Source: an uncultured Candidatus Saccharibacteria bacterium (GTDB lineage: Bacteria > Patescibacteriota > Minisyncoccia > UBA6257 > 1-14-0-10-44-23). From it: a stretch of 64,000 bases of DNA. Made by a program: the position numbers and the translations under genes. The notes beneath the pieces are model-generated. The model made no database searches. It saw only the letters and a program-made list of their open reading frames with translations, and was not told where the DNA came from. Shown piece after piece: positions 1 to 64,000 of this stretch. Numbering within the stretch: the stretch's first letter is position 1; each line of letters opens with the position of its first letter. The stretch spans positions 32,134-96,133 of the forward strand of contig CAZXKC010000005.1 in the NCBI GenBank assembly GCA_964641225.1. The letters run 5' to 3'.

Positions 1-250
1 GAGCAGTAAGAAGCGCAGCAATTTCAGTATTCGCATATACTTTGCATGCGTCACGTGTTACAAAAGCCCCAATATTTTTTGCGTTAAAGTGGTCTTGGTG
101 CGAGTGTGTGATAAAGACCGCATCAATTTTTCCAACAGTATCAATGTTTAAAAATCCCTCGCCGAAGCTCCACGATCCCGGATCAATCAAGATTCGCTTT
201 CCGTTATCCTCAATGAGCAGGCAGGAGTGCAATAGTTTTTGAATTTTCAT
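1..250 (-). CDS. MBL-fold metallo-hydrolase, N-terminal part (gene continues beyond window start)
   Basis: Reverse-strand translation from ATG at 248-250 gives MKIQKLLHSCLLIEDNGKRILIDPGSW...DAVFITHSHQDHF. This is the HxHxDH metallo-beta-lactamase motif. The ORF runs off the window edge. Confidence 0.6.
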   Translation of the reverse strand, partial: MKIQKLLHSCLLIEDNGKRILIDPGSWSFGEGFLNIDTVGKIDAVFITHSHQDHFNAKNIGAFVTRDACKVYANTEIAALLTA

Positions 251-251
251 A

Positions 252-1007
252 CTACGTCAAAATTCGTGGGCCGTCAGCAGTAATCGCAATGGTTTTTTCG
301 AAATGCGCGCCCATGCTGCCATCTTTTGTCCCATAGCTTTCGTCATCGAGCTGGATCATTTCTCCTGTGCCGATTCCGACCATGGGCTCGATAGCAATAA
401 CCATGCCGGCGACAAGCTTTGGGCCCGTCCCCGCCTTGCCTTCGTTCATAACAGACGGCTCTTCGTGTAAATTCTTGCCAACGCCGTGACCGGTTAAGCC
501 TTTGACGACATAGAAACCATTTTTCTTAATAAAGGTGCCAATTGCGTTGCCGATATCGCCTACTGTGTTGCCTACTTTGGCTGCAGCTATACCGAGCTCA
601 AGCGCCTCTTCGGTCACGCTGATCAGTTTATGGATTTCCGGCGTTCCTTTGCCAACTACGACGGTAAAAGCCGAATCAGAGTACCAGCCGTTGATTTTCA
701 CGCCGCCGTCGATTGAGACAACATCTCCGTTTTTAATTTTGTACTTGCTCGGTACGCCGTGGACAACAACATCGTTAACCGATGTGCAGAGTGTGGCCGG
801 ATACGGCTTTGTTGCGCCTTTTGGTTGATACCCTAAAAATGCCGGCTCACCGCCTGCATCAATAATTAATTTTTTTGCCCGTGCATCAAGCTCGAGGAGT
901 GTCATGCCCGGCTTTATTTCTTTTTTCAGTGTGTCTAACACCGAACGCAAAATAGCGCCGGCTCGGGCGATTGTTTCGATTTCTGCTTGAGATTTAATTA
1001 ACGCCAT
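252..1007 (-). CDS. map: Methionine aminopeptidase type I
   Basis: 251-aa ORF with the canonical MetAP-I fold sequence, including GHGVG and the metal-ligand D/H/E residues. The reported end includes the TAG stop. Confidence 0.9.
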   Translation of the reverse strand: MALIKSQAEIETIARAGAILRSVLDTLKKEIKPGMTLLELDARAKKLIIDAGGEPAFLGYQPKGATKPYPATLCTSVNDVVVHGVPSKYKIKNGDVVSIDGGVKINGWYSDSAFTVVVGKGTPEIHKLISVTEEALELGIAAAKVGNTVGDIGNAIGTFIKKNGFYVVKGLTGHGVGKNLHEEPSVMNEGKAGTGPKLVAGMVIAIEPMVGIGTGEMIQLDDESYGTKDGSMGAHFEKTIAITADGPRILT

Positions 1008-1089
1008 TTTTTTTATTTGTCATCCCGAAGCCGAGGGATCTTTTTTCTTAAGGATGAGATGCTTCGGCTTCAGCATGACAGCGGGATCG

Positions 1090-1764
1090 TTATTTCAAAT
1101 GCTTCAAGATTTCAGCAAAAATGACCGGCGGCTTTTGATCGGCATTTATAGTGACAATATTCATTCCTTGTTTTCGCAACTCATCAAGAATTGGGAGCGT
1201 ACGTGTTGTGTATTGTTCGTAACGGGTTTTATACGTTTCAGGATTGTCGTCTTTGCGGACCTTGAGTTCACCCATGCAGATTGGACAATCGGTGACGGGT
1301 GCGTCGCTTAGAATCATCGTTGCGCAGGTATTGCAGGTGCGACGAATTGTGTTGCGACCTGCGGCAATCTCTGGCTTGATATCGAGATAGAACGCGTGGA
1401 CGTTTTCCGGCCCGTATAATTTTTTCAGTGTCGCAACGAGTCCGACGGTAGTTTTATTGCCAAAGGCTTCGTACATCGTGCGCGGTGAGCCTGAATAAAC
1501 GATGCTCATGCCCGCCTTGGCAATTTTCTTCACCTCTTTTTTAAACATCGAAAGAACCCAAGTTGGGCTGTTGAGGATTCCTTTTTCGTTCATCTCGCGC
1601 TCCTTTTTGATACGCGCATTTTCTTGATTTGCCGGATCATACAGAACTTGGCGGATTTGTTTGCCGCTGTCCCAGTGATAAAAGCCTTTGGTCCAGGCAA
1701 GTAAATTTGCCTGCGTGCCCTTGCCGCTACCCGGTGTGCCAAAAATAAAAACTGCTTGTTTCAT
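1090..1764 (-). CDS. adk: Adenylate kinase (long form with Zn-finger LID)
   Basis: N-terminal P-loop GTPGSGKGTQ and a LID region with CNTC...CPIC cysteines; 224 aa. Confidence 0.9.
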   Translation of the reverse strand: MKQAVFIFGTPGSGKGTQANLLAWTKGFYHWDSGKQIRQVLYDPANQENARIKKEREMNEKGILNSPTWVLSMFKKEVKKIAKAGMSIVYSGSPRTMYEAFGNKTTVGLVATLKKLYGPENVHAFYLDIKPEIAAGRNTIRRTCNTCATMILSDAPVTDCPICMGELKVRKDDNPETYKTRYEQYTTRTLPILDELRKQGMNIVTINADQKPPVIFAEILKHLK

Positions 1765-2064
1765 TGTGAATACGCTTAACTAATAATACAAATGGGCTCA
1801 GCAGATGCGCATACGAATAAGAAAAGGATAACAGGTTTCGAGAGGGTTGTAAAAAAGATATTGGGCCGCTCTAGCTATTGCCAGGCGGCCCTTTTTGCTT
1901 TTAAAAATCTTATTTTATCGATTTATAAGTACATTATACACCCGTTCGTGATTCTTGTCAATCCCCTGAAAACAACGTATTTAAGGGCTTTTTGAGGCGC
2001 AAAAGTAGCCCCGCCAGAGGCGGGCAAGCGGGCCTGGCGCAGTAGCGGCGCCCGGAAAGGTTCC

Positions 2065-2106
2065 TTCTAATACGTCTATCGTCCTCTAATACCTCTATTC
2101 CCTCTA
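2065..2106. repeat. Copy 1 of a ~42-nt repeated 3'-UTR element (TTCTAATACgTCTATcgtcCTCTAATACcTCTATTCCCTCTA)
   Basis: Seen directly in the sequence. It has an internal direct repeat TCTAATACNTCTAT and lies at/after the ndh stop codon. The second copy is at 12204-12244. Confidence 0.6.
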
Positions 2107-3390
2107 TCCCAATCTGTCGTTTCTCAAGAAAATCCAAAGTCCATGCAGCCAGTATCTCAAGGCGCGTACCGGTTTAAAGATCGAAAGCAGATAATTAAGC
2201 TCAACGATACCTTTCGTTATCCAGGCAAGAATTCCGGAGAAAATAATTGGTCCAAAACGTGCGATCGCGTATTTGCCACCGACGGGCAAGATATAGGGAT
2301 ACTCTCTCGGGTGGTAGCGCTTCATCTTAACGGTATGAATCAAATCTTGTTCTGCGAGGAGTTCTTGCAAGATGTTGTACGCAACAACTTTGCCTTGCTG
2401 GATGGCCGCGCGGGCAACGCCCGGCGTTGGCCGGCCGGTTTTTTTGTCCATAAATGCGACGGCGTCCCCTATTCCAAAAATTTTTGCGCCTAATTTTAAA
2501 TCCTCTGCCTCTGGCAGACTGACCATCTCTTCGGTTACCATCACGCGATTACCGGTCGGGTCTTTTTTCATGCCAAGCGTGCTCATCAAGTGATTTGGTG
2601 CAACGCCGCCTGTCCAGACTAAGATATCGTACTGAGCGCGTTTTCCGCTTTTTAAAATCACTTCTTTTTCCTCTGCTGATTGAATCAGCTCTCCTGTCAT
2701 TACTCCGACGCCAATGCGCGTGAGGCGGTTTTGCGCGCGCGAAATAATTCCCTTGCTAAACGCAGGAAGGATTGTCTGGCCGCCATCAATTATCGTAACT
2801 GAATCGGTACACTGGCCACGCGCAATGCGCGGGAGTTCTTTGAGTAAATTTTTAATTTCGCAGGCAAGCTCAACTCCGGTCGGGCCGCCTCCACCGATAA
2901 TCACTTTTACTGACGGGCGCTCCTCTTTTTCTACGCGCTGGATAATTTCTTCACGAATGTGCAGTGCATCGACAAATGTTTTAAGCGGCAGCGAGTGCTG
3001 TGCCAGCCCGGGAATATTAAAATAATTAACCTGACTACCAAGTGCGAGTACGAGCCAATCAAACGAAAGTGCTGTGCCGCTTTCAAAACGCAGCTCAGCC
3101 TTCATCGGATCGATCTGCGTAACCGTTGATTGAATAAATTCTATAGGCAGTCCGTCTATGATTTCAGTAATTGGCAGCGCGACAATTCGTTTAAGCTGCG
3201 AATTTGAGGCAATCATGTCTGTCGTCGTGGCAATTTCGTACAGCGTTGGCGTAAATGTGTGATAACTATTTTTATCAATTAAAATAACCTTGTATTGCTC
3301 CGTGAGGTTATTTTTTTTAATCCCCCGGGCGATGCTGCGTGCGGTTTGCAGGCCGCCAAAACCGGCGCCGAGGATGATGATTGATTTCAT
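2104..3390 (-). CDS. ndh: Type II NADH dehydrogenase / FAD-dependent pyridine nucleotide-disulfide oxidoreductase
   Basis: N-terminal GAGFGG dinucleotide-binding motif and a second GGGPTG Rossmann motif; 428 aa, typical NDH-2 architecture. Confidence 0.8.
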   Translation of the reverse strand: MKSIIILGAGFGGLQTARSIARGIKKNNLTEQYKVILIDKNSYHTFTPTLYEIATTTDMIASNSQLKRIVALPITEIIDGLPIEFIQSTVTQIDPMKAELRFESGTALSFDWLVLALGSQVNYFNIPGLAQHSLPLKTFVDALHIREEIIQRVEKEERPSVKVIIGGGGPTGVELACEIKNLLKELPRIARGQCTDSVTIIDGGQTILPAFSKGIISRAQNRLTRIGVGVMTGELIQSAEEKEVILKSGKRAQYDILVWTGGVAPNHLMSTLGMKKDPTGNRVMVTEEMVSLPEAEDLKLGAKIFGIGDAVAFMDKKTGRPTPGVARAAIQQGKVVAYNILQELLAEQDLIHTVKMKRYHPREYPYILPVGGKYAIARFGPIIFSGILAWITKGIVELNYLLSIFKPVRALRYWLHGLWIFLRNDRLG

Positions 3391-3520
3391 GCCCTTTAAT
3401 GTACTATGAGCGCGAATAGCGCACTATATTAAAAAATTGACGGTGTAGTCTGTATTACGATAACGATAGCTCAAGTGTAGCAGACTTTAGAAAAAAGCGC
3501 CGTCTGAATTTCGGCCAGAA

Positions 3521-3966
3521 ATTAGAAAGGGGTCCAGGCAGTGACGCGAGGACCCCTCGGGGGTGCCGCACGCGACTCATCAAGGTTGTGCGATGAGCGG
3601 CGGCGGGGAGAGAAGATTCTGGGTGTGAGGCGCTGTGTTGCGGGCGCAGCGCCTCACGGAGCTAAGTTGCGCGGACCGTCCGCGAACGGAGCTTGTGTGC
3701 AAGGAGGAGCCGCTTGCCTACCCTATGAGAGGAGATCTCGGGAGGTCGGGTGTGCTGCGCACTCCTCCTGCAGGAAACAGAAAGATTCAGGATGTGGGGG
3801 TCTCAGACCGGTCGGACCGCTTTGGGGCACGGCATTGTTGAATTTAGCCCTCGGAGGCCTAGACCAGCCGAGGGTCGGAATTCCAGTGCACTCAGTTTCC
3901 CGCGTGCTGTGCCATCTGCCGTTATACGGAACGATTAGGTCCTTTGTGCGAGACCCCCACGATTTC
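3521..3966. ncRNA. High-GC (~62%) non-coding island with extensive secondary structure; candidate structured RNA of unassigned class
   Basis: No credible ORF; those present are only R/P/G-rich artefacts. Hairpins include GTGAGGCGCTG...CAGCGCCTCAC (11 bp), GGGGTCC...GGACCCC and CCCTCGG...CCGAGGG. The two ends can pair (GGGGGTGCCGCAC / GTGCGAGACCCCC). There are short RNase-P-like strings (GGGGAGAGAAGAUUCUGGG, AACAGAAAG) but no complete P4. Confidence 0.3.
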
Positions 3967-4022
3967 TAAAGATCAGAATATAATTATACGCCTTTTTTAT
4001 AAGGCGTCAAGAAGCGCGATTT

Positions 4023-5159
4023 TTATCGAATTTCCGCGGCAAACTGTTTTTTTGTCTCTTCGATCACTTTATTTTGTAACGGCTCAATTTCTTCAACTTT
4101 GAGGGTTCGATCAGTGCTCCGATAGACGATTCGGTAGGCATAGCTGATTTTGTCCGCTCCGAACTTTTTCTCGTTTTCGTATTTATCAAGCAGTGTCACC
4201 TCTTCGGCCAAATCGCCGACAATGTCGCGGATTAGGTCAAAGTAGTTGTTTGGTACGAATGTCTTTGGTACGACAAACGAGATATCGCGCGTGATCGGCG
4301 GATACTTACTGACTGTTTTAAATTTGTTACCAAGTTTCAGTTGTTTTTTTACGCGTTCGTCAGCCGACCAGAAGAGACGGATGTCGGGCAAATCCATGCT
4401 GATGATTCCAAGTCGCTCGAGACCAAATCCAAAAGCCCAACCATTGTATCCTTCAATACCAAAATTTTTAAGTACTGATTTTTTCGGCATTCCTCCACCC
4501 AAAATTTCTATCCAACGATCCCCGACTTTAACCTCAACTTGCAGTGATGGATCTGTGTATGGAAATGTATCGTCCAAAAAGCGATATTCAACATCTTTGC
4601 CAAATAAATTTTCTACGATTTGCGAAAGGACTTTTTTTAGCTCATCAAGCGGCATAATGCCTTTGCTGTCCGGCTGTAAATACCAGGCACCAAATTGATG
4701 GAAGACATTCATGTGTCGACTGTCGATTTCATCCTTTCGGTATACCTTGCCATAGCAGACAGTGCCAACTGACTCGCCACGCGCAATCCGCTCTTGTATC
4801 TCCGGCTGATTCAAATAGTAATACCACATGACCGTATCATGTGTGCGCAAAATATTTTTTTCATCCACGTAGTAAGTATCAGACTTACTTCGTGCAGGAT
4901 GGTTTGGTGCGAAATCGAACAAGTCAAATGTGATAGAGGTCGGTACAATTTCTGGAATGACAATGTTGTCAAGATTTTTTAAAACATCTGTGGCTCGCGC
5001 CCGAGCAACGATTTCGTAGAGGGGGCTCTCCGGCGTCCGCGACAAATCCGGCATCGCCAAAAAGCGCTTCATGCGCAGGGCTTCGGGGTCGCTGCGACCT
5101 TCCAATACTTTTAACGCCTGTTTCTCTTCCGGTGCGTTTATGATGATTTCTTTGGGCAT
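4023..5159 (-). CDS. pheS: Phenylalanine--tRNA ligase, monomeric mitochondrial-like form (PheS catalytic core fused to C-terminal FDX-ACB anticodon-binding domain)
   Basis: Class II motif 2 (YRKDEIDSRHMNVFHQ) and motif 3 (AFGFGLERL) are present. There is no N-terminal coiled coil. An extra ~100 aa C-terminal has the FDX-ACB signature (DISFVVP...YAYRIVYRSTDRTL). Confidence 0.8.
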   Translation of the reverse strand: MPKEIIINAPEEKQALKVLEGRSDPEALRMKRFLAMPDLSRTPESPLYEIVARARATDVLKNLDNIVIPEIVPTSITFDLFDFAPNHPARSKSDTYYVDEKNILRTHDTVMWYYYLNQPEIQERIARGESVGTVCYGKVYRKDEIDSRHMNVFHQFGAWYLQPDSKGIMPLDELKKVLSQIVENLFGKDVEYRFLDDTFPYTDPSLQVEVKVGDRWIEILGGGMPKKSVLKNFGIEGYNGWAFGFGLERLGIISMDLPDIRLFWSADERVKKQLKLGNKFKTVSKYPPITRDISFVVPKTFVPNNYFDLIRDIVGDLAEEVTLLDKYENEKKFGADKISYAYRIVYRSTDRTLKVEEIEPLQNKVIEETKKQFAAEIR

Positions 5160-5169
5160 AAACTATATC

Positions 5170-5610
5170 TTAGTACCAATCAACTAGTTCAGTAAAGCGG
5201 ACATAAAAACCAAACGGATCAACTACTCTAAAATCTTTTTTATTCCAACGTTTAAGCGTAAGCGGTTGAGCGATTTGCTCGGGCAATAATTTTTCTTTTA
5301 TTGAATTCCAAAATTCTTCAACATCAGAAACGGGGATAGTTATTTCTACCTCATATCCTCTACGAGTACCGACTGGGAAATCTTTAAAGAATGAGTGTTG
5401 CGAAACTTTTTCTTTATCTCCGTAAAAGTTCAGATGCGTTTCGCCCAGGGCGTCAGCTCTTTTTAGAATCATATAACCAAGGTCGCTATTCCCGCCACTC
5501 TGTGGGTCATAGCGTAATTGCGTAAAACCAAATAATCCATAGAAATCACGGGCTTTTTGAAAGTCCGGAACATGAAGTTCCAGAACTAAATTATTGATAA
5601 CTTTATCCAT
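5170..5610 (-). CDS. VOC/glyoxalase-bleomycin resistance family protein
   Basis: 146-aa protein with paired beta-alpha-beta-beta-beta modules typical of the vicinal oxygen chelate fold. The assignment is from similarity only. Confidence 0.6.
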   Translation of the reverse strand: MDKVINNLVLELHVPDFQKARDFYGLFGFTQLRYDPQSGGNSDLGYMILKRADALGETHLNFYGDKEKVSQHSFFKDFPVGTRRGYEVEITIPVSDVEEFWNSIKEKLLPEQIAQPLTLKRWNKKDFRVVDPFGFYVRFTELVDWY

Positions 5611-5683
5611 GGTACCAGTAGTAAGAATCGAACTTACGTCTCGGCCTTATGAAAGCCTCGCTCTACCATTGAGCTATACTGGC
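5610..5683 (-). tRNA. tRNA-Met (anticodon CAT; could instead be the lysidine Ile2 species)
   Basis: Reverse complement folds as a cloverleaf: acceptor GCCAGTA/TACTGGT, D-arm GCTC-AATGGTA-GAGC, anticodon loop TTCATAA, T-arm GTAAG-TTCGATT-CTTAC, 3' CCA encoded. Confidence 0.85.
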
Positions 5684-5805
5684 ATCGCTCGGTTCTTTGT
5701 TTTCTGACAGGACTCACCCTTCGGGATTGCCATAAAACAAAGATCCTCTCTCCTACAATTACAAAAGATATACTACCGATTTTTGAGACTTATTGCAATG
5801 TTTGC

Positions 5806-6300
5806 TTGTGCGGGTGTAGACTGACTATGAACCGGCTGAAGTGGTGGCCGGAAGGAGGTGATCATGGCCTGGTTCGGAGGAGAGGGTTCTGGGGGTGGCT
5901 CCGCCACCTACAGACCTCGGAGGATGTTCGATGCCGGGTTCTCTGGTGCTCGCGGGATCAAGCCAGATCCTCTTCCTGCTGGGACCGGCAAGTCGCTGGT
6001 CGGAAGGGCGCACGTGTCCTACGCCTGCTCTGAAAGGCCCTGGGAGGGGCCGGCCGAGTGGGCTCGTCCCACGACGGTCGGCGACCCGCCCGACTGGCAC
6101 AGTCCGTAGGCAGGTCACTGCAGCGAGGGATGCCGGGCGCGCAACGCGCGCCCGGCACTTCGATTTATCCCCTTTGACGATTCTAGTATTTTGCTTTATA
6201 ATTACAACTTACCGGTCAACTGACAGCGGAGTAGGGAAACGGTATCCCGCCACGCTCATAACGTGGAGATAGGACGTTCGACTCGTCTCTCCGCAACCCT
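5806..6300. ncRNA. High-GC non-coding island with tRNA-like 3' end; candidate structured RNA (intron-containing tRNA or other) of unresolved identity
   Basis: No credible ORF. There is a perfect 11-bp hairpin GCCGGGCGCGC-aac-GCGCGCCCGGC. The 3' end has a T-arm-like GGACG-TTCGACT-CGTCT followed by CTCCGCA-A-CCC, which can pair with 5' TGCGGG at 5809-5814. Confidence 0.25.
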
Positions 6301-6436
6301 GTAGTACAAACTCGACCGCACGCGCTTCGCGCCGGCGTTGTTGTTAGTCAAGCGTTTTCCGAATTACTATCTTTTTACTTAGCTAGCAATTTTCTAGCAT
6401 TGAAAGTCGAGTTTGACTCCGTGGGCGTAGCACTAC

Positions 6437-8977
6437 TTAGCCCCCTTTTTTCCCGAGTAATTTAGCGTATTTTTGGAACTGGTCGCCTTTTTCATTAAAG
6501 TCTTTCCAGAGGCTGTAGCTCGGCGAAGCCGTTGAAAGGAGGCAGATGCTCCCCTGCGGCGTATGTTTATACGCGAACGCAATTGCATCTTTCATTTTTT
6601 CTGTCCGGAAAATGTTTAAGTCGGTTGCTTCTACAAATAATCGATTGCCGGTATCCGGGAACAGTACAATATTTTTGATGCCAGCGACTCTAATTTTTGC
6701 CTCTAGTGTTTTAAAGTCATAGCCGCGATCTTCGCCGCCAAGGAAAATAGTTCCTACGTTTTTCAAAGAACGTAGCGCCATAATTGTTGATTCTGGAGTG
6801 GTCGAAATTGCGTCGTCGTAAAACGTGATGCCTTTAAATGTTCCGACTTTTTCAAGTCTGTGCGGGAGCGGTTTAAAGTTTAGTATTGCTTCTCGAATGA
6901 TTTCATCGGGCACAGAAAGCATTTTGGCGACGGTGACTGCAGCGCGAACATTATTGTAATTATGGACGCCGATTAGTGGCAGCTCGTCTTGGCTGACGGG
7001 AAGCTCGGTCGTAAATGGCACTGTTTTTGACCGCGCCTCTTTCGCCCACTCTACGAGGCGGTGATCTTCAGGGTTAAATACAAATGAGTCGTCGCGACGC
7101 TGGAATTTAATAATGTTCTTTTTAGCCAGATAATACGGCTCCTCTCCTTGATGATACGGCAGATGTTCCGGGAATAAATTTGAAATTACGGCGATGTTTG
7201 GTGAATAGCGGCTGTCGTCAAGCTGGTGGCTCGAAAGTTCTAATACAAAAATTTCCCGTGGATCAACCGAGCGCTTGAGTGCGCCAAGCATTGGTACGCC
7301 GATATTGCCAAGCAGGCTTACTTTTTTGCCGGCTTTTTTGAGAATTGCGTAAATGAGTGAGGAGGTTGTGCTTTTGCCTTTTGTGCCCGTGACACCAATG
7401 GTCAAATTGGAGATTTGTGAGAAAAAAAGATTGGTCGCCGTTGTGTACGGAATACTAACAAAGCGTTTTGGAATACCCGGCGTTTTGATGGCGATATCAA
7501 AGTCGGCCTGCATCTGCAGATAGTTTTTACTACGATTCTGGTCGGCAATTCCAAGTTTGAGTTTTGGGAATTTTTTCCGCATAAATTCCTGCGTCACTTT
7601 TCCTTCTTTGCCGTAGCCAAGAATAAGTGCGGTTTTCATACCCGAAAATCTAAACGGAGCAGGTATCAGAGGTGAATCTTGTGTTTTCATCACTCGAGCA
7701 ATCGTCTCTGGAGTTACGGCTAGCTGGTGTTCAAGCGTTTTAAAGACAATAGTTTTTCCATAAATTTTTCTACTCAAATGCAGTGCAGTCTGTACCTCTT
7801 CAAAGGTTCCCACGCAGTCGAATGGTTTGAGGTTACCCTGCCCTATTAAATCTTTAAAGAGCGGCACGAGTGTTTCATCTTCAAACAAATTTTTTCCAAA
7901 AATTGAGATGAGTTTTTTCTTTGGCAGCCATGGCGCTAGAATCGCAAAGACAAACGCACATTTTGCGCAGACGCCGCACCATTTAGTAGTAGACGGTAGT
8001 GAGTAGTCAGTAGACAGCGGGTTGATTTTTGCGACTGCATTGCAACTACTAAAGGCTGAGAAGTATTTTGGATAGGTGCTGAATAATTTTGCGATCCGCA
8101 ACTCGTAAAATGGTCTCAGAATCGAGAAGTAGGTTATGTTTGGCGTCACAAAATTGCGGATGTATTCCTGAAACAGCGTTTCAAATTCTTGCGACTTACT
8201 CCACTGATGATTAATAATTTCCCCTTTGTATTCTAAATTACCAAAGTTGCTGCTAAATTCGTTGGCAACAATTGTGTAGCGATAATCGTAGAGCGCCGCA
8301 GCAAATACGCCGATCCATGCTAACACTGCAGAAATTGGTATGTGTCCGTTAAAGCTATCGGGGTGTTTTTCGAAAATTTGTGGATCGAGCTCCCGGGAAA
8401 TGATCAGGCTTGGCAATTTGGTCGCCTTCATTACGCTCTGGGCTTGCAGGTTTGGTTTTTGTGTCTCGATTAAGATCGCCGTCGCATCTATTTTTTGCTC
8501 TTTAAGGAGCTCGACGGCAACCAGCGAGTCTTTGCCGCCACCGATGCCGATCAGCGAGCGATTACTGCGTTTAAAATCAACGGATTCCGGGCGATGTTCT
8601 GCCGAGCCTGGGAATAATGCTAGTACGCCCGGCTCAAGGTTGTTGCGATATAAAAATTCGCCCAGACCTTTTCTGTACACGGTGTTCCAAAATATGGCCT
8701 GCTCGGGCGAAATTGGTTGATTAAGTTTGATCTCCGGCGGACAGTAGAGTTTGTAATAGCTGATGCCGATAATCAGGTGTAGTCCCTGTAAAATATTTTC
8801 AAGCAATTGCGGCGGAATATCGGCAGAGATTTTTTGGTTGTATGGAAGCGTCAGTTTTTCGGTGAATATCAGCGGCTGGCGATTTGCAAAATGGATCGTG
8901 TAGTTAAATGAGGCCAGGCGCTTTTCCGGTTCAAATGAATAAAACGTGAATTCAAAAATTGTTGGTTTAAGCGTCAT
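6437..8977 (-). CDS. murD: Bifunctional protein: N-terminal QueC-like PP-loop ATP pyrophosphatase domain with CGxCxxC zinc ribbon, fused to C-terminal MurD-type UDP-N-acetylmuramoyl-L-alanine--glutamate ligase
   Basis: N-terminal half has an SGGxDS-like PP-loop (GIGGGKDS) and WCGVCAKC. C-terminal half has the MurD Rossmann N-domain, Mur ligase P-loop GVTGTKGKSTT and a DDAISTTPES-type C-domain; 846 aa. Confidence 0.8.
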   Translation of the reverse strand: MTLKPTIFEFTFYSFEPEKRLASFNYTIHFANRQPLIFTEKLTLPYNQKISADIPPQLLENILQGLHLIIGISYYKLYCPPEIKLNQPISPEQAIFWNTVYRKGLGEFLYRNNLEPGVLALFPGSAEHRPESVDFKRSNRSLIGIGGGKDSLVAVELLKEQKIDATAILIETQKPNLQAQSVMKATKLPSLIISRELDPQIFEKHPDSFNGHIPISAVLAWIGVFAAALYDYRYTIVANEFSSNFGNLEYKGEIINHQWSKSQEFETLFQEYIRNFVTPNITYFSILRPFYELRIAKLFSTYPKYFSAFSSCNAVAKINPLSTDYSLPSTTKWCGVCAKCAFVFAILAPWLPKKKLISIFGKNLFEDETLVPLFKDLIGQGNLKPFDCVGTFEEVQTALHLSRKIYGKTIVFKTLEHQLAVTPETIARVMKTQDSPLIPAPFRFSGMKTALILGYGKEGKVTQEFMRKKFPKLKLGIADQNRSKNYLQMQADFDIAIKTPGIPKRFVSIPYTTATNLFFSQISNLTIGVTGTKGKSTTSSLIYAILKKAGKKVSLLGNIGVPMLGALKRSVDPREIFVLELSSHQLDDSRYSPNIAVISNLFPEHLPYHQGEEPYYLAKKNIIKFQRRDDSFVFNPEDHRLVEWAKEARSKTVPFTTELPVSQDELPLIGVHNYNNVRAAVTVAKMLSVPDEIIREAILNFKPLPHRLEKVGTFKGITFYDDAISTTPESTIMALRSLKNVGTIFLGGEDRGYDFKTLEAKIRVAGIKNIVLFPDTGNRLFVEATDLNIFRTEKMKDAIAFAYKHTPQGSICLLSTASPSYSLWKDFNEKGDQFQKYAKLLGKKGG

Positions 8978-9064
8978 AGACTATAGACATGATAGCTGAA
9001 AAAGAGTCTATTTTACAATTCCAACCAAAATCGCTATACTAACCAGACCAAATTTAATGGTATT

Positions 9065-9138
9065 GCGGGCGTAGCTCAGTTGGTTAGAGCGTCCCCCTGT
9101 CACGGGGAAGGTCACCGGTTCGAGTCCGGCCGTCCGCG
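9065..9138 (+). tRNA. tRNA-Asp (anticodon GTC)
   Basis: GCGGGCG-TA-GCTC-AGTTGGTTA-GAGC-G-TCCCC-CTGTCAC-GGGGA-AGGTC-ACCGG-TTCGAGT-CCGGC-CGTCCGC-G; canonical cloverleaf. Confidence 0.9.
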
Positions 9139-9154
9139 CAGAGAAATCAAATTT

Positions 9155-9562
9155 ATGAAAATTTATGCCTGCCGATTGTTACCAGGTAAAGATTTCAGAG
9201 ATGAATTATTCCGTATTATTTCTGAACAAAAAATTCAAGCCGGTTTTATAATCACCTGCGTTGGTAGTTTTTCGACGGCGACTTTACGAATGGCTGGTGC
9301 AACTCCAGGCAAGCAAGATATCAGAACAAAAGAAGGTGAATTCGAAGTTGTTTCTGCCGTTGGCACCTTTTCGCAAGATGGTATGCATGTTCATATGGGC
9401 CTTGCTTCTAGGGATGGTGAATTTTTCGGTGGACATTTAAAAAATGGATGCATTATTAATACCACTATGGAGTTGGTTATTGGCGATAGTCCCGATTGGC
9501 ATTTTTCGCTAGAAAAAGATCCTGAAACTGGCTTCGAGGAATTCGCACCTAAAAAACGCTAA
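9155..9562 (+). CDS. PPC/DUF296-family predicted DNA-binding protein
   Basis: The track ORF 9080-9562 overlaps tRNA-Asp. An internal ATG at 9155 (MKIYACRLLPGKDFRDEL...) gives a 135-aa protein with the DUF296 pattern (GEFEVVSAVGT...HVHMGLA...G...GGHL). Confidence 0.55.
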   Translation: MKIYACRLLPGKDFRDELFRIISEQKIQAGFIITCVGSFSTATLRMAGATPGKQDIRTKEGEFEVVSAVGTFSQDGMHVHMGLASRDGEFFGGHLKNGCIINTTMELVIGDSPDWHFSLEKDPETGFEEFAPKKR

Positions 9563-9598
9563 GATTTCCAATATAATTCTTTCTTAATTCACACGTCT

Positions 9599-9868
9599 AT
9601 GGATGCAGTGGCAAAGTCAGAGATTTTTTTCTTTATCACCTCGATTGCAGTTATTTTATTTACTATCGTCGGTGTTATAGTCGCCTTCTATGTAATTAAA
9701 ATAGCGCGCAACGTCAGCGAAATTACTGATCGTGCCAATGAGCAGACGAAGAAGATTTCGCAGGATGTTGATGCGCTCCGGGAAAATGTTAAAGAGGAAG
9801 GTTGGAAGGTTATAAAGCAATTTAAGTTGTTTAAGAATTTGTTTGGTGGCAAGAAAACTAAACGCTAA
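9599..9868 (+). CDS. Small membrane protein, DUF948-like (N-terminal TM helix + coiled coil)
   Basis: 89 aa; hydrophobic segment FFFITSIAVILFTIVGVIVAFYVI followed by a charged helical region. Confidence 0.45.
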   Translation: MDAVAKSEIFFFITSIAVILFTIVGVIVAFYVIKIARNVSEITDRANEQTKKISQDVDALRENVKEEGWKVIKQFKLFKNLFGGKKTKR

Positions 9869-9874
9869 ATTATT

Positions 9875-10243
9875 ATGGCAATGAAAAAAGGAAAAGCAGT
9901 GATGATCGGTGTTGGCGTTGCGGCTGCAGTCGCTGCAGCTGCATATTTTTTGACCGGTGAGCGCGGTGAAGAAAATCGGGCGAAAATTAAGGGCTGGATG
10001 AATGCTGCTAAAAAAGAGGTATTAGGCAAGATTAAAGACGTTAAAGAGCTGACTCAGGAGGGGTATGATGCAATCGTTGACGAGGTGCTTGCCCGCTATG
10101 AGGGTGCTAAAGATGCTATGCCTGAGGAATTGGAGAGTCTTAAGGAGGAGTTAAAAAGTCATTGGAGCAATATTTCCAAGCACCTTTCCGAAGGCGTACC
10201 AAGCGCTAAGAATGCGTCAAAAAAGCGTTCGTCACGAACTTAG
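9875..10243 (+). CDS. YtxH-like family protein
   Basis: 122 aa; N-terminal hydrophobic GVGVAAAVAAAAYFL then an amphipathic K/E-rich helix, typical of YtxH. Confidence 0.5.
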   Translation: MAMKKGKAVMIGVGVAAAVAAAAYFLTGERGEENRAKIKGWMNAAKKEVLGKIKDVKELTQEGYDAIVDEVLARYEGAKDAMPEELESLKEELKSHWSNISKHLSEGVPSAKNASKKRSSRT

Positions 10244-10261
10244 TTTGTATGTATAAAATTC

Positions 10262-10293
10262 AAATCCCCGCCTTTGCGGGGATTTGCTTCTGT
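10262..10293 (+). terminator. Intrinsic terminator hairpin AAATCCCCGC-cttt-GCGGGGATTT followed by a T-rich tail
   Basis: Perfect 10-bp stem directly after the 10243 stop. Confidence 0.5.
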
Positions 10294-10340
10294 TGAAAAC
10301 TCTTGTTGCAGATATCTTACTTAGTGCGTAAAATTACAGT

Positions 10341-10667
10341 ATGAATATGAATCAAAAAAATGAGTGGGATGGTCCAGAGCGTCGTATTGATCAAGAAAAA
10401 CGAGACGATTTTGACTCGCTTATAAGTATGGCCTCTAAGAAGGTTTATTCAATTGAAGAAACCGGTGAGGAGTGGCAATCTGGCGCTACTATGACAACGA
10501 AGTTTGATTTTGAGAATCCGGATTCTCGAGACGAACAAAGAATCGTCGCTGGTAATACTCTTAAGGAATTTGCGCGGAAACACGGACCTGAAAATGTTCG
10601 CTTTGTTAAGGAGGAGGACGGAAAAGTGAGCGTGTATTTTCGAAAAGTTTTTGCTGAAAAACTTTAA
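10341..10667 (+). CDS. Hypothetical protein
   Basis: 108-aa ORF; no recognisable motif. Confidence 0.4.
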   Translation: MNMNQKNEWDGPERRIDQEKRDDFDSLISMASKKVYSIEETGEEWQSGATMTTKFDFENPDSRDEQRIVAGNTLKEFARKHGPENVRFVKEEDGKVSVYFRKVFAEKL

Positions 10668-11890
10668 TTTATAACGTTTAGAGCTTTCCCTACCTTTGCA
10701 AATGCAGCGACCGTGGTGTCGATGTGGGTTTTTGTGTGCGCAGCTGAGAGTTGGACGCGGATACGGGCCTTGCCGAGTGGAACGACCGGGTAGCTAAAGC
10801 TACGGACGTATACTCCTTCATCAAAAAGCTTGCGAGCAAATTCAGCTGAAAGTTTTTCGTCCATGAGCATGACCGGATTAATCGGATGTTTTCCGTCTCC
10901 ACCCATTTTAAAGCCGAGGGCAGTCATTTTTTCCCGAAAACATGTCGTGTTCTCGGCGAGCGTTGCACGGGCTGGTGCGAGTGTCGAGTCGAAGTTTCGG
11001 AGCGTCCACAAAGCCGTGCCGGCAATGACCGGCGCGAGTGCATTTGAGAAGAGTGAGGTGCGGGAGCGTTGACGAAGCCAGTCAATAATTTCTTTGCGGC
11101 CACTCGTAAAGCCTCCAGAAGCACCGCCCAAGGCTTTGCCAAAAGTTGAGGTGATGATGTCTACTCTGCCCATTACATTTTGCGATTCCACACTTCCCCT
11201 GCCCGCTGCGCCAAGAACGCCCGAAGCGTGAGATTCATCTACCATCACGAGTGCCCCATACTTTTGCGCCAGGTCGCAGATCTCTTTTAATTTTGCGGTG
11301 TCGCCGTCCATACTAAACACTCCGTCGGTGGCGATTAGTATGCGACGCGGTCGAGTCGTACCGTCTGATAGTTTCACTTCGGCGCCTTTTGAGGCGGTCT
11401 GCAGCATGGTTTCAAGTTCGGCCATATCTGCATGTTTGAAACGGAATCGTTCTGCTTTACAGAGGCGTACGCCGTCGATAATGCTGGCGTGATTGAGTTC
11501 ATCAGAGAGAATTGCATCCCCTTCGGAAAGAATAGTTTCAAAAAGTCCGGTGTTAGCATCAAAGCAAGAGGTGTACAAAATTGTGTCGTCGGTCTGTAAA
11601 AATTTTGAGACCTCTTTTTCTAATTCTTTATGAACCGTTGTCGTGCCGATAATAAACGGAACTGAAGCGGTTCCGTAGCCGTATGTGTCGAGCGCCTCAT
11701 GCGCAGCTTTACGGATAGCTTCACTTCCGGCCAGGCCGAGGTAGTTGTTGGCGCAAAAGTTAAGAAGCTTTTTGCCGTTTACAATAATCTCCGGGCCCTG
11801 ATAGCCCTCCATTGTGCCTATGTCTTTGTAGGTGCCCGCATCTTTGAGGCTTTGAATATCTTTTTTAAATTGATCTTGTAAGGGATACAT
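10664..11890 (-). CDS. kbl: 2-amino-3-ketobutyrate CoA ligase (glycine C-acetyltransferase), PLP-dependent alpha-oxoamine synthase
   Basis: Near-colinear with E. coli Kbl (NFCANNYLGL, ILYSSCFDAN, ISDALNHASIIDG, ATDGVFSMDG, GTLGKALGGASGG; PLP lysine in TFGKALGG). Start moved to the internal ATG at 11888-11890 (MYPLQDQ...), which matches the Kbl N-terminus. Confidence 0.85.
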   Translation of the reverse strand: MYPLQDQFKKDIQSLKDAGTYKDIGTMEGYQGPEIIVNGKKLLNFCANNYLGLAGSEAIRKAAHEALDTYGYGTASVPFIIGTTTVHKELEKEVSKFLQTDDTILYTSCFDANTGLFETILSEGDAILSDELNHASIIDGVRLCKAERFRFKHADMAELETMLQTASKGAEVKLSDGTTRPRRILIATDGVFSMDGDTAKLKEICDLAQKYGALVMVDESHASGVLGAAGRGSVESQNVMGRVDIITSTFGKALGGASGGFTSGRKEIIDWLRQRSRTSLFSNALAPVIAGTALWTLRNFDSTLAPARATLAENTTCFREKMTALGFKMGGDGKHPINPVMLMDEKLSAEFARKLFDEGVYVRSFSYPVVPLGKARIRVQLSAAHTKTHIDTTVAAFAKVGKALNVIN

Positions 11891-11982
11891 AGATAAAAAT
11901 CGTAACATAGAAGCGTACCTAAAACGAGTGAGAGCCAGGATTCCCGAAGGAATTCTGGCTCTCTTGTGCGGCCTCTTGTTGC

Positions 11983-12174
11983 CTACCATGTTGGTGGCTT
12001 AGGAGGGTCACATGGAATCATTGCGAGCCAGTAGATGAGGGCTATGAAGGGTACGCCGAGACACAGCGCCAGCGCAACCTCCCACAACTCCAATCCCCAC
12101 AACTTTTTCATGGTTTCCTCCGATTGAGATAGTATTCTTAGAATAGCACTCTTTATTATATTTGTCAATAGCAA
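11983..12174 (-). CDS. Small hydrophobic hypothetical peptide (possibly 42 aa from internal start at 12111)
   Basis: ORF between kbl and tdh; the C-terminal 40 aa are strongly hydrophobic (LALCLGVPFIALIYWLAMIP). GC is higher than in the neighbouring genes. Confidence 0.3.
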   Translation of the reverse strand: MLLTNIIKSAILRILSQSEETMKKLWGLELWEVALALCLGVPFIALIYWLAMIPCDPPKPPTW

Positions 12175-12203
12175 AAAAGCTCCTTAAATAAGGGTTTTTA
12201 GAC

Positions 12204-12244
12204 TTCTAATACCTCTATTGGCCTCTAATACTTCTATTCCCTCT
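12204..12244. repeat. Copy 2 of the ~42-nt repeated 3'-UTR element (TTCTAATACcTCTATtggcCTCTAATACtTCTATTCCCTCT)
   Basis: Near-identical to 2065-2106. It overlaps the stop codon of tdh. Confidence 0.6.
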
Positions 12245-13166
12245 TCTTCAGGTTCTTCAGCATCACCTTCGTCATCTTGGCGAGGTCAAATTCGTGTTTC
12301 CAGCCCCAGTCTTTGCGGGCTTGTGCGTCATTAATAGATTTTGGCCAGGAGTCGGCGATTTTTTGGCGGTGGTCGGGTTTATAGGTTACATCTACCGGAA
12401 CTATTTTATTTATTTCCTTTGCGAGTTCGTCGGCACGGAAGCTGATGGCGGCCATGTTGTAGCTCGTGCGGATTTTAATTTTGCTGGGCGGGGCATCCAT
12501 TAATTTGATCGTCCCGCGGATCGCGTCGTCCATATACATCATTGGGAGCACGGTGTCTTTTTTAACAAAACATTCGTATGAGCCTGTTTTGAGGGCTTCA
12601 TGGAAAATTGCGACTGCAAAATCAGTTGTCCCCCCACCCGGCTGTGCCTTCCAGCTAATCAGTCCTGGGTAGCGTACTGAGCGGACATCAACTCCGTATT
12701 TTAAGAAATAGTATTGGCAGAGTAGTTCACCGGCGACTTTAGTTACGCCATAAATTGTGGTCGGCTCAAGAACAGTTTGCTGGGGAGTTTTATTTCGGGG
12801 CGTGGTTGGTCCAAACGCAGCAATTGAGCTTGGCCAAAAGACGCGCATTTTGTATTTTACGGCTAGATCTAGAACAATCTTAAGGCCGTTCATGTTTACC
12901 TCCCACGCTAAATTTGGGTTTGCCTCCCCTGTTGCAGAAAGCAGTGAGACTAAATGAAAGACGGTATCAATGTTATATTTTTTGACGATGTGTTCAAGTG
13001 CGACGGCGTCAGTCATTTCTACAACTTCAACTGTTCCCTTCCAGCCTTTTGGCGGCTCGCGACGATCAAGTGACACGACGTGTAAAACTCCTTTCTTCTT
13101 CTGCAAAGCCGGTACGAGCTCTGAGCCAATTTGTCCGAATGCTCCGGTAACGAGAATATTTTTCAT
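12234..13166 (-). CDS. tdh: L-threonine 3-dehydrogenase, extended-SDR (GalE-like) type
   Basis: TGAFGQIGSEL NAD-binding motif and YGVTK catalytic Tyr-x3-Lys. Start taken at the internal ATG at 13164-13166 (MKNILVTGA...). Confidence 0.75.
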   Translation of the reverse strand: MKNILVTGAFGQIGSELVPALQKKKGVLHVVSLDRREPPKGWKGTVEVVEMTDAVALEHIVKKYNIDTVFHLVSLLSATGEANPNLAWEVNMNGLKIVLDLAVKYKMRVFWPSSIAAFGPTTPRNKTPQQTVLEPTTIYGVTKVAGELLCQYYFLKYGVDVRSVRYPGLISWKAQPGGGTTDFAVAIFHEALKTGSYECFVKKDTVLPMMYMDDAIRGTIKLMDAPPSKIKIRTSYNMAAISFRADELAKEINKIVPVDVTYKPDHRQKIADSWPKSINDAQARKDWGWKHEFDLAKMTKVMLKNLKKRE

Positions 13167-13249
13167 ATCAATAAGTTTATTAAAAATATCATTAACTGAG
13201 TTTATCCACAACAGCTTAATTTATATGGTACACTAATTGGGCAGTAATA

Positions 13250-13440
13250 ATTTATTTCACATTTTTTGGGGAAGCAGGTGGAACTCCTGCACAGTACCGC
13301 TACGGTTATAGTCCGAGCGCCAGAATGTGATTAGTCTCACTGTCTTAATCCTCGAGTAAGGATGCCAGGCGGATTCGGTGCTCTCCCCAGAACCCGAAAC
13401 CGACCACCCCTCTATCTCGAGATGGGTGTTTTTATTTTTT
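13250..13440 (+). promoter_or_regulatory. Structured 5' leader (~190 nt) ending in an intrinsic terminator immediately upstream of the 13451 ORF; candidate riboswitch/attenuator of unassigned class
   Basis: An extended -10-like TGgTACACT lies upstream. The leader has GGGGAAGCAGG...ACGGUUAUAGUCCGAGCGCC...CCCGAAACCGAC motifs and ends in hairpin CACCCCTCTATCTCGAGATGGGTG (13405-13428) plus TTTTTATTTTTT. Confidence 0.35.
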
Positions 13441-13450
13441 ACTTTTAATC

Positions 13451-15718
13451 ATGCCGGAGTTACGACAACCACGATTTGAAGATGAGGGAGCTGCAACAAC
13501 TACTTCAGAGCGGCCTTTTAGTGGTGAAACACTCGAAGAAGAATTGGAGCGCTTAGAGCAGGAGAAAGCGCAAAGAGAATTAGAGGATCGTTTAGAGCAA
13601 GAACGACTTGAAGCAGAAGAACGTGCTGCTGAGGTTGCCGAAGAAGAGGAACGGATTCAGGCGGAAGATATCTCTCTTATCGAAGCGCTTGGTTCGGATA
13701 AGGTTGAAGTTCGATTTGTTGATCCGGCTGATAAGGCAACGTATCCGCAAGCCAGCTCAGATGGACCAAGCCACCAGGATAAGTCTGGGGTTCCCGTAGC
13801 AAGTCTGCCGCAACGTTTTATAGATGGTAAAAGTCAGAATCCAGACGGTACGTTTGTGGTTGATGAGCTCATGCGCTTAGGTAATGCATCGCCTGAGGGT
13901 CTTGCTCGCGCGCAAAAGCATGACAATGATCTCAATACTCTGCAGTATCATATTTCGGAACCCTTCAAGTCATTTAATGGTGATGGAAAAATGTGGAGGA
14001 CGATCACTCGCGTTAATGCTAACGGAGAAGAGGTTGCTCGAAATTATGAGATTGCGCTTCCTAAAAAGGAAGCAGAGGAAGATGATAATGGAGACCTGCT
14101 TCCGGGTGGTACCAGTGAAGGATTAGGAAATGCGCTCGATTCAGAGGACGATGAGGTGGTCGAAGATGGTTTGCTGGATCCTAATTCGGACGGGCTCGAA
14201 TCCTTGTGGGCCGCCCAAATTTCAGAGCTCGAAAAAAGTAAGGCCTTGAAAGATGCAGAGACTCAGCGAGTCACTGCGCTGAATGTTTCGCCTACTTTAA
14301 GTGCTACAGAGCCTAATGTTTCTGTCATAGCTGCGCAGATGCCGGTTTCTGAAATTTTTGCCACTGAGCCAGGCGTTTCGGCGCAGCCTGAGGCTATAAA
14401 GACACCATCGTTATTTACTGAATCCTTCGCCAGCGCACCATCTGCAGTCAATACGACCGAAAATTTTGCTCTAGAAACAGATTCATTCACTCTTGAGGTC
14501 GCAAACCTGTCTACGCCGGAAGATTCTGTTATTTCATCTCTGGAGCATTTTGCCAATACAGAACCAGTTGTTAGTCATGAGGCTGCGCCTGGGGCTATTA
14601 AGGTATCATCTCACGAGCTACCAGTAGCTCGTGGAGCAGTTGATCTTGCAGTTGAGGTATCTGCGACAACGAGTGAAATAATTTCAGAGCCGGTAGCTCT
14701 TGTTCCAGAAATTTTAAGTGAAGAGAGTGTCGCGGAAAATTCAATAGCAACAGATGCAGCTTCAGAGATTAGCAATGAGTTTACGATTAATTTTTCGTCA
14801 GGTGATTTATTTAAGCCTGAAATCGTCCTGGCTGAAACGATGACGAACGGCGCGCAGACGCATACAGAGACATTTGCGCAGCCCGTCTTTGAAACACCGA
14901 CGGTTGAATTTGATGTAGCTCCTGAGGAGGCTATTACAGAATCTGCACCTGTTACAGAGCTTCACGAGGACGCAATGCCCTCCATTGAATCAGCCGCAGA
15001 GGTTGCTTCTATTCTATTTCCTAAAGAAAAATCAGTGCCTGTTGAAGTCGTAGCTGTCGCGCCGGAAATTGCCCCCACTCAAGTTGTAGCTATCCCGGCC
15101 GCACCGAGAGAGGCAATTACGCTGACGTTTAAAAAAGATATCGCGCAACCGACTGTTGCGCGCATAGAAGCAACGAAACCTAAGTCCGTTGAGGTTTTGA
15201 AAGATGAAGTGCCAGCGGCTAAGGCAAAAGAAGTGGTGCCCCCCCCAGCAGAGAAGGCAGAACCAATTCGGCTTGTTCGGAATGAAGCAGCCCCTATTCC
15301 AGTTGCCCGTAAGGCTGAACAGAAACATGTTGATCAATCGCCGAATGTACCTTCGGTAGAGAAATCAGCAGGTAGAATTTTGAAATTTGAAGATGCTGTT
15401 GCTAATAAAGAGCGCCGCTCCCCTTCGCTAACACCTGAAATATTAAAAACACCCGTTCAGAAAATTTCGAATCCGCTTGTACGATCAAAAGTCCCAGAGG
15501 CTGTGCAGCGTCGACAGGAGCGTGAGGAGCTCCCGACTTTTGCTTCTTCAGTTGTTCGGGCTCGAGAGGTTGCGCGAGTTACCCAAGAGGTGCACAATTT
15601 CAAGCCGCGTAGTACGGCTGCTCTGTCTGACATAATCTCACAAGAAACTCGAGAGCGGCGTATTCTAGACATAGAAGACCTACCGGAGGTTGGAATCCGG
15701 ATGCTTCGTCGAGCCTAA
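13451..15718 (+). CDS. Large acidic low-complexity protein (755 aa), function unknown
   Basis: Long uninterrupted ORF in an AT-rich genome, E/A/S/T/V/P-rich with an N-terminal E/R coiled-coil-like region. No signal peptide or TM segment. Confidence 0.55.
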   Translation: MPELRQPRFEDEGAATTTSERPFSGETLEEELERLEQEKAQRELEDRLEQERLEAEERAAEVAEEEERIQAEDISLIEALGSDKVEVRFVDPADKATYPQASSDGPSHQDKSGVPVASLPQRFIDGKSQNPDGTFVVDELMRLGNASPEGLARAQKHDNDLNTLQYHISEPFKSFNGDGKMWRTITRVNANGEEVARNYEIALPKKEAEEDDNGDLLPGGTSEGLGNALDSEDDEVVEDGLLDPNSDGLESLWAAQISELEKSKALKDAETQRVTALNVSPTLSATEPNVSVIAAQMPVSEIFATEPGVSAQPEAIKTPSLFTESFASAPSAVNTTENFALETDSFTLEVANLSTPEDSVISSLEHFANTEPVVSHEAAPGAIKVSSHELPVARGAVDLAVEVSATTSEIISEPVALVPEILSEESVAENSIATDAASEISNEFTINFSSGDLFKPEIVLAETMTNGAQTHTETFAQPVFETPTVEFDVAPEEAITESAPVTELHEDAMPSIESAAEVASILFPKEKSVPVEVVAVAPEIAPTQVVAIPAAPREAITLTFKKDIAQPTVARIEATKPKSVEVLKDEVPAAKAKEVVPPPAEKAEPIRLVRNEAAPIPVARKAEQKHVDQSPNVPSVEKSAGRILKFEDAVANKERRSPSLTPEILKTPVQKISNPLVRSKVPEAVQRRQEREELPTFASSVVRAREVARVTQEVHNFKPRSTAALSDIISQETRERRILDIEDLPEVGIRMLRRA

Positions 15719-15748
15719 TACTGATGTTAAAATACCCTTTTTCACGAC

Positions 15749-17419
15749 ATGGCAACCGATTTCAAAAGAATTGAATATCATAACCTTCGAGCCGAGGCCG
15801 GAAAACTCCCAGCCGTCATTGGCCACACAGAGGAAGTTGAAAGGCTTACGCGCGTTATCAGTCGTCGAATCAATAACAACGCGCTTATTGTCGGTGCCAG
15901 CGGAAGCGGCAAGACAACACTTCTTCGCGGCTGGATTAAACAACTTTGTGCCAACGAGGCATTTGGGCAATTGCAGTTTGTACAATTTGACGCCAGCCAT
16001 CTCCATGATTTAAGTGAGGTTGATGACACGCGGCGTTACCAAGAGGCGTTTGCTACGCTACCGCCTTCTGTTGTCTGCATTGATGGATTTGGTTCTGCTG
16101 CGCAGAATAACGCGGCGCTGATGCAGCGCATTATTCGGCTCTACACAGCATTTTTTAAGAATTCTCAGGTCCGTCTTGTACTCACGCTTTCTCCGAGTGA
16201 GTTTTCCTGGATAGAGCGCGAGTATCCGCAATTTTTGCAATCATTTGAGGTAATTACACTCAAGCAGCAGACGACTATTGAATATATTGCGATGCTGCAG
16301 CACATGCTGCCCCGACTTAATGAAAGTCATAATATTGAAGTGCCTGCCGGTGCACTGCAGGAGCTCGTTGAACTTGTTGAACGGTTTCCAAAATTAGGGA
16401 CACTGCCTCGATCGGCAATTACCCTGCTTGATGAATGTATCGCTGCAGCTGCCGCGTCGGGTTCTAAAACGCTTACTGATGAGCTAGTACAGAACGTAGT
16501 TGCCAGCAAAACTAATATTCCGGTTGCGAAACTGAAACGCAATGAACTCAGCACTGTTCGTAATTTAGAGACAGAACTCAATGAGCGTGTTGTCGGCCAA
16601 GAGGGTGCAATTAAGAAAATTGCTGCCGCACTTCAACGGGCTGCTCTTGGTATGCGTAATCCCAACAAGCCACGGGGTTCCTTCTTAATGCTGGGGCCTT
16701 CGGGAGTTGGTAAAACCGAGACGGCAAAGATGGTTGCAGAAAAAATGTTTGGCAGCGCCGAAAGCTTTATTCGCTTTGATATGAGTGAATTTGCGCAAGA
16801 GCATACTGTGCAGCGTCTGATTGGCGCTCCGGCTGGCTATGTTGGTCATGACGAAGGTGGCGCGCTTACCAATGCACTTCGTGCCCAGCCGCATAGCTTG
16901 ATTTTGCTTGATGAAATTGAAAAGGCGCACCCGAAGGTGTTTGATATTTTCTTGCAGGTACTCGACGATGGCCGTTTGACTTCAGGGCAAAACGAGACGG
17001 TTGATGCGCGTCACGCAATCATTATGATGACCTCAAACATTGCCGTGCCCGGAATTATTTCTGGTATTGAGGCAGGTAGAGATGTTCATAGTGAGCAATT
17101 TATTCAAGAAGAGGTGTTGCCGTCGCTGGCTGATGTATTTCGTCTTGAATTTATCAATCGTTTTGATCACATTCTTGTCTTTAATCCCCTTACGCTGCCG
17201 ACACTCTTAGCGATCGCTCAACTGGAAATCAAAAAGATTGAAAAGCGTTTGGCTAAGCACAATGTAGAATTTCAAATTGATCCGGCGGTGCTTGAGGAGC
17301 GCATAAAGCAACTTGCCGATCCCCGTTTCGGCGCCCGGCCGGTTAAACGATTCATCGAGGAGACGTGTGAGTCATTGCTCGTAAAATCACTTCTCAAAGA
17401 ACATGATATTGCACAGTAA
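15749..17419 (+). CDS. Compact Clp/Hsp100-family AAA+ ATPase (degenerate D1 + canonical ClpA/B D2 domain)
   Basis: D1-like GASGSGKTTLL. D2 matches are LMLGPSGVGKTETAK, the sensor region ...LILLDEIEKAHPKVFDIFLQVLDDGRLT..., and a C-terminal small domain FINRFD...ARPVKRFIEE. No N-domain or M-domain. Confidence 0.8.
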   Translation: MATDFKRIEYHNLRAEAGKLPAVIGHTEEVERLTRVISRRINNNALIVGASGSGKTTLLRGWIKQLCANEAFGQLQFVQFDASHLHDLSEVDDTRRYQEAFATLPPSVVCIDGFGSAAQNNAALMQRIIRLYTAFFKNSQVRLVLTLSPSEFSWIEREYPQFLQSFEVITLKQQTTIEYIAMLQHMLPRLNESHNIEVPAGALQELVELVERFPKLGTLPRSAITLLDECIAAAAASGSKTLTDELVQNVVASKTNIPVAKLKRNELSTVRNLETELNERVVGQEGAIKKIAAALQRAALGMRNPNKPRGSFLMLGPSGVGKTETAKMVAEKMFGSAESFIRFDMSEFAQEHTVQRLIGAPAGYVGHDEGGALTNALRAQPHSLILLDEIEKAHPKVFDIFLQVLDDGRLTSGQNETVDARHAIIMMTSNIAVPGIISGIEAGRDVHSEQFIQEEVLPSLADVFRLEFINRFDHILVFNPLTLPTLLAIAQLEIKKIEKRLAKHNVEFQIDPAVLEERIKQLADPRFGARPVKRFIEETCESLLVKSLLKEHDIAQ

Positions 17420-17735
17420 CGAAAAAGAAAAAATAAATTCGCCGGAGAAGGCAAAGGCTCGAGCTGCGGCAGACGAACGCAGTGAGTCTGGTTTAACGCT
17501 TGCTCAGGTTGAGCGAACGGTCAAAGAACGCGCGGCCATGTTACAAAGTGTTGAGCGCTTTTTACGCGTAAGTACTCGCACAGAATTACGCGAGAAATTA
17601 GAACGTGAACAGAAATTATTGCTTGCACTGGTTGAACGTGAAAAAGAAATGCGTGCACATGCGAAAAAGATGATTCATATTTTGAATAAGGCCTATTTTA
17701 TTCAAAAACCACTTGATATAAGCATCTTCGAATAA
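17403..17735 (+). CDS. Hypothetical coiled-coil protein
   Basis: 110-aa K/E/R-rich ORF overlapping the end of the Clp-like gene by 17 nt. The true start may be further downstream. Confidence 0.35.
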   Translation: MILHSNEKEKINSPEKAKARAAADERSESGLTLAQVERTVKERAAMLQSVERFLRVSTRTELREKLEREQKLLLALVEREKEMRAHAKKMIHILNKAYFIQKPLDISIFE

Positions 17736-17739
17736 CCCT

Positions 17740-19020
17740 ATGTCGTATGTAACTATTGGTATAAATGAATATCGCAGTAAAAAGGTGCCGATTCAGTCGC
17801 GCGAAACTGACCGGCTGCGCCACATGTACATGATCGGTAAAACCGGCGTGGGCAAATCAACCGTGTTTCAAAGTATGTGTTTGCAGGACATCAAGAGTGG
17901 TCAAGGAACCTGCTTTATCGATCCACACGGTGAATCGATTGATTGGTTACTTAAACGTATTCCCGCGGAGCGACTCGAGGACGTCATTTTGTTTGACCCC
18001 AGCGATACTGAGTTCCCTTTTGGGCTTAATTTGCTTGAGGGTCACACCGAGCAGGAGAAAGATTTCCTTGTTTCGGAGTGTATTCAGATTTTTTATAAAT
18101 TATTTGATCCGGAGAAAACCGGTATTATCGGCCCACAATTTGAGCACTGGCTGCGTAATGCCGCTTTGACAGTAATGGCCGGCCCTGAGGGTGGCAGCAT
18201 TATTGAGATTCCAAAATTATTTGTTGATAAGGAATTTGAGATGAGCAAACGCAAGCATTTGACCGATCCTCTCGTGATTGATTTTTGGACAAAGCAGATG
18301 ACCAAGACCTCTGATTTTCACAAGAGTGAAATGCTCAACTATTTTATGAGTAAGTTTGGCCATTTTATGAACAACGCGCTGATGCGCAACATTATTGGTC
18401 AGCATCAGAGCAGTTTTAGTTTTGATGAGGTTATGAGTGGCAAAAAAATATTGCTCGTAAATCTTTCAAAAGGAAAAATTGGCGAGATGAACGCGCATAT
18501 GCTTGGTCTGATTCTTATCTCGAAGCTTCAGGCGGCAATCCTCAAGCGTGCTAATCAACCAAGCGCAGATAGATCTCCGTTCTATTTGTACGTAGATGAG
18601 TTTCAAAATTTTGTCACCGATACCTTTGTCAGTATTTTGAGTGAATCCCGAAAATACGGACTTGGGGCGCATATTACGAATCAATACTTGGCGCAGTTGC
18701 CGGAAAAAATTAAAGACGCGGTGCTCGGCAACGTGGGTACGCTGCTTTCGTTTGAAGTCGGAGCTGAAGATGCCGAATTGTTATCAAAAGAATTCGAGCC
18801 GCTTGAGCCGGCTGATTTTATGGGGCTGCCGCGCTACAACTTTTATATTAAGCTCATGGTCAACGGTAAAACGAGTCCAGCATTTTCTGGTGTGAGCATT
18901 GCTCCGGAGGCTGCTTATGATTCCGGTCTTATGGAACAAAATGTATTCACCCTCAATCGCCTTGCCTTCGGCTCGCCGCGATTACTTGTTGAGCAGCAGA
19001 TAAAGAATCAATTGCAGTAA
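17740..19020 (+). CDS. P-loop NTPase of the DUF87 / TraD-TraG (type IV secretion coupling protein-like) family, soluble form
   Basis: Walker A MIGKTGVGKST, Walker B LYVDEFQNF, and conserved T4CP-like segments (FIDPHGE, FGLNLLEG). No TM helices. Confidence 0.55.
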   Translation: MSYVTIGINEYRSKKVPIQSRETDRLRHMYMIGKTGVGKSTVFQSMCLQDIKSGQGTCFIDPHGESIDWLLKRIPAERLEDVILFDPSDTEFPFGLNLLEGHTEQEKDFLVSECIQIFYKLFDPEKTGIIGPQFEHWLRNAALTVMAGPEGGSIIEIPKLFVDKEFEMSKRKHLTDPLVIDFWTKQMTKTSDFHKSEMLNYFMSKFGHFMNNALMRNIIGQHQSSFSFDEVMSGKKILLVNLSKGKIGEMNAHMLGLILISKLQAAILKRANQPSADRSPFYLYVDEFQNFVTDTFVSILSESRKYGLGAHITNQYLAQLPEKIKDAVLGNVGTLLSFEVGAEDAELLSKEFEPLEPADFMGLPRYNFYIKLMVNGKTSPAFSGVSIAPEAAYDSGLMEQNVFTLNRLAFGSPRLLVEQQIKNQLQ

Positions 19021-19028
19021 GCGACCTC

Positions 19029-20519
19029 CTAAAGAGAAGGATGCTTCTTATGCCAATCAGTTGCCTGCTGATATGCATAACCGACATTGAAAATCTTTTG
19101 TTCACCCCACTGTGGGCCGATGATTTGAAGGCCTACCGGCATTTGTCCTGAAGTACCTTCATCTGCTTTTGCAAAACCACACGGAATTGAAAGTGCTGGA
19201 AGGCCGGCGAGTGAACCGGGAATGTTCAGGCTGTCGGCGATATAACCAAAGAGCGGGTTGGCTGCGGCTGTGCCGATGGTTTGGGCTACGGTTGGTACTG
19301 ACGGACAGGCAAAGACATCTACTTGCTTAAAGACTTCGGCAAATTCGTTAATGATCAGACCGCGGACTTTTTGCGCTTTTTTGTAGTAGGCGTCGTAGTA
19401 GCCTGCTGAAAGTACATACGTTCCCGTCAAAATACGGCGCTTTGCTTCGCGGCCAAAACCTTCGGCTCGGCTTTTTTGATAAACCTCCAGTAAATCGTTT
19501 GCCTCTTTTGAAACGTGGCCATAGCGAATGCCGTCGTAGCGCGCCAAGTTTGAGCTGACCTCGCTCGGACAGATAATTGCGTAGACGAGCGAGCCGTATT
19601 TTGTGTTTGGGAGGTTAACGTCAACAAGTGTTGCGCCTCGTTTTTCCAATTCTTTAATTGCCTCCATCACGCGCTCTTTAACCTCGACGTTTATTCCATC
19701 TATAAAATATTCTTTTGGAATGCCAACTTTAACGCCTTTTAGATCAGCGCTAAGATTTTTTGCGTACTCCCCAACTGGGGCTTTTCCGGTCGTTGAATCC
19801 ATCGGATCCTGACCGGAAAGCGCCTCGGCCGTCAGCGCCAAGTCGTAGACCGAATACGCCACTGTACCGATACTATCGAGCGAGGAGGCCATTGAGATGA
19901 CGCCATAGCGTGAGACGCGACCATAAGTCGGCTTCCAGCCGGAAATACCACAGAGACTTGCCGGTTGGCGAATAGAGCCGCCGGTTTCGGTTGCTAGGGC
20001 CCACGGCGCGATTCCCCCGCCGACTGCAGCGGTTGAGCCTCCTGACGATCCACCAGGAATGCGTGTTGTATCCCATGGGTTTCGCGATGGGCCGTAGGCA
20101 GAGGTTTCGGTTGAGGAGCCGTGCGCAAATTCATCGAGGTTAGTTTTGCCGAGCAACACAGCACCCTGCTCTTTCAATTTTTTAATCGTGGTCGCATCGT
20201 ATGCCGGCAGATATTGGTCGAGAATTTTTGAAGATGCCGTTGTGCGCACACCCTGAGTACAAAACAGATCTTTAGCTGCGTACGGAATTCCGCATAAAAA
20301 TGGAACGGGCCCACTTTTTGCCATCATCGCGTCTGCAGCCGCAGCTTCCTTGAGTGCGACCTCTTCGGTGACGGTGACGAAGCTGTTGAGCTTGCTATCA
20401 AGTCTTTTAATTCGATCCAAAAAATACTTCGTCAGTTCTACAGACGAGACTTGTTTTGTGTCGAGCAACTTACGCAACTCGGAAAGTTCTAAAAATTCGT
20501 AATTCATAAAGCGGCTCAA
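19029..20519 (-). CDS. gatA: Glutamyl-tRNA(Gln) amidotransferase subunit A
   Basis: Amidase signature GGSSGGSTAAVGGG...TETGGSIRQPAS; 496 aa. Confidence 0.9.
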   Translation of the reverse strand: MSRFMNYEFLELSELRKLLDTKQVSSVELTKYFLDRIKRLDSKLNSFVTVTEEVALKEAAAADAMMAKSGPVPFLCGIPYAAKDLFCTQGVRTTASSKILDQYLPAYDATTIKKLKEQGAVLLGKTNLDEFAHGSSTETSAYGPSRNPWDTTRIPGGSSGGSTAAVGGGIAPWALATETGGSIRQPASLCGISGWKPTYGRVSRYGVISMASSLDSIGTVAYSVYDLALTAEALSGQDPMDSTTGKAPVGEYAKNLSADLKGVKVGIPKEYFIDGINVEVKERVMEAIKELEKRGATLVDVNLPNTKYGSLVYAIICPSEVSSNLARYDGIRYGHVSKEANDLLEVYQKSRAEGFGREAKRRILTGTYVLSAGYYDAYYKKAQKVRGLIINEFAEVFKQVDVFACPSVPTVAQTIGTAAANPLFGYIADSLNIPGSLAGLPALSIPCGFAKADEGTSGQMPVGLQIIGPQWGEQKIFNVGYAYQQATDWHKKHPSL

Positions 20520-20815
20520 TCCTTAAAAATCGCTTTTACTTTAAGATAGCCCTTTTCGCTCTCGGGCATAGCATCAATAATCCGATTACGGATATCTTCA
20601 TCGACTACGGCTACTTTGTCGTCACGGATAATATTTTTAAGTCCTGTGACCTGTGAAATATCGGGAAGTCCAGCTGTATCAACCTCCTTGAGTGCATCAA
20701 CGTATTCTAAGATGCGACTGAGGTCTTTTTGTAGGCTCGTTATCTCCTCTGGCTTAAGTTCAATACGTGCCAACTGGGCAAGGTGTTTTACTTCGTTTTC
20801 AGTGATTTCGGACAT
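20516..20815 (-). CDS. gatC: Glutamyl-tRNA(Gln) amidotransferase subunit C
   Basis: 99 aa; overlaps gatA by 4 nt; typical GatC start (VKHLAQLARIEL). Confidence 0.8.
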   Translation of the reverse strand: MSEITENEVKHLAQLARIELKPEEITSLQKDLSRILEYVDALKEVDTAGLPDISQVTGLKNIIRDDKVAVVDEDIRNRIIDAMPESEKGYLKVKAIFKD

Positions 20816-20831
20816 AGAGATAGTATACGGA

Positions 20832-22925
<2,094 letters not shown>

Positions 22926-23027
22926 CTATATATTCTAGCGTTTTCTGAGCGGATAAGCCATTGACTAGAGGGGCGTGAAAATGATACATAAGTACGTGGA
23001 CAAGAGACAAAACCAAGGAGGGTTCTA

Positions 23028-23384
23028 ATGTCCAAGTTTGTCACGCAGTCGGATCAGGAGGTCACGGTTACGGCACGGGTCGGCGAAACGGCGACTCTGC
23101 ATCTGAAGGGCGCCAGAATGACGGCCGCAATCTTGATGATGGCCTCGAACTTTCTTCGAGCCGGGTGCCCCGTGCAGTTGATCGGTCACGGATTTTGGGC
23201 TCCGAACGAAGATCGCGGAGACGAGCGTAGGGGTATTGAGGAGCAGTTCGGCGCGCTGGCTTGCGGCACCGAGGAGTTCTCGGTCACCGCGCGCGGACCT
23301 CAGGCAGGCACCAAGGGGCACCATTACGGCAGCTTCGTCGTGACGCGTCGTGGTGGTAGTTCCCACGAGCGGGAGATGGATTAA
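23028..23384 (+). CDS. High-GC (~64%) small hypothetical protein (118 aa) with strong SD; foreign cassette
   Basis: AAGGAGG lies 6 nt upstream of the ATG. GC is far above the neighbouring genes. A possible TTGACT -35 is at 22961. A terminator follows directly. Confidence 0.5.
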   Translation: MSKFVTQSDQEVTVTARVGETATLHLKGARMTAAILMMASNFLRAGCPVQLIGHGFWAPNEDRGDERRGIEEQFGALACGTEEFSVTARGPQAGTKGHHYGSFVVTRRGGSSHEREMD

Positions 23385-23390
23385 GTACGA

Positions 23391-23434
23391 CCGCGCCTTT
23401 CGGAGTCATTCCGAAGGGCGCGGCTTCTTTTTTT
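23391..23434 (+). terminator. Intrinsic terminator CCGCGCCTTTCGGA-gtcat-TCCGAAGGGCGCGG + CTTCTTTTTTT
   Basis: 13/14-bp stem followed by a T-run immediately after the 23384 stop. Confidence 0.7.
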
Positions 23435-24302
23435 ATACAAGGGAGAAGTACCACCGCGCGAGCACTTCACCATAAAATACGGCTACAAAAAATCCAATTA
23501 CAAGAAATGGACCAAAAGGTACGGCGGCTTTCATAGTGGCGCGCCGACGAGCGATCAAGAGCAGTCCTACCACTGAACCAATTACGAAGGCGGCTGCAAA
23601 GGCAATAATTGAGTCTGGCCAACCAAGAATAAGTGCCAGCGGAATAGCAAGCTTTACATCTCCCATCCCCATCCCCCGTTCTTTTGTTAAGAAGACTATG
23701 CCGCCAAAAATAAGTAGTGCGACTCCTGCTGCAATCAGTGCGCTTATCATTGGAGAATCGGGCGCGCCAAGTGTTGCACCGTAACTACCAAGAAAGCTTT
23801 GATATGGTATAAGTCCAAGAGATTTGATGGTGATCAGAACGATGCCGATTAGGCCGAGTAATATATTAGATTGATCGGGAATCAGTTGAAGTCGTAGATC
23901 GATCGCTGACAGTGTGATGCAGGTGTAGGTAGCTACGAGCCAGAGGCCGATGGTGAGATAAATCCAGATGAGTGAGTGGTCCTGTGACAGTAGCGAAATT
24001 CCTGCCAGATGACGAAATAAAAAGAATGGGAGTATCGCAGTCAGGAGGCCTGTAATTAATTCAATGAGCGGATACTGCCAACGAAGTGGTTTTTTGCAGC
24101 CGCGACAGGCACCGCACTGAATCACAAAGCTAATAATGGGAATTAACTCATACCAGTGCAGCACTTTTTTGCAGTGCATGCAGTGCGATCGCCCTTGTAC
24201 GCGTTTCGTGAAAAAAATAGACTGACCATCTTCGTATCGAAGCGACAGGACATTGATAAAGCTGCCGATTGCAACACCGAAGATAAAAAGAATAGCCCAC
24301 AT
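23433..24302 (-). CDS. pilD: Prepilin peptidase (type IV leader peptidase/N-methyltransferase, A24 family)
   Basis: N-terminal CxxC...CxxC zinc motif (CMHCKK...CGACRGC) and the multi-TM A24 peptidase core with conserved Asp residues. Confidence 0.85.
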   Translation of the reverse strand: MWAILFIFGVAIGSFINVLSLRYEDGQSIFFTKRVQGRSHCMHCKKVLHWYELIPIISFVIQCGACRGCKKPLRWQYPLIELITGLLTAILPFFLFRHLAGISLLSQDHSLIWIYLTIGLWLVATYTCITLSAIDLRLQLIPDQSNILLGLIGIVLITIKSLGLIPYQSFLGSYGATLGAPDSPMISALIAAGVALLIFGGIVFLTKERGMGMGDVKLAIPLALILGWPDSIIAFAAAFVIGSVVGLLLIARRRATMKAAVPFGPFLVIGFFVAVFYGEVLARWYFSLV

Positions 24303-24324
24303 AGCACTTATAATAACGAGTACG

Positions 24325-25395
24325 TCACTTAATCAGCATTCGTAATTCGCTTGGGTTAAGCGAATACAACTCGGCGTTTTCCGGTGTAATCAATTTACGT
24401 TTAACTAAATTTGCCAAGCCACGATTGAGTGTCATCATGCCTTCTTCTGCATTAGTTTCGATGACGACATCGATTTGGTAACCCTTTCGTTCACGGATAA
24501 GATTTCTGATCGCCGAATTAACGATCATGATTTCTGCAACTGGTACGCGCCCACCACCGATTTTTGGAACAAGGCGTTGACTGACGATAGCGACAAGTGT
24601 CGCAGAAAGTTGGCTGATTGCTTGCGTCTGCTGGCCCGACGGGAAGGTATCGATAATACGATCAATAGTTTGGCTGGCTGAATTGGTGTGTAACGTTGAA
24701 AGAACAAGGTGTCCGGTTTCGGCGGCGGTCATTGCGGTACTGATTGACTCTGAGTCGCGCATTTCACCAAGCATGATTACGTCTGGGTCTTGGCGCAGAA
24801 TTGAGCGGAGACCATTTTGAAATGAGGCGGTGTCTGAGCCTACTTCACGTTGAGAAATTACACAGCGGTCTTGAGTAAACTGATACTCAATTGGGTCTTC
24901 GATGGTGATTATATGTTCTGTTCTGGTTTTATTAATCTCATCCATGATTGCTGCAAGCGTAGTTGATTTGCCTTGCCCTGCCGGGCCGACGAGCAACACA
25001 AAGCCTTGCGACAATTTTGCTATATCATGCAAGATGGGCGGAAGATTTAATTCTTCGATTGAGCGAATTTTTGCTGGAATTAAACGAAATGCACCGGCCA
25101 TAAAACCGCGCTGGTAGAATACGTTTGCACGAAAACGAGTGCTATCTCCTTCGTATGTAAATGAGAAGTCCAGCTCTTTATTTGTTTTTAAGCGATAGAG
25201 TTGGTCTGGAGAAAGCAGCGAGGTAATTAATCCTTCGGCAACTTCAGGAGTTACAATAGGCTCTGCTTCAAGCGGTACGAGTGAACCGTCAAGACGAATA
25301 TTTGGTTTTTTCCCTACCGCAATGTGCAAGTCTGACGCATTTTGTTTTGCTGTTGTAGACAGCAATGAGTTCATGTGTTGCTTAAAGTTTTCCAT
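24325..25395 (-). CDS. pilT: Type IV pilus retraction ATPase PilT
   Basis: Walker A LLVGPAGQGKSTT, Asp box, Walker B and His box; PilT length (356 aa). Confidence 0.85.
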   Translation of the reverse strand: MENFKQHMNSLLSTTAKQNASDLHIAVGKKPNIRLDGSLVPLEAEPIVTPEVAEGLITSLLSPDQLYRLKTNKELDFSFTYEGDSTRFRANVFYQRGFMAGAFRLIPAKIRSIEELNLPPILHDIAKLSQGFVLLVGPAGQGKSTTLAAIMDEINKTRTEHIITIEDPIEYQFTQDRCVISQREVGSDTASFQNGLRSILRQDPDVIMLGEMRDSESISTAMTAAETGHLVLSTLHTNSASQTIDRIIDTFPSGQQTQAISQLSATLVAIVSQRLVPKIGGGRVPVAEIMIVNSAIRNLIRERKGYQIDVVIETNAEEGMMTLNRGLANLVKRKLITPENAELYSLNPSELRMLIK

Positions 25396-25527
25396 ACCGG
25401 GCAGTAGAAATGCGAGTTTTTAATTACAGTTTTTAATATATTTTTGGTACACCTTCAAGCAAACCACCACCATAGACTGTTTTTTGAGAAATTACGTTGC
25501 TCGCATTTTCACTGCCCGGCAGGTTCT

Positions 25528-26619
25528 TTACATTAAGTCCTTTATAGCTAAACCAAGTGCGACCGTGAGTGTAGCATTAAGTTCCGGTAAAATAGTGGTT
25601 AGTTCGGGAGGATATGCAACGGTTGTCCCGAGTGCGGTTGCATGTGTTGTTGGCAATTTGAGCTGATCTATCACGTACTGCTCTATGCCTTTGAGTTGCG
25701 ACCCTGCTCCACAGAGCACTACATTAGTAACCTGCTCTCCTGTCGCCGTAGTAAAGGAATTCATTGCCCGTCCTGCTTCAGAAAGTATAGCACCGATAAC
25801 CGGCGCAACGATCGTGGATAACTCATGTCCGCCGGCCGTTGTTGCAATGGTGCTTTGGCGTTTTAATGCCTCTGCCCTGCCAACGCTGATCGCCAAGGCC
25901 TGGGCTACTGTTTGAGTTGCCGAGTCGCTACTAAAGTCGGTCTGGGTAAGCGTATATACGACCCCGTTTTTTGCCACCGTACAGGTGCTGGAGCGACCGC
26001 CGATATCGATAATCAGCGTTGGTTCTTTGGTTGCGAGGGTTACGGCTCGCGCAATACTAATACTTTCAAGCTCAATATCTTTGATGGTGAAGCCGGCTTT
26101 TTTTGCAACATTCGTGTATTCATTAACACGATCTGTTGGGATCGCCATAAACAGAATTTTCTGATGCTTGACTCCGTCTGGATGCATAACCTCACCAACG
26201 TGCACCCATCTGATTGTTGTTTCGGTCATAGGCAACGGCAGGTATGCGCTTGCAGCAGCCATTGCTGCTGCCTCGAGTGCTCGATCTGAGGTGCTGCTGG
26301 TAGGAACATCAATAAGTGCTGTTTGGGCTATAAAAGCAGGTAGTGCGAGGTTTGCCGCAAGAGTTTTAAACTGTGCTTTATTTCGGATTTCTACTAAATA
26401 TGCATATAGATCGTCGCTTAATGGATGTAAGCTGCTCGATTGAAGTGCATTATTTAAGGTGTTTGAGCGATCTGCCAGCTCAAGCATGGCATAATTTGTC
26501 AGAGTGCGAGCGCCTTGCACGTTCGTCACCTCGGCAACTTTAATGCTGACGGTGCCGATATCGATACCTAGGCTTACTGACGAGTTTTTTGATTTCTTAA
26601 ATCTTCCAAAAAGTGACAT
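25528..26619 (-). CDS. pilM: Type IV pilus assembly protein PilM (actin-like ATPase)
   Basis: N-terminal MSLFGRFKKSK...LGIDIGTVSIKVAEV actin-fold phosphate-1 motif. Start moved to the internal ATG at 26617-26619; the track's 72-aa N-extension looks spurious. Confidence 0.8.
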   Translation of the reverse strand: MSLFGRFKKSKNSSVSLGIDIGTVSIKVAEVTNVQGARTLTNYAMLELADRSNTLNNALQSSSLHPLSDDLYAYLVEIRNKAQFKTLAANLALPAFIAQTALIDVPTSSTSDRALEAAAMAAASAYLPLPMTETTIRWVHVGEVMHPDGVKHQKILFMAIPTDRVNEYTNVAKKAGFTIKDIELESISIARAVTLATKEPTLIIDIGGRSSTCTVAKNGVVYTLTQTDFSSDSATQTVAQALAISVGRAEALKRQSTIATTAGGHELSTIVAPVIGAILSEAGRAMNSFTTATGEQVTNVVLCGAGSQLKGIEQYVIDQLKLPTTHATALGTTVAYPPELTTILPELNATLTVALGLAIKDLM

Positions 26620-26641
26620 GATACGATAATACCATATTTGT

Positions 26642-27361
26642 ATGTTGTCTTCGCTGCGAGAACATATACTTAATACTCTGTTTCCTCCTATTTGCATTGC
26701 CTGCAAGAAAGATCTTGCAAAAGATACTGCGGAATCTATTCTGTGTGTTTCATGTATGCATTCAGCCACTATGCAGCCGCAGTTAAACTGTTCTGTGTGT
26801 CGTCGTCGATTGCCGTTTGGCGAGGCTGGCATATTGCCGCGCTCTTTGCGATGTCATCCGAGCGCCTCTCATCTAATTTTTTCAGCATGCTCATATGAAC
26901 ATCCCGTCATACGGGCATTAATTTGGCATTTGAAATTTAAACGACAGACAGAAGCAGCTCAGATTTTAGGAAAATTTCTTGATGCTGCGCTCAGAGAATC
27001 GGGTATAGATCTGACTGACACCCGCGCCGTGCCGCTTCCCCTATCTGCGGCTAGATTACGAGATCGTGGTTTTAACCAAGCGGAATTAATTGCGCGCCAA
27101 TTGCATGCGCCCATCGATCATCTGCTTGTACGCATGAAGCATACACATCCGCAGTCAGAAATTGCACGTTGGGATCAGCGACGTATAAATATTGCAGGTG
27201 TTTTTGCGTTAGTAACGCATGCAGTTATTGATGACCGCGAGATTGTATTAATTGATGACGTCTGGACCTCTGGAGCAACTATGAGTGAGGCTGTGGCTGT
27301 ACTAAAAGAAGGCGGAGCACGTGATGTGCTGGCGATTGTGGTTGCCCGGGCTGGGCAGTGA
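26642..27361 (+). CDS. comF: Competence protein ComF (ComFC, phosphoribosyltransferase-like)
   Basis: N-terminal Cys-rich zinc finger (CIACKK...CVSC...CSVCRRR) and C-terminal PRTase motif VLIDDVWTSGAT. Confidence 0.8.
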   Translation: MLSSLREHILNTLFPPICIACKKDLAKDTAESILCVSCMHSATMQPQLNCSVCRRRLPFGEAGILPRSLRCHPSASHLIFSACSYEHPVIRALIWHLKFKRQTEAAQILGKFLDAALRESGIDLTDTRAVPLPLSAARLRDRGFNQAELIARQLHAPIDHLLVRMKHTHPQSEIARWDQRRINIAGVFALVTHAVIDDREIVLIDDVWTSGATMSEAVAVLKEGGARDVLAIVVARAGQ

Positions 27362-27365
27362 AATC

Positions 27366-30020
27366 CTAGGCCGCCTCTTTTCTAAAGATCAATTTTGTCA
27401 GCTCTACGAGACAGATACTAACTAGGCCAAAGCCTACTACGCCTGCAAGCCAGATTGGCGGAAGGCTGACTGTATTAAAGTATTTTTGAAGGAATGGGAG
27501 GTATACGCCGGCAAGCGTAAGAGTAAAGCCGAATGCAACACTTATCGTTAAGTATAGATTAGAGAATGGGTTGTAGGTAAAAATACTCGCCTTTAGATTT
27601 CTAATTGATCCAAGTACAAAGAGCGTGCAGGTGCCAAGACATGCGTAGATAAAGGTGCTTGTCAGCAGCGGATCAAATCCCATTTTTAGTAATCCGTAGT
27701 AGATACAGAAAAGCAGGAAACTGTTGAGTACTCCGTTGATGCCAATAAGGTACCGCATCTCATTAGTAAACACTCCACGGGCGGATCGGTGATTTTTTCC
27801 ATCAATATTTTTTTCAAATGCCAGCGTAATGCCTGGACCGCTTTCCGTGAGGAAATTAATCCAAAGAATTTGTAGTGCATTGATTGGATTGGCGACACCC
27901 ATCAGGAGCGATCCGCCAATCAGAACGATTTCGTCTAAGATTGTTGATGTAAGATAGACAATTGCTTTTCGCAAATTACTCAAGATGCGCCTACCCTCGG
28001 TTACAGCGGCGACAATTGTTTCGAAGTTATCATCCAAAAGAACTAAATCAGCAACATCTTGGCTGACGTCAGTGCCGCTGCCCATTGCTACGCCAATATT
28101 TGCCTCGCGCAGCGCCGGTGCATCATTGATGCCGTCTCCGGTCATGGCTACGATCTCTCCTTGTTTTTGAAGGAGTTTGACGATGCGTAATTTTGCAGCC
28201 GGACTTACGCGCGCAACGATGCGTAATGTCTTCATCCGTTCAGTAAGGTCTTCGTCGCTGAGTGAATCAAATTCTGATCCGCGCATGCATTCGTTCGGGT
28301 TGGTAAGTATTCCGAGTTCTCGGGCTATAGCTGAAGCGGTTTCCTCGTGATCGCCGGTAACAATTATGACGCGGATGCCCAGTTTTTGAACTTCAGTAAT
28401 CGCCTTTGCGGCTCCGGGCCGCAACGGGTCTTTAAATGAAAGCATTCCCAAAAAACGCAGGCCGGCTAAATGGTCATTGTTTTTAAAATGGAATGAGTCC
28501 GGGTTAGTTATTTCTTTAACTGCAACGCCAATAACGCGCTCACCGCGAGTCGCCATTTCAGAAAGTGCGCTGGTGATTTTTAAGCGTTCAATTTCGTTCA
28601 AGTCAGATAATGTCAGTAAAATATCCGGCGCACCCAAGACAGTTAATACATACGGTTCTTTTGCTTTAAAGCGTGCGTTATACCAATTCGACGGCATTTT
28701 ATATACACTTGCCGAAAATTTATTAAGAGAACTAAACGGAAGAAGATGCAGCGCCTCTTTGCCCGCTTTAACTGTCGGGAAGTGCACGCCCTTACTTGCG
28801 GCCGCCTTGACTAGGGCAACCTCAAGCGGTTTACCGACAAGTTTCCAATTTGAATGATCCTCGCTTGGATTTTCTATAAGTGCATCAACGTTGAGGAGCG
28901 CGGCATGCAGTAAAAATGCCTCCTGGCTAATCGATTCTTTAATAGCCGGCTCTGCTTCAAAAATAGTGATAGCGGCAAGACTCATTTTTGCTTGTGTGAG
29001 CGTGCCGGTTTTGTCGGTCAAAATTACCGAGGTGCTTCCTAGTGTCTCTGCTGCGGTTAAGCGACGGACAATCCCTTTTCGTTTAGAAAGTCGCTGAACG
29101 CCGATTGCCAGAATGACCGTCGTGATAATGGGCAGTCCTTCTGGTACGGCGGCAACTAAGATTGCTACCGCGATTAAAAATGAATCCAGAAGCGGCAGCC
29201 CTCGACTTGCGGCAATAAAGAATAATCCGCCGCTCATCAGTAAAATTCCCGCGCCTGCTTTAAGCGTAAACGTTCGTAATGCCTTCTGTAGAGGAGTTTG
29301 TTCTGTTGCGGCATTTGCCACGGCTTTGGCAATACTGCCGAATTCAGTCGTGTCATCAGTGAGTGTGACAACTGCGTTGCCGACCCCGTCAGTTACCATG
29401 GTTCCTGCAAATGCCATACAGCGCCTGTCGCCCAGCTCCGCATCTTCCGTGACCTGCTGACTATTTTTTTCAACAGGCATTGACTCTCCTGTTAATACTG
29501 CCTGGTCAATTCGCAGGTCATTTGAATGAATGATGCGGACATCCGCCGGAATGCGTTCCCCTTGCGATAATTTAATAATATCGCCCGGTACCAACTCTGT
29601 AGTGTCGATTTCGTGATCTGCTCCATCGCGTAATACACGGATACGACTAGTTATATACGAAGTTAAGTGTTCTAGAGCACGTTCTGCTTTATTTTCTTGA
29701 TAAAAACCTAATCCAGCATTAACAAAAGCAGCCAAAAGAATAAATAATGCATCGTTGTAGTCACCCAGCCCTATGGTAATCACTCCGGCTATAAGTAGGA
29801 CTACGATTAAAGGGCTGGTGAATTGTGATGCGAGAATAGAGATGCGCGTTCGCGGTTTTGATGCGATGAGCGTATTAGGGCCAAGTTGCTCCAGGCGCTT
29901 GCTGGCTTCAGCAGTAGAAAGACCGCGCTCTGTTGTTTTTAATTCGGCGAGTGTTTGCGCAATCGAAAAAGACCAGAATGGTTTTTTTGCATCTACCTTT
30001 GCTGCAGGAAGCGGCGACAT
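27366..30020 (-). CDS. P-type cation-transporting ATPase (Ca2+/Mg2+ type, P2/P3)
   Basis: DKTGTLT phosphorylation site, TGES actuator motif, GDGINDAPAL hinge, about 10 TM segments; 884 aa. Confidence 0.9.
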   Translation of the reverse strand: MSPLPAAKVDAKKPFWSFSIAQTLAELKTTERGLSTAEASKRLEQLGPNTLIASKPRTRISILASQFTSPLIVVLLIAGVITIGLGDYNDALFILLAAFVNAGLGFYQENKAERALEHLTSYITSRIRVLRDGADHEIDTTELVPGDIIKLSQGERIPADVRIIHSNDLRIDQAVLTGESMPVEKNSQQVTEDAELGDRRCMAFAGTMVTDGVGNAVVTLTDDTTEFGSIAKAVANAATEQTPLQKALRTFTLKAGAGILLMSGGLFFIAASRGLPLLDSFLIAVAILVAAVPEGLPIITTVILAIGVQRLSKRKGIVRRLTAAETLGSTSVILTDKTGTLTQAKMSLAAITIFEAEPAIKESISQEAFLLHAALLNVDALIENPSEDHSNWKLVGKPLEVALVKAAASKGVHFPTVKAGKEALHLLPFSSLNKFSASVYKMPSNWYNARFKAKEPYVLTVLGAPDILLTLSDLNEIERLKITSALSEMATRGERVIGVAVKEITNPDSFHFKNNDHLAGLRFLGMLSFKDPLRPGAAKAITEVQKLGIRVIIVTGDHEETASAIARELGILTNPNECMRGSEFDSLSDEDLTERMKTLRIVARVSPAAKLRIVKLLQKQGEIVAMTGDGINDAPALREANIGVAMGSGTDVSQDVADLVLLDDNFETIVAAVTEGRRILSNLRKAIVYLTSTILDEIVLIGGSLLMGVANPINALQILWINFLTESGPGITLAFEKNIDGKNHRSARGVFTNEMRYLIGINGVLNSFLLFCIYYGLLKMGFDPLLTSTFIYACLGTCTLFVLGSIRNLKASIFTYNPFSNLYLTISVAFGFTLTLAGVYLPFLQKYFNTVSLPPIWLAGVVGFGLVSICLVELTKLIFRKEAA

Positions 30021-30204
30021 ATGTGAGCTTACAGTCCGCGCTTCTTAAGCTCTTCGGCGACAATTTTCCGTACCATGTCCTCCATTGCTGATTGAGCGGC
30101 CTTTGCCTGTTCCATCATTTCTTTAATTTCAGCTGGTGACTTACCGGCCATCATCTGCTGTGCAGCTTTTACTTGATCAAAAAATCCCATATGTTTTTAT
30201 TACA

Positions 30205-30729
30205 TTAATTATTAGATGGAAACAGTGTCGGTGTTAGGTACTTTACCACAAGCTCATTAAATTTTTCAATTAACGTATCGGAAATTCGTAGTTCGTTCAT
30301 GCTTTGAAGTGGCGCGGTGATTATGTTACCTTGCTTTGAAATAAAGGGGGCGTGAGAAATTCGAAAATAGGGCTTTTCTGAACAATTTACGAAAACTATA
30401 AGTGTCTCCTGCCAGAGCTCGCCCAATTTGCGCAGTTTTTTAATATCATTTTCGTGACCGTCCGGGTGCCAGCGGAATTTTACGTCAATAAGGTAGGGTT
30501 TTCCTTTGCTGCCAACAACTAAAAAATCCGGAATTGCACGTAGCTTTATACCTATCTCTGGATGACGCTCCAGCATATCCTCAATGGCAAGCGTTTGAGG
30601 TAGGACGCTTTGGTGTCCAATTGGATAGACATCGTTGCCGGATTCCAGCAGTAGATCGGCAACAAGTGACTGGGCCATGCGAGCCTTGAGGTTAGTTTCG
30701 CGCCTATCTTGTTCTTTTGTGCGCTTCAT
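30205..30729 (-). CDS. PD-(D/E)xK nuclease-superfamily protein (restriction endonuclease-like fold), function unknown
   Basis: Motifs in order: AIEDM (E), IPDFLVV (PD), YLIDVKFR (D-x-K); 174 aa. Confidence 0.5.
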   Translation of the reverse strand: MKRTKEQDRRETNLKARMAQSLVADLLLESGNDVYPIGHQSVLPQTLAIEDMLERHPEIGIKLRAIPDFLVVGSKGKPYLIDVKFRWHPDGHENDIKKLRKLGELWQETLIVFVNCSEKPYFRISHAPFISKQGNIITAPLQSMNELRISDTLIEKFNELVVKYLTPTLFPSNN

Positions 30730-30762
30730 ATGGGCAGTTTAACATAAACGCAAAGGGGCCTG

Positions 30763-31278
30763 TTAGGGCCCCGCGTTGCTGTTTGGCGTCTCTACGCCGA
30801 AGATTCGATTCGATATGATGATCAGAAAACTGAGTACCAGTGAGAGTATGGGCGAGGCTACGAGCACCGGCCATGCAATCGCAATTGCTTGTTCTGCGCT
30901 GATCTTCGAAATCACCTCCAGGGAAATTATCAGTGGCACAAACTGAGTCATGACATAGCAGATGTAGTCTGCTGACAAAATCAAAACCATTTTCAGTCGT
31001 CCATCTCGCGTCCTGCAGAGTTGGGCGTATAGACAGAGCGTCTCCCGAATTCTTGACGACCCGTTCTTCTGAAGCTCTACGCCGAATAGCCGAGTGACTG
31101 GCTGACGAAACATGCGGTCATAGATGATGAGCAAGATCCATCCCAAGGCGAGCGAACACAGACTGGTTGCCAGTGCGGTATTGGCGATGATGCCACCGCG
31201 CCAGACATTCCAGACAATCCCTGCCAGTAGCGAAATGATGCAGACCAGCAAGGAGGACAGTATTTGTCTAGCAAGCAC
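30763..31278 (-). CDS. Hypothetical membrane protein (4-5 TM)
   Basis: 171-aa hydrophobic ORF. Confidence 0.45.
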   Translation of the reverse strand: MLARQILSSLLVCIISLLAGIVWNVWRGGIIANTALATSLCSLALGWILLIIYDRMFRQPVTRLFGVELQKNGSSRIRETLCLYAQLCRTRDGRLKMVLILSADYICYVMTQFVPLIISLEVISKISAEQAIAIAWPVLVASPILSLVLSFLIIISNRIFGVETPNSNAGP

Positions 31279-31449
31279 GTTCTACCCTGCTTTCTGTGTA
31301 GGGTCCTTAAAAAAACGAAAGGCACCACAAGGCGCCTAAATCAATACTAGCAAAAAAAGTTAACAAAATCAATTGGAGTTCAAAAATGAGTTAGGACCCT
31401 CTTACGCGGGGTCCCTTTACGGCTCCTTGTGGGAGCGGTGCTGCGACGA

Positions 31450-31791
31450 CTACTCGCTCGCCGGCGCCTCGAGAGGCGGTATCGGACCGTCGTAGTCGGT
31501 CACCGTGAACTCGACGTAGGCGCTGGTCTTCGGATCGCTCGTGACGCAGAGCATGTGCCCCTTCGTGGTGATGGTCAGCACGTAGTCGAATGATGTGCCG
31601 TTCCCCTGGGCCTTGACGGACTGGATCCGGGAAGTCCGACCCGGTCCGGTGTTGTCGGGAATGGATTCCACCGTCAATTCGGCATCTCCTCCAGCCAGGA
31701 GGATCTTGCCCTGCACACGGACCGCTCGCGTATTTGCCGCGAAGATCGGGTGCTTCTGGGCACCGGGAGGTATCAGGAAACAGTGCTGCAT
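31450..31791 (-). CDS. High-GC (~62%) small hypothetical protein (113 aa); foreign cassette
   Basis: ATG at 31789-31791 (MQHCFLIPPG...) is preceded by AAGGAG. The track's 31848 GTG start reads through the SD. A TTGCAA-17/18-TATAAT promoter lies at 31902-31931 (minus strand). A terminator hairpin GGGACCCCGCG...GGGTCC + T-run lies downstream (31385-31420). Confidence 0.5.
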   Translation of the reverse strand: MQHCFLIPPGAQKHPIFAANTRAVRVQGKILLAGGDAELTVESIPDNTGPGRTSRIQSVKAQGNGTSFDYVLTITTKGHMLCVTSDPKTSAYVEFTVTDYDGPIPPLEAPASE

Positions 31792-31972
31792 CGCACACAA
31801 CTCCTTCTGTTCCACGATTTCTAGCCTCCTAGAATATATGTGAAGCACGAATGTGCTTACTTTTTACATACACAAAATAAGCCAGATTTAAGTGGATACA
31901 TATTATAAACATATTTTAAAATTATTTGCAATAAATCGAGTTCTTAAGCTCCTGATACGAGAATTCTTTCTA

Positions 31973-32045
31973 GGTGGACCTGGGGAGAATCGGACTCCCC
32001 CCTCCTCCTTGCAAAGGAGGCGTTCTACCACTGAACTACAGGCCC
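31973..32045 (-). tRNA. tRNA-Cys (anticodon GCA)
   Basis: Reverse complement: GGGCCTG-TA-GTTC-AGTGGTA-GAAC-G-CCTCC-TTTGCAAG... with T-arm GGGAG-TCCGATT-CTCCC, acceptor CAGGTCC, discriminator A, CC. Confidence 0.85.
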
Positions 32046-32082
32046 GGGATAAAGAAAACAATAAACTAAAAACGATAAACAA

Positions 32083-32997
32083 TCAAGATTGAATTGTTTT
32101 AAAATATTCTAGGGTTGCTTCTAAGGTGCGGTCGGCTCCGAGACGAATACAGGTGTGTTTTTCGCATAACTTTTTAAGCGTTTCGTGATCATGGTCAAAT
32201 AAAAATTGCCAACGTGTCGGATCAACGAGTGTCAGTGCTGCAAATGGGCCGTATTCAGGAAGTTCATTTTTCAGATTATTTACTGCGCATAGCGCATGAT
32301 ATGCCTGCTCACGCGGTAATTCGTAGTGCGTGCATTTATCGCCGGAAGTTAATATAAAAAGGTTACCAATCGCCTGTGGTGTAAGAGTTGAACACTGCGC
32401 TTGCGGGAACGGGAATAACCGTTCTCCGTCAGTTAATACTATATCCCGCGAAAGAATTTCCGCACCCAATTCTTTCTGTAATGCGCGTATAAGCATATTT
32501 GTATCTTCTGTTGATATTCCGGCGACTACATGGGCCTGCGGGCCACCGAGTTTGAATGCAGTTGCCGATAGCGCCGTTACGTTCCAGCGGAGTGCTAACT
32601 GCATACAAATGAGATTTCGGATGAATGTATTTACTTTTTCAAATGCCGCTGTATTGTTCGGTCGGTGAAATAAACGGACAGTGCTACTAATGCCAATTTC
32701 GCAATACCAGGGAGCGCTAAGCGTAATTCGCGTTTCAAATTCTCCTTCTAAGATATAGACGGTGTTGTTTTGTCCGTCCCATCCAATTCCCCTTCCAAGA
32801 GTTTGCGGTGTATAGGCTTGATTTTTGTTTTTTGAAAATTGTTCTGAGGTTGTCACTGAAACAGTAATATCACTGGCCTCTGCGGTTAGCCTTTCGAAAC
32901 CAATAAAATAGTTTTGAGCTGCCTGCTGATACGCGGCATCGTGACTTGTAATAGATAGGCTAATTCCGTGAACTAAATATTTCTGTATTTTCGACAT
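32083..32997 (-). CDS. Hypothetical protein (304 aa)
   Basis: ORF only; no confident motif. Confidence 0.45.
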   Translation of the reverse strand: MSKIQKYLVHGISLSITSHDAAYQQAAQNYFIGFERLTAEASDITVSVTTSEQFSKNKNQAYTPQTLGRGIGWDGQNNTVYILEGEFETRITLSAPWYCEIGISSTVRLFHRPNNTAAFEKVNTFIRNLICMQLALRWNVTALSATAFKLGGPQAHVVAGISTEDTNMLIRALQKELGAEILSRDIVLTDGERLFPFPQAQCSTLTPQAIGNLFILTSGDKCTHYELPREQAYHALCAVNNLKNELPEYGPFAALTLVDPTRWQFLFDHDHETLKKLCEKHTCIRLGADRTLEATLEYFKTIQS

Positions 32998-33058
32998 TCT
33001 TTTAAATTCAAAGTCGTTTGATAGAACTGGTAAAATCGGCTAGTCTTTAGCATATCAG

Positions 33059-34513
33059 ATGGCAAGCAAATTAAAATCGTTTTTCCTCGAAAATACCTCC
33101 TTACGTCAAACTGTATTTAAAAATACGTTTTGGCTTTCGGCAGCACAGGTCATCAGCCGTATCATTCGAGCGGCCATCATTATATATGCCGCCAGGCTGC
33201 TCGGGGCATCAGACTATGGTGTGTTCTCGTATGCTTTGAGTTTAGTTGGATTTTTCACCATCTTTGCCGACCTTGGCCTAACGTGGCTTCTTACGCGTGA
33301 AGCATCAAAGCCAGAACAATTGCCTACAAGCTATCTACTCGCAGCGCTCTTTCTTAAGTTACTACTTGTACTTATAAGTATGGCGCTGCTCGTTTTTGTT
33401 GCTCCGTTATTTATTACTATACCGGGTACCGCATTATTATTGCCGATCGCCGCGTTTGTAATGGCGTTTGATAGCTTAAGGATTTTTTTCTTTTCGCTTA
33501 CTCGTGCCCGACAGATAATGCAAACAGAAGCCTTTATTACCATACTCACCAATACTGCAATCGCTATTTTCGCTTTGATTGGTCTCGCAAGTGCTCCATC
33601 GAGTAAGGCTTTGATGTTTGCATATGCGCTCGGGACCGCAATTGGGTTTTTGATCGCTGCAATTTTTATCGGCAAAGAATTTATACGCGCACCCGGCGTT
33701 TCAAGGAGTTTATTTGTTACTTTACTGCGAAATGCATGGCCGTTCGCACTTATGGGTATTCTTGCCGGTGTAATGGTTAATATGGATACACTGATGCTCG
33801 GGTGGTTTATGGGCAGCCGTGAGGTGGGGCTTTATGGTGCAGCGCAACGACCCATTCTATTACTTTACGCAGTCCCAACTTTTTTCTCTACAAGCTTATT
33901 CCCTCTGTTTGCAAAGTATGCATACAACAATGCAGAGAAATTCAGGCGCATACTAGAAACAAGTTTAACCTTTTGTATTGCTGCTGTTTTACCGATCGTT
34001 GTTGGCGGAGTTATAGTTGCGCGCGAGCTAACTCTTCTGATCTATGGCCCTCAATTTTCTGAGGCGGCCGTTGCTTTTCGCATCCTACTTTTAACACTGC
34101 CAGCAATTTTTACTATTTTTATAGTTAGCGATGCGATTGTTTCCTATAACGGTCAGAAGAAATTTTTTATTTACAATTCACTGGGAGCCTTAAGCGACAT
34201 TATTCTTAACCTCATTCTTATTCCTAAGTTTGGCATCATGGGTGCTGCACTTTCTACGGTAGCTACTCAAATCATCACCGGGATTATTCTTTGGCGGCTA
34301 CTCAAGCGCCATATACCCTTCTCTGTGCTGCCGCGGCTGAATAAGATATTTGTAGCAACATTTATAATGGGAATTGCTGTATACGCACTATCGCTTACCG
34401 GCATTTCTGTTGTTTTTATAGTGATTGCAAGTTGCATTCTCTATGCAGGACTCCTATTTATCTTAAAAGAACCCCTTATAGGGGAGGTTAAGGCGGTGTT
34501 TAAGCGAGGTTAA
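33059..34513 (+). CDS. wzx: Oligosaccharide flippase (Wzx, MOP superfamily)
   Basis: 484 aa, about 12-14 TM helices, conserved polysaccharide-biosynthesis-protein N-terminal pattern (NTxWLxxAQVISRxxRAAIIIYAARLLG). Confidence 0.8.
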   Translation: MASKLKSFFLENTSLRQTVFKNTFWLSAAQVISRIIRAAIIIYAARLLGASDYGVFSYALSLVGFFTIFADLGLTWLLTREASKPEQLPTSYLLAALFLKLLLVLISMALLVFVAPLFITIPGTALLLPIAAFVMAFDSLRIFFFSLTRARQIMQTEAFITILTNTAIAIFALIGLASAPSSKALMFAYALGTAIGFLIAAIFIGKEFIRAPGVSRSLFVTLLRNAWPFALMGILAGVMVNMDTLMLGWFMGSREVGLYGAAQRPILLLYAVPTFFSTSLFPLFAKYAYNNAEKFRRILETSLTFCIAAVLPIVVGGVIVARELTLLIYGPQFSEAAVAFRILLLTLPAIFTIFIVSDAIVSYNGQKKFFIYNSLGALSDIILNLILIPKFGIMGAALSTVATQIITGIILWRLLKRHIPFSVLPRLNKIFVATFIMGIAVYALSLTGISVVFIVIASCILYAGLLFILKEPLIGEVKAVFKRG

Positions 34514-34517
34514 TGCC

Positions 34518-35615
34518 ATGAAGATTGTTTTTATTTTTAATTCTCTGACCGCTGAGTTTGGCGCCGATCTTTTAACCGCATTTCCAAAAACAGATGAGGT
34601 TATTTTTATTTCTCTACTTGAGAATGGGCCGTCAATAGCTACATTAACAGAACATAGGATTAAGGTTTTTAACCTTAACGGATTTCATGGGTATTCTAAA
34701 AGTTCTCGATTGCGTGGGTTGAGATTGCTATTGCGACTACCGAAACTTGTACGACAGGTACGGGATATTTTAAAAATAATTTCACCTGAAGTAGTGCATA
34801 CAAATTTTTGGCTTTCGGATATCGTAGGTATTCTTGCAGCACGTAATCTTGTTGTAAAAATTTTTTCTACTCAACATGATGAAGTGAGCGTGCCTCTTTT
34901 TATACGTGTTCTCAAAATGCGCCTGTTGCGTCGTGTAACCAAAGTTGTTGCAATTTCAAATTCCGTTGCTAACTTTACTCAACATTATTTTTCTGTTCCT
35001 GCATCTAAAGTTGTCGTCATTAAAAATGGAATAAAAATTGACTCATTTGCTTCTGCTATCCGCCCGGAAAATGAGTGGCAGCCGATCCTTGGAATCGTTG
35101 CTCGCCTCGAATTAATTAAAGGGCATGAATATTTATTTCGTGCGCTCGCCTTGCTTAAAAAGCAAGGTGTCGTTTTGCCACGCTTAGAAATTGTCGGTCA
35201 GGGTTCGCAAGGAAAATTTCTTAGAACTCTTGCAGTGGAGCTAGACATTATTTCTTCGATTGTTTTTTGCGGTTATAATGCGAATATTATCGCCGAATTA
35301 CGCAAGATAGATATCCTTATACAGCCTTCCGTATCTGAAGGTTTAGGTATTAGTATTATCGAAGGCCTTGCGAGTCAAAAGCTTATTATCGGTAGTGATG
35401 TAGGTGGCATTCCGGAACTCATTAAAAATCATCAAACGGGTTTGCTTATCGAGCCCGCAAACTTTGAGAGTTTAGCGAATGCCCTTGTATGGGCAATTAC
35501 TCATCGCGCCGATGCTTTGAAGCTGGCCTCTAACGGACACCGGTGGCTACTTGAGAATAAAAATATGTTTGATATCCATTCGACGGCTATGGCATACCGT
35601 AAACTTTATGAATAA
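34518..35615 (+). CDS. Glycosyltransferase family 4
   Basis: C-terminal GT4 nucleotide-sugar binding motif EGLGISIIEGLASQKLIIGSDVGGIPELI. Confidence 0.85.
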   Translation: MKIVFIFNSLTAEFGADLLTAFPKTDEVIFISLLENGPSIATLTEHRIKVFNLNGFHGYSKSSRLRGLRLLLRLPKLVRQVRDILKIISPEVVHTNFWLSDIVGILAARNLVVKIFSTQHDEVSVPLFIRVLKMRLLRRVTKVVAISNSVANFTQHYFSVPASKVVVIKNGIKIDSFASAIRPENEWQPILGIVARLELIKGHEYLFRALALLKKQGVVLPRLEIVGQGSQGKFLRTLAVELDIISSIVFCGYNANIIAELRKIDILIQPSVSEGLGISIIEGLASQKLIIGSDVGGIPELIKNHQTGLLIEPANFESLANALVWAITHRADALKLASNGHRWLLENKNMFDIHSTAMAYRKLYE

Positions 35616-36876
35616 AAAAGTACTTTTTGTTTCTTCATATGCGCCTCCTGCGATCGGAGGGCCTAATAATCTTTACTGTCTTTTGCGCGACACTACGCCA
35701 AATGAACTTGATTACACTATTCTGACAAGCTTCTACAACATCGACGCATTGTCTGCGAAAGTTGGCAACTGGTTGCCAGGAGATTATGCATTTTACGATA
35801 AGCCGTCTGCAACAAAACAGCAGGCGCAAAACCCTTTAGCTACAAAAGACGGACAGTTAGGACGTAGTGCTATTAGGAAACTAAAACACCTCATGAAGCG
35901 GACGGCATTTATTGCTACGCTTGCGGGCATTCCGGTCATTTTTTCGCAAATTCTGGCTATCTATCGTGCCGGTAAAAAAGTGTCCAATGCAAGAGGTAGC
36001 GAAATTATTATGGCATTTTCTGATTACGGACCGGCCGTCCTCGGTAGCTATTTCTTACATAAGAAAACCAAGATACCGCTTTATCTTTTTATGTTTGATA
36101 TCTATTACGGCAATCATTTTCCTTTTCCTGGCGGATTGCTTTCGCGTATTTTCGAACCCAAGCTTTTCCGGACAGCAGAAAAGATCGTGGTTACTAATGA
36201 GGGAACTAAAGAATTTTACGTAAAGAGATACGGCGCACAGATTGCTGATAAGATTTTTGTAATTCATAACGCGGCATTCGGCGGAGCATACCGAGAACTC
36301 CAAGCACCATACAATCCGAAGCCTCCTTATACTATTCTTTTTACGGGACGTATTGGTTGGCCTCAGATTGGCGCACTAAAAAATTTCGTTAAAGCAATTG
36401 AGCTAATGGATGACTCGAATATTAGACTTAAATTTTACTGTCCGAACCCGAAAGAATATGTGCAACGCATGGGTCTTGCAAGTCCGAAAATCGAGTGGTC
36501 AGTGGCCGCGCCGAAAGATATACCGGCGATCCAGAGTAAGGCAGATATCCTTTTCCTTCCTCTTTCTTGGGGTACCAAGGGCCAAATGATTATTGATACT
36601 GCTACTCCGGGGAAGTTGACTGACTATCTTGCTGCTGGTAGGCCGATTCTGATCCACGCTCCTGCGAGCTCCACGCTTGTTGCGTATGCTAAAAAACGGC
36701 AGTTTGCTCGCGTTGTTGACGATGAAAACATTGAGCACCTCCAAGTCGCCATCAGGGACATTTTAAGTGATGTCCCGCAGAGTCAAAAATTTATCAATAA
36801 TGCCCTAAAGACGTTCGATGAAAATCATGAAGCTGGTACTAATGCTCGGAAATTCCTTACGCTTTTTAAGCGTTAG
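35608..36876 (+). CDS. Glycosyltransferase-like protein (GT4/GT-B fold, divergent)
   Basis: Start taken at the ATG at 35608 (MNKKVLFVSSYAPP), overlapping the upstream stop (ATGAATAA). GT-B-like C-terminal domain. Confidence 0.55.
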   Translation: MNKKVLFVSSYAPPAIGGPNNLYCLLRDTTPNELDYTILTSFYNIDALSAKVGNWLPGDYAFYDKPSATKQQAQNPLATKDGQLGRSAIRKLKHLMKRTAFIATLAGIPVIFSQILAIYRAGKKVSNARGSEIIMAFSDYGPAVLGSYFLHKKTKIPLYLFMFDIYYGNHFPFPGGLLSRIFEPKLFRTAEKIVVTNEGTKEFYVKRYGAQIADKIFVIHNAAFGGAYRELQAPYNPKPPYTILFTGRIGWPQIGALKNFVKAIELMDDSNIRLKFYCPNPKEYVQRMGLASPKIEWSVAAPKDIPAIQSKADILFLPLSWGTKGQMIIDTATPGKLTDYLAAGRPILIHAPASSTLVAYAKKRQFARVVDDENIEHLQVAIRDILSDVPQSQKFINNALKTFDENHEAGTNARKFLTLFKR

Positions 36877-38107
36877 GCTGCGCTAAAGAATCAAGAATAC
36901 GTGCAAATTTTTTTCCGTATGTTTTAGCGCTGAATTGTTCTATTTCCCCCTGGTTTGGGGATACGTGCAAACCAGAGTCAACGTATTGTGCATAATACTG
37001 TTCAATTGCCTTTTTGATACCTGAAATATCGTCGGGAGAGACAACAATACCCGTGTTTGTTAAACGAATTGCATCGGCGGAGGCTCCCTTAGCAGGAGTA
37101 ATACCCAGAATCGGTTTTTTTGTTAGAAAATATTCTACAAGTTTGCCAGGAAGAAAAATACTTTCTTCTTTCTCCGGCGCGTCAATAAGCAATAAAATGT
37201 CTGCGGTGAAAATTTCTCGCAGCGCCTCTTGTCGAGGTAAGCCATCAATTAACGTAATACTAGATTCTAATCGATATGTAGAAATCAATTCTTTGAATTT
37301 TCCGATTGGACCAACGAATCTTACCGCGACTTTTGTCTCAAGATCTTTTCTTTCATCAAGAAGTAAGCGTAGGGCCTTCAAAAATGGCTCAGGAGAACGT
37401 AGTCCATACAAGCTTCCCGTATAGGTTATAGTCATCTTGTTCTTATTCTCAGCGTTTCGCAGAGGAGCGCTTTCTCTTTGCAGTTGAGCAAATTCTTCCG
37501 GATCATATGAGTTCGGCATAGTAACGAACTTATTCTGAAAGTTATACTTTTTCATGGCCAGTGATTTTGTCTGGTCGGTGGTGAGGATAATTTTATCTGC
37601 CTTTTCTAGTATCTTTTGCTCGACGCGCTCATTTATTTTTTTAATAAATGGATTTTTGAATGTGATATATGGATTCTGTGTCCACAGATCCCCGAATAAC
37701 AACACGGAAGGTAATTGCGCGTATTTATTAATACGCAGTAGTGCGAGATGTGAGCTTATAGGATTCGAGCGTGATACAATTACATCAAATTTTTCATATT
37801 TCAAGGCTTTTCTTGCGGCCCGAGACGCAAAAGTCACCCAGCCTATCTCTGGGTCTGGTATTAATTTGAGACGACTTAAGCCTCGAAATAAAAGATTAGT
37901 AATAGTCCGGGTTCTATGTACTTGAGTGTTTTTTGGAATTCGTTCGGAGGTCTCCGTATCACTATTAAATCCGCGAATTTTTTCCGCGCAAATCACAGTC
38001 ACCTCCCAGCCAAAATCTGACAAATATTTAACTGAATTCAGCGCCATTGTACTTTCAATTGACCGGATGGGCGGAAAAAAGTAAGAAATAAAGAGCAGTT
38101 TCTTCAT
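36866..38107 (-). CDS. Glycosyltransferase family 4 (WbuB-like)
   Basis: N-terminal LLFISYFFPP and GT-B architecture; 413 aa. Confidence 0.75.
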   Translation of the reverse strand: MKKLLFISYFFPPIRSIESTMALNSVKYLSDFGWEVTVICAEKIRGFNSDTETSERIPKNTQVHRTRTITNLLFRGLSRLKLIPDPEIGWVTFASRAARKALKYEKFDVIVSRSNPISSHLALLRINKYAQLPSVLLFGDLWTQNPYITFKNPFIKKINERVEQKILEKADKIILTTDQTKSLAMKKYNFQNKFVTMPNSYDPEEFAQLQRESAPLRNAENKNKMTITYTGSLYGLRSPEPFLKALRLLLDERKDLETKVAVRFVGPIGKFKELISTYRLESSITLIDGLPRQEALREIFTADILLLIDAPEKEESIFLPGKLVEYFLTKKPILGITPAKGASADAIRLTNTGIVVSPDDISGIKKAIEQYYAQYVDSGLHVSPNQGEIEQFSAKTYGKKFARILDSLAQPNA

Positions 38108-38115
38108 GATGGTAT

Positions 38116-39189
38116 CTACAGCTCTTTTGTGAGAATATCGATGATGCGTGCAGCGGTCTTCCCGTCTCCAAAAGGATTATGCCAGTTTTTCTTTATTTGA
38201 AGCATTTTCTTCGTAGAACTTACAATTTTTTTGGCAGTTGCGCCGGCTAATATATTTGAGCCTACTGCTAATGTTTCGGGGCGCTCTGTATTATCACGCA
38301 ACGTAACGCAGGGCACGCGCAAGATGCATGCTTCTTCTTGTATTCCGCCGGAATCCGTAAGAACTAATTCGGCGTGAGATTCAAGCCAAAGAAACTCAAG
38401 ATAACCAACCGGGTCAATAAATTCTACGCCCTTGGGCAAGGGCAAAGAAAATGTTCGTATTCTATCTTTAGTCCGAGGGTGCAACGGGCAAAGTATCCTC
38501 ATATTGTATTCTTTACTAACTGCTTCTAACCCCGCAAGAATGCCGCTGAGCCGTTTTTTATTATCAACATTTTCGGCTCTATGAAATGTTGCTAAAAAAT
38601 AAGTTTTTTTAAAAGTTCCTTTGTGTTTTGAAAGTGGTAGATTTTGGTGCACCGCATCTACAATCGTGTTACCGACAACAAATATTGAATCGAGCGGCAT
38701 CCCCTCCTTTTTTAAGATATTTTTTGCTCCTTGTGTTGGCGTAAATAGAAAATCAGAGCAGTGGTCTGTCAAGATTCTATTTCTTTCTTCGGGCATTTCA
38801 TTAAAATAAGACCGTAGTCCTGCCTCTACGTGTCCTATTTTAATATTCAGTCGCGATGCCGCTAGAGCGCCCGCTAGCACAGTATTAGTATCGCCTTCAA
38901 CCAACACCACGGTCGGTTTTTCTTTTTTTAAAATTTTCTCGAGACCAATAAGCATTGCGGCGCTTCCCTCTGCTGGAGTTCCTCCATTCGCATGGAGATT
39001 ATATTTGGGACGCGGCAGCTTGAGTTCAGAAAAGAAAATTTTATCCAAATTTGCTGAATAATGCTGATTTGTATGAACAATAAAAAAACGTAATTGTCTT
39101 CGCTGGCATTCTCTGATGACCGGCGACATTTTAATAATTTCCGGTCTCGTTCCGACGACGATGCAAATTTTTATGTTAGCGTGCTTCAT
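38116..39189 (-). CDS. wecB: UDP-N-acetylglucosamine 2-epimerase (non-hydrolysing)
   Basis: IVVGTRPEIIKMSPV, VLVEGDTNTVLAGALAA, DSGGIQEEA; 357 aa. Confidence 0.85.
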   Translation of the reverse strand: MKHANIKICIVVGTRPEIIKMSPVIRECQRRQLRFFIVHTNQHYSANLDKIFFSELKLPRPKYNLHANGGTPAEGSAAMLIGLEKILKKEKPTVVLVEGDTNTVLAGALAASRLNIKIGHVEAGLRSYFNEMPEERNRILTDHCSDFLFTPTQGAKNILKKEGMPLDSIFVVGNTIVDAVHQNLPLSKHKGTFKKTYFLATFHRAENVDNKKRLSGILAGLEAVSKEYNMRILCPLHPRTKDRIRTFSLPLPKGVEFIDPVGYLEFLWLESHAELVLTDSGGIQEEACILRVPCVTLRDNTERPETLAVGSNILAGATAKKIVSSTKKMLQIKKNWHNPFGDGKTAARIIDILTKEL

Positions 39190-39197
39190 ACGAAAGG

Positions 39198-40370
39198 TTA
39201 CCCACGAAAGAATAGGTCTTTTTTGCTTTTATTGCCAATATCCTCTTGTATGAGTAGATCAATAAAGAACTTTGCCGCCCAATTAGGGTAAGAGAAAGGA
39301 AGATACGATCCCCAGATAGGAAAACTACCGGCGATTGCTCCTCGGATATTCTCGCTCTTAGCGCTACTGTTTTGATGATTTTTTAAGAAATCAACAACGC
39401 TCTTACTGTTGCGGTTATAGTTTCCTTCTGGATATAGCTGGCTAAGTTCGCGCCACACAAGCGCTGTTTGCGCCAGGCCCGTAAGACACATGGATGTTCC
39501 TGCTGCTGCCCAATCAGCGGCATAGACATCAAAAAGCATTTTTTTATCATGCAGCTCTGATAATTTATCAGCGGTTTTTTTCGCCGCTAATATATATTTT
39601 TCTTCTTTAAAGATGCGCCCACCCTCCAGTAAACCTTGGACTGTATATGCTATGGTGTGTAGGCCTGATTTTTTATCAGCAAAAAATCCACTATTCTCAA
39701 ACCAGCCGTTTTCTTTCTGTTGTCCTAACACCCATTCTAAATTTTTAACAGCGTAATTTTTGTATGTTATATCGCTAGTCAGCAAATATGTTTCTGCTAA
39801 TGCCCATGCGACTCGCGAATAATATGTGTGCGGAAGATTGCCAAATGCATGAATAATCCAAGAACCATCGGATTCTTGAATTGAGCATAACCAATCACTT
39901 GCTTTTTTGAGAGCTCGGAGATATTCCGCTTGTTCAGTAAATTTATATAGGCCTATAAGCCCGAATATAATCTGCCCAGTATCGAAAACATACGGCGTTT
40001 TTGTTTTAAGACCCGGGAAAGAACCATCGGTTGCCTGCAAAGCTAAAAGCCACTGCCCAGATTTTGTGCAGGCTTCGATAATTTCATCCTTTCGATATTC
40101 AGTGTATCGCGAGACATTAAGCAGCGTCGAGATAAGATAGCCGGTTGTTTCGGGGTACGGGGCATCCCAACCTCTTTTTAATGAATACGAAGCAGAAAAA
40201 CCCTTTTTACCCGTAGCCGCAAACGATCTCAAGAGCCAATCAATACTTGCGCTTAATATCTGTTCACCATTTTGAGTAGCTGCTTTATTTTTATTGCCTA
40301 ACACCCACAGCCATTCATAGATGCTCTGAGGGGTAAACATGTGTCGCAGTAAAGATAATCCACGTTCCAT
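39198..40370 (-). CDS. Alpha/alpha-toroid repeat protein with QW-like motifs (squalene cyclase/prenyltransferase-like fold), function unknown
   Basis: Repeated Q-x2-D/N-G-S-W/F motifs (QATDGSFP, QESDGSWI, QKENGWFE); 390 aa. Confidence 0.45.
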   Translation of the reverse strand: MERGLSLLRHMFTPQSIYEWLWVLGNKNKAATQNGEQILSASIDWLLRSFAATGKKGFSASYSLKRGWDAPYPETTGYLISTLLNVSRYTEYRKDEIIEACTKSGQWLLALQATDGSFPGLKTKTPYVFDTGQIIFGLIGLYKFTEQAEYLRALKKASDWLCSIQESDGSWIIHAFGNLPHTYYSRVAWALAETYLLTSDITYKNYAVKNLEWVLGQQKENGWFENSGFFADKKSGLHTIAYTVQGLLEGGRIFKEEKYILAAKKTADKLSELHDKKMLFDVYAADWAAAGTSMCLTGLAQTALVWRELSQLYPEGNYNRNSKSVVDFLKNHQNSSAKSENIRGAIAGSFPIWGSYLPFSYPNWAAKFFIDLLIQEDIGNKSKKDLFFRG

Positions 40371-40371
40371 A

Positions 40372-41115
40372 TCATTTAGTAGCAGACCAAACCACGTAAA
40401 AATCTAAAAATGGAAATACCGTATGCAGCACCAAAGAAACAAAGCTGTGTAAGCCGAGTAAGAATTTTTTAAGAAAAGAACGTTTTTTGATATCTGGTTG
40501 AAAACGCAAAAAAGTGATTTTGGAAGTTGAAAAGTGCCTTTTTAAAGCTGCATTTAACTGCCACGGGATAAAATATTTTTCTTTGAAGGGAAAATCTCTT
40601 GGATACATCCATCTATTTGTTAGCTCATTAAATTTTTTCCACAGATACGTGGGAATAAAATACACGTGATGCAATGAAAGGATATTTTTATCTATTAACA
40701 CGAAAGTTCCTCGTTTTTTTAAGACTCTAGCCATTTCCCTTAGAGCTGATTCTGCGTCGGGAATATGCTCCAGCACTTCAATGCAAAGTACATAATCGAA
40801 GTAATCATCGGTAAATGGTAAAGAGGCTGCATCCGCTTGTATAAACTGGATGTCTTTATTAATCACTTTAGCTTCGCGTACCAATTCACTGGCTGGCTCA
40901 ACTCCGACGACTTCAAATCCCTTATCTTCTAATTTACGCGTAAATGATCCTCTTCCGCATCCTACATCTAATATTTTTTTGTTTTTATTAGGTTCTCCAA
41001 GAAATTCTAAAACTTTTTTTAATTCAAAATTAGAATCATCTATGGATGAGGTTACGGCCCGAAGACCCTCGGGCGCATTAAATCGTTCAATTATTTTATT
41101 TTTTAACTCCTCCAT
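40372..41115 (-). CDS. Class I SAM-dependent methyltransferase
   Basis: Motif I ILDVGCGRGSF, followed by motif II/III spacing. Confidence 0.8.
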   Translation of the reverse strand: MEELKNKIIERFNAPEGLRAVTSSIDDSNFELKKVLEFLGEPNKNKKILDVGCGRGSFTRKLEDKGFEVVGVEPASELVREAKVINKDIQFIQADAASLPFTDDYFDYVLCIEVLEHIPDAESALREMARVLKKRGTFVLIDKNILSLHHVYFIPTYLWKKFNELTNRWMYPRDFPFKEKYFIPWQLNAALKRHFSTSKITFLRFQPDIKKRSFLKKFLLGLHSFVSLVLHTVFPFLDFYVVWSATK

Positions 41116-41121
41116 ACCAGA

Positions 41122-41892
41122 CTATGGTATTTGCAAAAACTGATTTACCCGATCTTTAGGATTAAAAAAGTTAGGATCTAAACTGTTCATATCAGTCCAC
41201 TTCCAATTTTTTTTCGGCACGCGCCAGTCCTCACCAAATAGTGCCACAAGATATTCTTCTGCCGGCGTAGGAACGGGAAACTGCATTCCATAAAACGTTA
41301 ATGGCGTAAGATGTTCTACTAGCCGTTTTGGGATCATCAGCGCGTATTCAGCCTGCCCAAGGCCATAGCAAATTCCGAAAAACATCCGCCGAAGGGTTGG
41401 CATCATAAATCGTGGAATGCTGTGATATAGGGCTTTTTCGAAAGGATGGATGCCGTGGTGATAACTGCCATACAGCATTCTGTCGGCAATGCGATAAAAA
41501 TGCTTTGCCATGAATTCAAGTTTTGGTTTACTTCGTAGACAAAAAGGTGACCAGATTTTATCGCCCGCTGTACGGTAAAACATTATAGAAACAGCTAAAT
41601 TCTCTTTTTCCATCCCGAGATATGCCGCGAAGTCGGTCACATCGATTCTCCACCCTTCTTGCGCAAGCTCACGAAGTACCCTGAAGACTTTTGGGGCCTC
41701 TTCTAGCGTAGTTGAAAAATCAACGTCGTTATCCCACGCTATAACTTTACCTTCACGCACAGCCCCCAGAAGTGTGCCGGTCTCTAGCCAATAACGGACG
41801 CCGTGTCTCTCTAGCGCCTCCTTTACCATTTTCATATATGGGACCCAGCTTTCATCGCCGGCCCCCTTCCCGATGATATTGTTTTGACTCAT
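41122..41892 (-). CDS. licD: LicD-family (fukutin-like) phosphotransferase
   Basis: YWLETGTLLGAVREGKVIAWDNDVDF matches the LicD nucleotidyltransferase-fold signature (LxxGTLLGAVR...D.D.D). Confidence 0.8.
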   Translation of the reverse strand: MSQNNIIGKGAGDESWVPYMKMVKEALERHGVRYWLETGTLLGAVREGKVIAWDNDVDFSTTLEEAPKVFRVLRELAQEGWRIDVTDFAAYLGMEKENLAVSIMFYRTAGDKIWSPFCLRSKPKLEFMAKHFYRIADRMLYGSYHHGIHPFEKALYHSIPRFMMPTLRRMFFGICYGLGQAEYALMIPKRLVEHLTPLTFYGMQFPVPTPAEEYLVALFGEDWRVPKKNWKWTDMNSLDPNFFNPKDRVNQFLQIP

Positions 41893-41900
41893 GAATCTGT

Positions 41901-42551
41901 TTAAGTAAACTTGCTGTCAATAATGCGGCCTGCGATTTCAGCAATATACTCTGGATTTTTTGCAATGGCTGTTTCTTCCGCCAGACAGATGTAGTCTCCA
42001 CCTAATTGTTTTGTTGCGATAACATCGTGCACCTCTGAAAGTGCCGGCTCATTATTGCTTCCATGAAGCATGCTAATCAGAAACTCTGAGGCGACAATAA
42101 CTTTTTTCCCATTACGATGAGCTGCTTCTATGATTTTTTTTACGGCATGTGGAACATTTACGATCCCGATTGCGGTGGCTAAGTCGCGACGATCAATTAA
42201 AAGTATGTCGGCCGCTTTAGCAATCTCCTCGATGTTGTTGTAACCCTCAAGCGTTTCAATCTTGGCGCAGGTGGGATAATCGTAAATTAAGTCTTTGGCA
42301 GAAGCTACATAGCTAATTGCGATATAGCTTATGCCTATTTCTTTCGCAAAATCAACAAGTTCTTTATCAGAGTAGTTGTTGGTTCTCATTTTTCTGCGAC
42401 CATGCGGGATATCAAGCAGCGTCAAGATATGCCTGTAGGGCTGCAAATTCCCCTTTATTTGATACATCGTACCAAAAGCTCCATTCGCTCGTGCGATGGC
42501 AATATTTTTTAAAAAAGGTGTCAGGGGGCTTATTGTTGCTGCAATTTCCAT
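41901..42551 (-). CDS. Truncated pyruvate-kinase-like barrel domain protein (PEP-utilising), 216 aa
   Basis: ILLIDRRDLATAIGIVNVPHAVKKIIEAAHRNGKKVIVASEFLISM parallels the PK motif MVARGDLG.E....V...QK.MI..C...GKPVI.ATQMLESM. It lacks the PK N- and C-terminal domains. Confidence 0.45.
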   Translation of the reverse strand: MEIAATISPLTPFLKNIAIARANGAFGTMYQIKGNLQPYRHILTLLDIPHGRRKMRTNNYSDKELVDFAKEIGISYIAISYVASAKDLIYDYPTCAKIETLEGYNNIEEIAKAADILLIDRRDLATAIGIVNVPHAVKKIIEAAHRNGKKVIVASEFLISMLHGSNNEPALSEVHDVIATKQLGGDYICLAEETAIAKNPEYIAEIAGRIIDSKFT

Positions 42552-43000
42552 ATATGTTCGATTATTTTACTGGTTGATGTGACATCGTGATAATCCAAAA
42601 CTTTTGCTATTCCTCCCCAGGCCTTAACAACTTCTGCCCCTGGTGGATTCTTTCCTTTTTCCCAGCCTGCGCCCGGTCCCTTAACTAGTTTATGCGGTTT
42701 TATTTTTAATAAATTTTTGTTCGGCTGAAATTCGTCTTGAAATATTACTTCATCAACAAATCCAATATTGCCAACGACAGCGGCCCTATGGGCCTGAGGG
42801 ATAATAGGCTTGCGCTTAAATTTTGTCGCAACTTCATCTGTATAAATGCCAACAATCAACTTATCACCGAGTTTCTTTGCCTCCTTTAAAAGTTGCAAGT
42901 GGCCAACGTGAAATAAGTCAAATACTCCATACGTGTAGACAACCACTGGCCCTATTTTTTTAGCTTTCTTAACGGCCGAAATGCGCTTGGTTTTTTTCAT
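42530..43000 (-). CDS. Cytidylyltransferase, TagD/glycerol-3-phosphate cytidylyltransferase-like (HxGH nucleotidyltransferase)
   Basis: TYGVFDLFHVGHLQLL is the HIGH motif of class I-like nucleotidyltransferases; 156 aa. Confidence 0.8.
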   Translation of the reverse strand: MKKTKRISAVKKAKKIGPVVVYTYGVFDLFHVGHLQLLKEAKKLGDKLIVGIYTDEVATKFKRKPIIPQAHRAAVVGNIGFVDEVIFQDEFQPNKNLLKIKPHKLVKGPGAGWEKGKNPPGAEVVKAWGGIAKVLDYHDVTSTSKIIEHIWKLQQQ

Positions 43001-43074
43001 AAAGTAAGAGAAAACCTGAATCCAGGTAAGGTCTTTACTATAACTAAAAAAATACTCAAATGCAAATCAGAAAA

Positions 43075-44292
43075 CTAAGCAAGTTCGCCGTAGGCTTGTC
43101 GCACAGCCTTACTGTCTCTAAGCGTTTCGTAATTACGAGAAGTTTTAAAGTAATCGCTCTTTATTTTTTCCATGAGATCATCGAAAACACGCTGACTTGG
43201 ACTGCCTCCTTCAGGATTGAGTATCGTTCTGTCCCATGTCGTTGACATATCCCAAGCCTCTTTCATCTTGTTATAAAGCGTTCCCTCGCCCTCCTGCCCT
43301 TCAAGCACGGTTGCTTTAGCCCAGATAGTCTCAGGGCGCTCGGTGCTTCGGCGAGCTATCACCGTTGGCGTACCAACAATAAGTCCCTCCTCCTGTACCG
43401 TTCCACTGTCTGAAACAATAAGTCGCGCTTCTTTCTCGAGTCGTAGGAAGTCAAAAAAACCAAGCGGCTTTGTTTTAGTAAATGTATCGCTATTAAGTAT
43501 GCTCATGAGCCCAAATTTCTCGATATTTGCTACCGTACGCGGCATCATAGGAAAAACTATCGTCATTTTCTTTTCTTGAGCAAATTTTACAATATCAGTT
43601 AACTTATTTTTCAATATTTCCGCATTCGAAATATTCTCTTCGCGATGAAGACCCATGAGGATGAATTTTTTACTTTCTAGTTTAAGATCCTTAAGGACAC
43701 CTGAGGCATCTACGCGAGGCATCCACTGCTCTACCGCATCCATGATAATATTTCCGATGCAAAGTACTCGGAAATCCGCTATGCCTTCGGCGACTAGTAG
43801 CTCCTTATATCGTGGTAGATAGCTATAGAGTGCGTCAGAAAGATGATCAATCACAATTCGACATTTTTCCTCCGGCATTCGCCAATCGAAACTGCGTCCT
43901 CCTGCCTCAAGATGGATAACTGGGATACCGTACCGCGCAACAATTACCGATGAAAGGACGGTATTTGTGTCTCCGAGATACATTACAGCATCAGGTTTTA
44001 CTTTTTCCAGCATATCGTATACGCGTTCATCGAGAAGGGCTGTCTGCAAAGCATAATTGCTTGCTCCTCGTTCTTTTAACGTTAGTCCTATACCCAAGTC
44101 AATATCTGGTTTGCGAATATTAAGGTCTTTTATAAAATTTCCAAATAGTTCCGGATCATAATGCTGTCCGGAATGAACAAGAATATGTTCGATAGTATCC
44201 TTACCTTTTTCATCTAACAGCTCAATAAGCTTAAACATTCGTATATAGTCTGGGCGAATTCCTAATAAGGTCACTAACTTGAATTTTTTCAT
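43075..44292 (-). CDS. UDP-N-acetylglucosamine 2-epimerase family protein (second copy, NeuC/WecB-like)
   Basis: LGIRPDYIRM, YLGDTNTVLSSVIVA, DSGTVQEEG; 405 aa. Confidence 0.75.
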   Translation of the reverse strand: MKKFKLVTLLGIRPDYIRMFKLIELLDEKGKDTIEHILVHSGQHYDPELFGNFIKDLNIRKPDIDLGIGLTLKERGASNYALQTALLDERVYDMLEKVKPDAVMYLGDTNTVLSSVIVARYGIPVIHLEAGGRSFDWRMPEEKCRIVIDHLSDALYSYLPRYKELLVAEGIADFRVLCIGNIIMDAVEQWMPRVDASGVLKDLKLESKKFILMGLHREENISNAEILKNKLTDIVKFAQEKKMTIVFPMMPRTVANIEKFGLMSILNSDTFTKTKPLGFFDFLRLEKEARLIVSDSGTVQEEGLIVGTPTVIARRSTERPETIWAKATVLEGQEGEGTLYNKMKEAWDMSTTWDRTILNPEGGSPSQRVFDDLMEKIKSDYFKTSRNYETLRDSKAVRQAYGELA

Positions 44293-44339
44293 TACTTAAG
44301 CATCGCAAGAATGGTCTTTGCGCGCAAGGCAGCAATCTA

Positions 44340-44368
44340 TTGACAAAAGAGTGTTTCGGAGGTATAAT
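44340..44368 (+). promoter_or_regulatory. Consensus sigma70 promoter TTGACA-17nt-TATAAT driving the high-GC DUF218-like gene; 10-bp palindrome TTGCGCGCAA immediately upstream
   Basis: Exact -35 (44340-44345) and -10 (44363-44368) hexamers with a 17-nt spacer. AGGAGGG RBS sits 7 nt before the ATG at 44448. Confidence 0.55.
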
Positions 44369-44447
44369 ACTATCCTCTACGGAAGCTGCGATACTGATCG
44401 CATGCATGACCCGTGGAAAGAGAAAATAGGTAGCAGGAGGGTGCGGA

Positions 44448-45137
44448 ATGCCGATTGGACCGGACATCAACAAAGACCCCGACCCGCGTGACGCAGGGGC
44501 CGAGGTCATGGCGTACTGCATGTGGCCGGACAAGATCCGGAGCATGCGCCTACAGCCCGACGTCATCGTCGTCTACACGGGCGACGGGCGTCGGCTCGCC
44601 ACCGCCGCCATCCGCCGCGCTCGGGAGTACCCGAACATCCCCGTCTTCATCGTCGGGCCCGACAGCCTGATGGCGAGCGAGCTGGACGGCCAGATGAACG
44701 CCGAACACCTCAAGGCCGAGATGGTGGGGCATGGAATCGCGGCCGGCCGGATCATCACCGATTCGAGCCCGCAGAGCATCTACACCCACGGCCAGGCCAA
44801 CCAGGCGGCCGTGCGCTTCCGGGAGGAAACCTGGGCCACCATGCTGCTGATCACCAGTCAGCACCATGCGTACCGGGCGTTCATGATCACCCTGGGCGTC
44901 TTCAGCCGGGAAGGCCTGGCCGACCGGGTCGTCATCGTGCCAGACTCCGTCTACGAATTCGGTTTCGGCGAGCACCCGGCGGAATGGAGCGAGGAGTGGC
45001 GACGCCACACTCCCTGGGTCTGTCTCGTTCGGGACGGGATTCCAAAGGTCAGAAGCGGGCAGGAGAAGCACCCGCAGAACTTCGCGCAGAGCGACGTCGC
45101 ACAGCAGTACGTCAGACGCATCACCGCCAAGCTGTAA
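44448..45137 (+). CDS. High-GC (~65%) DUF218/YdcF-like family protein; foreign cassette
   Basis: 229 aa. The conserved DUF218 core is (V)IVVYTGDG...IPVFIVGPDS. It is followed by terminator AAGAGGAGCGG...CCGCTCCTCTT + TTTTTT (45148-45212). Confidence 0.55.
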   Translation: MPIGPDINKDPDPRDAGAEVMAYCMWPDKIRSMRLQPDVIVVYTGDGRRLATAAIRRAREYPNIPVFIVGPDSLMASELDGQMNAEHLKAEMVGHGIAAGRIITDSSPQSIYTHGQANQAAVRFREETWATMLLITSQHHAYRAFMITLGVFSREGLADRVVIVPDSVYEFGFGEHPAEWSEEWRRHTPWVCLVRDGIPKVRSGQEKHPQNFAQSDVAQQYVRRITAKL

Positions 45138-45224
45138 CAGGGGTATGCGTCGGATGGCAGCACAAGAGGAGCGGAAAGTTACGTGAAGTTTACACGTACG
45201 CCGCTCCTCTTGCCTTTTTAATAA

Positions 45225-45253
45225 TTGACTTTTGTTTTTAATAATGCTATAAT
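45225..45253 (+). promoter_or_regulatory. Second consensus-type promoter TTGACT-17nt-TATAAT upstream of the HIT-like ORF
   Basis: -35 at 45225-45230, -10 at 45248-45253. Confidence 0.5.
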
Positions 45254-45441
45254 AGCACTCCGTCAAGTAGATCAGGATTTCCTATTTCACTAACAAGGGA
45301 GATTGTCTCATCGGCACGAAATGGACGTATCGTACGCCTGCCACTCAGGCGGCCTACGACGCAGCACGAGCCTCCGGCACACCGGGAACCGATCCGTTCG
45401 GTGACTGGGCGGAGAGATCCCTCCGATCATTCACCTACTGG

Positions 45442-45681
45442 GTGATCGTCCCGAACAAGTACCCGATGGACGAGATCGCCGCGACGAACCACCTCTTGAT
45501 CCCGAAGCGACCATTCTCGACCGAGGACGAGATGACGCCGGAGGAGCAGCAGGAACTGCGTGAGATCAAGCAGGTGCTGGCCCACGAGCGCGAGTACGAC
45601 TTCATCCTCGAGAACTTTCCCGTCCGACGATCGGTGATGCTGCGGTGGCACCTGCACCTAGTGACCGCCAAGGACACCTGA
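45442..45681 (+). CDS. High-GC HIT-like (histidine-triad-like) domain protein; 5' boundary uncertain (reading frame is open back to 45271 without an ATG/GTG)
   Basis: NHLLIPKRPFSTEDEMTPEEQQEL resembles the HIT xHxLVIPKxH...L..EE region. C-terminal RWHLHLV resembles a degenerate HxHxHxx triad. The track start is GTG at 45442. Confidence 0.4.
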   Translation: MIVPNKYPMDEIAATNHLLIPKRPFSTEDEMTPEEQQELREIKQVLAHEREYDFILENFPVRRSVMLRWHLHLVTAKDT

Positions 45682-45732
45682 TCGCTTCCAGCGAGTTCGC
45701 GCCCCGACCGCAAGGTCGGGGCGCCTTCTCTT

Positions 45733-46611
45733 TTAAAGCGCCTCAATCATTTCTAAGAACGAGGGTACCTCGAGTTTGGTATTAAGATCTTTGACAGTAG
45801 AGAGAACACGGTTTAGTTTTGGTTCGTCATCTTTTTTAATTTCACACGTAATATTGAATTTCTTGGCAAAAACCTGAAGCATTTCGTACTTTGAAACAGT
45901 TGTTGAAAATACATGATAGAGTCCAGACTTTGGATATTTTCCTGGCTCAGACATTATTTTATCGCATACATTGCCAAATTCTTTGGTTGTAATACCGTTC
46001 CAAAAATGATTTGTGTATCCAGTGATTGTTTTGCCGTCCTGCTGCAAAAACCAATCTAATAATCCGGTATGACCCGCTAGTTCGCGCCCAATAATCGAAG
46101 TCCGAATAGTCAGGCACTCGGTCGGCTCGCCTAGACTCTTGGAGAGACCGTAAATATCAACAGGGGTCTTAGGAGAATTTTCGTTGTAAGGGAAACCCGT
46201 CTTGCCGTCAAAGGCGCAATCAGTTGTAATATGGATCAATTTGGAGCCCAGCTCGCGGGCAAGCACATGAGGCAAAGCACCGTTAATAAAAAACGTTAAG
46301 GCTGGGTCTTTAAGCGAAAAAGGAATGGTTACCCCGAGGGCGTTAATAGCGTAATCAAATTCGCCTACAGTTTTAAAAAAGTTTTTTAAATATTCACTTG
46401 GAGATCCTTTCTTTTCAAGAAATTCTTTGTAGAGTATCTCCGCATCAAACGTCGCTACCTTCGCGTTCTGCGCAGTGCCGTATGTATCAGTTAAGAGTTT
46501 TACTTTGCCTTGATCGCGTATAGCCAAAATGAGCTCATATCGGTCTTTAAGCACGCCATATACTGCGCTGCCAAGCATTCCCGTGGCACCAAATAATAGA
46601 ACTTTCTTCAT
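45733..46611 (-). CDS. NAD(P)-dependent sugar-nucleotide reductase, RmlD (dTDP-4-dehydrorhamnose reductase)-like
   Basis: MKKVLLFGATGMLGS Rossmann start, YGLSK catalytic motif, about 290 aa. Start taken at the internal ATG (46611). Confidence 0.65.
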   Translation of the reverse strand: MKKVLLFGATGMLGSAVYGVLKDRYELILAIRDQGKVKLLTDTYGTAQNAKVATFDAEILYKEFLEKKGSPSEYLKNFFKTVGEFDYAINALGVTIPFSLKDPALTFFINGALPHVLARELGSKLIHITTDCAFDGKTGFPYNENSPKTPVDIYGLSKSLGEPTECLTIRTSIIGRELAGHTGLLDWFLQQDGKTITGYTNHFWNGITTKEFGNVCDKIMSEPGKYPKSGLYHVFSTTVSKYEMLQVFAKKFNITCEIKKDDEPKLNRVLSTVKDLNTKLEVPSFLEMIEAL

Positions 46612-46613
46612 AT

Positions 46614-47039
46614 TTATTCTTCTAGTTTCCAATGGTTCATACCCCAGTAGTCATGAGGAAATCGGAAGTCATCATTTTTCGAATCGACAATCGTTGCTGT
46701 TGAAAAAAACAAAATTTTTGTTTGCGGGGTAATCGATCGGGTCCCGTTCGCATAGCCGCCGGGAATATGGAGAATCGAGGGCTCGTCGCTATCTAAAATA
46801 AAACGCTGCACTTTGTTTTTTGGGTTCGGTTTTTTTGCGTTGTCAACTGCTACGACACAGACTATCGCTTTACCGTGTGGCACGTACACAAATTTTTCCT
46901 CTTTCATGTGTCCATGAAATGCGCGAATTTCGTTTGAGTCTATATTTTCTATGATATAGAAACGTTTGACGCCCGAGAAATCAAATTCGTTAATGAATCC
47001 GACGCTACCTCGATGATCTTTTGCAAGGCCCCCCTTCAT
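46614..47039 (-). CDS. Cupin sugar 3,4-ketoisomerase, FdtA/QdtA (WxcM C-terminal domain)-like
   Basis: DHRGSVGFINEFDFSGVKRFYIIEN...HGH matches the FdtA family. Start trimmed to the ATG at 47039 to remove overlap with the upstream gene. Confidence 0.6.
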   Translation of the reverse strand: MKGGLAKDHRGSVGFINEFDFSGVKRFYIIENIDSNEIRAFHGHMKEEKFVYVPHGKAIVCVVAVDNAKKPNPKNKVQRFILDSDEPSILHIPGGYANGTRSITPQTKILFFSTATIVDSKNDDFRFPHDYWGMNHWKLEE

Positions 47040-47070
47040 GTGTCGGGGCAGTCTCTTTACCGAGGGCTTT

Positions 47071-48021
47071 TTAGCGGAGCGTTCCATTTTTTTCAAGGCC
47101 CTTAAGGAATTTATCATTGAAAAATATAGCCTCATCACTATAGCGAAGTCGGCCCGAGGTCACTACATCTTTAATCTGGTTAGCGCCATCGGTTATACTG
47201 TATGTTTTTTCAAACTTTAGCAGTCCGGCTTTTTGCGCTTTTGCGTTAGAAACCCGATAGTTGCGTTGGTCTTCGAATTGCATATCTACATACGTTATCT
47301 TTGCTCCAGTAAGGTCGGCTACTTCTTTTCCTAAGTCGCGCATCTGATAATTCTTGTACGATATGTTAAATACTCCTCGTTCTTTGCTTTCGAGAGCATT
47401 TATCAAAGCTTCAGCAACATTTCTGACGTGCACAAGTGGTCTCCATTGCTCACCGCCAAAAACAGACAAGCTGCCTTTTTGGATAGCATTAGCGGTCATA
47501 TAGTTAACAACTAAATCCATGCGAATACGCGAATAGGTGTCACTGACGCCATACACCGTGCCAAGACGAATACTCAGGGCATTTTTACCGTCTAAAGCCT
47601 TTTCGCCGGCCACCTTAGTTATTGCATAGAGAGAAAGCGGATTGGGCGCAGCATCTTCAGTTAATTCGCCGTTGTTTTTACCGTAGACAGAGCAGGTCGA
47701 GGTAAATACGATACGGCCGTCAAAGTTTTTTGCGAGCCACTCGATTGGTTTCTGATTTATGGCTACCGTAAGCTCCGGATTAACCTGACAGGCTCCGTCG
47801 CCGACCAGAGCAGCAAGCCAGATAACGTGTGTATAGTTAGGTAAAATTTTCTTCAGCTTTTCGGTATCTCGAATATCTCCATTGATAAAATCTACCGGTT
47901 TAAGGTATTGGTGTTCATAAACCAAATTATCATAGACCGTGAAAGGAACATTCCGCTTAGTCAAAATATCTGTTACTGCTCCGCCGATATAGCCTGCTCC
48001 GCCAACAATAAGGACTTTCAT
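47071..48021 (-). CDS. NAD-dependent epimerase/dehydratase (extended SDR)
   Basis: MKVLIVGGAGYIGG Rossmann motif, YAITK catalytic YxxxK. Start taken at the internal ATG at 48021. Confidence 0.8.
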   Translation of the reverse strand: MKVLIVGGAGYIGGAVTDILTKRNVPFTVYDNLVYEHQYLKPVDFINGDIRDTEKLKKILPNYTHVIWLAALVGDGACQVNPELTVAINQKPIEWLAKNFDGRIVFTSTCSVYGKNNGELTEDAAPNPLSLYAITKVAGEKALDGKNALSIRLGTVYGVSDTYSRIRMDLVVNYMTANAIQKGSLSVFGGEQWRPLVHVRNVAEALINALESKERGVFNISYKNYQMRDLGKEVADLTGAKITYVDMQFEDQRNYRVSNAKAQKAGLLKFEKTYSITDGANQIKDVVTSGRLRYSDEAIFFNDKFLKGLEKNGTLR

Positions 48022-48052
48022 GTATCTTATAATACTGGGTTTTGGCACGAAA

Positions 48053-49324
48053 TCAAACCGAATCATTTAATAGACTCCAACCCTTCGATAACACAAAGCG
48101 CAGCCAATACCCTGCTCCGAGAGAGGTTACAATTGCGATTAGTACGAGAACAGCAAAGAATGTTTCATTAATAATCCCAAGGTCAAATGCAACAGTAGCA
48201 AGCACAATACCTGGTCCCCCGCGAGCATTCATCGCGACACCCAGGTTGAAACTTGAACGCCAATCCTGCCCTGCTAATTTCGCCGCGATCACTGTCCCTA
48301 AAGTCTTCATGAGTACGGCCAGGGCCAAGAAACCTAAGAAAAACATCAGGTCAAAATGATGAATTAGGTCAAGTTTTAGGCCAACTACTGCAAAATATAT
48401 AGGAATGAAAAATCCAAGACCAATCTCTTTTATGTGTACTTTTACGCTAGTAATTTTTTCATTTGATGTCATCCCCACCACTATGCCTGCTAAAAACGCG
48501 CCAAAAATAATGTTAATGCTTAAAATGCTCGCAATTGCGGCAAACAGAAAGCACATAAAAAGAACATAGCCTGTTGCCGAAGATTTTATCAGTAAATTGA
48601 AACGTGATTTATTGACCCAATCAAAAAGTTTCGGTAACACCAATAAGGCAATCGCAAAAAACGCCAATGTGAGCAGTACCTTTGAAGCAATGGTTGAAAC
48701 AGAAATAGCTTGGCCGCCCGCCAAAGCAGTTGCAATGGCAAGAGCGACCCACAGCAGAACATCTTCGATGGTTGCCGTTGCCAAAACAATTTTCGCAAAG
48801 CGGGTATGTATTATGCCAAGATCTATGAATATCTTAGAAATTACCGGGATTGAAGTTACTGCAATCGCAATTGCGATTACAATAGTGAATGAAAGAACTG
48901 TTCCTTTTGCTCCCATGTATGAGGAAAAATCATACAACTTAGGAATAAACCATCCTACGACAAAAGGAATGATAGTTGCGCCGAGTAAAATTGCGCCAAT
49001 AAGTTTTTTGTCGGCTTTATTGATTGATCGTTGGATCTCAAATCCGGATATGAACATCAACAAAATCAATCCAATCCAATAAATAGTCGCAATCAGTTGC
49101 CCTTCTGAGGAAAACGCCTGGAATATCCATGTATACGCTGCCGGAAATAAGAATCCGAGCACGGTTGGCCCTAGTACAAGCCCGCCAATAATTTCTCCGA
49201 TAACTTTAGGAATACCAAATAGCCGCTGAAAAAGATACCCGAAACCATGAGCAGAGGCAAGAAGCAGGACTAGCGCAAAAAATACCCGTGTGAGTTCGAA
49301 TTCGCTCAAAGTAATACCAGGCAT
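48053..49324 (-). CDS. Cation:proton antiporter (CPA family Na+/H+ or K+/H+ exchanger)
   Basis: 423 aa, about 12 TM, N-terminal GEIIGGLVLGP motif typical of KefB/NhaP-type exchangers. Confidence 0.8.
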   Translation of the reverse strand: MPGITLSEFELTRVFFALVLLLASAHGFGYLFQRLFGIPKVIGEIIGGLVLGPTVLGFLFPAAYTWIFQAFSSEGQLIATIYWIGLILLMFISGFEIQRSINKADKKLIGAILLGATIIPFVVGWFIPKLYDFSSYMGAKGTVLSFTIVIAIAIAVTSIPVISKIFIDLGIIHTRFAKIVLATATIEDVLLWVALAIATALAGGQAISVSTIASKVLLTLAFFAIALLVLPKLFDWVNKSRFNLLIKSSATGYVLFMCFLFAAIASILSINIIFGAFLAGIVVGMTSNEKITSVKVHIKEIGLGFFIPIYFAVVGLKLDLIHHFDLMFFLGFLALAVLMKTLGTVIAAKLAGQDWRSSFNLGVAMNARGGPGIVLATVAFDLGIINETFFAVLVLIAIVTSLGAGYWLRFVLSKGWSLLNDSV

Positions 49325-49333
49325 AGTTTTTAC

Positions 49334-49744
49334 CTAGCGCCAGGCGGCCAGAATGAATCCAGAAATGACAAGGGCTACTAAATAGTACCCGCTGTTGAGC
49401 CAGAAAAGCTTCATTGATTTGCGTTCATAGAGAACCATATTGATCATGGTGCAGGCGATGAAACCAAGCCAGATCGTTGCTCCCAAAAGCGCACCGCACC
49501 AGACCGTAAATTCAGGCGCAGCGGACGCGGCCGAGATAAACATTGCAAATACAATATTCATCACTAAGGCGCTCAGGCCGCCCCACATCATCGCCTTCAT
49601 ACCCTCTTTCTTGCTGCCACCATCCATACTTTGGCCAGAGAGCGCCATCCAAGTTTTCCCAAATAATGGTCCGTACCATGCCCATCCAAGGAAGTGCATT
49701 ACTAATGCTGCTACTATAACTGCCCACCAATTAAGGATCATCAT
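49334..49744 (-). CDS. DUF1761-like membrane protein
   Basis: 136 aa, 4 TM; assigned from the overall pattern only. Confidence 0.4.
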   Translation of the reverse strand: MMILNWWAVIVAALVMHFLGWAWYGPLFGKTWMALSGQSMDGGSKKEGMKAMMWGGLSALVMNIVFAMFISAASAAPEFTVWCGALLGATIWLGFIACTMINMVLYERKSMKLFWLNSGYYLVALVISGFILAAWR

Positions 49745-49923
49745 GAATTTTAAAAATAAATTTAATTACTTTTGATTATACACTTTTTATTTAGTCTTTC
49801 CAGTTCCACCATTTTAACTTTTGCGGATTTTTATTGCGCAGCTGTTCAATGTGAATAATCCCAAGCCGATTAAGATCGCCGGCGATAATTTTACCAACTC
49901 CCGGAATAATCTCTAATTCACTT

Positions 49924-50556
49924 TTACTCCTCATCGCTATAGTCAACTAGCTTGTCGATAGGACTTGGGATTAAATAGAGCAGCGGCACGATCAAATAGA
50001 TCACCTTGGCTATCCACGGACTAATAAAGGAAAAAATAATTGCAATGATATAGATGCTTGGTGCAAGTAAGATTGCTTTGCGGCCCAGTGAAATAAGTGC
50101 CGGACTCAGAGTCGGACTAACAAGCCGGTGATGCGCTGATGCGTAATACCACAAGAGCGCAAAGATAAGACCTGTTAACGCCAAAACAGCGCCGTAGACG
50201 GCTAATGCAGTAGGCTCGTCGCGGTATTCACCGATAAGCGCTGCAACGAATGGAATTGTGGAAATAAACATCAGAAGCAGCGTGTTGAGGAACAATAAGA
50301 TTCTGTCGGAGCGTTTTATGTAGTGAAACATAATATGATGCCCTATCCAGAAAATGCCGATGACGGCAAAGCTCACAACGTATGCATGGATTTTGGGCCA
50401 AAGCATCCACAGGGCCTGCCAAAGATCTCCACCGTGTTCAATTGCCGGAACTTTTACCTCAAGAATAAGCAAGGTGATCGCAACCGCAAAAACTCCGTCA
50501 CTAAAGGCTTCAATGCGATTAGTTGAAAGACCGCGTTGTTTACGCACTGCTTCCAT
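49924..50556 (-). CDS. TMEM175/DUF1211 family potassium channel-like membrane protein
   Basis: Signature RIEAFSDGVFAVAITLLILE at the N-terminus (RxxxFSDGVFAxAxTLL). Confidence 0.7.
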   Translation of the reverse strand: MEAVRKQRGLSTNRIEAFSDGVFAVAITLLILEVKVPAIEHGGDLWQALWMLWPKIHAYVVSFAVIGIFWIGHHIMFHYIKRSDRILLFLNTLLLMFISTIPFVAALIGEYRDEPTALAVYGAVLALTGLIFALLWYYASAHHRLVSPTLSPALISLGRKAILLAPSIYIIAIIFSFISPWIAKVIYLIVPLLYLIPSPIDKLVDYSDEE

Positions 50557-50557
50557 A

Positions 50558-51145
50558 TTATTTTCCAGCGTTTTCAGTCGTTACGTCTACAAGATTTCCA
50601 GCAACAATCTTTCCGTAAAATGATTTACCAATCGTTGGTTTTGCAGAAAAAGGTTCCTCCGCCTTCCGATCGGCATAATTAGCTATCAGTAAACCATCTC
50701 GAATCTCAACTGTTTGAGGCGCGATTCGGTCGCCAATGAAAATTGCGTTTGTACCCATATAACCGCTGCCGACATTTATAGCCGCAGCAACATAATAAAA
50801 AGTGCCGGTGCCACCTGGATTTACCTGGAGCATAACAGCAGCGTCCATATCACCATCCTTATCTAAATCCCCGACTGTTGGCGTGCCGAAAAGTTTAGCG
50901 GTAATTTCTGGTGCTTGGCCCGCTGAATCTATTTCACCCTGCTGCGTCGCTACTCCGTTTGTCAGCGTAAACGCAGTGCCATCAATTATGTAGCGCGCGT
51001 TTTCCGGGCTTGCTGGTGCAACTATTTTTCCTGTGTCATCGGGCTTTGGCGGAGCCACAGTTTGCGTTGTTTTTCCGGGAGCCAAGATAATTACTAAAAC
51101 GACTACGGCTGCGAGAATCGCGATACCCCACAATAATTTTTTCAT
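50558..51145 (-). CDS. Secreted/lipoprotein-like hypothetical protein with FG-GAP-like DxDxDG segment
   Basis: N-terminal signal/TM MKKLLWGIAILAAVVVLVIILA; DLDKDGDMD calcium-binding-like motif. Confidence 0.45.
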   Translation of the reverse strand: MKKLLWGIAILAAVVVLVIILAPGKTTQTVAPPKPDDTGKIVAPASPENARYIIDGTAFTLTNGVATQQGEIDSAGQAPEITAKLFGTPTVGDLDKDGDMDAAVMLQVNPGGTGTFYYVAAAINVGSGYMGTNAIFIGDRIAPQTVEIRDGLLIANYADRKAEEPFSAKPTIGKSFYGKIVAGNLVDVTTENAGK

Positions 51146-51170
51146 TTTTTTAATTTATTAATTTATGTTG

Positions 51171-51255
51171 CGGTGAGGGCGAGATTCGAACTCGCGGATC
51201 CTTTCGGATCACACGCTTTCCAAGCGTGCGCACTAGACCACTATGCGACCCCACC
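51171..51255 (-). tRNA. tRNA-Ser (anticodon GGA), long variable arm
   Basis: Reverse complement: GGTGGGG...anticodon stem-loop CACGC-TTGGAAA-GCGTG, variable arm TGATCCGAAAGGATC, T-arm GCGAG-TTCGAAT-CTCGC, acceptor CCTCACC + G. Confidence 0.85.
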
Positions 51256-51338
51256 AACGTACGCATAGCTTATCGCAAACTTCGCTTCATGGCAAAATGT
51301 AACGTAAGTTCGAACCTATACGTTATTCTTATACTACT

Positions 51339-51968
51339 ATGAATACTAAAAATATTTTAATCAGCATTGCTGTTATTCTTACGCTTTTTGGAATCTACCA
51401 GTTTTCCAACAGGCAAAAGTCCGTAATTCCTACGATAAGCACAGAAGAGCCGACAAATTTCTCGAAACTTGGTTTTTTGTCTTTTCCTACTGCTAAGGAC
51501 AGGGGTCAGGATACTATTTATTTTTCTTACGTAAGCTCTTTGGGGGCTCCGACTACGACTATGGAGCTTTCACTTGATAGTCAAAGCGTCTGCGCAGGCC
51601 GGACAGGCGCATTACCGTGCATGGCGATGAGCATCCAATTTAGTCTTGCTTTTAGCGGCAAGAAAGCAATTGTTGAAGGAATTGATAAAGGAGCACGGCT
51701 GACCGTACGCAACTTGCGTGTACTTGATGAGCTTTCTACAGATTTTGTGCCCGAAATTGGTCGCGTGTATATCCCTTGGATGCAAGCCCGCAATATGATG
51801 GCGCAGTGCCAAATTTCAAAAGTAATGCAAGCTCACACCTTGGACATCAAAATGATAACAAAGGATAATCAAACGCTCTATGCACTGGAGCCTGTCCTTG
51901 ATGAGGTGTTCAAAACACTCCAAGAATACGAACCAACCTGCGGTCCGGTTATATTGGGGACTGAATAA
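51339..51968 (+). CDS. Secreted hypothetical protein (signal peptide)
   Basis: MNTKNILISIAVILTLFGIYQFS N-terminal hydrophobic segment; 209 aa. Confidence 0.45.
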   Translation: MNTKNILISIAVILTLFGIYQFSNRQKSVIPTISTEEPTNFSKLGFLSFPTAKDRGQDTIYFSYVSSLGAPTTTMELSLDSQSVCAGRTGALPCMAMSIQFSLAFSGKKAIVEGIDKGARLTVRNLRVLDELSTDFVPEIGRVYIPWMQARNMMAQCQISKVMQAHTLDIKMITKDNQTLYALEPVLDEVFKTLQEYEPTCGPVILGTE

Positions 51969-51969
51969 G

Positions 51970-52674
51970 CTAAGGATGAATCAACGTTCCACTGGCCTGC
52001 GCACCACTAATCATTGCATGCAGATTTGGCAGGTCTGTACCGCTGGCAATCAAAACACTTAGCTTCAATTCACGGGCCTCTTTAGCGGCAATTGGATCAA
52101 ATGGTGCATTCATCCCGGGCTTCCACTGACTTGGAATAATTTTTACATATGCTTCCCAGGAAAGATCAGCGAATTTTGTAGCATCGGGGTTTGTTCGCGG
52201 GTCTGCAGAATAGACAAAATCCGCTGTTCCGAGATTAATAATTGCCGCGGCTCCATAGTGGGCGGCTAACAACACCGCATCGTGATCCGAAGAGCGCCCA
52301 GGGATATAACCCGAACCCACAACTACGGGCATAGTAACTTTTGGCGGCGCGGTTGGATTTTCAATGATCTCCGGATGTGCAATATCAGAGATTGAGGCGC
52401 GGAGTAATTGGGCATTAATTCGAGTACTGGCAATTCCTACCCAATCAAGATCATCACTCGTCGGCTTACCAATCGCCGAGGCGGCGTCTTGATATATTCT
52501 GCAAATCTTTCCGCCACCGGTAACAATCACAAAACGATACCCCTGCGAAACATATGTACGAATTTCAGCAGTGAATGTTTTCAAGTATTCAATATCTAAA
52601 CCATTAACGGTGGAAAAATTAGATCCGCCAAGAGAGATAATAATTGGTTTACTTTTATCAAAGGTATAGTTCAT
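51970..52674 (-). CDS. pyrH: UMP kinase, archaeal-type amino-acid-kinase family
   Basis: IISLGGS, VIVTGGGKICRIY, AAHYGAAAIINLGTADFVYSADP and PFDPIAAKEA motifs align with archaeal-type UMPK. Confidence 0.65.
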   Translation of the reverse strand: MNYTFDKSKPIIISLGGSNFSTVNGLDIEYLKTFTAEIRTYVSQGYRFVIVTGGGKICRIYQDAASAIGKPTSDDLDWVGIASTRINAQLLRASISDIAHPEIIENPTAPPKVTMPVVVGSGYIPGRSSDHDAVLLAAHYGAAAIINLGTADFVYSADPRTNPDATKFADLSWEAYVKIIPSQWKPGMNAPFDPIAAKEARELKLSVLIASGTDLPNLHAMISGAQASGTLIHP

Positions 52675-52675
52675 A

Positions 52676-52993
52676 TTAATAGGTTTTTGGCCAAAATATA
52701 AAGAATGCTGCCATCGTAATGGCTAAAATTATAAAGAAAGTTGCTAAAATCATAACTTCTCGTTTTGATTTTGCGGGGCGACTCTTAAACTCACCGGACA
52801 GCTCTATAGGCTGAGCAAATCGGCCAATAAAAACAAATGCTATGACAATTGAAACGAGCGGATAATAAGGACGACGACCTGATGTGAGTATCCCGGCGGT
52901 ATCAAAAAAATAAGCAGCTAAAAGCACTATAAAAGCTATAGCTAACAGCCAACGAGCGATCTTTATGAGTTGAGGCAACTTTAGCCCAGTCAT
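52676..52993 (-). CDS. Small hypothetical membrane protein (3 TM)
   Basis: 105-aa hydrophobic ORF. Confidence 0.4.
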   Translation of the reverse strand: MTGLKLPQLIKIARWLLAIAFIVLLAAYFFDTAGILTSGRRPYYPLVSIVIAFVFIGRFAQPIELSGEFKSRPAKSKREVMILATFFIILAITMAAFFIFWPKTY

Positions 52994-53041
52994 AGTGACA
53001 GTATAACAAAACCGTAGCTTTACGCTACGGTTTTGTTATAC

Positions 53042-54676
53042 CTACATCATTCCTCCCATGCCGCCCATACTTGGTCCTGCAGGAACTTCAGCTTTTGGAA
53101 TTTCGGTTACCGCGGCACCAATCATCAAGTAGTTACTGGCTACTGAAAGCGCACTCGTAAATGCAGTTTTAGTAACTTTAAGCGGATCGATAATGCCGGC
53201 ACTCTTTAGGTCGCCAATCTCGTTAGTGATTGCATTAAATCCAGACCAGGACTGTTCATTTCTGCGCGTACGAAGCTTAGCCATAATACCCGTCGCAGAC
53301 TCACCGCTATTTGTTGTGATAGCCACGATAGGAGCCTCTAGGGCGCGCATAAGGATCGTATGAGCCGCCTTTGCCACATCACTGCCATTTGCCTGTTTAA
53401 GGTGCAATGTAACGTTAAACAAGGCAATACCGCCACCTGGGACAATTCCCTCCTCCATGGCTGCTCGAGTGGCCGCTACGGCGTCCTCAACACGTTGCTT
53501 GAGCTCTTTTTGCGCACTTTCGGTTGGGGCACCGACTTTAATAACGGCAACACCGCCCGAGAGCTTTCCGAGGCGCTCCTGCAACTTTTCTTTATCATAA
53601 CTTGATTCGGTCTTTTTAACCTGCGCTTTGAGTTCAGCAACCCGTGCGTCAATCACTTTTCGATCACCTTTTCCTCCCACAACCGTTGCGTTGTCTTTGG
53701 TTGCAACAACACGGTGAGCACGACCAAGCTGCTCAAGTGTTACGTTTTCGAGTTTCTTACCAAGTTCATCAGTAATAAATTCTGCGCCGGTGACGATTGC
53801 AATATCATTTAGTGTTGCCTTCTTGCTGTCACCAAAACCCGGTGCTTTGATAGCCAAAACATTAAATGTACCGCGCAACTTGTTGACGATAAGCGTTGTG
53901 AGCGCCTCGCCATCAACGTCATCGGCGATAATAACCATATCCTTCTTGCCGCTTTCAATTATTTTCTCCAGCGTCGGCAAAATTTCTTTAATTGAAGAGA
54001 TTTTCTTGTCGGTTACCAAAATATAGGGATCCTCAAGCGCGGCCTCCATACGCTGTGCATCGGTGATCATATATTGACTGATAAAACCCTTATCAAATTG
54101 CATACCCTCAACTAAATCGTAGGAGTTTGCGATCGTGTTTGCGTCTTCGATCGTGACAACACCCTCTTTGCCGACTTTACTCATTACTTCGGCAATTAAT
54201 TTGCCAATTTCTCGATCTTTAGCAGAAAGCGTGGCCACCTCTTCAACTTTTTTATTGTCGTTGATAAGTTCTCGCTGACTTTCCAGGTTTTTGATAACTT
54301 TTTCAGCGCCTGCTTTAAGTTCCTCAGCAAGTTGAATGACATTGAATCCTTTTTCGTGGATGGCCTTTTCGCCCTCCTCGATCATCGCGTGTGCCAAAAC
54401 AACAGAGGTGGTTGTACCATCACCAACGTTATCATTGGTTTTATCTGCCGCCTGCTTAATAAAATCAGCACCAAGATTTTCAAATTTATCCTCAAGTTCG
54501 ATTTCTTTTGCGACAGTGACGCCATCAAACGTAACCATCGGCGCACCATAACCTTTTTCAATAACTACCGCGCGGCCGCGTGGCCCAAGCGTCATTTTGA
54601 CCGCTTCAGCGAGTTTATCAATACCTTTCTTAATAGAAGCGCGCGCCTCTTCGTTAAATCGAATGTTCTTTGCCAT
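53042..54676 (-). CDS. groL: Chaperonin GroEL
   Basis: 544 aa, canonical GroEL sequence throughout (AVKAPGFGDRRKA-like region, C-terminal GGM repeats MGGMGGMM). Confidence 0.95.
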
Positions 54677-54677
54677 A

Positions 54678-54965
54678 TTAGTTCAGTATTGCTAGTACAT
54701 CGTCTTCATCTCCGACCAGATATTTTTTACCTTCAATTTCAATTTCATCGGGGCCGTATTTTTTGAACAACACAGAATCACCTACCTTAGCGGTCATAGC
54801 TACAAGCTTACCGTCAACTATTTTGCCGGGACCTGTGGCAATAACTTTGCCGATCATCGGCTTTTCATTGGCGCTAGAATCAGGCAGCACAATGCCGCTT
54901 TTTGTGGTTTTTTCTGCGCTGATCGGTTCAATGAATAACCGGTTAGAAAGAGGTTTAAAATTCAT
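54678..54965 (-). CDS. groS: Co-chaperonin GroES
   Basis: 95 aa; MNFKPLSNRLFIEP...mobile-loop region; immediately upstream of groEL. Confidence 0.9.
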   Translation of the reverse strand: MNFKPLSNRLFIEPISAEKTTKSGIVLPDSSANEKPMIGKVIATGPGKIVDGKLVAMTAKVGDSVLFKKYGPDEIEIEGKKYLVGDEDDVLAILN

Positions 54966-55043
54966 ACATTTTTAAATAAAAATTAAACTACTTTAATAAA
55001 GTAGTAGGATTATAATCGATTTTTCAGGGATGTCAATTTGAAA

Positions 55044-55523
55044 TTATGTATGCCCGAACAGCTTTAGCAACTTGAGCAGGTCATACCTGCTGACAATGCC
55101 GACTAGTTTCTTATTTTCATCAACAACGGGTACGGGGTTAATCCGGTGGTGCTGATTAAATATGGCGAGGGCCGCTTCAAAGTTTTCATCATACCTAAGC
55201 GTAAGCGGCTCTTTCTCCATAACATCAGAAACTTTAAGAGCGGCTGTTTTTCTTACTTGGTCGCTTAGAAATTGTAATTCGCTTGGTTCTATATTCGGAT
55301 TTTTAGAAACCTTCTCGAGTGTTGGTACGTGCAATAGCGACTCCGAGGCAATCAAGTTATATTGAGTGACCAAACCGACAAGCTCGCCTTTTTCGTTAAG
55401 TACCGGTAATCCGTTAAAGTGTTTTTCGCTGAGAATTTTAAAAACGTCTAAAATACTCGCCTCAGGCGTAGTCGATATTACATCCCCTGTCATAATGTCG
55501 CGGACTAGGGTTACGGGATCCAT
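55044..55523 (-). CDS. CBS-pair domain protein
   Basis: Two tandem CBS motifs (VRDIMTGDVISTTPE..., VSDVMEKEPLTLR...). Confidence 0.75.
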   Translation of the reverse strand: MDPVTLVRDIMTGDVISTTPEASILDVFKILSEKHFNGLPVLNEKGELVGLVTQYNLIASESLLHVPTLEKVSKNPNIEPSELQFLSDQVRKTAALKVSDVMEKEPLTLRYDENFEAALAIFNQHHRINPVPVVDENKKLVGIVSRYDLLKLLKLFGHT

Positions 55524-55574
55524 TATAGGAACTATAACACCCTCTTGCCGGCAAACAGATGGGGATAACTATAC

Positions 55575-56534
55575 CTACCCCGGATCACGCAAAGATCCTA
55601 TGAGGTGATTGTGGTGCAAATATTCGTAAATACTCAGAAGAGCCTTTACCGCGTCGCCTGCCGAGATATTGTTCTGCTTGTAGAGCACGTCAGAAACGTC
55701 GCCCGCGGCCCAAATGCCCTGCTGCGAGCTTATCTGAGTTTTATGATCGACAATAATTTCTCCGATTGGATTAAGGCTCACGAGCCCTTTAACAAAATCA
55801 GAGTTTGGGAGCGATCCAATTTCAACAAAAAACCCTTGGATTGCTAATTCTTTGGTTTCTCCCGAAACTTTGTCTTGATAGCGAACTCCCGTAACAGTTT
55901 TCTCTCCAAGTATCTCTTGGCTGACTGCGTTATACAAAATAGTAACCTTCGGATGACTTTTTATCTTTTCTTGAGTGACCGCATCACCCTTCATCTCAGT
56001 GCTGCGAACAAGTAGATAAATCTTGTTCGCATACGGAATTGAATCAACAACAGCTTCAAGGGCTGCGTTGCCAGCACCAACGATGGCTACGTCTTTACCC
56101 TTAAACAGCGGCGCATCGCACGTCGAACAAAACACAACGCCCTTGCCATCTAAACGATCCTCGCCCGGGATTCCGAGTCGGCGGCGCCTGCTTCCGCTGG
56201 TTGCCAAAATTGTTTTGGCCTCAAACGTTTTGCCGGTGTTGGTCGTAACTAAAAAATGACCTTTTGGTGGGCCACCGTCTATTTTTGTTACCGAAACTAC
56301 TCTTTGCCCATCGATAATCTCAATGCCATGAGCACGAACGTGCTCTTCTAGGTCCTGAGCAAGCTTAAGCCCTGAGATGGCTTTTGTGCCTACCCAGTTG
56401 TAAATTTCATTTGAAACAATTGACTGGCCGCCAAATGTTTCAGTAACAAGGGCGGTTTTAATTTGCTTACGGCCGGCATATACACCGGCAGCAACCGCTG
56501 CGGGTCCGCCTCCTATAATGAGGAGCTCATACAT
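55575..56534 (-). CDS. trxB: Thioredoxin-disulfide reductase
   Basis: FAD motif LIIGGGPAAVAAGVYA, redox-active CSTCD (CxxC), NADPH motif VAIVGAGNAALE. Confidence 0.85.
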   Translation of the reverse strand: MYELLIIGGGPAAVAAGVYAGRKQIKTALVTETFGGQSIVSNEIYNWVGTKAISGLKLAQDLEEHVRAHGIEIIDGQRVVSVTKIDGGPPKGHFLVTTNTGKTFEAKTILATSGSRRRRLGIPGEDRLDGKGVVFCSTCDAPLFKGKDVAIVGAGNAALEAVVDSIPYANKIYLLVRSTEMKGDAVTQEKIKSHPKVTILYNAVSQEILGEKTVTGVRYQDKVSGETKELAIQGFFVEIGSLPNSDFVKGLVSLNPIGEIIVDHKTQISSQQGIWAAGDVSDVLYKQNNISAGDAVKALLSIYEYLHHNHLIGSLRDPG

Positions 56535-56542
56535 ATACGGAG

Positions 56543-56773
56543 CTAAACGAGCGCCTCGTCGACCTCCTTTTTATTAAAACCGACTAAAATAGTCCCCCCG
56601 ATATCAAGAACGGGCACTCCGAGCTGGCCACTCTTTGCAACCATTTCGTCGCGGGCAGCGTCATCTTCGGCAACATTTACCTCGGTGTACGCAATATTTT
56701 TACTCGTGAAATATTCTTTTGCCATTTTGCAATACACGCAGGTCGGAGTTGAATAAATTTTGATTGTTTTCAT
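56543..56773 (-). CDS. Glutaredoxin/NrdH-like small redoxin
   Basis: 76 aa, CVYC active site near the N-terminus, GVPVL...G motif. Confidence 0.75.
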   Translation of the reverse strand: MKTIKIYSTPTCVYCKMAKEYFTSKNIAYTEVNVAEDDAARDEMVAKSGQLGVPVLDIGGTILVGFNKKEVDEALV

Positions 56774-56916
56774 ACTACAAATTGATTATTTTTTGATACT
56801 CGAAAAGTATACCCCCACACCAAAAAATTTACTATAGCAATCTAAAATGCTGGAAATATAATGCTTTGGTGTGGGGGTATAGCACGCGTGTCAAGTGCCA
56901 AATCTATCTAGGTAAA

Positions 56917-57609
56917 CTACTGCGCAATTTTTGCAAGCTCCTCGTCAATCACCTGTTTAAAGGTCTCGTATGGATACGCTCCAGCAATAAATACTCCGTT
57001 AATAAAGCTTCCCGGAGTTCCTTCAATACCGGCCGCAGCACCATCCTGCTGATCTTTAGCGATCTCGGCGGCAGTGGCCGGGTCGTTCGTACAGTCTGCG
57101 AACTTTTTAAGATCAAGATTAAAGGTTTCTGCGAGCTGAGTAAAGTCGAGCTTCGCTAACTCTGACTGTTTTGCAAAGAGTGCGTCGTGATATTGCCAAT
57201 ATTTACCCTGTACTCCTGCACACTGCGCAGCTTTTGCAGCAGGAAGAGCACTTGGGTGTATATTTGTCAGCGGAAAATCACGGAAGGCCATCTTTATCTT
57301 TCCGGTATCAACATATTCTGTGCGCAACTTTGATTCAACCTCAGTAAATTGCTGTTCACAAAATGGACACTGATAATCTCCAAAAATAATTACGGTTACT
57401 GGCGCGGTAACATCACCAAGCACGGCATCATCATCAACGGTCGGTGCGATCGCGACCTGAGCAGCACCCGTGGCAGCTGCATTAAAAAACGGTTTACCGC
57501 TTGGTTTGTACATGACCGCGCCTGCAACCAAAACTCCGGCAACAATAATACTAACCGGAATCATAAAAACATTTGACTTTGAACTTTTCCCTGCTGTTTC
57601 GTGATCCAT
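56917..57609 (-). CDS. DsbA-family thiol:disulfide oxidoreductase (membrane-anchored)
   Basis: N-terminal TM helix; thioredoxin-fold CPFC active site (YQCPFCEQ). Confidence 0.75.
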   Translation of the reverse strand: MDHETAGKSSKSNVFMIPVSIIVAGVLVAGAVMYKPSGKPFFNAAATGAAQVAIAPTVDDDAVLGDVTAPVTVIIFGDYQCPFCEQQFTEVESKLRTEYVDTGKIKMAFRDFPLTNIHPSALPAAKAAQCAGVQGKYWQYHDALFAKQSELAKLDFTQLAETFNLDLKKFADCTNDPATAAEIAKDQQDGAAAGIEGTPGSFINGVFIAGAYPYETFKQVIDEELAKIAQ

Positions 57610-57693
57610 AATGTAATTTGAATTAAATGCCTATAACGACTATACTACTATAGATATGCGTTCTAGCAAATTAGACTAGAACGCTATTTTAAT

Positions 57694-59136
57694 ATGAAGT
57701 CTTCAATAAAAGAACATCAGAGCAGTGCTGCTGCTTTTTTGTTACATGGCGGGGCACGATCCCTCCTGCTAGTTATCGGCGATAGTATTTCCTACTATGC
57801 TGCTCTTATTTTAACGCTTGTCGTGCGCTATGGCGCTGAAAGTTTTCATGGCGATGTTTTTTTCGTTCATCGCTATGCATTCACGATCGGGTTAGTCATC
57901 TGGCTGACTGTGTTTTACATCGGCGGATTATATGACCGACAGATTGTCGTACGAAGCCTCCTTGATCGTCGATTTTTTTCCCTTGTTGCGATTGGAGGGA
58001 TTGTTTTGATCGTGATGTTTTATTTCTCAACCTCTCTGGGAATTACGCCGAAGATTACCTTATTTATTTTTATTGGCATGTATGCCGTGATTGGGTATGC
58101 ATGGCGCATGACCTGCAACTCCGTAATTCGCTCAGCAGCCGGCCGCGGATCTATTCGACTGATGATTATTGGATCTTCAGTTGCAGCCGATGAAGTCGTA
58201 ACTGCTATAGAAACTAACACCTCATTTGGATACACCCTTGCACATTGGCTTAAAGATGGCTTACAGGCATACGCAGATCCAAGCAGTTTTTTAGAAAAAG
58301 TAAGGCAACACCAGATCGATGTAATCGTAATCCCGCAAAACTTAGAACATGACCCGGGCGCAGTTCGTATTCTTTACTCTGCGCTGATGAGCGGAACATC
58401 AATCGTAACGTTACCTGATTTTTATGAACGAATTTTTGAAAAAGTATCACTTTCAATTCTAGACGAGACGTGGCTCATTCGAAATTTGGCCGATAGACGA
58501 CCGCGTTACCGAGTCATACGACGCATCGCAGAGCCCATAGTAGGAGCCTTGGTCTTGGCTATAGCAAGTCCGCTACTCGTCTTTGCTGCAGCACTCATCT
58601 GGCTTACCTCGCGAGGGTCTATATTGTACCGTCAAACACGAGTTGGTTATGATGGAAAAAAATTCACGCTCTACAAGTTTAGAAGCATGTACGCTCATAA
58701 GGAAAAAAATCCTGATGCGGACCAAAGCTCTCCGACCTGGTCTTCGGGCTCACATGATCCGCGCATAACACCAATTGGAAGATTTTTACGAGCAACCCAT
58801 ATTGATGAGTTGCCTCAGTTTATCAACATTGTTCGCGGAGAGATGTCATTTGTCGGACCGCGTCCGGAACGACCTGAATTTACCGTTGACCTAGAAAATC
58901 AAATTCCCTATTACACATTGCGATATTTAGTCCGGCCAGGAATTGCGGGGTGGGCTCAGCTGAATTATCCCTACGGTGCAAGCACTAGCGACGCATATCA
59001 AAAACTCCAGTATGATATTTACTACATCAAGCGCAGATCAGTGTGGCTCGATGCAACTATCATTCTTAAAACTATTAAGCGGATTTTTGTGCCCGCAGAA
59101 CATCCGCACAGCACCGAGGCTCGCCGCTATGGGTAA
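57694..59136 (+). CDS. Undecaprenyl-phosphate sugar phosphotransferase (WbaP/WcaJ-type initiating glycosyltransferase)
   Basis: N-terminal TM block plus C-terminal bacterial sugar transferase domain (LYRQTRVGYDGKKFTLYKFRSM...DELPQFINIVRGEMSFVGPRPERPEF). Confidence 0.85.
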   Translation: MKSSIKEHQSSAAAFLLHGGARSLLLVIGDSISYYAALILTLVVRYGAESFHGDVFFVHRYAFTIGLVIWLTVFYIGGLYDRQIVVRSLLDRRFFSLVAIGGIVLIVMFYFSTSLGITPKITLFIFIGMYAVIGYAWRMTCNSVIRSAAGRGSIRLMIIGSSVAADEVVTAIETNTSFGYTLAHWLKDGLQAYADPSSFLEKVRQHQIDVIVIPQNLEHDPGAVRILYSALMSGTSIVTLPDFYERIFEKVSLSILDETWLIRNLADRRPRYRVIRRIAEPIVGALVLAIASPLLVFAAALIWLTSRGSILYRQTRVGYDGKKFTLYKFRSMYAHKEKNPDADQSSPTWSSGSHDPRITPIGRFLRATHIDELPQFINIVRGEMSFVGPRPERPEFTVDLENQIPYYTLRYLVRPGIAGWAQLNYPYGASTSDAYQKLQYDIYYIKRRSVWLDATIILKTIKRIFVPAEHPHSTEARRYG

Positions 59137-60040
59137 AAAAATAATCGTAACAGGTGGAGCTGGATTTATAGGCTCGCATATCGTCGATGCATATATTGCC
59201 GCTGGTCATTCGGTGGCAATTATTGATAATCTTTCCACGGGATCAAAAGCTAACCTTAACCCAAAGGCGCGATTTTATGAGGCAGACATTCTTGACGCTC
59301 AAGAACTCAACCGGATATTCGCCCTAGAGAAGCCAGAAGTTGTAAATCATCAGGCAGCCATTACATCAGTCCTGCATTCGGATGTTGCCAAGGTCAATGA
59401 AGAAGGAACAGCGGCAGTCTTAGTAGCCGCAGCTCCATATATAAAAAAGTTTATTTTTGCCTCCAGTGGAGGAGCCCTTAATGCGAATCCAAAAAAAATA
59501 CCGACCACTGAAGATGAGACGCCAACACCGATTTCGGAATATGGCCGTTCGAAATTAGCCGGCGAAAACTTCGTAAAAGAAGCGGCGAAAAAATACAATT
59601 TTTTGTACACTATTTTACGGCCCTCAAATGTCTATGGTCCTCGCCAAAACTCTCACGGCGAAGGCGGAATTGTAGCCATCTTCACGCATCTCGCGTTAGA
59701 GAATAAACAACCGACTATATATCAGAAAGACGCCACACGTGATTATGTCTATGTCAGCGATGTTGCGCGAGCAAACCTACTTGTACTCGATGATACTCGT
59801 AACGAAACATACAATCTAGCAACAGCAATCGAAACGCCAAATCAAGCTGTATTCGAAAAAGTTGCCGCTGTGTTTAACTGGAATCAAAGACCTATCTATA
59901 AAAACGCGCGCCCTGGAGAGGTCTTTCGCAGTTGCCTGTCCCCCGTCAAGGCCGCAGATATGCTTACATGGCAACCCGCAGTTCCCTTCTTGAAGGGAAT
60001 AACGCTCATCAAGTCGCACCTACATGATACGCATGCTTAA
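59129..60040 (+). CDS. NAD-dependent epimerase/dehydratase (UDP-sugar 4-epimerase-like)
   Basis: Start at ATG 59129 (MGKKIIVTGGAGFIGSH), overlapping the upstream stop (ATGGGTAA). YGRSK catalytic motif. Confidence 0.8.
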   Translation: MGKKIIVTGGAGFIGSHIVDAYIAAGHSVAIIDNLSTGSKANLNPKARFYEADILDAQELNRIFALEKPEVVNHQAAITSVLHSDVAKVNEEGTAAVLVAAAPYIKKFIFASSGGALNANPKKIPTTEDETPTPISEYGRSKLAGENFVKEAAKKYNFLYTILRPSNVYGPRQNSHGEGGIVAIFTHLALENKQPTIYQKDATRDYVYVSDVARANLLVLDDTRNETYNLATAIETPNQAVFEKVAAVFNWNQRPIYKNARPGEVFRSCLSPVKAADMLTWQPAVPFLKGITLIKSHLHDTHA

Positions 60041-61499
60041 AAACCTCCTGTTTGGCAATAGAACAACTGGTCAGACGCTACTTAAAAATACCTCGTGGCT
60101 TTTTATTGGTGAAATTTTCGGTAGACTGATTCGCTTTTGGATTGTTGTCTACGCTGCTCGTGTTTTAGGCGCGGCTGAATACGGTATTTTTTCATACGCT
60201 CTAACTATTGCCGCTTTTGCGACTATTTTTGCCGATATCGGCATTTCAGCATTATTAACGCGAGAAACCAGTAAGCACCCTGAGCTGCGTCAGCGCTATT
60301 TCAACTCAATGCTTGCGGCAAAATTCTTACTTATAGTACTGGTCGCCATAGGCATATACACAATTACACCTCTCATTACCAACCTATCTGGCGCACTTAC
60401 CCTTATCCCGCTGGTGATCGCAATGTTTACGTTTGATAGTTTGCGAGAATTTGGTTTTGGTATGCACCGAAGCCTGGAAAAAATGGAGCTTGAGGCAATT
60501 ACGAAAATTGTCATGAATGCACTGATAACCGGCCTTGGCTTTGCGGCGCTATATTATGAAAAAAGCGCCGGTTCGCTTTCCCTTGGGTATGCCGTCGGAG
60601 CTGCAGTAGGCTGCATTATCACCGCATGGCTCCTTCGAAAATTCATTCGAGGCCTTGCACAGGGCGTAGACATACGCCTGATCTGGCCCATGCTTAAGTT
60701 AGCCTGGCCGCTGGGCCTGTTGCAGCTTCTTGGCGCGATCATGATTAATACCGATATGGTCTTGCTCGGCTGGTGGCGGTCTCCGGTTGAGTTAGGATAC
60801 TACGGAGCGGCTCAAAAAATTATTTTATTGTTATACGTTGCACCTGCACTGTTAGCCTCGGCAGTGTTCCCTGTGTTTTCGCGTCTTGCCCATGTCGCGA
60901 ATGATCGCTTCCGATCACTATTTGAAAAAAGTATTGCCGCCGCGGAATTACTGGCTATGCCTATGGCGGTCGGTGGAATTGTGCTTGCACCTCAAATCAT
61001 AGATTTGCTATTTGGCGCTGAATATAGACCGGGCAGCACAACACTTGGCTTACTCATGTTCACCTTGATTATTGTTTTTCCGAGCACAATCTTTTCAAAT
61101 GCCTTATTTGCATACAATAAACAAAGCCGATTTATGTGGTACGTCGGCCTTGGAGTGATTTCTAATGTTATTCTTGACATACTTTTAATTCCTTCATATG
61201 GCATCGAAGGATCGGCAATTGCAACGATTATCTCTCAAATTTTGGCAAATATTTTTATATGGCGCGAAATGAAAAAAACAAATACCTTTACCCTTGCCCC
61301 GCACCTTCTACGCATTATTCCCGCAAGCATCGGCATGGGGATCAGCGCGTACCTATTGGCGCTCACTGAAATCCCAACATTAATGGTGATCGCTTGTGCC
61401 GCTATTGTTTACGTTGGAATCCTTGTGATACTCAAAGAACCTTTTTTAAGAGATCTGCGCACTATCCTGAGACCCGATCCTGCCACGCCGAACGCATAA
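60024..61499 (+). CDS. wzx: Oligosaccharide flippase (Wzx, MOP superfamily), second copy
   Basis: 491 aa, multi-TM, same N-terminal family pattern as the 33059 gene (NTSWLFIGEIFGRLIRFWIVVYAARVLG). Confidence 0.8.
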   Translation: MIRMLKNLLFGNRTTGQTLLKNTSWLFIGEIFGRLIRFWIVVYAARVLGAAEYGIFSYALTIAAFATIFADIGISALLTRETSKHPELRQRYFNSMLAAKFLLIVLVAIGIYTITPLITNLSGALTLIPLVIAMFTFDSLREFGFGMHRSLEKMELEAITKIVMNALITGLGFAALYYEKSAGSLSLGYAVGAAVGCIITAWLLRKFIRGLAQGVDIRLIWPMLKLAWPLGLLQLLGAIMINTDMVLLGWWRSPVELGYYGAAQKIILLLYVAPALLASAVFPVFSRLAHVANDRFRSLFEKSIAAAELLAMPMAVGGIVLAPQIIDLLFGAEYRPGSTTLGLLMFTLIIVFPSTIFSNALFAYNKQSRFMWYVGLGVISNVILDILLIPSYGIEGSAIATIISQILANIFIWREMKKTNTFTLAPHLLRIIPASIGMGISAYLLALTEIPTLMVIACAAIVYVGILVILKEPFLRDLRTILRPDPATPNA

Positions 61500-62805
61500 C
61501 CGCCATATACCGGGCCGCCATAGTCGCCTGCGTACATTCGCTTAACGCATATACACGTGGTTGATATGTTGGCAAATGTGTCAGAAAATCTGAAAGCGCT
61601 GAATTAAAATCAGTCGCATCTTGAAATGTTAATCCGCATCCTTTAGGTATCTCCTGCGCACCTGCCTGAGGCTTCCAGCAAAGCGTTGGCGCATTCGCCA
61701 TCCAGGCTTTTTTCAGAGCCAGGCTGCTAGTATCCTGACCGGCCATATACACAACAGCTCGCGCAGTACGAAGTAATTGCTCATATTTTTTAGAGTCAAA
61801 ACTTCCGTCTTTTGAGACAACGATTGAAACCTGATGCTGCCATAACGAAGTCATGACGTCGTGAAACAGCGCCTCGGGCACATTGCGTGCATAGACAACA
61901 ATATCCCCTTTTGTTTTGTCCGCACTACTCACTCCGACATCAGCCGCTCCGATAGGTACAACCTCTGCCCGATTAAAATATTGATCTTCTTTCGATAAAG
62001 CTTCTTTAACCCACTGCGTAGCGACAACAAATCGATTCACTGCGCCGTTCTCAAGTAAGATGCGATCACTTGACGCAGGATAGCCAATTTCAGGACCGGC
62101 AATAATAGTTCCGACAAAACCTTTTTGTTTTTGCAAAAGTGCATATTTTAAAGCATCGGCGCTGCCAATAACGCAGACCGTAGACGACATCTCTGACTCC
62201 GCTGGATCACGCTCAACTCGAATACCACTTTGCGAGAGACCATCAACCAAAAGCTCTGCGATTTCTGTAGCGTGCCTTGAAACCTCTTCTTTTCCGGAAG
62301 ATCGCGGAGTTTTAGTAAGAATAGTAATTGTTTCGCTCGTTGGCTCAATAAGCGCCCATGGTTTTCGGATAAAGCGTCGTATATATCCAAAAAAAATAGT
62401 ATCGAGCAGCGAAACTTTTTTCTTTCCCAGGCTTTTTACGATAATGCACGGGACACCGAGTCGTTTAGCAAATAAACCGTCGTAATAATACGAGTCTCCT
62501 ATCACGACAACTGGCTTTTCCGTGCGTCCTAAAAATTCGCGCAGCGAGGCATCGACATGCGGCTTTTGCTTATTGCGCTGAACAAATTCAAGACCTGATG
62601 TTGTCGCAATCGACTGAGCAATAACGCTATTACTGCATATATATATCTGATTACCCTGCGCTGCCAATTTTTGTATTGCTGCCCGGGAGGCAGGGTCGAT
62701 CTCGACAGCACCCTGCGGTGCAATAGTTCCCTCAAGATCAAGTAGAATAAGGCTATCTTTTAATGCTGACAGATTAAGGTCGCGAAAATATATATCGTGC
62801 TCCAT
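61462..62805 (-). CDS. Two-domain protein: N-terminal HAD-like hydrolase (DxDGT-type LLDLEGTI) fused to a glycosyltransferase-like C-terminal domain
   Basis: HAD motif I LILLDLEGTI and motif III region VVVIGDSYYYD. The C-terminal half has a GT-B-like pattern; 447 aa. Confidence 0.5.
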   Translation of the reverse strand: MEHDIYFRDLNLSALKDSLILLDLEGTIAPQGAVEIDPASRAAIQKLAAQGNQIYICSNSVIAQSIATTSGLEFVQRNKQKPHVDASLREFLGRTEKPVVVIGDSYYYDGLFAKRLGVPCIIVKSLGKKKVSLLDTIFFGYIRRFIRKPWALIEPTSETITILTKTPRSSGKEEVSRHATEIAELLVDGLSQSGIRVERDPAESEMSSTVCVIGSADALKYALLQKQKGFVGTIIAGPEIGYPASSDRILLENGAVNRFVVATQWVKEALSKEDQYFNRAEVVPIGAADVGVSSADKTKGDIVVYARNVPEALFHDVMTSLWQHQVSIVVSKDGSFDSKKYEQLLRTARAVVYMAGQDTSSLALKKAWMANAPTLCWKPQAGAQEIPKGCGLTFQDATDFNSALSDFLTHLPTYQPRVYALSECTQATMAARYMAVMRSAWQDRVSG

Positions 62806-62810
62806 AGCTA

Positions 62811-64000
62811 TTAAAGCCCGGTAATACCAACTGACTCAAATATCTCTTTAAGCTGAGGCCAATTCGTAGATTGTTTTACCTCCGGAGCCATCTCTAATAA
62901 CTTTAAGAATATATCTCGTGCTTCGTCGCGCTTACCCATATAATAACTAACCAATCCATATTTAAGAAGATATTCTTTATTGGTCGGTTCGAGCTCAGAT
63001 GCGCGTTTAAAGAAAGCATAAGCTTTTTCATATTGCTCGGCATCGCCAAAGATACCGCCAAGCATTGCATACTCAAAGGCGGGTCCAGGCGCACGGCCTA
63101 ATTCAATCGCCCTACTAAATTCAGCTAACGCCTCGCCTCCTGTACTAAATCGCACAAGCATCAGCGCATAATTCCAATGTGATTCTGGTGAAAGCGGATC
63201 GAGCGCTATCGCCGCACGCATGTCTTCAAAGGCGCCGTTTTTGTCTCCTTGTAACACCTTAGCCTTTGCCCGAACAAACAACGTCTGCTGGCGATTCGGC
63301 GAAATCATCTCTGCCTTTGCAATATCTTCATCGATTCCAACTAAATACTTGGGATTAATACGATAAAATACGGTTCGCGCGTCGGCAATAGAAATTCGTA
63401 GGAAGTAATTTTGAGGTTCATTTTGTGCACTCGCCTCCGCGTCCGCTAGTGCACGCTCCAAAAATTGGACTGCATTAGGAAGCGTCACCTGCTGAACCTG
63501 CGAGGCAATTGATGTGAGCAAATCCTGAGATAATAATATCTTGAATGGATAATAAAGATCGTTTGCTCGCTCATAGGCTGCGATGGCCTCGGGCGCCCTA
63601 TCCTGAACCATATTGTTAAGCATTTGATAGTGCGCAAGATTACCTCGCAACACAGAAATATGTGCGGTGGCCAATACAAGACAGACCGGCACAGATAATC
63701 CGGCCGCCACCAAAGCCATTCTATTTGATTTAGCAGATAGATGACTCTGCTCAATCTTAGATGAAAAACATACCACCGCAGCTAAGCCAATAAATAAATT
63801 TAGATATGTACCGAATGTATCGAACAAGAATAAGCTCTGGACAATGTATGCGATAAAGGCAGCGCGGGCAAAGACACGATATTGATGTTCAGCAGTCACG
63901 CCTTCAATGCGCCGCCAGACAACATATAAAAGCCATAGATATGCAGCAAAACCGAGAACGCCTGTGGTTGCTAAGATTTCTAGCGGTACGTTGTGTGGCT
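62811..64000 (-). CDS. O-antigen ligase/polymerase-like membrane protein with C-terminal TPR repeats (5' end beyond window)
   Basis: The reading frame stays open upstream of the track start (GTG 63899) to the window edge, through hydrophobic TM segments (LGFAAYLWLLYVVW...). The C-terminal region carries 4-5 TPR repeats. Confidence 0.6.
   Translation of the reverse strand, partial: PHNVPLEILATTGVLGFAAYLWLLYVVWRRIEGVTAEHQYRVFARAAFIAYIVQSLFLFDTFGTYLNLFIGLAAVVCFSSKIEQSHLSAKSNRMALVAAGLSVPVCLVLATAHISVLRGNLAHYQMLNNMVQDRAPEAIAAYERANDLYYPFKILLSQDLLTSIASQVQQVTLPNAVQFLERALADAEASAQNEPQNYFLRISIADARTVFYRINPKYLVGIDEDIAKAEMISPNRQQTLFVRAKAKVLQGDKNGAFEDMRAAIALDPLSPESHWNYALMLVRFSTGGEALAEFSRAIELGRAPGPAFEYAMLGGIFGDAEQYEKAYAFFKRASELEPTNKEYLLKYGLVSYYMGKRDEARDIFLKLLEMAPEVKQSTNWPQLKEIFESVGITGL

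Follow-up and report, generated by a model that had tools for sequence, protein, structure and literature searches.

The leader at positions 13250–13440 (plus strand) of the window, by which we mean the whole 64,000-nt stretch analysed here from an uncultured Candidatus Saccharibacteria bacterium, is a class-II cobalamin (corrinoid) riboswitch by family membership. It precedes a four-gene operon, whose transcription it probably switches off by termination when corrinoid suffices. The family of this RNA is a known one; the novelty is that across several Patescibacteria groups it keeps its place before a ClpB-like/VirD4-like operon that is uncharacterised and apparently an undescribed member of the corrinoid regulon. 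In the open-access literature we found nothing relevant on a cobalamin riboswitch in Patescibacteria, the CPR or Parcubacteria, or on this gene cluster.

A class-II cobalamin aptamer before a four-gene operon

The aptamer spans positions 13257–13330 (plus strand) and matches the Rfam family AdoCbl-II (RF01689, clan CL00101) over its full length (model positions 1–81 of 81), scoring 56.2 bits against a gathering score of 36.5, with E = 2e-12 to 5e-11. Its helices comprise an outer helix (UCACAU/AUGUGA), an inner helix (UUUGG/CCAGA), P4 (GCAGG/CCUGC), P5 with its loop L5 and P6 (CGG/CCG), with the core AGUCCGAGCGCC. P6 ends in a 7-nt loop and carries no peripheral extension, the feature that places an aptamer in class II. 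This four-way junction core without the P6 extension is what the window aptamer shares with the AdoCbl-II or ‘AdoCbl-variant’ class (RF01689), and env8HyCbl is a structurally studied example of class-II cobalamin riboswitches. Loop L5 (UACCG, 13295–13299, plus strand) reads U-R-C-C-G in the leaders compared, in contrast to the UCCCG consensus. Extensions of P6 and P4 are present in several related leaders (L002, L003, L006 and L051–L054, the L numbers designating loci), and these score under RF01482 or RF00174.

The initial annotation had proposed a riboswitch leader with an intrinsic terminator before a 755-aa open reading frame, and had pointed to GGGGA (13269–13273), ACGG (13302–13305) and CCGAGCGCC (13313–13321) as a weak resemblance to ydaO/ykkC-type motifs. 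The leader and its terminator stand, and all three motifs are present, at conserved core positions of the cobalamin aptamer; the class has to be replaced. Neither ydaO nor ykkC matched when positions 12000–15000 were scanned against Rfam at E ≤ 1 or when the whole window was scanned at the gathering score, and the 3-kb scan returned models of the AdoCbl-II clan, that is, of the cobalamin clan, and no others. A structured leader of another class (ydaO/ykkC-like), or a chance resemblance, therefore has nothing in its favour except the short motifs and is to all intents ruled out by the E value of 2e-12, by the conservation of the element and by its covariation in relatives. The folding z-score of the whole leader (−1.66) is unimpressive by itself, and for this reason the case for a riboswitch is carried by the covariance-model match together with the relatives. 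Judged by its sequence, the window aptamer would be expected to take a corrinoid as its ligand; a rule for predicting which form of cobalamin is bound was not found in PMC6158498.

Upstream of the aptamer, the extended −10-like element TGgTACACT (13226–13234, plus strand) is present as the initial annotation described it, and would place the start of transcription near 13241. A consensus promoter scan made no call for the leader promoter. Hexamers of the TAnAnT type also lie 5′ of the aptamer in relatives (TACAAT in L001, TACACT in L008, TAGACT in L002 and L006, and TGgTACAAT in L051). The nonamer TTATCCACA (13202–13210, plus strand), 5′ of the promoter, is identical to the DnaA-box consensus TTATNCACA and recurs, exactly or with one mismatch, ~90–140 nt 5′ of the aptamer core in L001, L002, L008 and L052. 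An operon-specific DnaA box was nevertheless rejected, since the window shows no excess of the nonamer (3 copies against 2.0 expected) and exact copies accompany riboswitches at loci that lack the operon (L025 and L029); it is probably a promoter-region element. The upstream neighbour, an NAD-dependent epimerase gene on the minus strand, is divergent, with its likeliest start at 13166.

Downstream of the leader lie four plus-strand genes, which keep the same order in all relatives examined and are separated by a 30-nt gap or by short overlaps. These junctions, and the absence of any promoter or terminator signal above background inside the operon, suggest that genes 1–4 are co-transcribed. Gene 1 (13451–15718) encodes the 755-aa acidic protein (18.7% D+E), which is probably largely disordered and has no match in Pfam, NCBIfam, PADLOC or PDB. 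An exhaustive HMMER search of 1.84 billion representative proteins returned only two homologues, and a word-indexed search returned only the protein itself. The protein is hypervariable in sequence, and its length ranges from 287 to 1021 aa among the loci. Its positional counterparts share an acidic make-up, probable disorder and a small N-proximal conserved patch; the C-terminal tail, GIRMLRRA in the window, is related to the NG(I/V)TL(K/R)RAA of the counterparts.

Gene 2 (15749–17419) encodes a 556-aa ClpB/ClpA-like double AAA+ ATPase without N-terminal and middle domains, 54–72% identical to its relatives, and no ClpP-docking loop of the IGF/IGL type was seen on reading its sequence. Gene 3 (17403–17735) encodes a 110-aa protein of no known family, conserved in position and 33–47% identical to its relatives. 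Gene 4 (17740–19020) encodes a P-loop ATPase of 426 aa that resembles VirD4/TraD/TrwB and in whose sequence we saw no N-terminal membrane segment; it is the most conserved gene of the operon, at 71–84% identity across the best 119 database matches, query excluded. None of genes 1–4 matched a B12-related family, and their products are not known to have any connection with B12.

Conservation and covariation of the leader in relatives

A search of the genome collection with the ClpB-like protein gave no confirmed locus, and relatives were instead gathered through protein homologues with contig look-ups and through DNA-pattern scans. The contigs were those of the closest gene 2 homologues (63–72% identical), then of homologues at 56–60%, and then of one gene 4 homologue labelled Magasanikbacteria. 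A cobalamin-riboswitch leader lies directly 5′ of gene 1 in every one of the 12 distinct operon loci examined, in records labelled Pacebacteria, Nomurabacteria, Kaiserbacteria and Magasanikbacteria; homologues of genes 2 and 4 carry the labels Pacebacteria, Nomurabacteria, Kaiserbacteria and Wolfebacteria, which puts the source of the window among the Patescibacteria. All 12 loci keep the same layout, in which the aptamer is followed by a P13 hairpin, then by a hairpin with a U-run, and then, ~1–45 nt further on, by the ATG.

The leaders are spread over three Rfam models. L001 (55.3 bits) and L008 (48.5 bits) match RF01689, and L003 (66.7 bits), L051 (65.0 bits), L052 (47.5 bits), L054 (40.6 bits) and L053 (33.2 bits) match RF01482. 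The scores of L002 (27 bits) and L006 (13.1 bits, a weak match) against RF00174 are low because of long insertions in P4 and P6. The leaders of L016 and L036 were recognised by a 20-nt core, P13 and the terminator rather than by Rfam score; the exact core, CTGCACAGTRCCGCTACGGT, is accompanied by P13 and a terminator in L006, L016 and L036. Matches to the 20-nt pattern in L010, L032 and L035 lie inside coding sequence and were discarded as chance hits.

A 39-nt aptamer core is identical in the window, L001 and L008, with flanks that cannot be aligned. When four leaders are aligned, hardly any change is seen in the core and P13, while the sequences diverge in the promoter region, in the outer helix, in the linker and in the terminator. 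The outer helix is re-paired with wholly different sequence in each case (UCACAU/AUGUGA in the window, CUUGC/GCAAG in L001, GAUCGC/GCGAUC in L008 and UUUGU/GCAAA in L051), and in L053 an A-U pair of P5 has switched to U-A. Within the aptamer, compensatory support comes from these two places, the rest of the core being invariant and uninformative either way. Since the core of the leader is kept while the adjacent gene 1 has diverged beyond detection, we argue that selection on the RNA is strong.

Downstream of the aptamer lies P13 (13348–13363, plus strand), a hairpin with the stem AUCCU/AGGAU and the loop L13, CGAGUA (13353–13358). The initial annotation covered neither this hairpin with its kissing loop nor the four-gene operon as the controlled unit. 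We propose that L5 and L13 form the pairs U13295–A13358, A13296–U13357, C13297–G13356, C13298–G13354 and G13299–C13353, with A13355 bulged; an L5–L13 kissing loop with a bulged nucleotide is likewise found in env8 (PMC10327014). A P13-type hairpin occurs 17–60 nt 3′ of the aptamer in all leaders compared, and all five kissing pairs (L5 U-R-C-C-G with L13 C-G-A-G-Y-A) are intact in 31 of 31 distinct leaders (alignment A1). The kissing pair 8:36 (R:Y) is GC in 22 leaders and AU in nine, with no exception among the 31. Its covariation score was reached by none of 500 shuffles, a figure to be read with the facts that the 31 leaders are related and that P13 was located by a loop pattern allowing either Y regardless of L5. 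Both R:Y variants are found in operon leaders and in non-operon leaders alike, and the pairs of the P13 stem also covary across the 31 leaders. An Rfam match, conservation and covariation were all found for the leader, contrary to the outcome that the initial annotation had named as refuting a riboswitch.

The terminator and the probable mode of control

The leader ends in an intrinsic terminator (13405–13440, plus strand; −9.3 kcal/mol), with a stem of 13405–13413 and 13420–13428, the loop AUCUCG and a U-run at 13429–13440. As the initial annotation had it, the arms CACCCCUCU and AGAUGGGUG are followed by the U-run TTTTTATTTTTT, and the ATG at 13451 comes exactly 10 nt after it. The arms carry one C·U mismatch, and because of this internal mismatch a simple terminator scan missed the hairpin. 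In ViennaRNA predictions the terminator hairpin is present in every fold of the window leader. The comparison of this intergenic region with relatives, which had been suggested from the outset, finds the core and P13 conserved and a hairpin with a U-run at the same position, in differing sequence, in the 11 other operon leaders as in the window (12 of 12).

The terminator is separate from P13, ~40 nt away and sharing no nucleotides with it. [quoted passage not shown] Both leaders join an aptamer, a kissing loop to P13 and then a separate terminator, in metE as a repressing, transcriptional device. On the other hand, metE has an L5 of UCCCG and controls a B12-independent methionine synthase, neither of which holds for the leader described here, and the complementarity between the P13 3′ strand and the terminator 5′ half is weak in the window copy, not above shuffled controls. 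Other cobalamin riboswitches work differently. In env8HyCbl and Escherichia coli btuB the hairpin acted upon contains the ribosome-binding site (PMC10327014), in contrast to the terminator platform of the window leader and to a genome that hardly uses Shine-Dalgarno sites. A Shine-Dalgarno-like motif precedes only 4 of the 43 genes in the window; sequestration of a ribosome-binding site is therefore not an available mode, and a gene 1 without such a site is normal for this genome.

On this comparison, the mechanism known from P. megaterium metE most likely applies to the window leader. Transcripts beginning near 13241 would carry the aptamer (13257–13330), which would bind corrinoid when it suffices. 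In the bound aptamer, L5 (UACCG) would pair with L13 (CGAGUA) and lock P13; the terminator (13405–13428) and its U-run would then form, and the polymerase would stop 10 nt 5′ of the start of gene 1. Without corrinoid, P13 would be unlocked and its loop and 3′ strand would disturb the 5′ half of the terminator, or alternatively a ribosome on a short upstream ORF might possibly do so. With the terminator disturbed, the polymerase would read on into genes 1–4.

The step from an unlocked P13 to a disturbed terminator appears in the folding of many relatives and does not appear in that of the window copy. Before the 3′ half of the terminator is made, pairing of L13 and the P13 3′ strand with the terminator 5′ half is in the minimum-energy fold of L003, L016, L051, L052 and L053. 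Among 27 related leaders there are 10 in which it outperforms at least 95% of the shuffled controls, and in relatives it often uses the same L13 bases as the kissing loop. When the platform alone is folded, P13 strands pair with terminator halves in L001, L002, L003, L006, L016, L036, L030, L021 and L011. In the window, P13, a middle hairpin and the terminator coexist in the minimum-energy fold whether the aptamer is present or absent. The corresponding antiterminator there has an energy advantage of 0.0 kcal/mol in folding, and its duplex (−6.5 kcal/mol) does not outperform shuffled controls (fraction 0.61). The antiterminator of the window copy is the weakest link of the model in which corrinoid turns the operon off.

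Two other candidate switches were tried and rejected. The middle hairpin (13368–13405, plus strand), formed by GGCGGAUUCGG and CCGAAACCGACC around the loop UGCUCUCCCCAGAAC, is common, with the loop CUCUCCCCAGA, to the window and L008 only. In the full-length minimum-energy fold this loop is complementary over 9 bp to the aptamer 5′ strand UUUUGGGGA; pairing of UCCCCAGAA with UUUUGGGGA, present in the minimum-energy folds of the window leader and L008, was not adopted as the switch, since it leaves the terminator intact and is shared by these two leaders only. The aptamer 5′ core GGGGAAGCAGGUGG could pair with the terminator 5′ half as an antiterminator at −12 kcal/mol in the window, yet it does no better than shuffled halves in 10 of 11 leaders, and was rejected as an effect of purine/pyrimidine composition.

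A translating ribosome could supply the antitermination that the RNA fold of the window does not show. The same riboswitch would then act through a 28-codon upstream ORF (13362–13448, plus strand), whose AUG at 13362 lies in the P13 3′ strand, hidden when P13 is locked, and whose frame crosses the terminator and stops 2 nt 5′ of the gene 1 ATG. Terminator-crossing ORFs that begin at P13+15 to +18 are found in the window, L001, L002, L008 and L053, and in four of these five (not L053) the minimum-energy fold lacks any pairing of the P13 3′ strand with the 5′ half of the terminator. However, the ORF falls short of the terminator in L006 (9 codons) and L051 (4 codons) and is absent from L003, L016, L052 and L054; its peptide shows no conservation, and 28 codons without a stop arise by chance about once in four. 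Nor are the cases independent, as the AUG belongs to a conserved GGAUG of one sublineage. A precedent is the interplay of a B12 riboswitch and an upstream ORF reported for Mycobacterium tuberculosis (PMC11260477). There, ppe2 resembles the window operon in that a B12 riboswitch precedes a gene of uncertain function and an upstream ORF takes part in regulation, but its aptamer is atypical, the organism and genes are unrelated, and the upstream ORF of the window leader is only a weak candidate. Readthrough governed by this ORF is, in our view, unlikely.

The direction of control has also to be considered, as activating corrinoid riboswitches exist: in Alkalihalobacillus halodurans cobT, corrinoid favours readthrough and P13 is itself the antiterminator (PMC10327014). 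The window terminator, which is predicted to form by default, would suit such a design. Activation would, however, need P13 and the terminator to be mutually exclusive, whereas here they coexist in every predicted fold, ~40 nt apart, and the competition seen in relatives, between the P13 3′ strand and the 5′ half of the terminator, is that of a repressing design. Moreover, the same type of riboswitch precedes uptake-type genes, which B12 normally represses. We therefore consider activation very unlikely, and repression by corrinoid remains the favoured direction.

A terminator predicted to be favoured in both states would likewise fit a riboswitch that chiefly yields a stand-alone short RNA acting elsewhere, as do Listeria Rli55 and Enterococcus EutX, with the operon expressed unregulated on its own. 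This does not accord well with the position of the element, which lies directly before gene 1 in 12 of 12 loci with the ATG ~1–45 nt after the U-run, too close for a second promoter to fit in between; further downstream, nothing promoter-like rises above background. We give a stand-alone role scant credence, and retain termination before gene 1 as the likely function of the leader.

The regulon and the possible role of the operon

Pattern scans of genome and metagenome collections found ~35 further loci with the riboswitch, mostly in Patescibacteria. The genes downstream encode DUF4430 lipoproteins or secreted proteins, often fused to a prenyltransferase-like alpha-toroid, or a DUF6580 membrane protein; they also include nrdG-nrdD in Bacillota and a deoxynucleoside kinase gene in an Erysipelotrichaceae genome. 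We take the DUF4430/alpha-toroid secreted proteins and the DUF6580 membrane protein to be of B12-capture or uptake-type families, the fusion of DUF4430 with the alpha-toroid being presumably a transcobalamin-like arrangement. At L024, L033, L034 and L048, aptamers near-identical to that of the L003 operon leader precede a secreted alpha-toroid/DUF4430 gene on other contigs, which suggests that in such lineages two or more operons are under riboswitch control.

The B12-riboswitch regulons inferred by comparative genomics comprise genes for uptake and for isozymes that work without B12, nrdDG and metE among them. The sister riboswitches fit this description through their uptake-type, nrdG-nrdD and kinase targets, whereas the window operon falls into none of those categories. 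The lineage of riboswitches therefore behaves as a normal B12 sensor, of which the ATPase operon is the odd member. By family match, none of the four genes downstream of the window leader is recognisable as one for B12 uptake or synthesis, or for a B12-independent isozyme, an association that is typical of such regulons and not required for membership.

The gene nrdJ, encoding the B12-dependent class II ribonucleotide reductase, lies directly 5′ of the riboswitch in L051, and on the same strand 5′ of riboswitch-controlled operons in L020 and L025. These neighbours, and the occurrence of the kinase and nrdDG genes under the same riboswitch type in other phyla, would fit a tentative and rather doubtful reading of the operon as a functional member of the corrinoid regulon across several Patescibacteria groups. 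Low B12 would induce the ClpB-like unfoldase and the VirD4/TraD-like translocase, which would handle the gene 1 protein through its C-terminal tail. The cells might in this way draw corrinoid from a host or neighbour, or else manage without the class II reductase and its need for B12, for example by uptake of DNA or deoxynucleotides. The riboswitch is in place in 12 of 12 loci; what the operon does is speculation.

As a riboswitch the element is unremarkable, and annotation with Rfam would detect it in any case; the interest lies in the genes that it controls, as riboswitch regulons have been a reliable route to the function of unknown genes. In the present case a B12 sensor keeps a constant place in front of a gene cluster that is uncharacterised and yet among the most conserved in Patescibacteria. 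The leader also couples a class-II cobalamin aptamer with a terminator platform, in a genome largely without Shine-Dalgarno sites. Patescibacteria are tiny, host-dependent bacteria, and the secreted proteins of B12-capture type under the same kind of riboswitch suggest that they scavenge the vitamin. Our model predicts that corrinoid scarcity raises expression of the ClpB-like/VirD4-like system, which would link vitamin status in these organisms with a machine possibly devoted to secretion or DNA translocation, or else with the supply of deoxynucleotides.

Elements flanking the aptamer

The nonamer TTATCCACA, which is identical to the DnaA-box consensus, recurs ~90–140 nt 5′ of the aptamer core of the cobalamin riboswitch. 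It precedes the ATPase operon in the window (13202–13210) and in the related operon loci L052 (~2678–2686) and L008 (~4745), and is also found ahead of other riboswitch-controlled Patescibacteria operons, in the upstream regions of L025 and L029. Its spacing to the -10 element is variable, and the nonamer may be part of the promoter region or serve as a site for a regulator.

Downstream of the aptamer, a hairpin with a conserved loop, CUCUCCCCAGA, lies between the expression-platform hairpin P13 and the terminator (window 13368–13405; L008 ~4925–4962), and is common to these two leaders only. The aptamer strand UUUUGGGGA is complementary to this loop. The window leader also contains a candidate upstream ORF of 28 codons (13362–13448), whose start lies within the 3′ strand of P13 and whose reading frame runs through the terminator to a stop codon 2 nt short of the gene 1 ATG. 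The corresponding stop codon in L008 overlaps the gene 1 start (ATGA).

Translation initiation and a local GC peak

Across the 43 window ORFs of at least 200 aa, a Shine–Dalgarno-like motif lies within 20 nt of the start in only four, and the genome therefore largely lacks Shine–Dalgarno-led initiation.

Elsewhere in the window, GC content reaches a local peak of 0.53 at 44448–45137 (within 44001–46000), compared with ~0.42 nearby. A DUF218 gene lies in this peak and carries a clear ribosome-binding site, AGGAGG, which is unusual for this genome; long overlapping ORFs are present on both strands. The region may have been horizontally acquired.

Unequal divergence within the ATPase operon

Evolutionary rates contrast sharply between gene 1 (13451–15718), which encodes the acidic 755-aa protein, and the VirD4/TraD-like gene 4 (17740–19020) of the same operon. 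While gene 4 shares 71–84% identity with its 119 best matches, the query itself left out, HMMER detected no homologues of gene 1 beyond two relatives. Counterparts of gene 1 retain only the acidic make-up and a C-terminal tail, NG(I/V)TL(K/R)RAA.

Riboswitch copies and neighboring genes in relatives

The L003 aptamer, located ahead of an ATPase operon, is nearly identical to those of L024, L033, L034 and L048, which lie on other contigs and precede a secreted 630–710 aa alpha-toroid and DUF4430 protein. These L003-type aptamers look like paralogous riboswitch copies of one lineage.

In two relatives, a small conserved ORF with the motif GPDGRYYCMRKKK ends just 5′ of the riboswitch promoter (L002 5537–5805; L008 4450–4744); this ORF is absent from the window. 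A gene for class II (B12-dependent) ribonucleotide reductase is located directly 5′ of the riboswitch in L051 (557–2893), and on the same strand 5′ of the riboswitch-controlled operon in L020 (1410–3653) and L025 (4496–6763). This placement suggests a B12-related gene neighborhood.

Follow-up and report, generated by a model that had tools for sequence, protein, structure and literature searches.

What process would call for an acidic, largely disordered protein, a Clp/Hsp100-type ATPase and a P-loop ATPase resembling type IV coupling proteins to be encoded side by side? The question is raised by four co-directional genes, here termed A to D, which an ORF scan places on the + strand at 13451-19020 of the window, i.e. 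the 64-kb stretch of DNA that was analyzed. This region is best explained as a vertically inherited operon of Paceibacteria-type Patescibacteria, in which a cobalamin riboswitch is followed by A, B, C and D, and we are highly confident that it is a conserved operon controlled by a vitamin B12 riboswitch. Its function is probably the acquisition of corrinoids or, alternatively, compensation for their shortage. No prior description of this operon was found in the literature. Its elements are as follows:

13257..13330, + strand: cobalamin riboswitch aptamer in the 5' leader of A (Rfam RF01689, AdoCbl-II)
13405..13447, + strand: terminator-like hairpin CACCC...GGGUG plus U-tract, read from the sequence and with RNAfold; putative expression platform of an OFF switch
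13451..15718, + strand: A, 755-aa ORF; acidic, mostly disordered, with a diverged N-terminal domain at about residues 74-216 and the C-terminal tail ...GIRMLRRA
15749..17419, + strand: B, 556 aa; ClpB/ClpA-type double-AAA+ ATPase (Pfam, NCBIfam and PDB alignments)
17403..17735, + strand: C, 110-aa ORF; small protein, probably helical
17740..19020, + strand: D, 426 aa; soluble P-loop ATPase of the VirD4/VirB4/HerA branch

Conservation and genomic context of the cassette

The genes are closely packed, as the first 17 nt of C lie within the end of B and C is separated from D by 4 nt; across cassettes, the intergenic gaps measure 3-30 nt or the genes overlap. The order A-B-C-D is kept in all 35 loci encoding a D with at least 60% identity. 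B is directly upstream of D in every one of these (35/35), with an ortholog of C lying between the two in the cassettes, and the same arrangement recurs in look-ups anchored on B. The flanks are unrelated between loci, with no flanking gene family present in more than 6 of 30. Recurrence of the A-B-C-D arrangement is far beyond chance. The original prediction had supposed that the ATPase genes are linked in a non-standard, CPR-specific operon, and this is borne out by a linkage conserved amid unrelated flanks; independent scattering of the genes among relatives was not observed. When the window is compared with the syntenic relative closest to it, the individual proteins prove to have diverged to very different extents, identity being 81% for D, 75% for GatA, 68% for LigA, 64% for B, 46% for C and approximately 25% for A.

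These context data bear directly upon two suggestions that accompanied the original prediction. Firstly, the module could be an accessory of a neighboring type IV pilus or competence machinery. The genes pilD, pilM and a pilT-like gene are indeed found 4.4-7.8 kb downstream in the window (23433-26832) as well as in the syntenic relative L086, whereas the comF gene said to be nearby was not confirmed among the window ORFs scanned. However, gatA-gatC-ligA lie on the opposite strand between the module and the pilus genes, and the adjacency is not conserved, as pilus genes occur within about 8 kb in just one of the 35 cassette loci, a syntenic close relative, and the other flanks are unrelated. 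The suggestion is largely refuted by this lack of conserved linkage and is scarcely credible. Secondly, an ATPase-based defense module was suggested. It could be an anti-phage or conflict system that combines a HerA/DptH-like ATPase and a Clp-like one, in which the fast-evolving A would serve as sensor or decoy. This would be consistent with several observations: 1) PADLOC matches to mad8 at 1e-12 for both D and the N-terminal half of B, to HerA and DndH for D, and to PDC-M37B and DolB for the D2 of B, 2) the hypervariability of A, and 3) the occurrence of divergent short D-like genes in defense or MGE-type neighborhoods. Yet the PADLOC matches fall in generic AAA and P-loop regions and add up to no complete system, no nuclease, SIR2 or other effector gene is found in or beside the cassette, and the operon stands under a metabolite riboswitch. 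Moreover, the cassette is single-copy, sits in varied housekeeping contexts and is a fixed trait of its clade, and the conservation of D exceeds that of GatA and LigA, which is not the pattern of defense genes. A defense role is therefore poorly supported and very improbable.

The leader of the operon

The window aptamer matches the complete AdoCbl-II model RF01689 with 56.2 bits (gathering score 36.5, E 4.6e-11); it is located on the strand of A and ends 121 nt before the A start codon (ATG). Counting the window together with 17 other cassettes, 18 carry an Rfam match at or above the gathering score directly 5' of A and on the same strand, these matches being distributed over RF01689, RF01482 and RF00174, three families of clan CL00101. 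Sub-threshold Rfam matches are found at the equivalent position in three further loci. A model built in this analysis detects the element 5' of A in 28 of the 30 cassettes for which a leader was available, with one weak match elsewhere across 1.13 Mb. Conversely, no cobalamin riboswitch was found in ten loci carrying the long form of D, which are relatives without A-B-C. The aptamer helices are supported by covariation among the 28 aptamer sequences, whose alignment follows a model derived from 7 of them: 88% of cells are paired, the covariation score is 0.424 versus 0.120 in shuffles (0/500) and at most 0.121 when slid, and 56 cells are doubly compensated versus 23 in shuffles (0 of 500 shuffles reach the observed value).

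Downstream of the aptamer, RNAfold predicts a hairpin followed by UUUUUAUUUUUU, and this hairpin with its U-tract ends 4 nt before the ATG of A. According to a heuristic of our own, a hairpin plus U-tract is located no more than 330 nt from the aptamer in 18 of 28 leaders, about 15 of these lying within 100 nt. From these sequence features we infer that the switch binds a corrinoid ligand and acts in the OFF direction, with the hairpin serving as its expression platform. When corrinoid is plentiful, the leader would terminate transcription, and when corrinoid is scarce, the operon would be expressed. The riboswitch did not figure in the original prediction and is one of the two most informative features of the locus.

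The encoded proteins

B consists of AAA_16 plus AAA_lid_9 within residues 24-248, AAA_2 at 307-474 and ClpB_D2-small at 482-551 (Pfam), and in a PDB alignment it corresponds to ClpA 178-721. It thus has the two tandem AAA+ modules and D2-small C-terminal domain of the class I Clp/Hsp100 proteins. It scores 398 against a cut-off of 1232 for TIGR03346 (ClpB) and falls far below every other NCBIfam equivalog cut-off as well. Compared with ClpB, D2 scores 286 bits and D1 only 38. No Clp_N domain was detected by Pfam, and residue 12 of B aligns to ClpB residue 162, i.e. the protein starts at the linker before D1. There is no M-domain either, as the D1 lid (179-248) runs straight into D2, leaving B about 300 residues shorter than ClpB. 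Among 31 B orthologs, D1 retains the Walker A motif G..G.GKT, but it has iDDFG (IDGFG in the window), having lost the catalytic Glu, and exhibits no conserved Arg finger, sensor-1 Thr/Asn or pore Tyr at the aligned positions. In D2, the Walker A, Walker B, GYVG pore loop, sensor and Arg finger motifs are all intact in these orthologs. Pfam, PDB alignments and ortholog motifs thus support the original description of B, according to which this Clp ATPase has a complete D2 but only a degenerate D1, and lacks the N- and M-domains. Inspection of the alignment further revealed no IG[FL] tripeptide of a ClpP-docking loop and a gap-free alignment to ClpB D2 over the loop region 'TSNIAVPGIISGIEAGRD...'. 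Absence of this loop is shared with ClpB and ClpV, while the two AAA+ modules, the ClpB-type D2 and the D2-small domain are shared with ClpB, ClpA and ClpV. B is distinct from all three in lacking both Clp_N and the M-domain, in its degenerate D1, and in always being encoded with A, C and D.

C is a small, probably helical protein, accurately called a short helical ORF between the ATPase genes at the outset. It is 41-46% identical to its closest relatives and has no family match in Pfam, NCBIfam, PADLOC or PHROG, whereas the C-terminal motif L[ND]..YF.QK.LD is conserved across 27 orthologs.

D has the Walker A motif GKTGVGKS and the Walker B motif YLYVDEF, and it starts about 30 residues ahead of the former, with no hydrophobic segment that could serve as an N-terminal TM anchor. 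Together with weak Pfam matches to TrwB_AAD_bind, TraG-D_C and DUF87, this agrees with the proposed soluble TraD/DUF87-like ATPase. Its fold, a P-loop NTPase in which a helical segment is inserted between the two Walker motifs, appears to resemble those of coupling proteins, VirB4 and HerA; the best Foldseek matches are DotL and Cagbeta, and the CagZ-Cagbeta complex (PDB 8dol) is among the top matches. A RecA-like core, Walker A of the form GxxGxGK[ST], Walker B of the form hhhhDE, and structural likeness to HerA, VirB4 and FtsK assign D to the FtsK-HerA superfamily. In other CPR classes, D corresponds to the C-terminal half of a membrane-anchored protein of about 850 aa with one or two N-terminal TM helices, whereas D itself lacks both the anchor and the middle domain of approximately 350 aa. 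The short soluble D linked to A-B-C forms one sub-clade, most members being anchored proteins of about 850 aa. By its Pfam and Foldseek matches, D appears similar to the type IV coupling proteins VirD4, TrwB, DotL and Cagbeta, but is missing their typical N-terminal TM anchor, which its relatives in other CPR classes possess. A precedent for a soluble coupling protein is the split T4CP of pIP501, in which soluble TraJ is anchored by the separate protein TraI (PMC12857230).

No T4SS gene (virB4), relaxase gene or channel gene was found in the window or among the recurrent flanks beside any cassette. VirD4-like homologues are encoded by 2,918 of 3,035 Patescibacteria genomes (96%), yet just 148 of the 5,713 homologues are near virB4 (PMC12102498). 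T4CP-like genes are also present in more of these genomes than VirB4 (2,918 versus 2,417) and the t4cp homologue of S. epibionticum is not essential, which argues against an obligatory coupling to T4SS. Most likely, D is one of these 5,713 orphan VirD4-like homologues, for which the study of Quinonero-Coronel et al. 2025 mentions no Clp partner, acidic partner or riboswitch control (PMC12102498).

A different reading casts D as an FtsK/HerA/VirD4-like DNA translocase. It could bypass a B12 shortage by helping to take up or process DNA for deoxynucleotides when B12-dependent ribonucleotide reductase fails, with A, B and C regulating or loading it. Repression of B12-independent substitutes is common among B12 riboswitches, and the conserved riboswitch control would then follow the same logic as B12 riboswitches on nrdAB, nrdDG or metE. 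A review calls DNA uptake essential as a source of nucleotides in Saccharibacteria (PMC12857230). The superfamily that includes D is one of DNA pumps, the very high conservation of D would suit a universal substrate such as DNA, and its N-terminus weakly matches the DNA-translocating ATPase CedD. However, the CedD match is limited to the P-loop, the cassette shows no linkage to competence genes, and neither a Clp protein-unfoldase nor an acidic protein as variable as A, with its specific tail, would have a role. We consider this reading unlikely.

It is A that is the most unusual product of the operon. As originally described, it is acidic (pI 4.5, 19% Asp+Glu) and mostly disordered, with pLDDT below 50 at 621 of 755 residues of a single-sequence AlphaFold model. 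It has no match in Pfam, NCBIfam, PADLOC or PHROG, and the sole database match of the window protein is itself. Orthologs are unalignable between relatives and hypervariable in both length and sequence, but an N-terminal domain and a C-terminal tail are kept. The tail is specific (G-I-x-M-R-R-A-A; consensus LNGI[TS][LM]RRAA-COOH): 19 of 28 A orthologs end in -AA versus 6 of 401 background ORFs (21 of 31 after adding three orthologs), and 18 of the 19 matches to a tail regular expression among 1,310 ORFs are ORFs at the position of A. The last 30 residues carry a net charge of +1.65, versus -3.7 per 30 residues elsewhere. A conserved N-block, which matches no known family, was detected in 24 of 31 orthologs; the window protein matches its HMM marginally (E 0.2), and the C-block was not detected in this protein. 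The tail and the N-terminal domain were absent from the original account and together are the other of the two most informative features.

Possible roles for the module

Whether A is a client of B and D is, in our estimation, evenly balanced. The entire chain, from the riboswitch to the threading or export of A by B and D as parts of a B12-repressed module, is a tentative proposal that we regard as somewhat less probable. In this proposal, A would be a dedicated client of both ring ATPases, with its conserved, positively charged C-terminal tail as the handle. B would be a ClpB-like hexamer with only D2 active, which threads or unfolds A, presumably without degradation since B lacks the ClpP-docking loop. 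As B also lacks a substrate-selecting N-domain, C is probably an adaptor. The role of D would be to connect the chain being threaded with a channel in the envelope. Most speculatively, the N-terminal domain of A, borne on a long acidic tether, might help to capture corrinoids at the cell surface or outside the cell. On this view, an uncharacterized protein-threading machine would be tied to the supply of vitamin B12, and not to pili or to defense against phages.

A B12-limitation module that remains inside the cell is a separate possibility. Here, B and its adaptor C would unfold clients in the cytosol, for instance B12 enzymes that are damaged or in the apo form. A would be a regulator that is not exported, and it might plug or inhibit D as a polyanion until B removes it through the tail. 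The ssrA-type tags, which the -AA C-terminus of A resembles, are recognized inside the axial pores of ClpX and ClpA. No TM segments or signal peptides were found in A, B, C or D, no membrane partner is linked to the cassette, and the regulation of a T4CP ATPase by a small helical protein has a structural precedent in CagZ with Cagbeta (PDB 8dol). Nevertheless, reading the tail as a degron yields no degradation by a B without the ClpP loop, and the M-domain needed for DnaK-coupled disaggregation is missing as well. Neither the ancestry of D from membrane-anchored forms nor the hypervariable length and sequence of A would be explained, and we view a purely intracellular role as rather improbable.

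For the proposed export of A, the HasA hemophore and RTX-type T1SS substrates offer a parallel, as these systems have a dedicated ATPase and an acidic substrate that is largely unfolded while in the cytosol and bears a C-terminal signal that is not cleaved, and their expression is repressed by the nutrient in question. The nutrient-repressed logic is the same, but this is only an analogy, as the ATPase families are entirely different and no ABC transporter, MFP or outer-membrane factor is encoded here. The module may also be compared with type VII secretion, which employs the cytosolic AAA+ protein EccA, the FtsK/HerA-superfamily coupling ATPase EccC and C-terminal substrate signals. However, B is not homologous to EccA, D is soluble with a single ATPase domain, and there are no ESX membrane components or WXG substrates. 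Export of A in the service of corrinoid acquisition is conceivable, though doubtful.

An extension that we deem distinctly improbable would have A act as a "fishing line", a hitherto unrecognized type of machine for vitamin scavenging. Under B12 starvation, its small N-terminal domain would be cast out as a corrinoid-binding hook on a polyanionic tether of 200-900 residues, which could extend across the envelope as far as a host cell, while the RRAA tail would remain in the grip of the ring ATPases in the cytoplasm. The ClpB-like motor and the VirD4-like ATPase would subsequently retrieve the chain, which would be threaded starting at its C-terminal end. If true, Paceibacteria would possess a new protein-translocation pathway composed of a Clp unfoldase and a coupling-type ATPase, and such a mechanism would account for the near-universal orphan T4CP homologues of Patescibacteria.

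In other bacteria, too, cobalamin riboswitches control proteins other than classical transporters or enzymes, namely secretion-associated or surface B12-capture proteins. This is described for the ppe2 operon of M. tuberculosis and for BtuG/BtuH surface capture in Bacteroides (PMC11260477, PMC6143338). These regulons have no sequence relationship to A-D, and the genes under control here instead encode the ring ATPases B and D, the small protein C and the disordered, acidic A.

A clade-wide operon led by a cobalamin riboswitch

The 755-aa acidic disordered protein A, the 556-aa ClpB-like ATPase B, the 110-aa protein C and the 426-aa VirD4/VirB4/HerA-type ATPase D are encoded by a clade-wide operon of Paceibacteria-type Patescibacteria with the order riboswitch-A-B-C-D. 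In the window, the four open reading frames lie exactly where the original prediction had placed them, all on the plus strand. The central result is a pair of elements in the leader of A, a riboswitch aptamer and a terminator-like hairpin, which fall outside the stretch considered in that prediction and were not mentioned there.

Features of the cassette in the window
13257-13330, plus strand: aptamer of a cobalamin riboswitch (AdoCbl-II) in the leader of A; Rfam, 56.2 bits against a gathering score of 36.5
13405-13447, plus strand: terminator-like hairpin, CACCC...GGGUG followed by UUUUUAUUUUUU, downstream of the aptamer and ending 4 nt before the ATG of A
13451-15718, plus strand: ORF of A, 755 aa
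15749-17419, plus strand: ORF of B, 556 aa
17403-17735, plus strand: ORF of C, 110 aa, its start overlapping the end of B
17740-19020, plus strand: ORF of D, 426 aa, 4 nt past C

The linkage of these genes is strict within one range of D sequences and absent beyond it. Among GTDB species representatives, a B gene lies immediately upstream of D in 35 of 35 loci with a D of 60% identity or more, versus 0 of about 50 loci at 56% identity or below (Berkel-, Doudna- and Peregrini/Peribacteria). Cassette members are consistent in size (A 300-1021 aa and acidic, B about 555, C 80-125 and D about 426 aa), they are separated by only a few bases, and the same cassette is retrieved from other anchor proteins on both the D side (P0120, P0109, P0003, P0004) and the B side (P0227). 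Its flanks vary by locus and include RecG, LytR, Mur ligases, Pif1 and DsbD among others, with no family recurring in more than 6 of 30 loci. Far from being scattered independently through related genomes, the genes keep their order as their surroundings change, so the original prediction stands on this point.

In the window, A-B-C-D forms a separate transcription unit with both flanks on the minus strand, a tdh-like epimerase and a kbl-type aminotransferase to the left and gatA-gatC-ligA to the right. The genes pilD, pilT-like and pilM appear only beyond ligA, and the rest of the 64 kb holds ordinary Patescibacteria housekeeping genes (Mur ligase, pheS, GroEL, polysaccharide synthesis, P-type ATPase). 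The original prediction had drawn attention to nearby pilus and competence genes, including comF, from which a role as a pilus or competence accessory might be proposed. Pilus genes accompany the cassette in just one closely syntenic relative, so their proximity is incidental and such a role is much less likely; no T4SS, ClpP or ComF gene was found among the ORFs scanned in the window.

Comparison with the closest syntenic relative, L086, gives identities of 81% for D, 75% for GatA, 68% for LigA, 64% for B, 46% for C and about 25% for A, the last being essentially unalignable. Judged from these values, D is more tightly constrained than enzymes at the core of translation and replication, which sets it apart from plasmid coupling proteins and defence genes. 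A defence role is much less likely, and the PADLOC and PHROG matches, which might seem to point to defence or to a phage origin, were rejected as generic ATPase matches. L086 also carries a LAGLIDADG_3 ORF upstream of the cassette (L086:3031-3648) and a GIY-YIG ORF directly after D (L086:10344-10655); both look like homing-endonuclease-type insertions, and the window lacks them.

Seventeen other cassettes have Rfam matches at the gathering score, always on the strand of A and immediately 5' of it, spanning three families of the cobalamin clan, and three further loci have sub-threshold matches at the same position. Since a B12-box regular expression proved too crude, missing even the element of the window, a custom covariance model was built from seven of the riboswitch matches. 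It recovered the element in 28 of the 30 non-redundant cassettes with an available leader, including seven without an Rfam match, and over 1.13 Mb searched on both strands it gave one weak match elsewhere (E ~0.005). This sole outlier, L037:7443-7512 on the plus strand, lies inside the ORF of a longer relative of D and is probably a false positive. Compensatory changes are seen in the helices, whose covariation score is 0.424, versus 0.120 in shuffles (0 of 500 match the observed value), and sliding the pairs gives no more than 0.121; the alignment is itself fitted to the custom model. By a simple heuristic, 18 of 28 leaders have a hairpin and U-tract no more than 330 nt past the aptamer, about 15 of them within roughly 100 nt. 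The leader hairpin of the window is a putative terminator-type expression platform. It was not called by the terminator scan because its loop exceeds the limit of the tool. A scan for sigma-70 promoters gave no excess (8 sites, against a mean of 8.0 in shuffles).

Anatomy of the four proteins

B is a class I Hsp100 in which the second AAA+ module (D2) matches Thermus thermophilus ClpB at 286 bits and the first (D1) at only 38 bits; a D2-small domain is present. As the protein starts at the linker before D1 and the D1 lid runs straight into D2, it has neither a Clp_N domain nor an M-domain, and no IGF/IGL ClpP-docking tripeptide was seen on inspection of its aligned region. Across 31 orthologs, D1 keeps its P-loop (G..G.GKT), but its Walker B has the form iDDFG (IDGFG in the window), and neither an Arg finger nor a sensor-1 residue nor a pore-loop Tyr is conserved in it. 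Every D2 motif is canonical. Mean identity of these orthologs to the protein of the window is 41% over the D1 half and 65% over the D2 half.

A is the most divergent member of the cassette. It had no family match in database domain searches, a homolog search through 5.8 billion proteins gave no match other than A, and BLAST among its positional orthologs returned nothing, such that the family is detectable only through terminal motifs and iterative HMMs. The protein (pI 4.5) is acidic, as are all of its positional orthologs, and is predicted to be mostly disordered, the exceptions being a helix at the N-terminus, a beta-hairpin at 181-201 and short helices at the C-terminal end. Iterative HMM searches traced an N-terminal block of about 120-130 aa in 24 of 31 orthologs; the A of the window matches it marginally (E 0.2), with a plausible alignment over approximately residues 74-216 that includes a near-invariant His and the terminal hairpin. 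Compared with PDB and Pfam, the profile of this block gave nothing significant. About half of the orthologs also share a C-terminal block with 'ILRALGIP' and 'RYSPPQND'.

The extreme C-terminus of A has the consensus LNGI[TS][LM]RRAA-COOH. An -AA end is found in 19 of 28 orthologs, against 6 of 401 other ORFs at the same loci, and a regular expression for the tail matches 19 of 1,310 ORFs, 18 of which lie directly upstream of B (including ...GIRMLRRA in the window). Mean net charge is +1.65 over the last 30 residues, versus -3.7 per 30 residues elsewhere in A. It is evident that A is a genuine operon component. Ends of the ssrA-type -LAA kind are read in Clp pores, and T4SS substrates bear a positively charged C-terminal signal; the tail of A resembles both and may be read in either way. 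A tmRNA search, intended to compare ssrA tag ends with this -AA, found none in 34 Paceibacteria loci. C likewise has no family match, and its orthologs share the C-terminal motif L[ND]..YF.QK.LD, marking it as a real protein family.

In D, the Walker A (GKTGVGKS) and Walker B (YLYVDEF) motifs are invariant. The closest folds found by Foldseek to its AlphaFold model (pLDDT 76, pTM 0.78) are those of the coupling proteins DotL and Cagbeta, so the label 'T4CP-like' describes the appearance of the modelled protein fairly but does not imply strict T4CP membership; the fold is not T4CP-specific.

Relatives of D beyond the cassette

Homologs of D number in the thousands; the 120 best are 71-84% identical, all about 426 aa long, and come from Paceibacteria-type organisms (Parcubacteria, Kaiser-, Wolfe- and Nomurabacteria, and some labelled Magasanikbacteria). 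In other CPR classes, the D-like region makes up the last ~425 aa of a protein about 825-870 aa in length, here termed long-form D, which has one or two N-terminal TM helices followed by a middle domain of ~350 aa and to which PHROG 5156 corresponds. An exhaustive search for D-type ATPases gave 19,981 cluster representatives at E<=1e-3; at E<=1e-30 there were 5,073. In almost all of the best 150 matches the ATPase starts from about residue 370-430 or further in, and free-standing forms of ~430 aa are rare. In a check for split genes, the N-terminal part of long-form D (TM and middle domain) was turned into an HMM, which had no match in the window or in any cassette locus, and no cobalamin riboswitch was found in ten long-form D loci.

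The settings of these relatives are varied. In Peregrinibacteria, the genes on either side of long-form D (L063:4070-10822 and others) are PG_binding_1, DPBB (RlpA-like lytic transglycosylase), YbaB and YceG/MltG; they belong to housekeeping of the cell wall and nucleoid and not to a T4SS. In four Berkelbacteria-type loci (L035:11797-15240, L036, L037 and L038), a second TraD/DUF87-like ATPase paralogue of ~1,030-1,150 aa follows long-form D within ~2.5 kb, past 1-3 small ORFs that in L035 include a 342-aa Sigma70_r4/HARE-HTH protein; the assignment was checked with Pfam on the 1,147-aa copy of L035 and is inferred from size and position for the other three. Directly downstream of another long-form D, L050:9382-13632 encodes a 1,416-aa protein with Big_7, FG-GAP, reprolysin-like peptidase and PT-HINT (pretoxin) domains, resembling a secreted protein of the polymorphic-toxin type. 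Two other short D-like proteins, P0297 and P0350, were rejected as members, being located beside transposases or in defence/MGE-type neighbourhoods with no A, B or C genes among their annotated neighbours. A divergent short D-like ATPase (L091:1714-14578; 440 aa, 44% identity) lies among SIR2_2, PD-(D/E)XK, RadC, ResIII helicase, AAA_15, N6_N4 methyltransferase and integrase genes, surroundings that look like a defence/MGE island and suggest that the wider D family also has conflict-system members.

VirD4-like homologues have been reported in 2,918 of 3,035 Patescibacteria genomes and VirB4 in 2,417, with only 148 of 5,713 such VirD4-like homologues located near virB4 (PMC12102498). The authors suggested that these proteins may have been exapted, mentioned no Clp partner for them, and left the purpose of the near-universal orphan ATPases as an explicit open question (PMC12102498). 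The present operon defines a partner set for one large clade of these orphans, in which B is a ClpB-like unfoldase with just one active ring, C is small and adaptor-like, and A is acidic and hypervariable and ends in a specific C-terminal tail. Its riboswitch supplies a physiological input signal.

Proposed role, and other features of the window

Several inferences can be made regarding the function of the operon. Firstly, cobalamin riboswitches are among the more reliable genomic indicators of functional context. Going by the established behaviour of riboswitches, corrinoids would repress the operon, which would be expressed when they run short. Such regulation would place its function within the cobalamin economy, either in acquisition of the cofactor or in compensation for its lack. 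Compensation could take the form of a B12-independent bypass in which DNA or nucleotides are scavenged and D serves as the DNA pump, a reading that rivals the one we favour. Secondly, the anatomy of B, A, C and D leads us to favour an export module, in which A would be threaded and exported by B and D to act outside the cell. B would be a threading motor with one active ring, presumably unable to pass substrates to ClpP and having lost its own substrate-selecting domain; A would carry a dedicated handle at its terminus; the obvious candidate for an adaptor is C; and D probably descended from a membrane-anchored coupling-type ATPase. A would be threaded by B and then handed by D to an envelope channel, its N-terminal domain acting outside, a logic akin to that of nutrient-repressed hemophore/T1SS systems. 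No membrane component linked to the cassette was found, and a purely cytosolic remodelling or regulatory role is a further rival to export.

The component families and the orphan VirD4-like genes of Patescibacteria were already known, and the proposed machine has kin among known ones, an AAA+ unfoldase and an FtsK/HerA-type coupling ATPase. In the literature on Clp with T4CP, and on cobalamin riboswitches and on B12 with RNR in Patescibacteria, we found no prior description of the Clp partner, of the acidic tail-bearing partner or of control by a cobalamin riboswitch, nor, in the library searched, any paper combining 'cobalamin riboswitch' with 'Patescibacteria'. There is a real chance that the operon encodes something categorically new. 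Patescibacteria account for much of bacterial diversity and are thought to depend on hosts for cofactors. If a scavenger protein is exported or reeled, cofactors would be acquired by a new route, and AAA+ and FtsK/HerA-type motors would be paired in a new way.

A few other features of the window merit mention. A tRNA-Asp lies at 9065-9139, and the mechanically called ORF 9080-9562 (a PCC-domain protein) begins inside it; the real start must be further downstream, probably at the Met before 'KIYACRL'. The 846-aa protein encoded at 6437-8977 on the minus strand has Mur_ligase_M (residues 529-657) as its sole Pfam match and is therefore a Mur-type ligase with an uncharacterised N-terminal extension of ~500 aa. 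Within 44001-46000, local GC reaches 0.53, compared with about 0.41-0.48 in the surrounding sequence; a 239-aa ORF there (44522-45241, plus strand) has no Pfam match, and the region has no Rfam family. Downstream of the P-type ATPase, several kb past pilM, pilT and pilD, four successive minus-strand ORFs of 174, 171, 135 and 304 aa (30205-32997) have no Pfam match at 1e-5 and may encode pilin-like or CPR-specific proteins.

Follow-up and report, generated by a model that had tools for sequence, protein, structure and literature searches.

Morons are units with their own promoter and terminator and a deviating GC content, inserted where two genes lie side by side in relatives (PMC3594210); the concept, for which gene 15 of HK97 serves as the type, is that of Hendrix and Juhala (reviewed in PMC3594210). 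We describe here a segment resembling such a unit, located between the genes for an NAD-dependent DNA ligase (ligA) and a prepilin peptidase (pilD) and carrying an orphan open reading frame of 118 codons (ORF118), in a 64,000-nt stretch of patescibacterial DNA which was analysed as a whole and is referred to below as the window (Table 1). The segment is inserted between genes that are neighbours in relatives, it is foreign in its composition and expression signals, and its reading frame has periodicity of the coding type and encodes a protein that is an orphan in public data. In our assessment it is probably recently acquired foreign DNA, a moron-like orphan cassette that makes up one complete monocistronic unit, and the insertion looks like a lineage-specific acquisition, an ordinary kind of event.

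Table 1 Features of the ORF118 unit, of its flanks and of comparable units elsewhere in the window (position 1 is the first nucleotide of the window)
Feature	Position	Strand	Details
ligA (NAD-dependent DNA ligase)	20832..22925	-	Native flank; N-terminus intact
Retained ancestral ligA leader	22926..22962	-	-10 box TAGAAT at 22932-22937, equivalent to the relatives' conserved TAAAAT; alignment A1
Candidate ORF118 promoter, TTGACT-18-TACATA	22961..22990	+	TG at 22982-22983; weak match, read from the sequence
Inserted segment, ~470 bp	22963..23432	+	Alignment A1 against relatives; left boundary approximate
Shine-Dalgarno sequence, AAGGAGG	23015..23021	+	6 nt before the ATG of ORF118
ORF118 (orphan ORF)	23028..23384	+	ATG start; 118 aa; 12.8 kDa; pI 6.5
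Intrinsic terminator	23391..23434	+	Stem 23391-23423, 15 pairs (10 G-C), 3-nt loop, then CTTCTTTTTTT
pilD (prepilin peptidase A24)	23433..24302	-	Native flank; Pfam A24_N_bact and Peptidase_A24; C-terminus and stop intact
Unit between two tRNA-Met genes	5790-6175	+	14-nt perfect anti-16S match GGAAGGAGGTGATC directly before ATG 5864
Orphan unit beside tRNA-Ala	31380-31960	-	AGGAGG Shine-Dalgarno sequence at 31830; GTG 31815 or ATG 31791; terminator ~31400-31425
44.3-45.7 kb island, two tandem units	44293-45735	+	Each unit with a consensus sigma-70 promoter and a hairpin terminator

Both neighbours of ORF118 lie on the strand opposite to it and belong to a block of gatCA, ligA, pilD, pilT/B, pilM, comF and P-type ATPase genes, the order of which is kept in relatives. 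Synteny was established through exact look-ups of the contigs of the closest LigA homologues, the nearest named of which are labelled Patescibacteria group, Parcubacteria group or Paceibacterota; scanning GTDB species representatives for ligA yielded none but distant loci with Chloroflexota-type or Deltaproteobacteria labels (37–45% identity) and was useless for this purpose. The order pilM, T2SSE ATPase, pilD, ligA was found in the contigs of four relatives (LigA 65–76% identical), in all of which pilD and ligA share a strand. The gap between the two genes was 39 bp in P0004 (LigA 76% identical to that of the window), 39 bp in P0006 (contig L011; 68%), 54 bp in P0007 (L014; 65%) and 35 bp in P0011 (L015; 66%), compared with 507 bp in the window, and no relative carried the ORF118 gene. 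An earlier sequence-only reading of this DNA had proposed that the gene was inserted on the opposite strand between ligA and pilD and had suggested looking for direct adjacency of the two genes in homologous genomes; the gaps of 35–54 bp in the four relatives bear out this proposal. In P0005 (LigA 74%), ligA has a different upstream neighbour.

Alignment of the locus with its counterparts (alignment A1) placed the boundaries of the insert. The last codons and stop of pilD, as well as the start of ligA and ~37 nt of its leader with the −10 box, align with four relatives; the ORF118 insert is absent from L011, L014 and L015, and unrelated sequence occupies its place in L010. The latter contig belongs to the closest relative, P0003 (LigA 77%), in which pilD and ligA are separated by 277 bp of non-coding DNA unrelated to the ORF118 insert. 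In this spacer (L010 4575–4851) a hairpin adjoins the pilD stop, and the strand opposite that of ligA is moderately structured (z = −3.1); Rfam gave no match. The pilD–ligA junction may be an insertion hot spot.

A transposable element, MITE or IS was considered and rejected, there being no terminal inverted repeats at the insert, no second copy in the window and no convincing boundary repeats or target duplications (8-mer direct repeats occurred at chance expectation). No integrase was found within the syntenic block. A 13/14-nt direct repeat, AAGTAC[G/C]ACCGCGC, connects positions 23383–23396 (stop of ORF118 and foot of the terminator) with 23446–23459 in the conserved 3′ end of pilD, and could be due to chance or represent a trace of microhomology from integration. 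Approximately 4 kb from ORF118, a 426-aa protein (17740–19020, +) with weak TrwB, TraG-D_C and DUF87 matches resembles the ATPase of a type IV coupling protein and adjoins a 556-aa ClpB-like AAA protein; both genes are of native composition.

The GC content of ORF118 (61.3%) was well above the window mean of 45.3%, at the 98th percentile of 357-bp windows, and above the 45–47% of the flanking genes; at third codon positions it reached 0.71, as against ~0.43 in ligA and ~0.44 in pilD. GC fractions at the three codon positions were 0.62, 0.50 and 0.71 (chi-square p = 0.004), with G accounting for 0.42 of first positions and A for just 0.08 of third positions, a pattern close to that of the Pfam-supported DUF218 gene in the 44.3–45.2 kb unit. 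The periodicity was weaker than that of other coding islands (p = 0.004 vs 1e-6 to 1e-20). The length of the frame does not exceed chance, as 12% of GC-matched shuffles of the island produced a frame at least as long (p = 0.12); what does exceed chance is the codon-position pattern together with the placement of the Shine-Dalgarno (SD) sequence and terminator. We conclude from the sequence that ORF118 is in all likelihood a protein-coding gene on the plus strand, now or until recently, and its frame follows the pattern expected of a gene from a donor of ~60% GC. The translation is the protein quoted in the earlier reading. An antisense ORF (23025–23366, 113 aa) was rejected as a gene: it displays the mirror image of the codon pattern (GC1 > GC3, C-rich first and third positions), has neither SD sequence nor terminator and matched no family in Pfam, NCBIfam, PHROGs or PADLOC at E ≤ 10. 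An antisense ORF alongside a gene is usual in GC-rich DNA.

The description of ORF118 as a stand-alone, high-GC gene of 118 codons with a strong SD sequence agrees with these figures and with the AAGGAGG motif at its start. The terminator, previously called perfect, is indeed strong, being the strongest of only four hairpin and T-run sites that a strict scan recovered from the 64 kb; it is near-perfect rather than perfect because its stem includes G-U wobbles. The hairpin begins 6 nt past the stop codon, and the T-run overlaps the pilD stop (23433–23435) by 2 nt. Since the last two T's of the run are the complement of that stop codon, the unit abuts pilD without any spacer. The opposite strand of the hairpin has no U-tract. 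With respect to the promoter, the candidate listed in Table 1 was not among the sites called by the consensus scanner, whose own listing gives TTGGCC-17-TATATT at 22906–22934.

Among ~55 ORFs of native composition in the window, no convincing SD sequence was found (core of ≥ 5 nt at 4–11 nt, any start within the first 40 codons), three weak matches corresponding to chance level, and the upstream regions of the relatives' genes likewise had no SD sites. Several native genes, for example ligA and its orthologues, have a −10-like box ~10–20 nt from the start codon. This suggests that the lineage starts translation largely without SD sequences, by SD-independent or near-leaderless initiation, and for that reason the 7-nt SD sequence of ORF118, at ideal spacing, is best seen as an imported feature. 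The unit bears three independent foreign marks, namely its GC content, its SD sequence and its canonical terminator. By extension, SD-bearing genes would provide an easy marker of imports in this lineage.

The ORF118 protein has a GRAVY value of −0.42 and a composition dominated by G, A, E, R and T, with no evident signal peptide or membrane span. A word-indexed search of 5.8 billion proteins returned only the protein itself, and an exhaustive phmmer search of 1.84 billion cluster representatives returned the protein itself and six weak matches. All six are long proteins in which the match is spread over several stretches. P0123 and P0124, the two inspected, were rejected as homologues, since their scores arise from a chance match that is counted once per tandem repeat, different hits covering different parts of the query. 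Not a single family was matched in Pfam, NCBIfam, PHROGs or PADLOC at E ≤ 10, which is in keeping with the earlier statement that the protein has no recognisable domain, and profile searches gave no DNA-binding motif. A sequence search of the PDB yielded HU only (E = 0.42), tblastn against plasmids and phages gave no match, and neither did back-translated scans of metagenome and viral contigs (IMG/VR, JGI). Structure prediction, which the sequence-only reading had recommended, was of no help: the AlphaFold model was unusable (pLDDT 47) and the fold search returned no usable match. ORF118 is a strict orphan in public data. The earlier reading had counted a lack of conservation against its own interpretation, and conservation is lacking in the sense that ORF118 has no homologue at all; with no homologue anywhere to set beside it, it likewise gives no sign of purifying selection.

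The architecture of the ORF118 unit recurs in the window in at least three or four others. The earlier reading had pointed to a signature shared with the 44.3–45.7 kb island, and the island does consist of two units of promoter, high-GC ORF and terminator, with further units present at 31.4–31.9 and 5.8–6.15 kb. The first unit of the island (44.3–45.2 kb) has a perfect TTGACA-17-TATAAT promoter, an AGGAGG SD sequence and a gene with GC3 of 0.87 for a 229-aa, very divergent DUF218 protein (Pfam 3.2e-8). The second (45.2–45.7 kb) has TTGACT-17-TATAAT, a weaker SD sequence (AAGGGAG) and a HIT-like ORF (GC3 0.78) which is open from 45271 without a canonical start before GTG 45442, so that the gene may be in decay or may start at a non-canonical codon. 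The orphan unit at 31.4–31.9 kb encodes a beta-rich protein of ~112–121 aa (GC3 0.79) with no Pfam family and no viral relatives. In the 5.8–6.15 kb unit, an 81-codon Gly/Pro-rich ORF of 67% GC, followed by a perfect hairpin at 6121–6150, has no clear periodicity; it is doubtful that it is coding, and the unit could be an RNA.

The cassette proteins A, B, D and E showed no kinship with one another, local alignment scores being no higher than those of shuffles, and searches with two of the proteins, the DUF218 protein and the 121-aa orphan, revealed no close relatives elsewhere. An attempt to identify a donor through the DUF218 cassette was unsuccessful: among 5.8 billion clusters the protein had no homologue at E ≤ 1e-5, and viral and metagenome scans gave none either. 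No comparable GC islands were seen in ~41 kb of syntenic DNA from relatives, the accessory genes there being of native composition and without SD sequences. Several small, complete transcription units thus seem to have entered the genome from high-GC sources which use SD sequences and have no representative in public data. A stronger proposal we consider unlikely: that ORF118 is no isolated accident but belongs to a set of at least four or five compact, integrase-free cassettes in the 64 kb, all encoding orphan or extremely divergent proteins, which were delivered either by gene flow in one direction, from a partner of high GC content with SD initiation, or by an undescribed depositing mechanism. 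Such a partner could, for example, be the host cell of the patescibacterial episymbiont or the phages of that host, and a depositing mechanism could place whole transcription units into intergenic spacers and beside tRNA genes. Should the look-alike cassettes all derive from one donor, they might help to identify the host or partner of this lineage of Patescibacteria and show how reduced symbiont genomes sample foreign genes.

Two other regions of the window deserve mention. Between an ndh-like gene and pheS, a GC-rich stretch of ~500 nt (3465–4010, +) has no codon periodicity and no match in Rfam, yet its RNA folds far more stably than shuffled sequences (MFE −236.7 vs −202.3 ± 5.8 kcal/mol, z = −5.95). 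With a TTGACG promoter-like site upstream and a hairpin at 3988–4008, it is a candidate for an unclassified large structured RNA, and it served as an internal control for the tests of RNA structure against periodicity that were applied to ORF118. Separately, an AdoCbl-II riboswitch (56 bits; 13257–13330, +) precedes a 755-aa ORF (13451–15718, +) with no Pfam family at E ≤ 0.001, an unusual situation for a gene under B12 control.

In AT-richer genomes a GC-rich island is often an RNA gene, and the ORF118 segment was accordingly weighed as a structured non-coding RNA gene with an incidental ORF. The unit does end in a terminator, and the strongly structured, non-coding island at 3465–4010 sets a precedent within the same window. 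The folding of the whole ORF118 unit was nevertheless modest (z = −2.0) and attributable to the terminator; without it, the transcript body displayed no excess folding (z = +0.41), and Rfam gave no match above noise even at E ≤ 10. Given also the three-base periodicity of coding pattern and an optimally spaced SD sequence and ATG, an RNA gene is highly improbable. We attach just as little credence to an assembly chimera or contamination, in which high-GC reads of another organism would have been joined into the contig. A sharp jump in composition within a metagenome-assembled genome invites that suspicion; however, native sequence continues on both sides of a precisely intergenic insert, several similar units in the window are likewise embedded between native genes, and a separate Logan assembly (SRR14271332) contains a 1073-bp contig, L001, that is 100% identical to window positions 22445–23517 and spans both junctions.

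Function is harder to judge. The segment could be a neutral passenger, foreign and recent but without function in the recipient, and intact only for lack of time to decay; its ORF may then be untranslated or silent, and may later be lost or eroded. We regard this, the main rival to our reading, as possible, if somewhat doubtful. The SD sequence, start, 118 uninterrupted codons and terminator are all intact, which sits uneasily with a passenger, and patescibacterial genomes are small and usually thought to shed useless DNA fast. On the other hand, ORF118 is a strict orphan without conservation in a recipient without SD usage, its promoter match is weak, and confidence in the structure model is low. 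In L010, in addition, this junction is occupied by an unrelated non-coding stretch of 277 bp, which suggests that the site tolerates junk insertions, and the 45.2–45.7 kb unit (D) seems to have lost its canonical start, as would be expected if such cassettes decay. Another view, of a specific accessory function on a mobile cassette, whether as toxin, antitoxin, anti-defence protein or small regulator, had been raised by the sequence-only reading and found no backing here: there is no second ORF to complete a type II pair, no match in PADLOC, PHROGs, Pfam or NCBIfam at E ≤ 10, no DNA-binding motif by profiles and no usable fold-search match, and the adjacent genes are conserved housekeeping and pilus genes rather than phage or defence genes. 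Although a small, stand-alone, foreign and self-expressed gene is circumstantially suggestive, and many phage morons encode such functions (PMC3594210), we rate a specific role of this kind as quite improbable.

Under the preferred reading of a recently acquired, moron-like cassette, the donor would be an organism or mobile element of ~60% GC or more which, unlike the recipient, uses SD initiation and hairpin terminators. The unit would have landed, in opposite orientation, in the short pilD–ligA spacer of a Patescibacteria chromosome of Parcubacteria/Paceibacteria type, leaving its neighbours undisturbed, with pilD keeping its stop and ligA its own −10 box and start. As the block encodes type IV pilus and ComF-like proteins, uptake by natural transformation and then illegitimate recombination would be a reasonable guess. 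Transcription of ORF118 would start in the 102-bp divergent region, from either the TTGACT-18-TACATA or the TTGGCC-17-TATATT candidate, and would end at the unit's own hairpin; translation in the recipient would proceed through the unit's own SD sequence, and here the apparent lack of SD use in the recipient genome seems to count against a functional reading. Because the hairpin has no U-tract on the opposite strand, transcripts of the pil operon may read through antisense to ORF118 towards ligA, which in any case retains a −10 box of its own. The product is predicted to be a small, soluble, probably beta-rich cytoplasmic protein. As to its role, our guess is an accessory protein drawn from the gene pool of mobile elements or phages, niche-specific and dispensable, which may be of some benefit to the cell. 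Whatever the role, the insert offers a clean and datable example, with the empty site known in four relatives, the flanks intact and three signals that the recipient barely uses.

Comparison with described kinds of mobile gene leaves some likenesses and several clear differences. Like an integron cassette, the unit is a compact, single-ORF element followed by an imperfect inverted repeat; unlike one, it has its own SD sequence and promoter-like site, its flanks are ligA and pilD rather than an array beside intI and attI, and positions 23385–23440 form a G+C hairpin and T-run with no attC and no RYYYAAC/GTTRRRY cores. Type II toxin-antitoxin and small anti-defence genes resemble ORF118 in their small size and their association with horizontally moving DNA. 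However, only a single sense-strand ORF lies between the ligA start and the pilD stop, with none in the 102 bp upstream, and no profile of the toxin, antitoxin or anti-defence families matched (Pfam, NCBIfam, PADLOC, E ≤ 10).

The likeness to phage morons goes further: the unit is small and single-gene, lies between genes that are adjacent in relatives, deviates in GC content, has a clear terminator of its own and is an ORFan, as morons often are. In respect of the promoter, it offers only the weak consensus match TTGACT-18-TACATA. It differs in its surroundings, a block of housekeeping and pilus genes whose synteny extends across relatives and near which no phage genes lie, and the question of expression from a repressed prophage does not arise; since it lies in neither a phage nor a prophage, the unit would work like a moron without being one. 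Horizontally acquired ORFans, or genomic islets, share with it an atypical composition, the lack of homologues, absence from sister genomes, an intergenic position and the lack of mobility genes. Compared with these, ORF118 is unusually tidy, with a full set of canonical signals (SD sequence, strong hairpin terminator) that the recipient hardly uses, and it is one of several similar units within 64 kb. The most accurate label for the ORF118 unit is that of a horizontally acquired ORFan islet.

Follow-up and report, generated by a model that had tools for sequence, protein, structure and literature searches.

Genes and features at the locus

The whole 64,000-nt stretch of DNA analysed here, which we call the window, carries on its reverse strand a tRNA gene (31973–32045; ARAGORN, and the Rfam tRNA model at 66.8 bits) that forms the conserved anchor of a variable interval. 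On the same strand, the tRNA gene is followed by a 113-aa high-GC open reading frame (ORF; 31450–31791), a gene for a 171-aa multi-pass membrane protein (30763–31278), a gene for a 174-aa protein with a predicted Hjc-like PD-(D/E)xK nuclease fold (30205–30729) and, 3′ of the nuclease gene, a conserved 53-aa gene (30029–30190). The earlier note on this DNA had taken the tRNA for tRNA-Cys. That identity is wrong: UGC, and not GCA, occupies positions 34–36 within the 7-nt anticodon loop UUUGCAA, ARAGORN assigns the gene to tRNA-Ala(tgc), and the acceptor stem (GGGCCUG/CAGGUCC), as read from the sequence, contains the alanine identity pair G3:U70.

A high-GC gene with its own expression signals

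The segment at 31391–31800 has a GC content of 62%, compared with the window average of 45.3%, and is among a few discrete high-GC patches. The 113-aa ORF within it stands out by GC, as the earlier note had claimed, and also by GC3: its GC fractions at codon positions 1, 2 and 3 are 0.59, 0.48 and 0.79, the last lying 5.9 s.d. above the 51 other ORFs of the window (mean 0.426 ± 0.061). Codon-position GC periodicity is strong in this frame only, and a 135-aa ORF that overlaps it in another frame is Arg-rich, a composition typical of off-frame translation; we therefore take the 113-aa frame to be the coding one.

Upstream of the ORF, a motif scan identified a sigma-70-like promoter on the same strand (31902–31931), consisting of TTGCAA (31931–31926), an 18-nt spacer and TATAAT (31907–31902), which settles the previously proposed spacer of 17 or 18 nt on the longer value. 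With 10 of 12 consensus positions, it is the top promoter match within 30000–32200. The score alone is at chance level (17 matches at 10/12 in the window versus 18.2 in shuffled sequences), and we regard the promoter as credible because of its placement, its strand and the Shine–Dalgarno (SD) sequences that follow it. The DNA around it is AT-rich (~36% GC). Such a fusion of an AT-rich promoter and 5′ untranslated region (5′ UTR) to a GC-rich ORF is unexplained by a simple transfer of a single fragment. We considered this AT-rich region as ancestral intergenic DNA and rejected that origin, as it does not align with the leaders found in related genomes.

The 5′ UTR contains a small hairpin and, on inspection, two SD/start pairs (31801–31830, reverse strand), both with 9-nt spacing, in line with the tandem SDs described before: AGGAGG (31830–31825) with GTG at 31815, giving 121 aa, and AAGGAG (31806–31801) with ATG at 31791, giving 113 aa. 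On contigs from Logan assemblies, gene callers chose GTG starts, resulting in proteins of 121 and 132 aa. At the other end, a GC-rich hairpin (31394–31416, reverse strand; −13.5 kcal/mol) directly after the stop codon closes the high-GC segment; its loop is 9 nt long, and no U-run adjoins it. The previously claimed terminator is thus only partly borne out: this hairpin does not qualify, and the only canonical intrinsic terminator for the gene, AGGCGCC-TTGT-GGTGCCT followed by TTCGTTTTTT, sits 113 nt beyond the stop of the 113-aa ORF (31337–31320, reverse strand).

Two proteins without known relatives

The 113-aa protein is acidic (pI 5.9). A hydropathy scan shows no transmembrane segment in it, and inspection by eye no hydrophobic stretch at the N terminus. 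A word-indexed search of ~5.8 × 10⁹ proteins returned only self-matches, and an exhaustive phmmer search of 1.84 × 10⁹ cluster representatives returned nothing real; two extra matches, P0029 and P0030, were rejected as artefacts, being repeat proteins whose scores sum many identical short repeats. Pfam, NCBIfam, PADLOC, PHROGs and the PDB sequences gave no match, six-frame (tblastn) searches of plasmids and phages were empty, and so were scans of viral and metagenome contigs. A single-sequence AF2 model of the protein has seven β-strands at low confidence (pLDDT 65). Fold searches with this model against the PDB and BFVD recovered only generic jelly-roll and β-sandwich matches, with no viral structural match of note in BFVD. 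With low confidence, the model suggests a small soluble β-sandwich protein.

These data also bear on whether 31391–31800 encodes a protein at all, or instead specifies a structured RNA, or has an open frame only by chance, as a result of its high GC. Long chance ORFs are expected in DNA of this composition, and a 135-aa ORF overlaps in another frame; the window has at least one more GC-rich patch (3515–3975, reverse strand) that is devoid of codon periodicity and looks like RNA; and a selection test has no homologues of the 113-aa protein to work on. Against this stand the confinement of strong GC periodicity to the 113-aa frame, the Arg-rich character of the alternative frame, the two well-spaced SDs, the coherence of a seven-strand model obtained from a single sequence and the result of the Rfam search, which yielded no structured-RNA match for the segment. 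We consider a non-coding segment extremely unlikely.

The second gene, at 30763–31278, has a GC content of 0.51 and a GC3 of 0.62, 3.1 s.d. above the window genes. A hydropathy scan shows ~4 hydrophobic segments in its 171-aa product, confirming the membrane protein predicted before, and the only match to this product among ~5.8 billion proteins was itself. Its own intrinsic terminator (30755–30772, reverse strand) marks the distal edge of the variable interval.

The nuclease gene is a conserved flank

The 174-aa gene has a native GC3 (z = −0.1), and its product has 26 homologues besides itself. The metagenome-assembled genomes (MAGs) that encode them carry the labels Saccharibacteria, Parcubacteria, Sungbacteria, Liptonbacteria and Wolfebacteria, which places the window in a CPR/Patescibacteria genome, in all likelihood a saccharibacterial one. 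An AlphaFold model based on the resulting 27-sequence alignment (pLDDT 87, pTM 0.84) contains the α-β-β-β-α-β core fold of the PD-(D/E)xK superfamily. Among the 27 aligned sequences, E29 is kept in at least 90%, an acidic residue (D or E) occupies position 68 (in IPDF) without exception and position 82 in 25 cases, and 26 sequences have K84, position 82 and K84 lying in the motif hh[DE]VKFRW; in the model, E29, D/E68, D/E82 and K84 fall at the expected structural positions. No significant match was found in Pfam, including Hjc (PF01870), or in NCBIfam, the only Pfam hits being sub-threshold ones to TnsA-like_N and DUF790 (E ~0.2), and a profile search of the PDB gave nothing relevant. On the strength of the model and the conserved catalytic-type residues, which uphold the nuclease fold assigned in the earlier note, we confidently predict an Hjc-like PD-(D/E)xK protein. 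Compared with the archaeal Holliday-junction resolvase Hjc, it is bacterial, from CPR lineages, carries extra N- and C-terminal helices (174 versus ~120 aa) and has no significant sequence match to the Pfam Hjc family.

The surroundings of the gene are conserved as well. Five relatives (L002, L004, L021, L022 and L023) encode the nuclease at 64–86% protein identity, and the adjoining 53-aa gene is 75–89% identical in close Saccharibacteria relatives, lying on the opposite strand in L022. The order nuclease, 53-aa gene, P-type ATPase, ComF-like, PilM, PilB, PilD, LigA is shared by L002, L004, L021 and L023, and L022 keeps the nuclease-to-LigA order without the P-type ATPase. With distant CPR lineages, the nuclease gene alone is shared. 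Native composition and synteny in five relatives together identify the nuclease gene as a conserved boundary of the variable interval rather than as part of its cargo. The previous grouping of all three genes into one unit, possibly an islet integrated at the tRNA gene, is therefore not tenable. Conserved synteny of the three genes and kinship of the nuclease with a housekeeping resolvase had been named as grounds for giving up the islet; the nuclease is indeed syntenic and resolvase-like, whereas the 113-aa and 171-aa genes are syntenic in no relative.

Different cargo in every genome examined

Only the 1.24 kb at 30730–31972, between the tRNA gene and the nuclease gene, is variable, with different content in every genome examined; the comparison covers a handful of relatives, the closest of which is ~30% divergent at the DNA level. 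The window has the 113-aa high-GC gene and then the 171-aa membrane-protein gene. In L002, whose nuclease is 86% identical, the interval encodes a DUF5343 protein, a protein with a DpnII/MboI-like REase domain, and ORFs of 74 and 161 aa; PADLOC matches the DUF5343 protein to the candidate defence family PDC-M34A and its REase-like partner to Aga_Helical-REase. L004 has seven genes, two of them at ~60–62% GC. L021 has a 159-aa membrane protein and then DUF2061, and L023, on a contig without tRNA-Ala, has a 174-aa membrane protein and then DUF2061. The tRNA-Ala(UGC) gene lies upstream in L002, L004 and L021, with different cargo each time. In the window, PADLOC assigned none of the 113/121-aa, 171-aa and 174-aa proteins to a family, and atypical composition and patchy presence apply to the 113-aa and 171-aa genes, not to the nuclease gene. 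Because relatives have cargo there that is unrelated to that of the window, we conclude that 30730–31972 was replaced in the window strain by two orphan genes.

L004, L021 and L023 encode small membrane proteins that are mutually homologous, with a marginal match to the 161-aa ORF of L002 (E 0.07), and a conserved leader hairpin precedes their genes, with a partial, diverged match in L002. Both the protein family and the leader hairpin are absent from the window. The 171-aa protein was tried as a divergent orthologue of this family and rejected, BLASTP and profile comparison with hhalign both being negative.

The same comparison weighs on the idea that the two genes are native, vertically inherited and fast-evolving, their high GC being the outcome of selection for a certain mRNA structure or amino-acid content. 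In its favour, promoter, SDs and terminators have a native look, the transcript folds somewhat better than shuffled sequences (z = −3.5), and relatives have a small membrane protein at the same position. Selection of this kind fits poorly with a GC excess focused on third codon positions (0.79 versus 0.48 at position 2). Moreover, there is no similarity to the positional counterparts, even when profile is compared with sequence, the conserved leader of those counterparts is missing, and unrelated high-GC units elsewhere in the window, described below, argue for repeated acquisition. Vertical descent of the cargo genes is thus very improbable.

Given the location in a hot spot and the defence-type cargo of L002, which are its sole grounds, we suggest with low confidence that the 113-aa protein is a cytoplasmic accessory protein that serves conflict or interaction with the host, and not housekeeping.

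No trace of site-specific integration in the flanks

On one side, the locus borders a surface-glycan gene cluster, and on the other (20–30 kb) a block that by synteny comprises ATPase, ComF, type IV pilus (T4P) and LigA genes. No integrase or transposase domain was found in the ORFs at 30029–32997 or 34518–44292, or in the flippase ORF at 33059–34513, which was covered by an NCBIfam scan only; the absence of an integrase noted before thus holds for the scanned ORFs on both sides. Nor were mobile-element genes found within ~12 kb. The search that had been suggested, for a second direct copy of the tRNA 3′ end, was negative: the terminal 22-mer occurs only once in the 64-kb window, even when 3 mismatches are allowed, partial matches within 29500–31960 stay below the maxima of shuffled sequences in an ungapped scan, and a repeat finder detected no flanking direct repeats.

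The tRNA gene itself differs from those of L002 and L004 in the T-loop, with C55 in the window and U55 in the two relatives. The T-loop is the kind of sublocation at which tRNA-targeting integrases cross over, and the C55/U55 difference is the sole hint, from sequence comparison, towards site-specific integration.

This hint, the abutment of the insert on the tRNA 3′ end and the confirmed nuclease fold would all suit a decayed or non-canonical three-gene islet, or a small nuclease module, inserted at the tRNA gene by site-specific recombination. The nuclease gene, though, is native in composition and keeps its synteny with the core genes downstream of it in five relatives, members of its family are present in several CPR lineages, and the locus offers no att repeat, no integrase and no PADLOC match for any of the three proteins. 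We therefore consider such an islet very unlikely. What survives of the earlier note is a foreign, strain-specific and integrase-free insert at the 3′ end of a tRNA gene; the three-gene nuclease island does not.

Independent assemblies and a composite contig

Logan assemblies of two other runs (L001 and L005) contain the same junctions of the high-GC segment, at 100% identity, and these are therefore not an assembly artefact. One of these contigs, L001 (SRR14271335, 1114 bp), has a composite structure. A stretch of 457 nt matches the glycosyltransferase flank of L002 at 100% identity; then follows the tRNA gene and, beyond it, the C55, promoter, ORF and hairpin of the window at 100% identity. 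The contig ends at 31390, the exact end of the high-GC segment.

This contig raises the possibility that a 583-bp unit (31390 to ~31995), made up of the 3′ part of tRNA-Ala, the promoter, the ORF and the hairpin, is a mobile cassette that two co-occurring Saccharibacteria species recently exchanged, the tRNA gene serving as homology anchor. In its favour, L001 joins the L002-identical flank to the 3′ part of the window tRNA and the cassette, both at 100%, and it stops exactly where the high-GC segment stops; the shared genes of the two species are only ~66–72% identical. The same features could arise during assembly. The tRNA genes of the two species, that of the window and that of L002, are identical over their first 54 nt, a stretch longer than the k-mer length of Logan assemblies (assumed to be k = 31), so that L001 may be a chimeric path from a sample containing both species. 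The contigs L003 and L005 have a common start at tRNA position 23, as would be expected from a graph branch at the C55/U55 polymorphism, and the shortness of L001 fits patchy coverage. We regard recent exchange of a cassette as unlikely, if conceivable.

Other high-GC units in the window

The 113-aa unit has company. Counting it, at least five high-GC units in the window are self-contained, the others being a 229-aa DUF218 gene (44448–45137; GC3 z +7.2), a HIT-like gene (~45310–45681; z +6.2), a 118-aa gene (23028–23384; z +4.7) and an 83-aa gene (5858–6109; z +4.9). Each unit occupies an intergenic slot. Upstream it has a promoter-like match, which is weak in two of the units, and downstream a hairpin or terminator, and the ORFs are preceded by an SD. 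The window contains six promoter matches of at least 11/12, compared with 1.47 ± 1.13 in shuffled sequences, of which none of 100 reaches six, and three of the six lie directly upstream of high-GC units. The patches have no DNA or protein similarity to one another or to the high-GC ORFs of relatives; a single family of repeated elements was accordingly rejected. The other high-GC units of the window are not beside tRNA genes.

The 118-aa unit provides a second example of a variable slot. It lies between PilD and LigA, where L002 has 39 nt and L004 an unrelated gene of 65% GC, and L019 and L020 give independent confirmation of the junctions. Relatives likewise carry accessory genes that are GC3 outliers. 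As the other high-GC units share its design, the 113-aa unit can be seen as one instance of repeated mini-gene insertion.

Origin of the insert

We conclude that 30730–31972 is probably a horizontally acquired two-gene insert, specific to this strain of Saccharibacteria, in a hot spot of gene turnover that extends from tRNA-Ala(UGC) to the Hjc-like nuclease gene. It has two self-contained transcription units. The first comprises the promoter, SD, high-GC ORF of 113 or 121 aa and hairpin or terminator, and the second the membrane-protein gene with its own terminator. Cargo would have arrived, and been exchanged, with no recombinase dedicated to it; probably, DNA taken up by natural transformation was incorporated through homologous recombination in the conserved flanks, namely the tRNA gene and the nuclease/T4P block. 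The high-GC coding DNA would originally have come from a high-GC donor.

Three considerations lead us to favour the transformation route. First, Saccharibacteria are naturally competent epibionts of high-GC Actinobacteria (PMC10187176, PMC10633639). Second, there is precedent among hot spots: those without mobile elements gain their diversity through recombination, seen in excess at the core genes that flank them, and naturally transformable bacteria have more of them (PMC5635113). Third, competence-related T4P and ComF-like genes adjoin the locus within the window. A donor among high-GC bacteria, either the host or a phage of the host, is plausible. No donor of the 113-aa gene was found in our searches, and homologues would be expected for a gene from a high-GC lineage that has been sequenced; the DUF218 gene, used for a similar donor search, has no plasmid or metagenome relatives.

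As a locus, this is an ordinary case, a mobile-element-free hot spot of an already known kind, with cargo that has no known relatives. Like the hot spots described previously (PMC5635113), it is a short stretch with conserved genes on both sides, a rapid turnover of cargo and no mobility gene, and it has a tRNA gene at its border, defence-type cargo in one relative and a naturally competent group as its setting. It differs from them in that the cargo consists of single orphan genes with their own near-consensus promoter and terminator, and in that it belongs to a CPR epibiont clade with very few comparable genomes. The position of small cargo 3′ of a tRNA gene in a streamlined genome also resembles tRNA-targeting integrative islands, among them the tycheposons of Prochlorococcus (Hackl et al., bioRxiv 10.1101/2020.12.28.424599), as does the bordering of variable DNA by the same tRNA gene in several relatives. 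Unlike these, the present locus has no integrase, transposase, repeated tRNA 3′ segment or element ends.

The internal architecture of the 113-aa unit has a parallel in phages. The 'morons' of phage genomes, reportedly described by Hendrix and colleagues in about 2000, are said to be autonomous promoter–ORF–terminator units of a composition unlike that of their neighbours. The 113-aa unit similarly combines a sigma-70-type promoter, one ORF, a hairpin or terminator and a sharp compositional jump, and is set between otherwise syntenic genes. In contrast to morons, it has no prophage context, PHROGs match or viral relatives, and its neighbours are cellular.

By itself, the islet is an ordinary strain-specific one, and the idea of a nuclease island fails. 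It nevertheless documents a concrete integrase-free hot spot in Saccharibacteria, in which the routes of gene gain are poorly known. The wider interest lies in the recurrence of one design in at least five unrelated high-GC units, three of which have some of the strongest consensus promoters of the window. It is conceivable, if rather improbable, that this genome repeatedly captures high-GC foreign coding DNA as integrase-free, promoted mini-genes, possibly from its actinobacterial host or the phages of that host, and that the unit at tRNA-Ala is a cassette newly passed by transformation from one co-occurring epibiont species to another, with the tRNA gene as its anchor of homology, as L001 would have it. 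If so, CPR bacteria would have a moron-like, recombinase-free economy of cassettes. If the units derive from high-GC hosts, they would be a direct record of gene flow from host to parasite and a source of candidate host-interaction factors. On the conserved side of the interval, the Hjc-like family, which is maintained across CPR lineages, is a reasonable candidate for a junction-resolving enzyme in reduced genomes.

A second hot spot between LigA and PilD

The interval between the genes for LigA (20832–22925) and PilD (23433–24302) is a second hot spot. In the window, it holds a 118-aa high-GC open reading frame (ORF; 23028–23384, + strand, GC3 +4.7 s.d.) on the strand opposite to both neighbours, with a Shine–Dalgarno sequence (AAGGAGG) and a terminator with a 15-bp stem. 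The same interval spans only 39 nt in L002, the relative with an 86% identical Hjc-like nuclease, and in L004, another relative sharing the nuclease locus, it contains a 265-aa gene of 65% GC that is unrelated to the 118-aa ORF. The junctions of the unit in the window are confirmed by L019, an independent assembly.

Cargo, leader and context at the tRNA-Ala hot spot

At the same tRNA-Ala site, L002 carries a different cargo (L002 5534–6780), in which a DUF5343 protein is assigned by PADLOC to PDC-M34A, a candidate defence system (E = 9e-31), and a DpnII/MboI-like protein matches Argonaute-associated Helical-REase models (E = 2e-21). The two proteins are probably a defence pair. Alignment of the leader regions (A5) in three relatives identified a conserved element upstream of a small membrane-protein family, at estimated locus coordinates of ~5090–5130 in L021, ~6210–6250 in L023 and ~7130–7170 in L004. 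It consists of a promoter-like stretch (CTGGATTT..TAAT) followed by a hairpin (CAGCCCGAGAGGGGCTG) and a T-run, and the hairpin may act as an attenuator or other regulatory hairpin. The element is absent from the window.

A Logan contig from SRR14271335 (L001 1–1114) joins a glycosyltransferase flank of the L002 type to the 3′ part of the tRNA and the cassette (promoter, 113-aa high-GC ORF and hairpin) of the window type, with 100% identity on both sides, and ends exactly at window position 31390. This contig either records a recent inter-species transfer or is a de Bruijn chimera assembled via the 54 nt of tRNA that both sides have in common. The tRNA-Ala(UGC) of the window (31973–32045) has C at T-loop position 55, where U (pseudouridine-55) is almost universal. 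U is present at this position in the tRNA-Ala(UGC) of both L002 and L004, and C55 is found not only in the window but also in L001 and another Logan contig, L005, so that three assemblies show it independently.

Other GC-rich units in the window

A second GC-rich unit adjoining tRNA genes (5825–6165, + strand) is flanked by tRNA-Met genes at 5610–5683 (− strand) and 6226–6295 (+ strand). It has a near-consensus Shine–Dalgarno sequence (GGAAGGAGGTGATC), a terminator with a 12-bp stem (6131–6157), an RNA fold z-score of −3.6 and no match in Pfam, PHROGs or Rfam. Its 83-aa Gly/Pro/Arg-rich ORF is of doubtful coding status because GC2 is 0.67.

The unit at 3515–3975 (− strand; ~430 nt, 61% GC), downstream of an ORF that by eye resembles pheS, lacks codon periodicity and is a candidate novel structured RNA. 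A promoter matching 11 of 12 consensus positions (4010–3983) precedes it, a terminal hairpin (3521–3560) leads into a U-rich tail, and RNA folding gives a z-score of −7.55 for the − strand versus −3.66 for the + strand. Rfam returned no match, even at E ≤ 10.

Two adjoining high-GC genes occupy 44340–45724, with close relatives absent from plasmid and JGI metagenome scans. The first encodes a 229-aa DUF218 protein (GC3 0.87) behind a perfect 12/12 promoter (TTGACA-17-TATAAT). The second, HIT-like and preceded by an 11/12 promoter, is open from 45271, with its first ATG, GTG or TTG being the GTG at 45442; the ORF may be truncated, frameshifted or initiated non-canonically, a candidate start being ATC at 45310, 8 nt past the Shine–Dalgarno sequence AAGGGAG.

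Separately, an AdoCbl-II (cobalamin) riboswitch (13257–13330, + strand, 56 bits) lies upstream of a 755-aa ORF (13451–15718).
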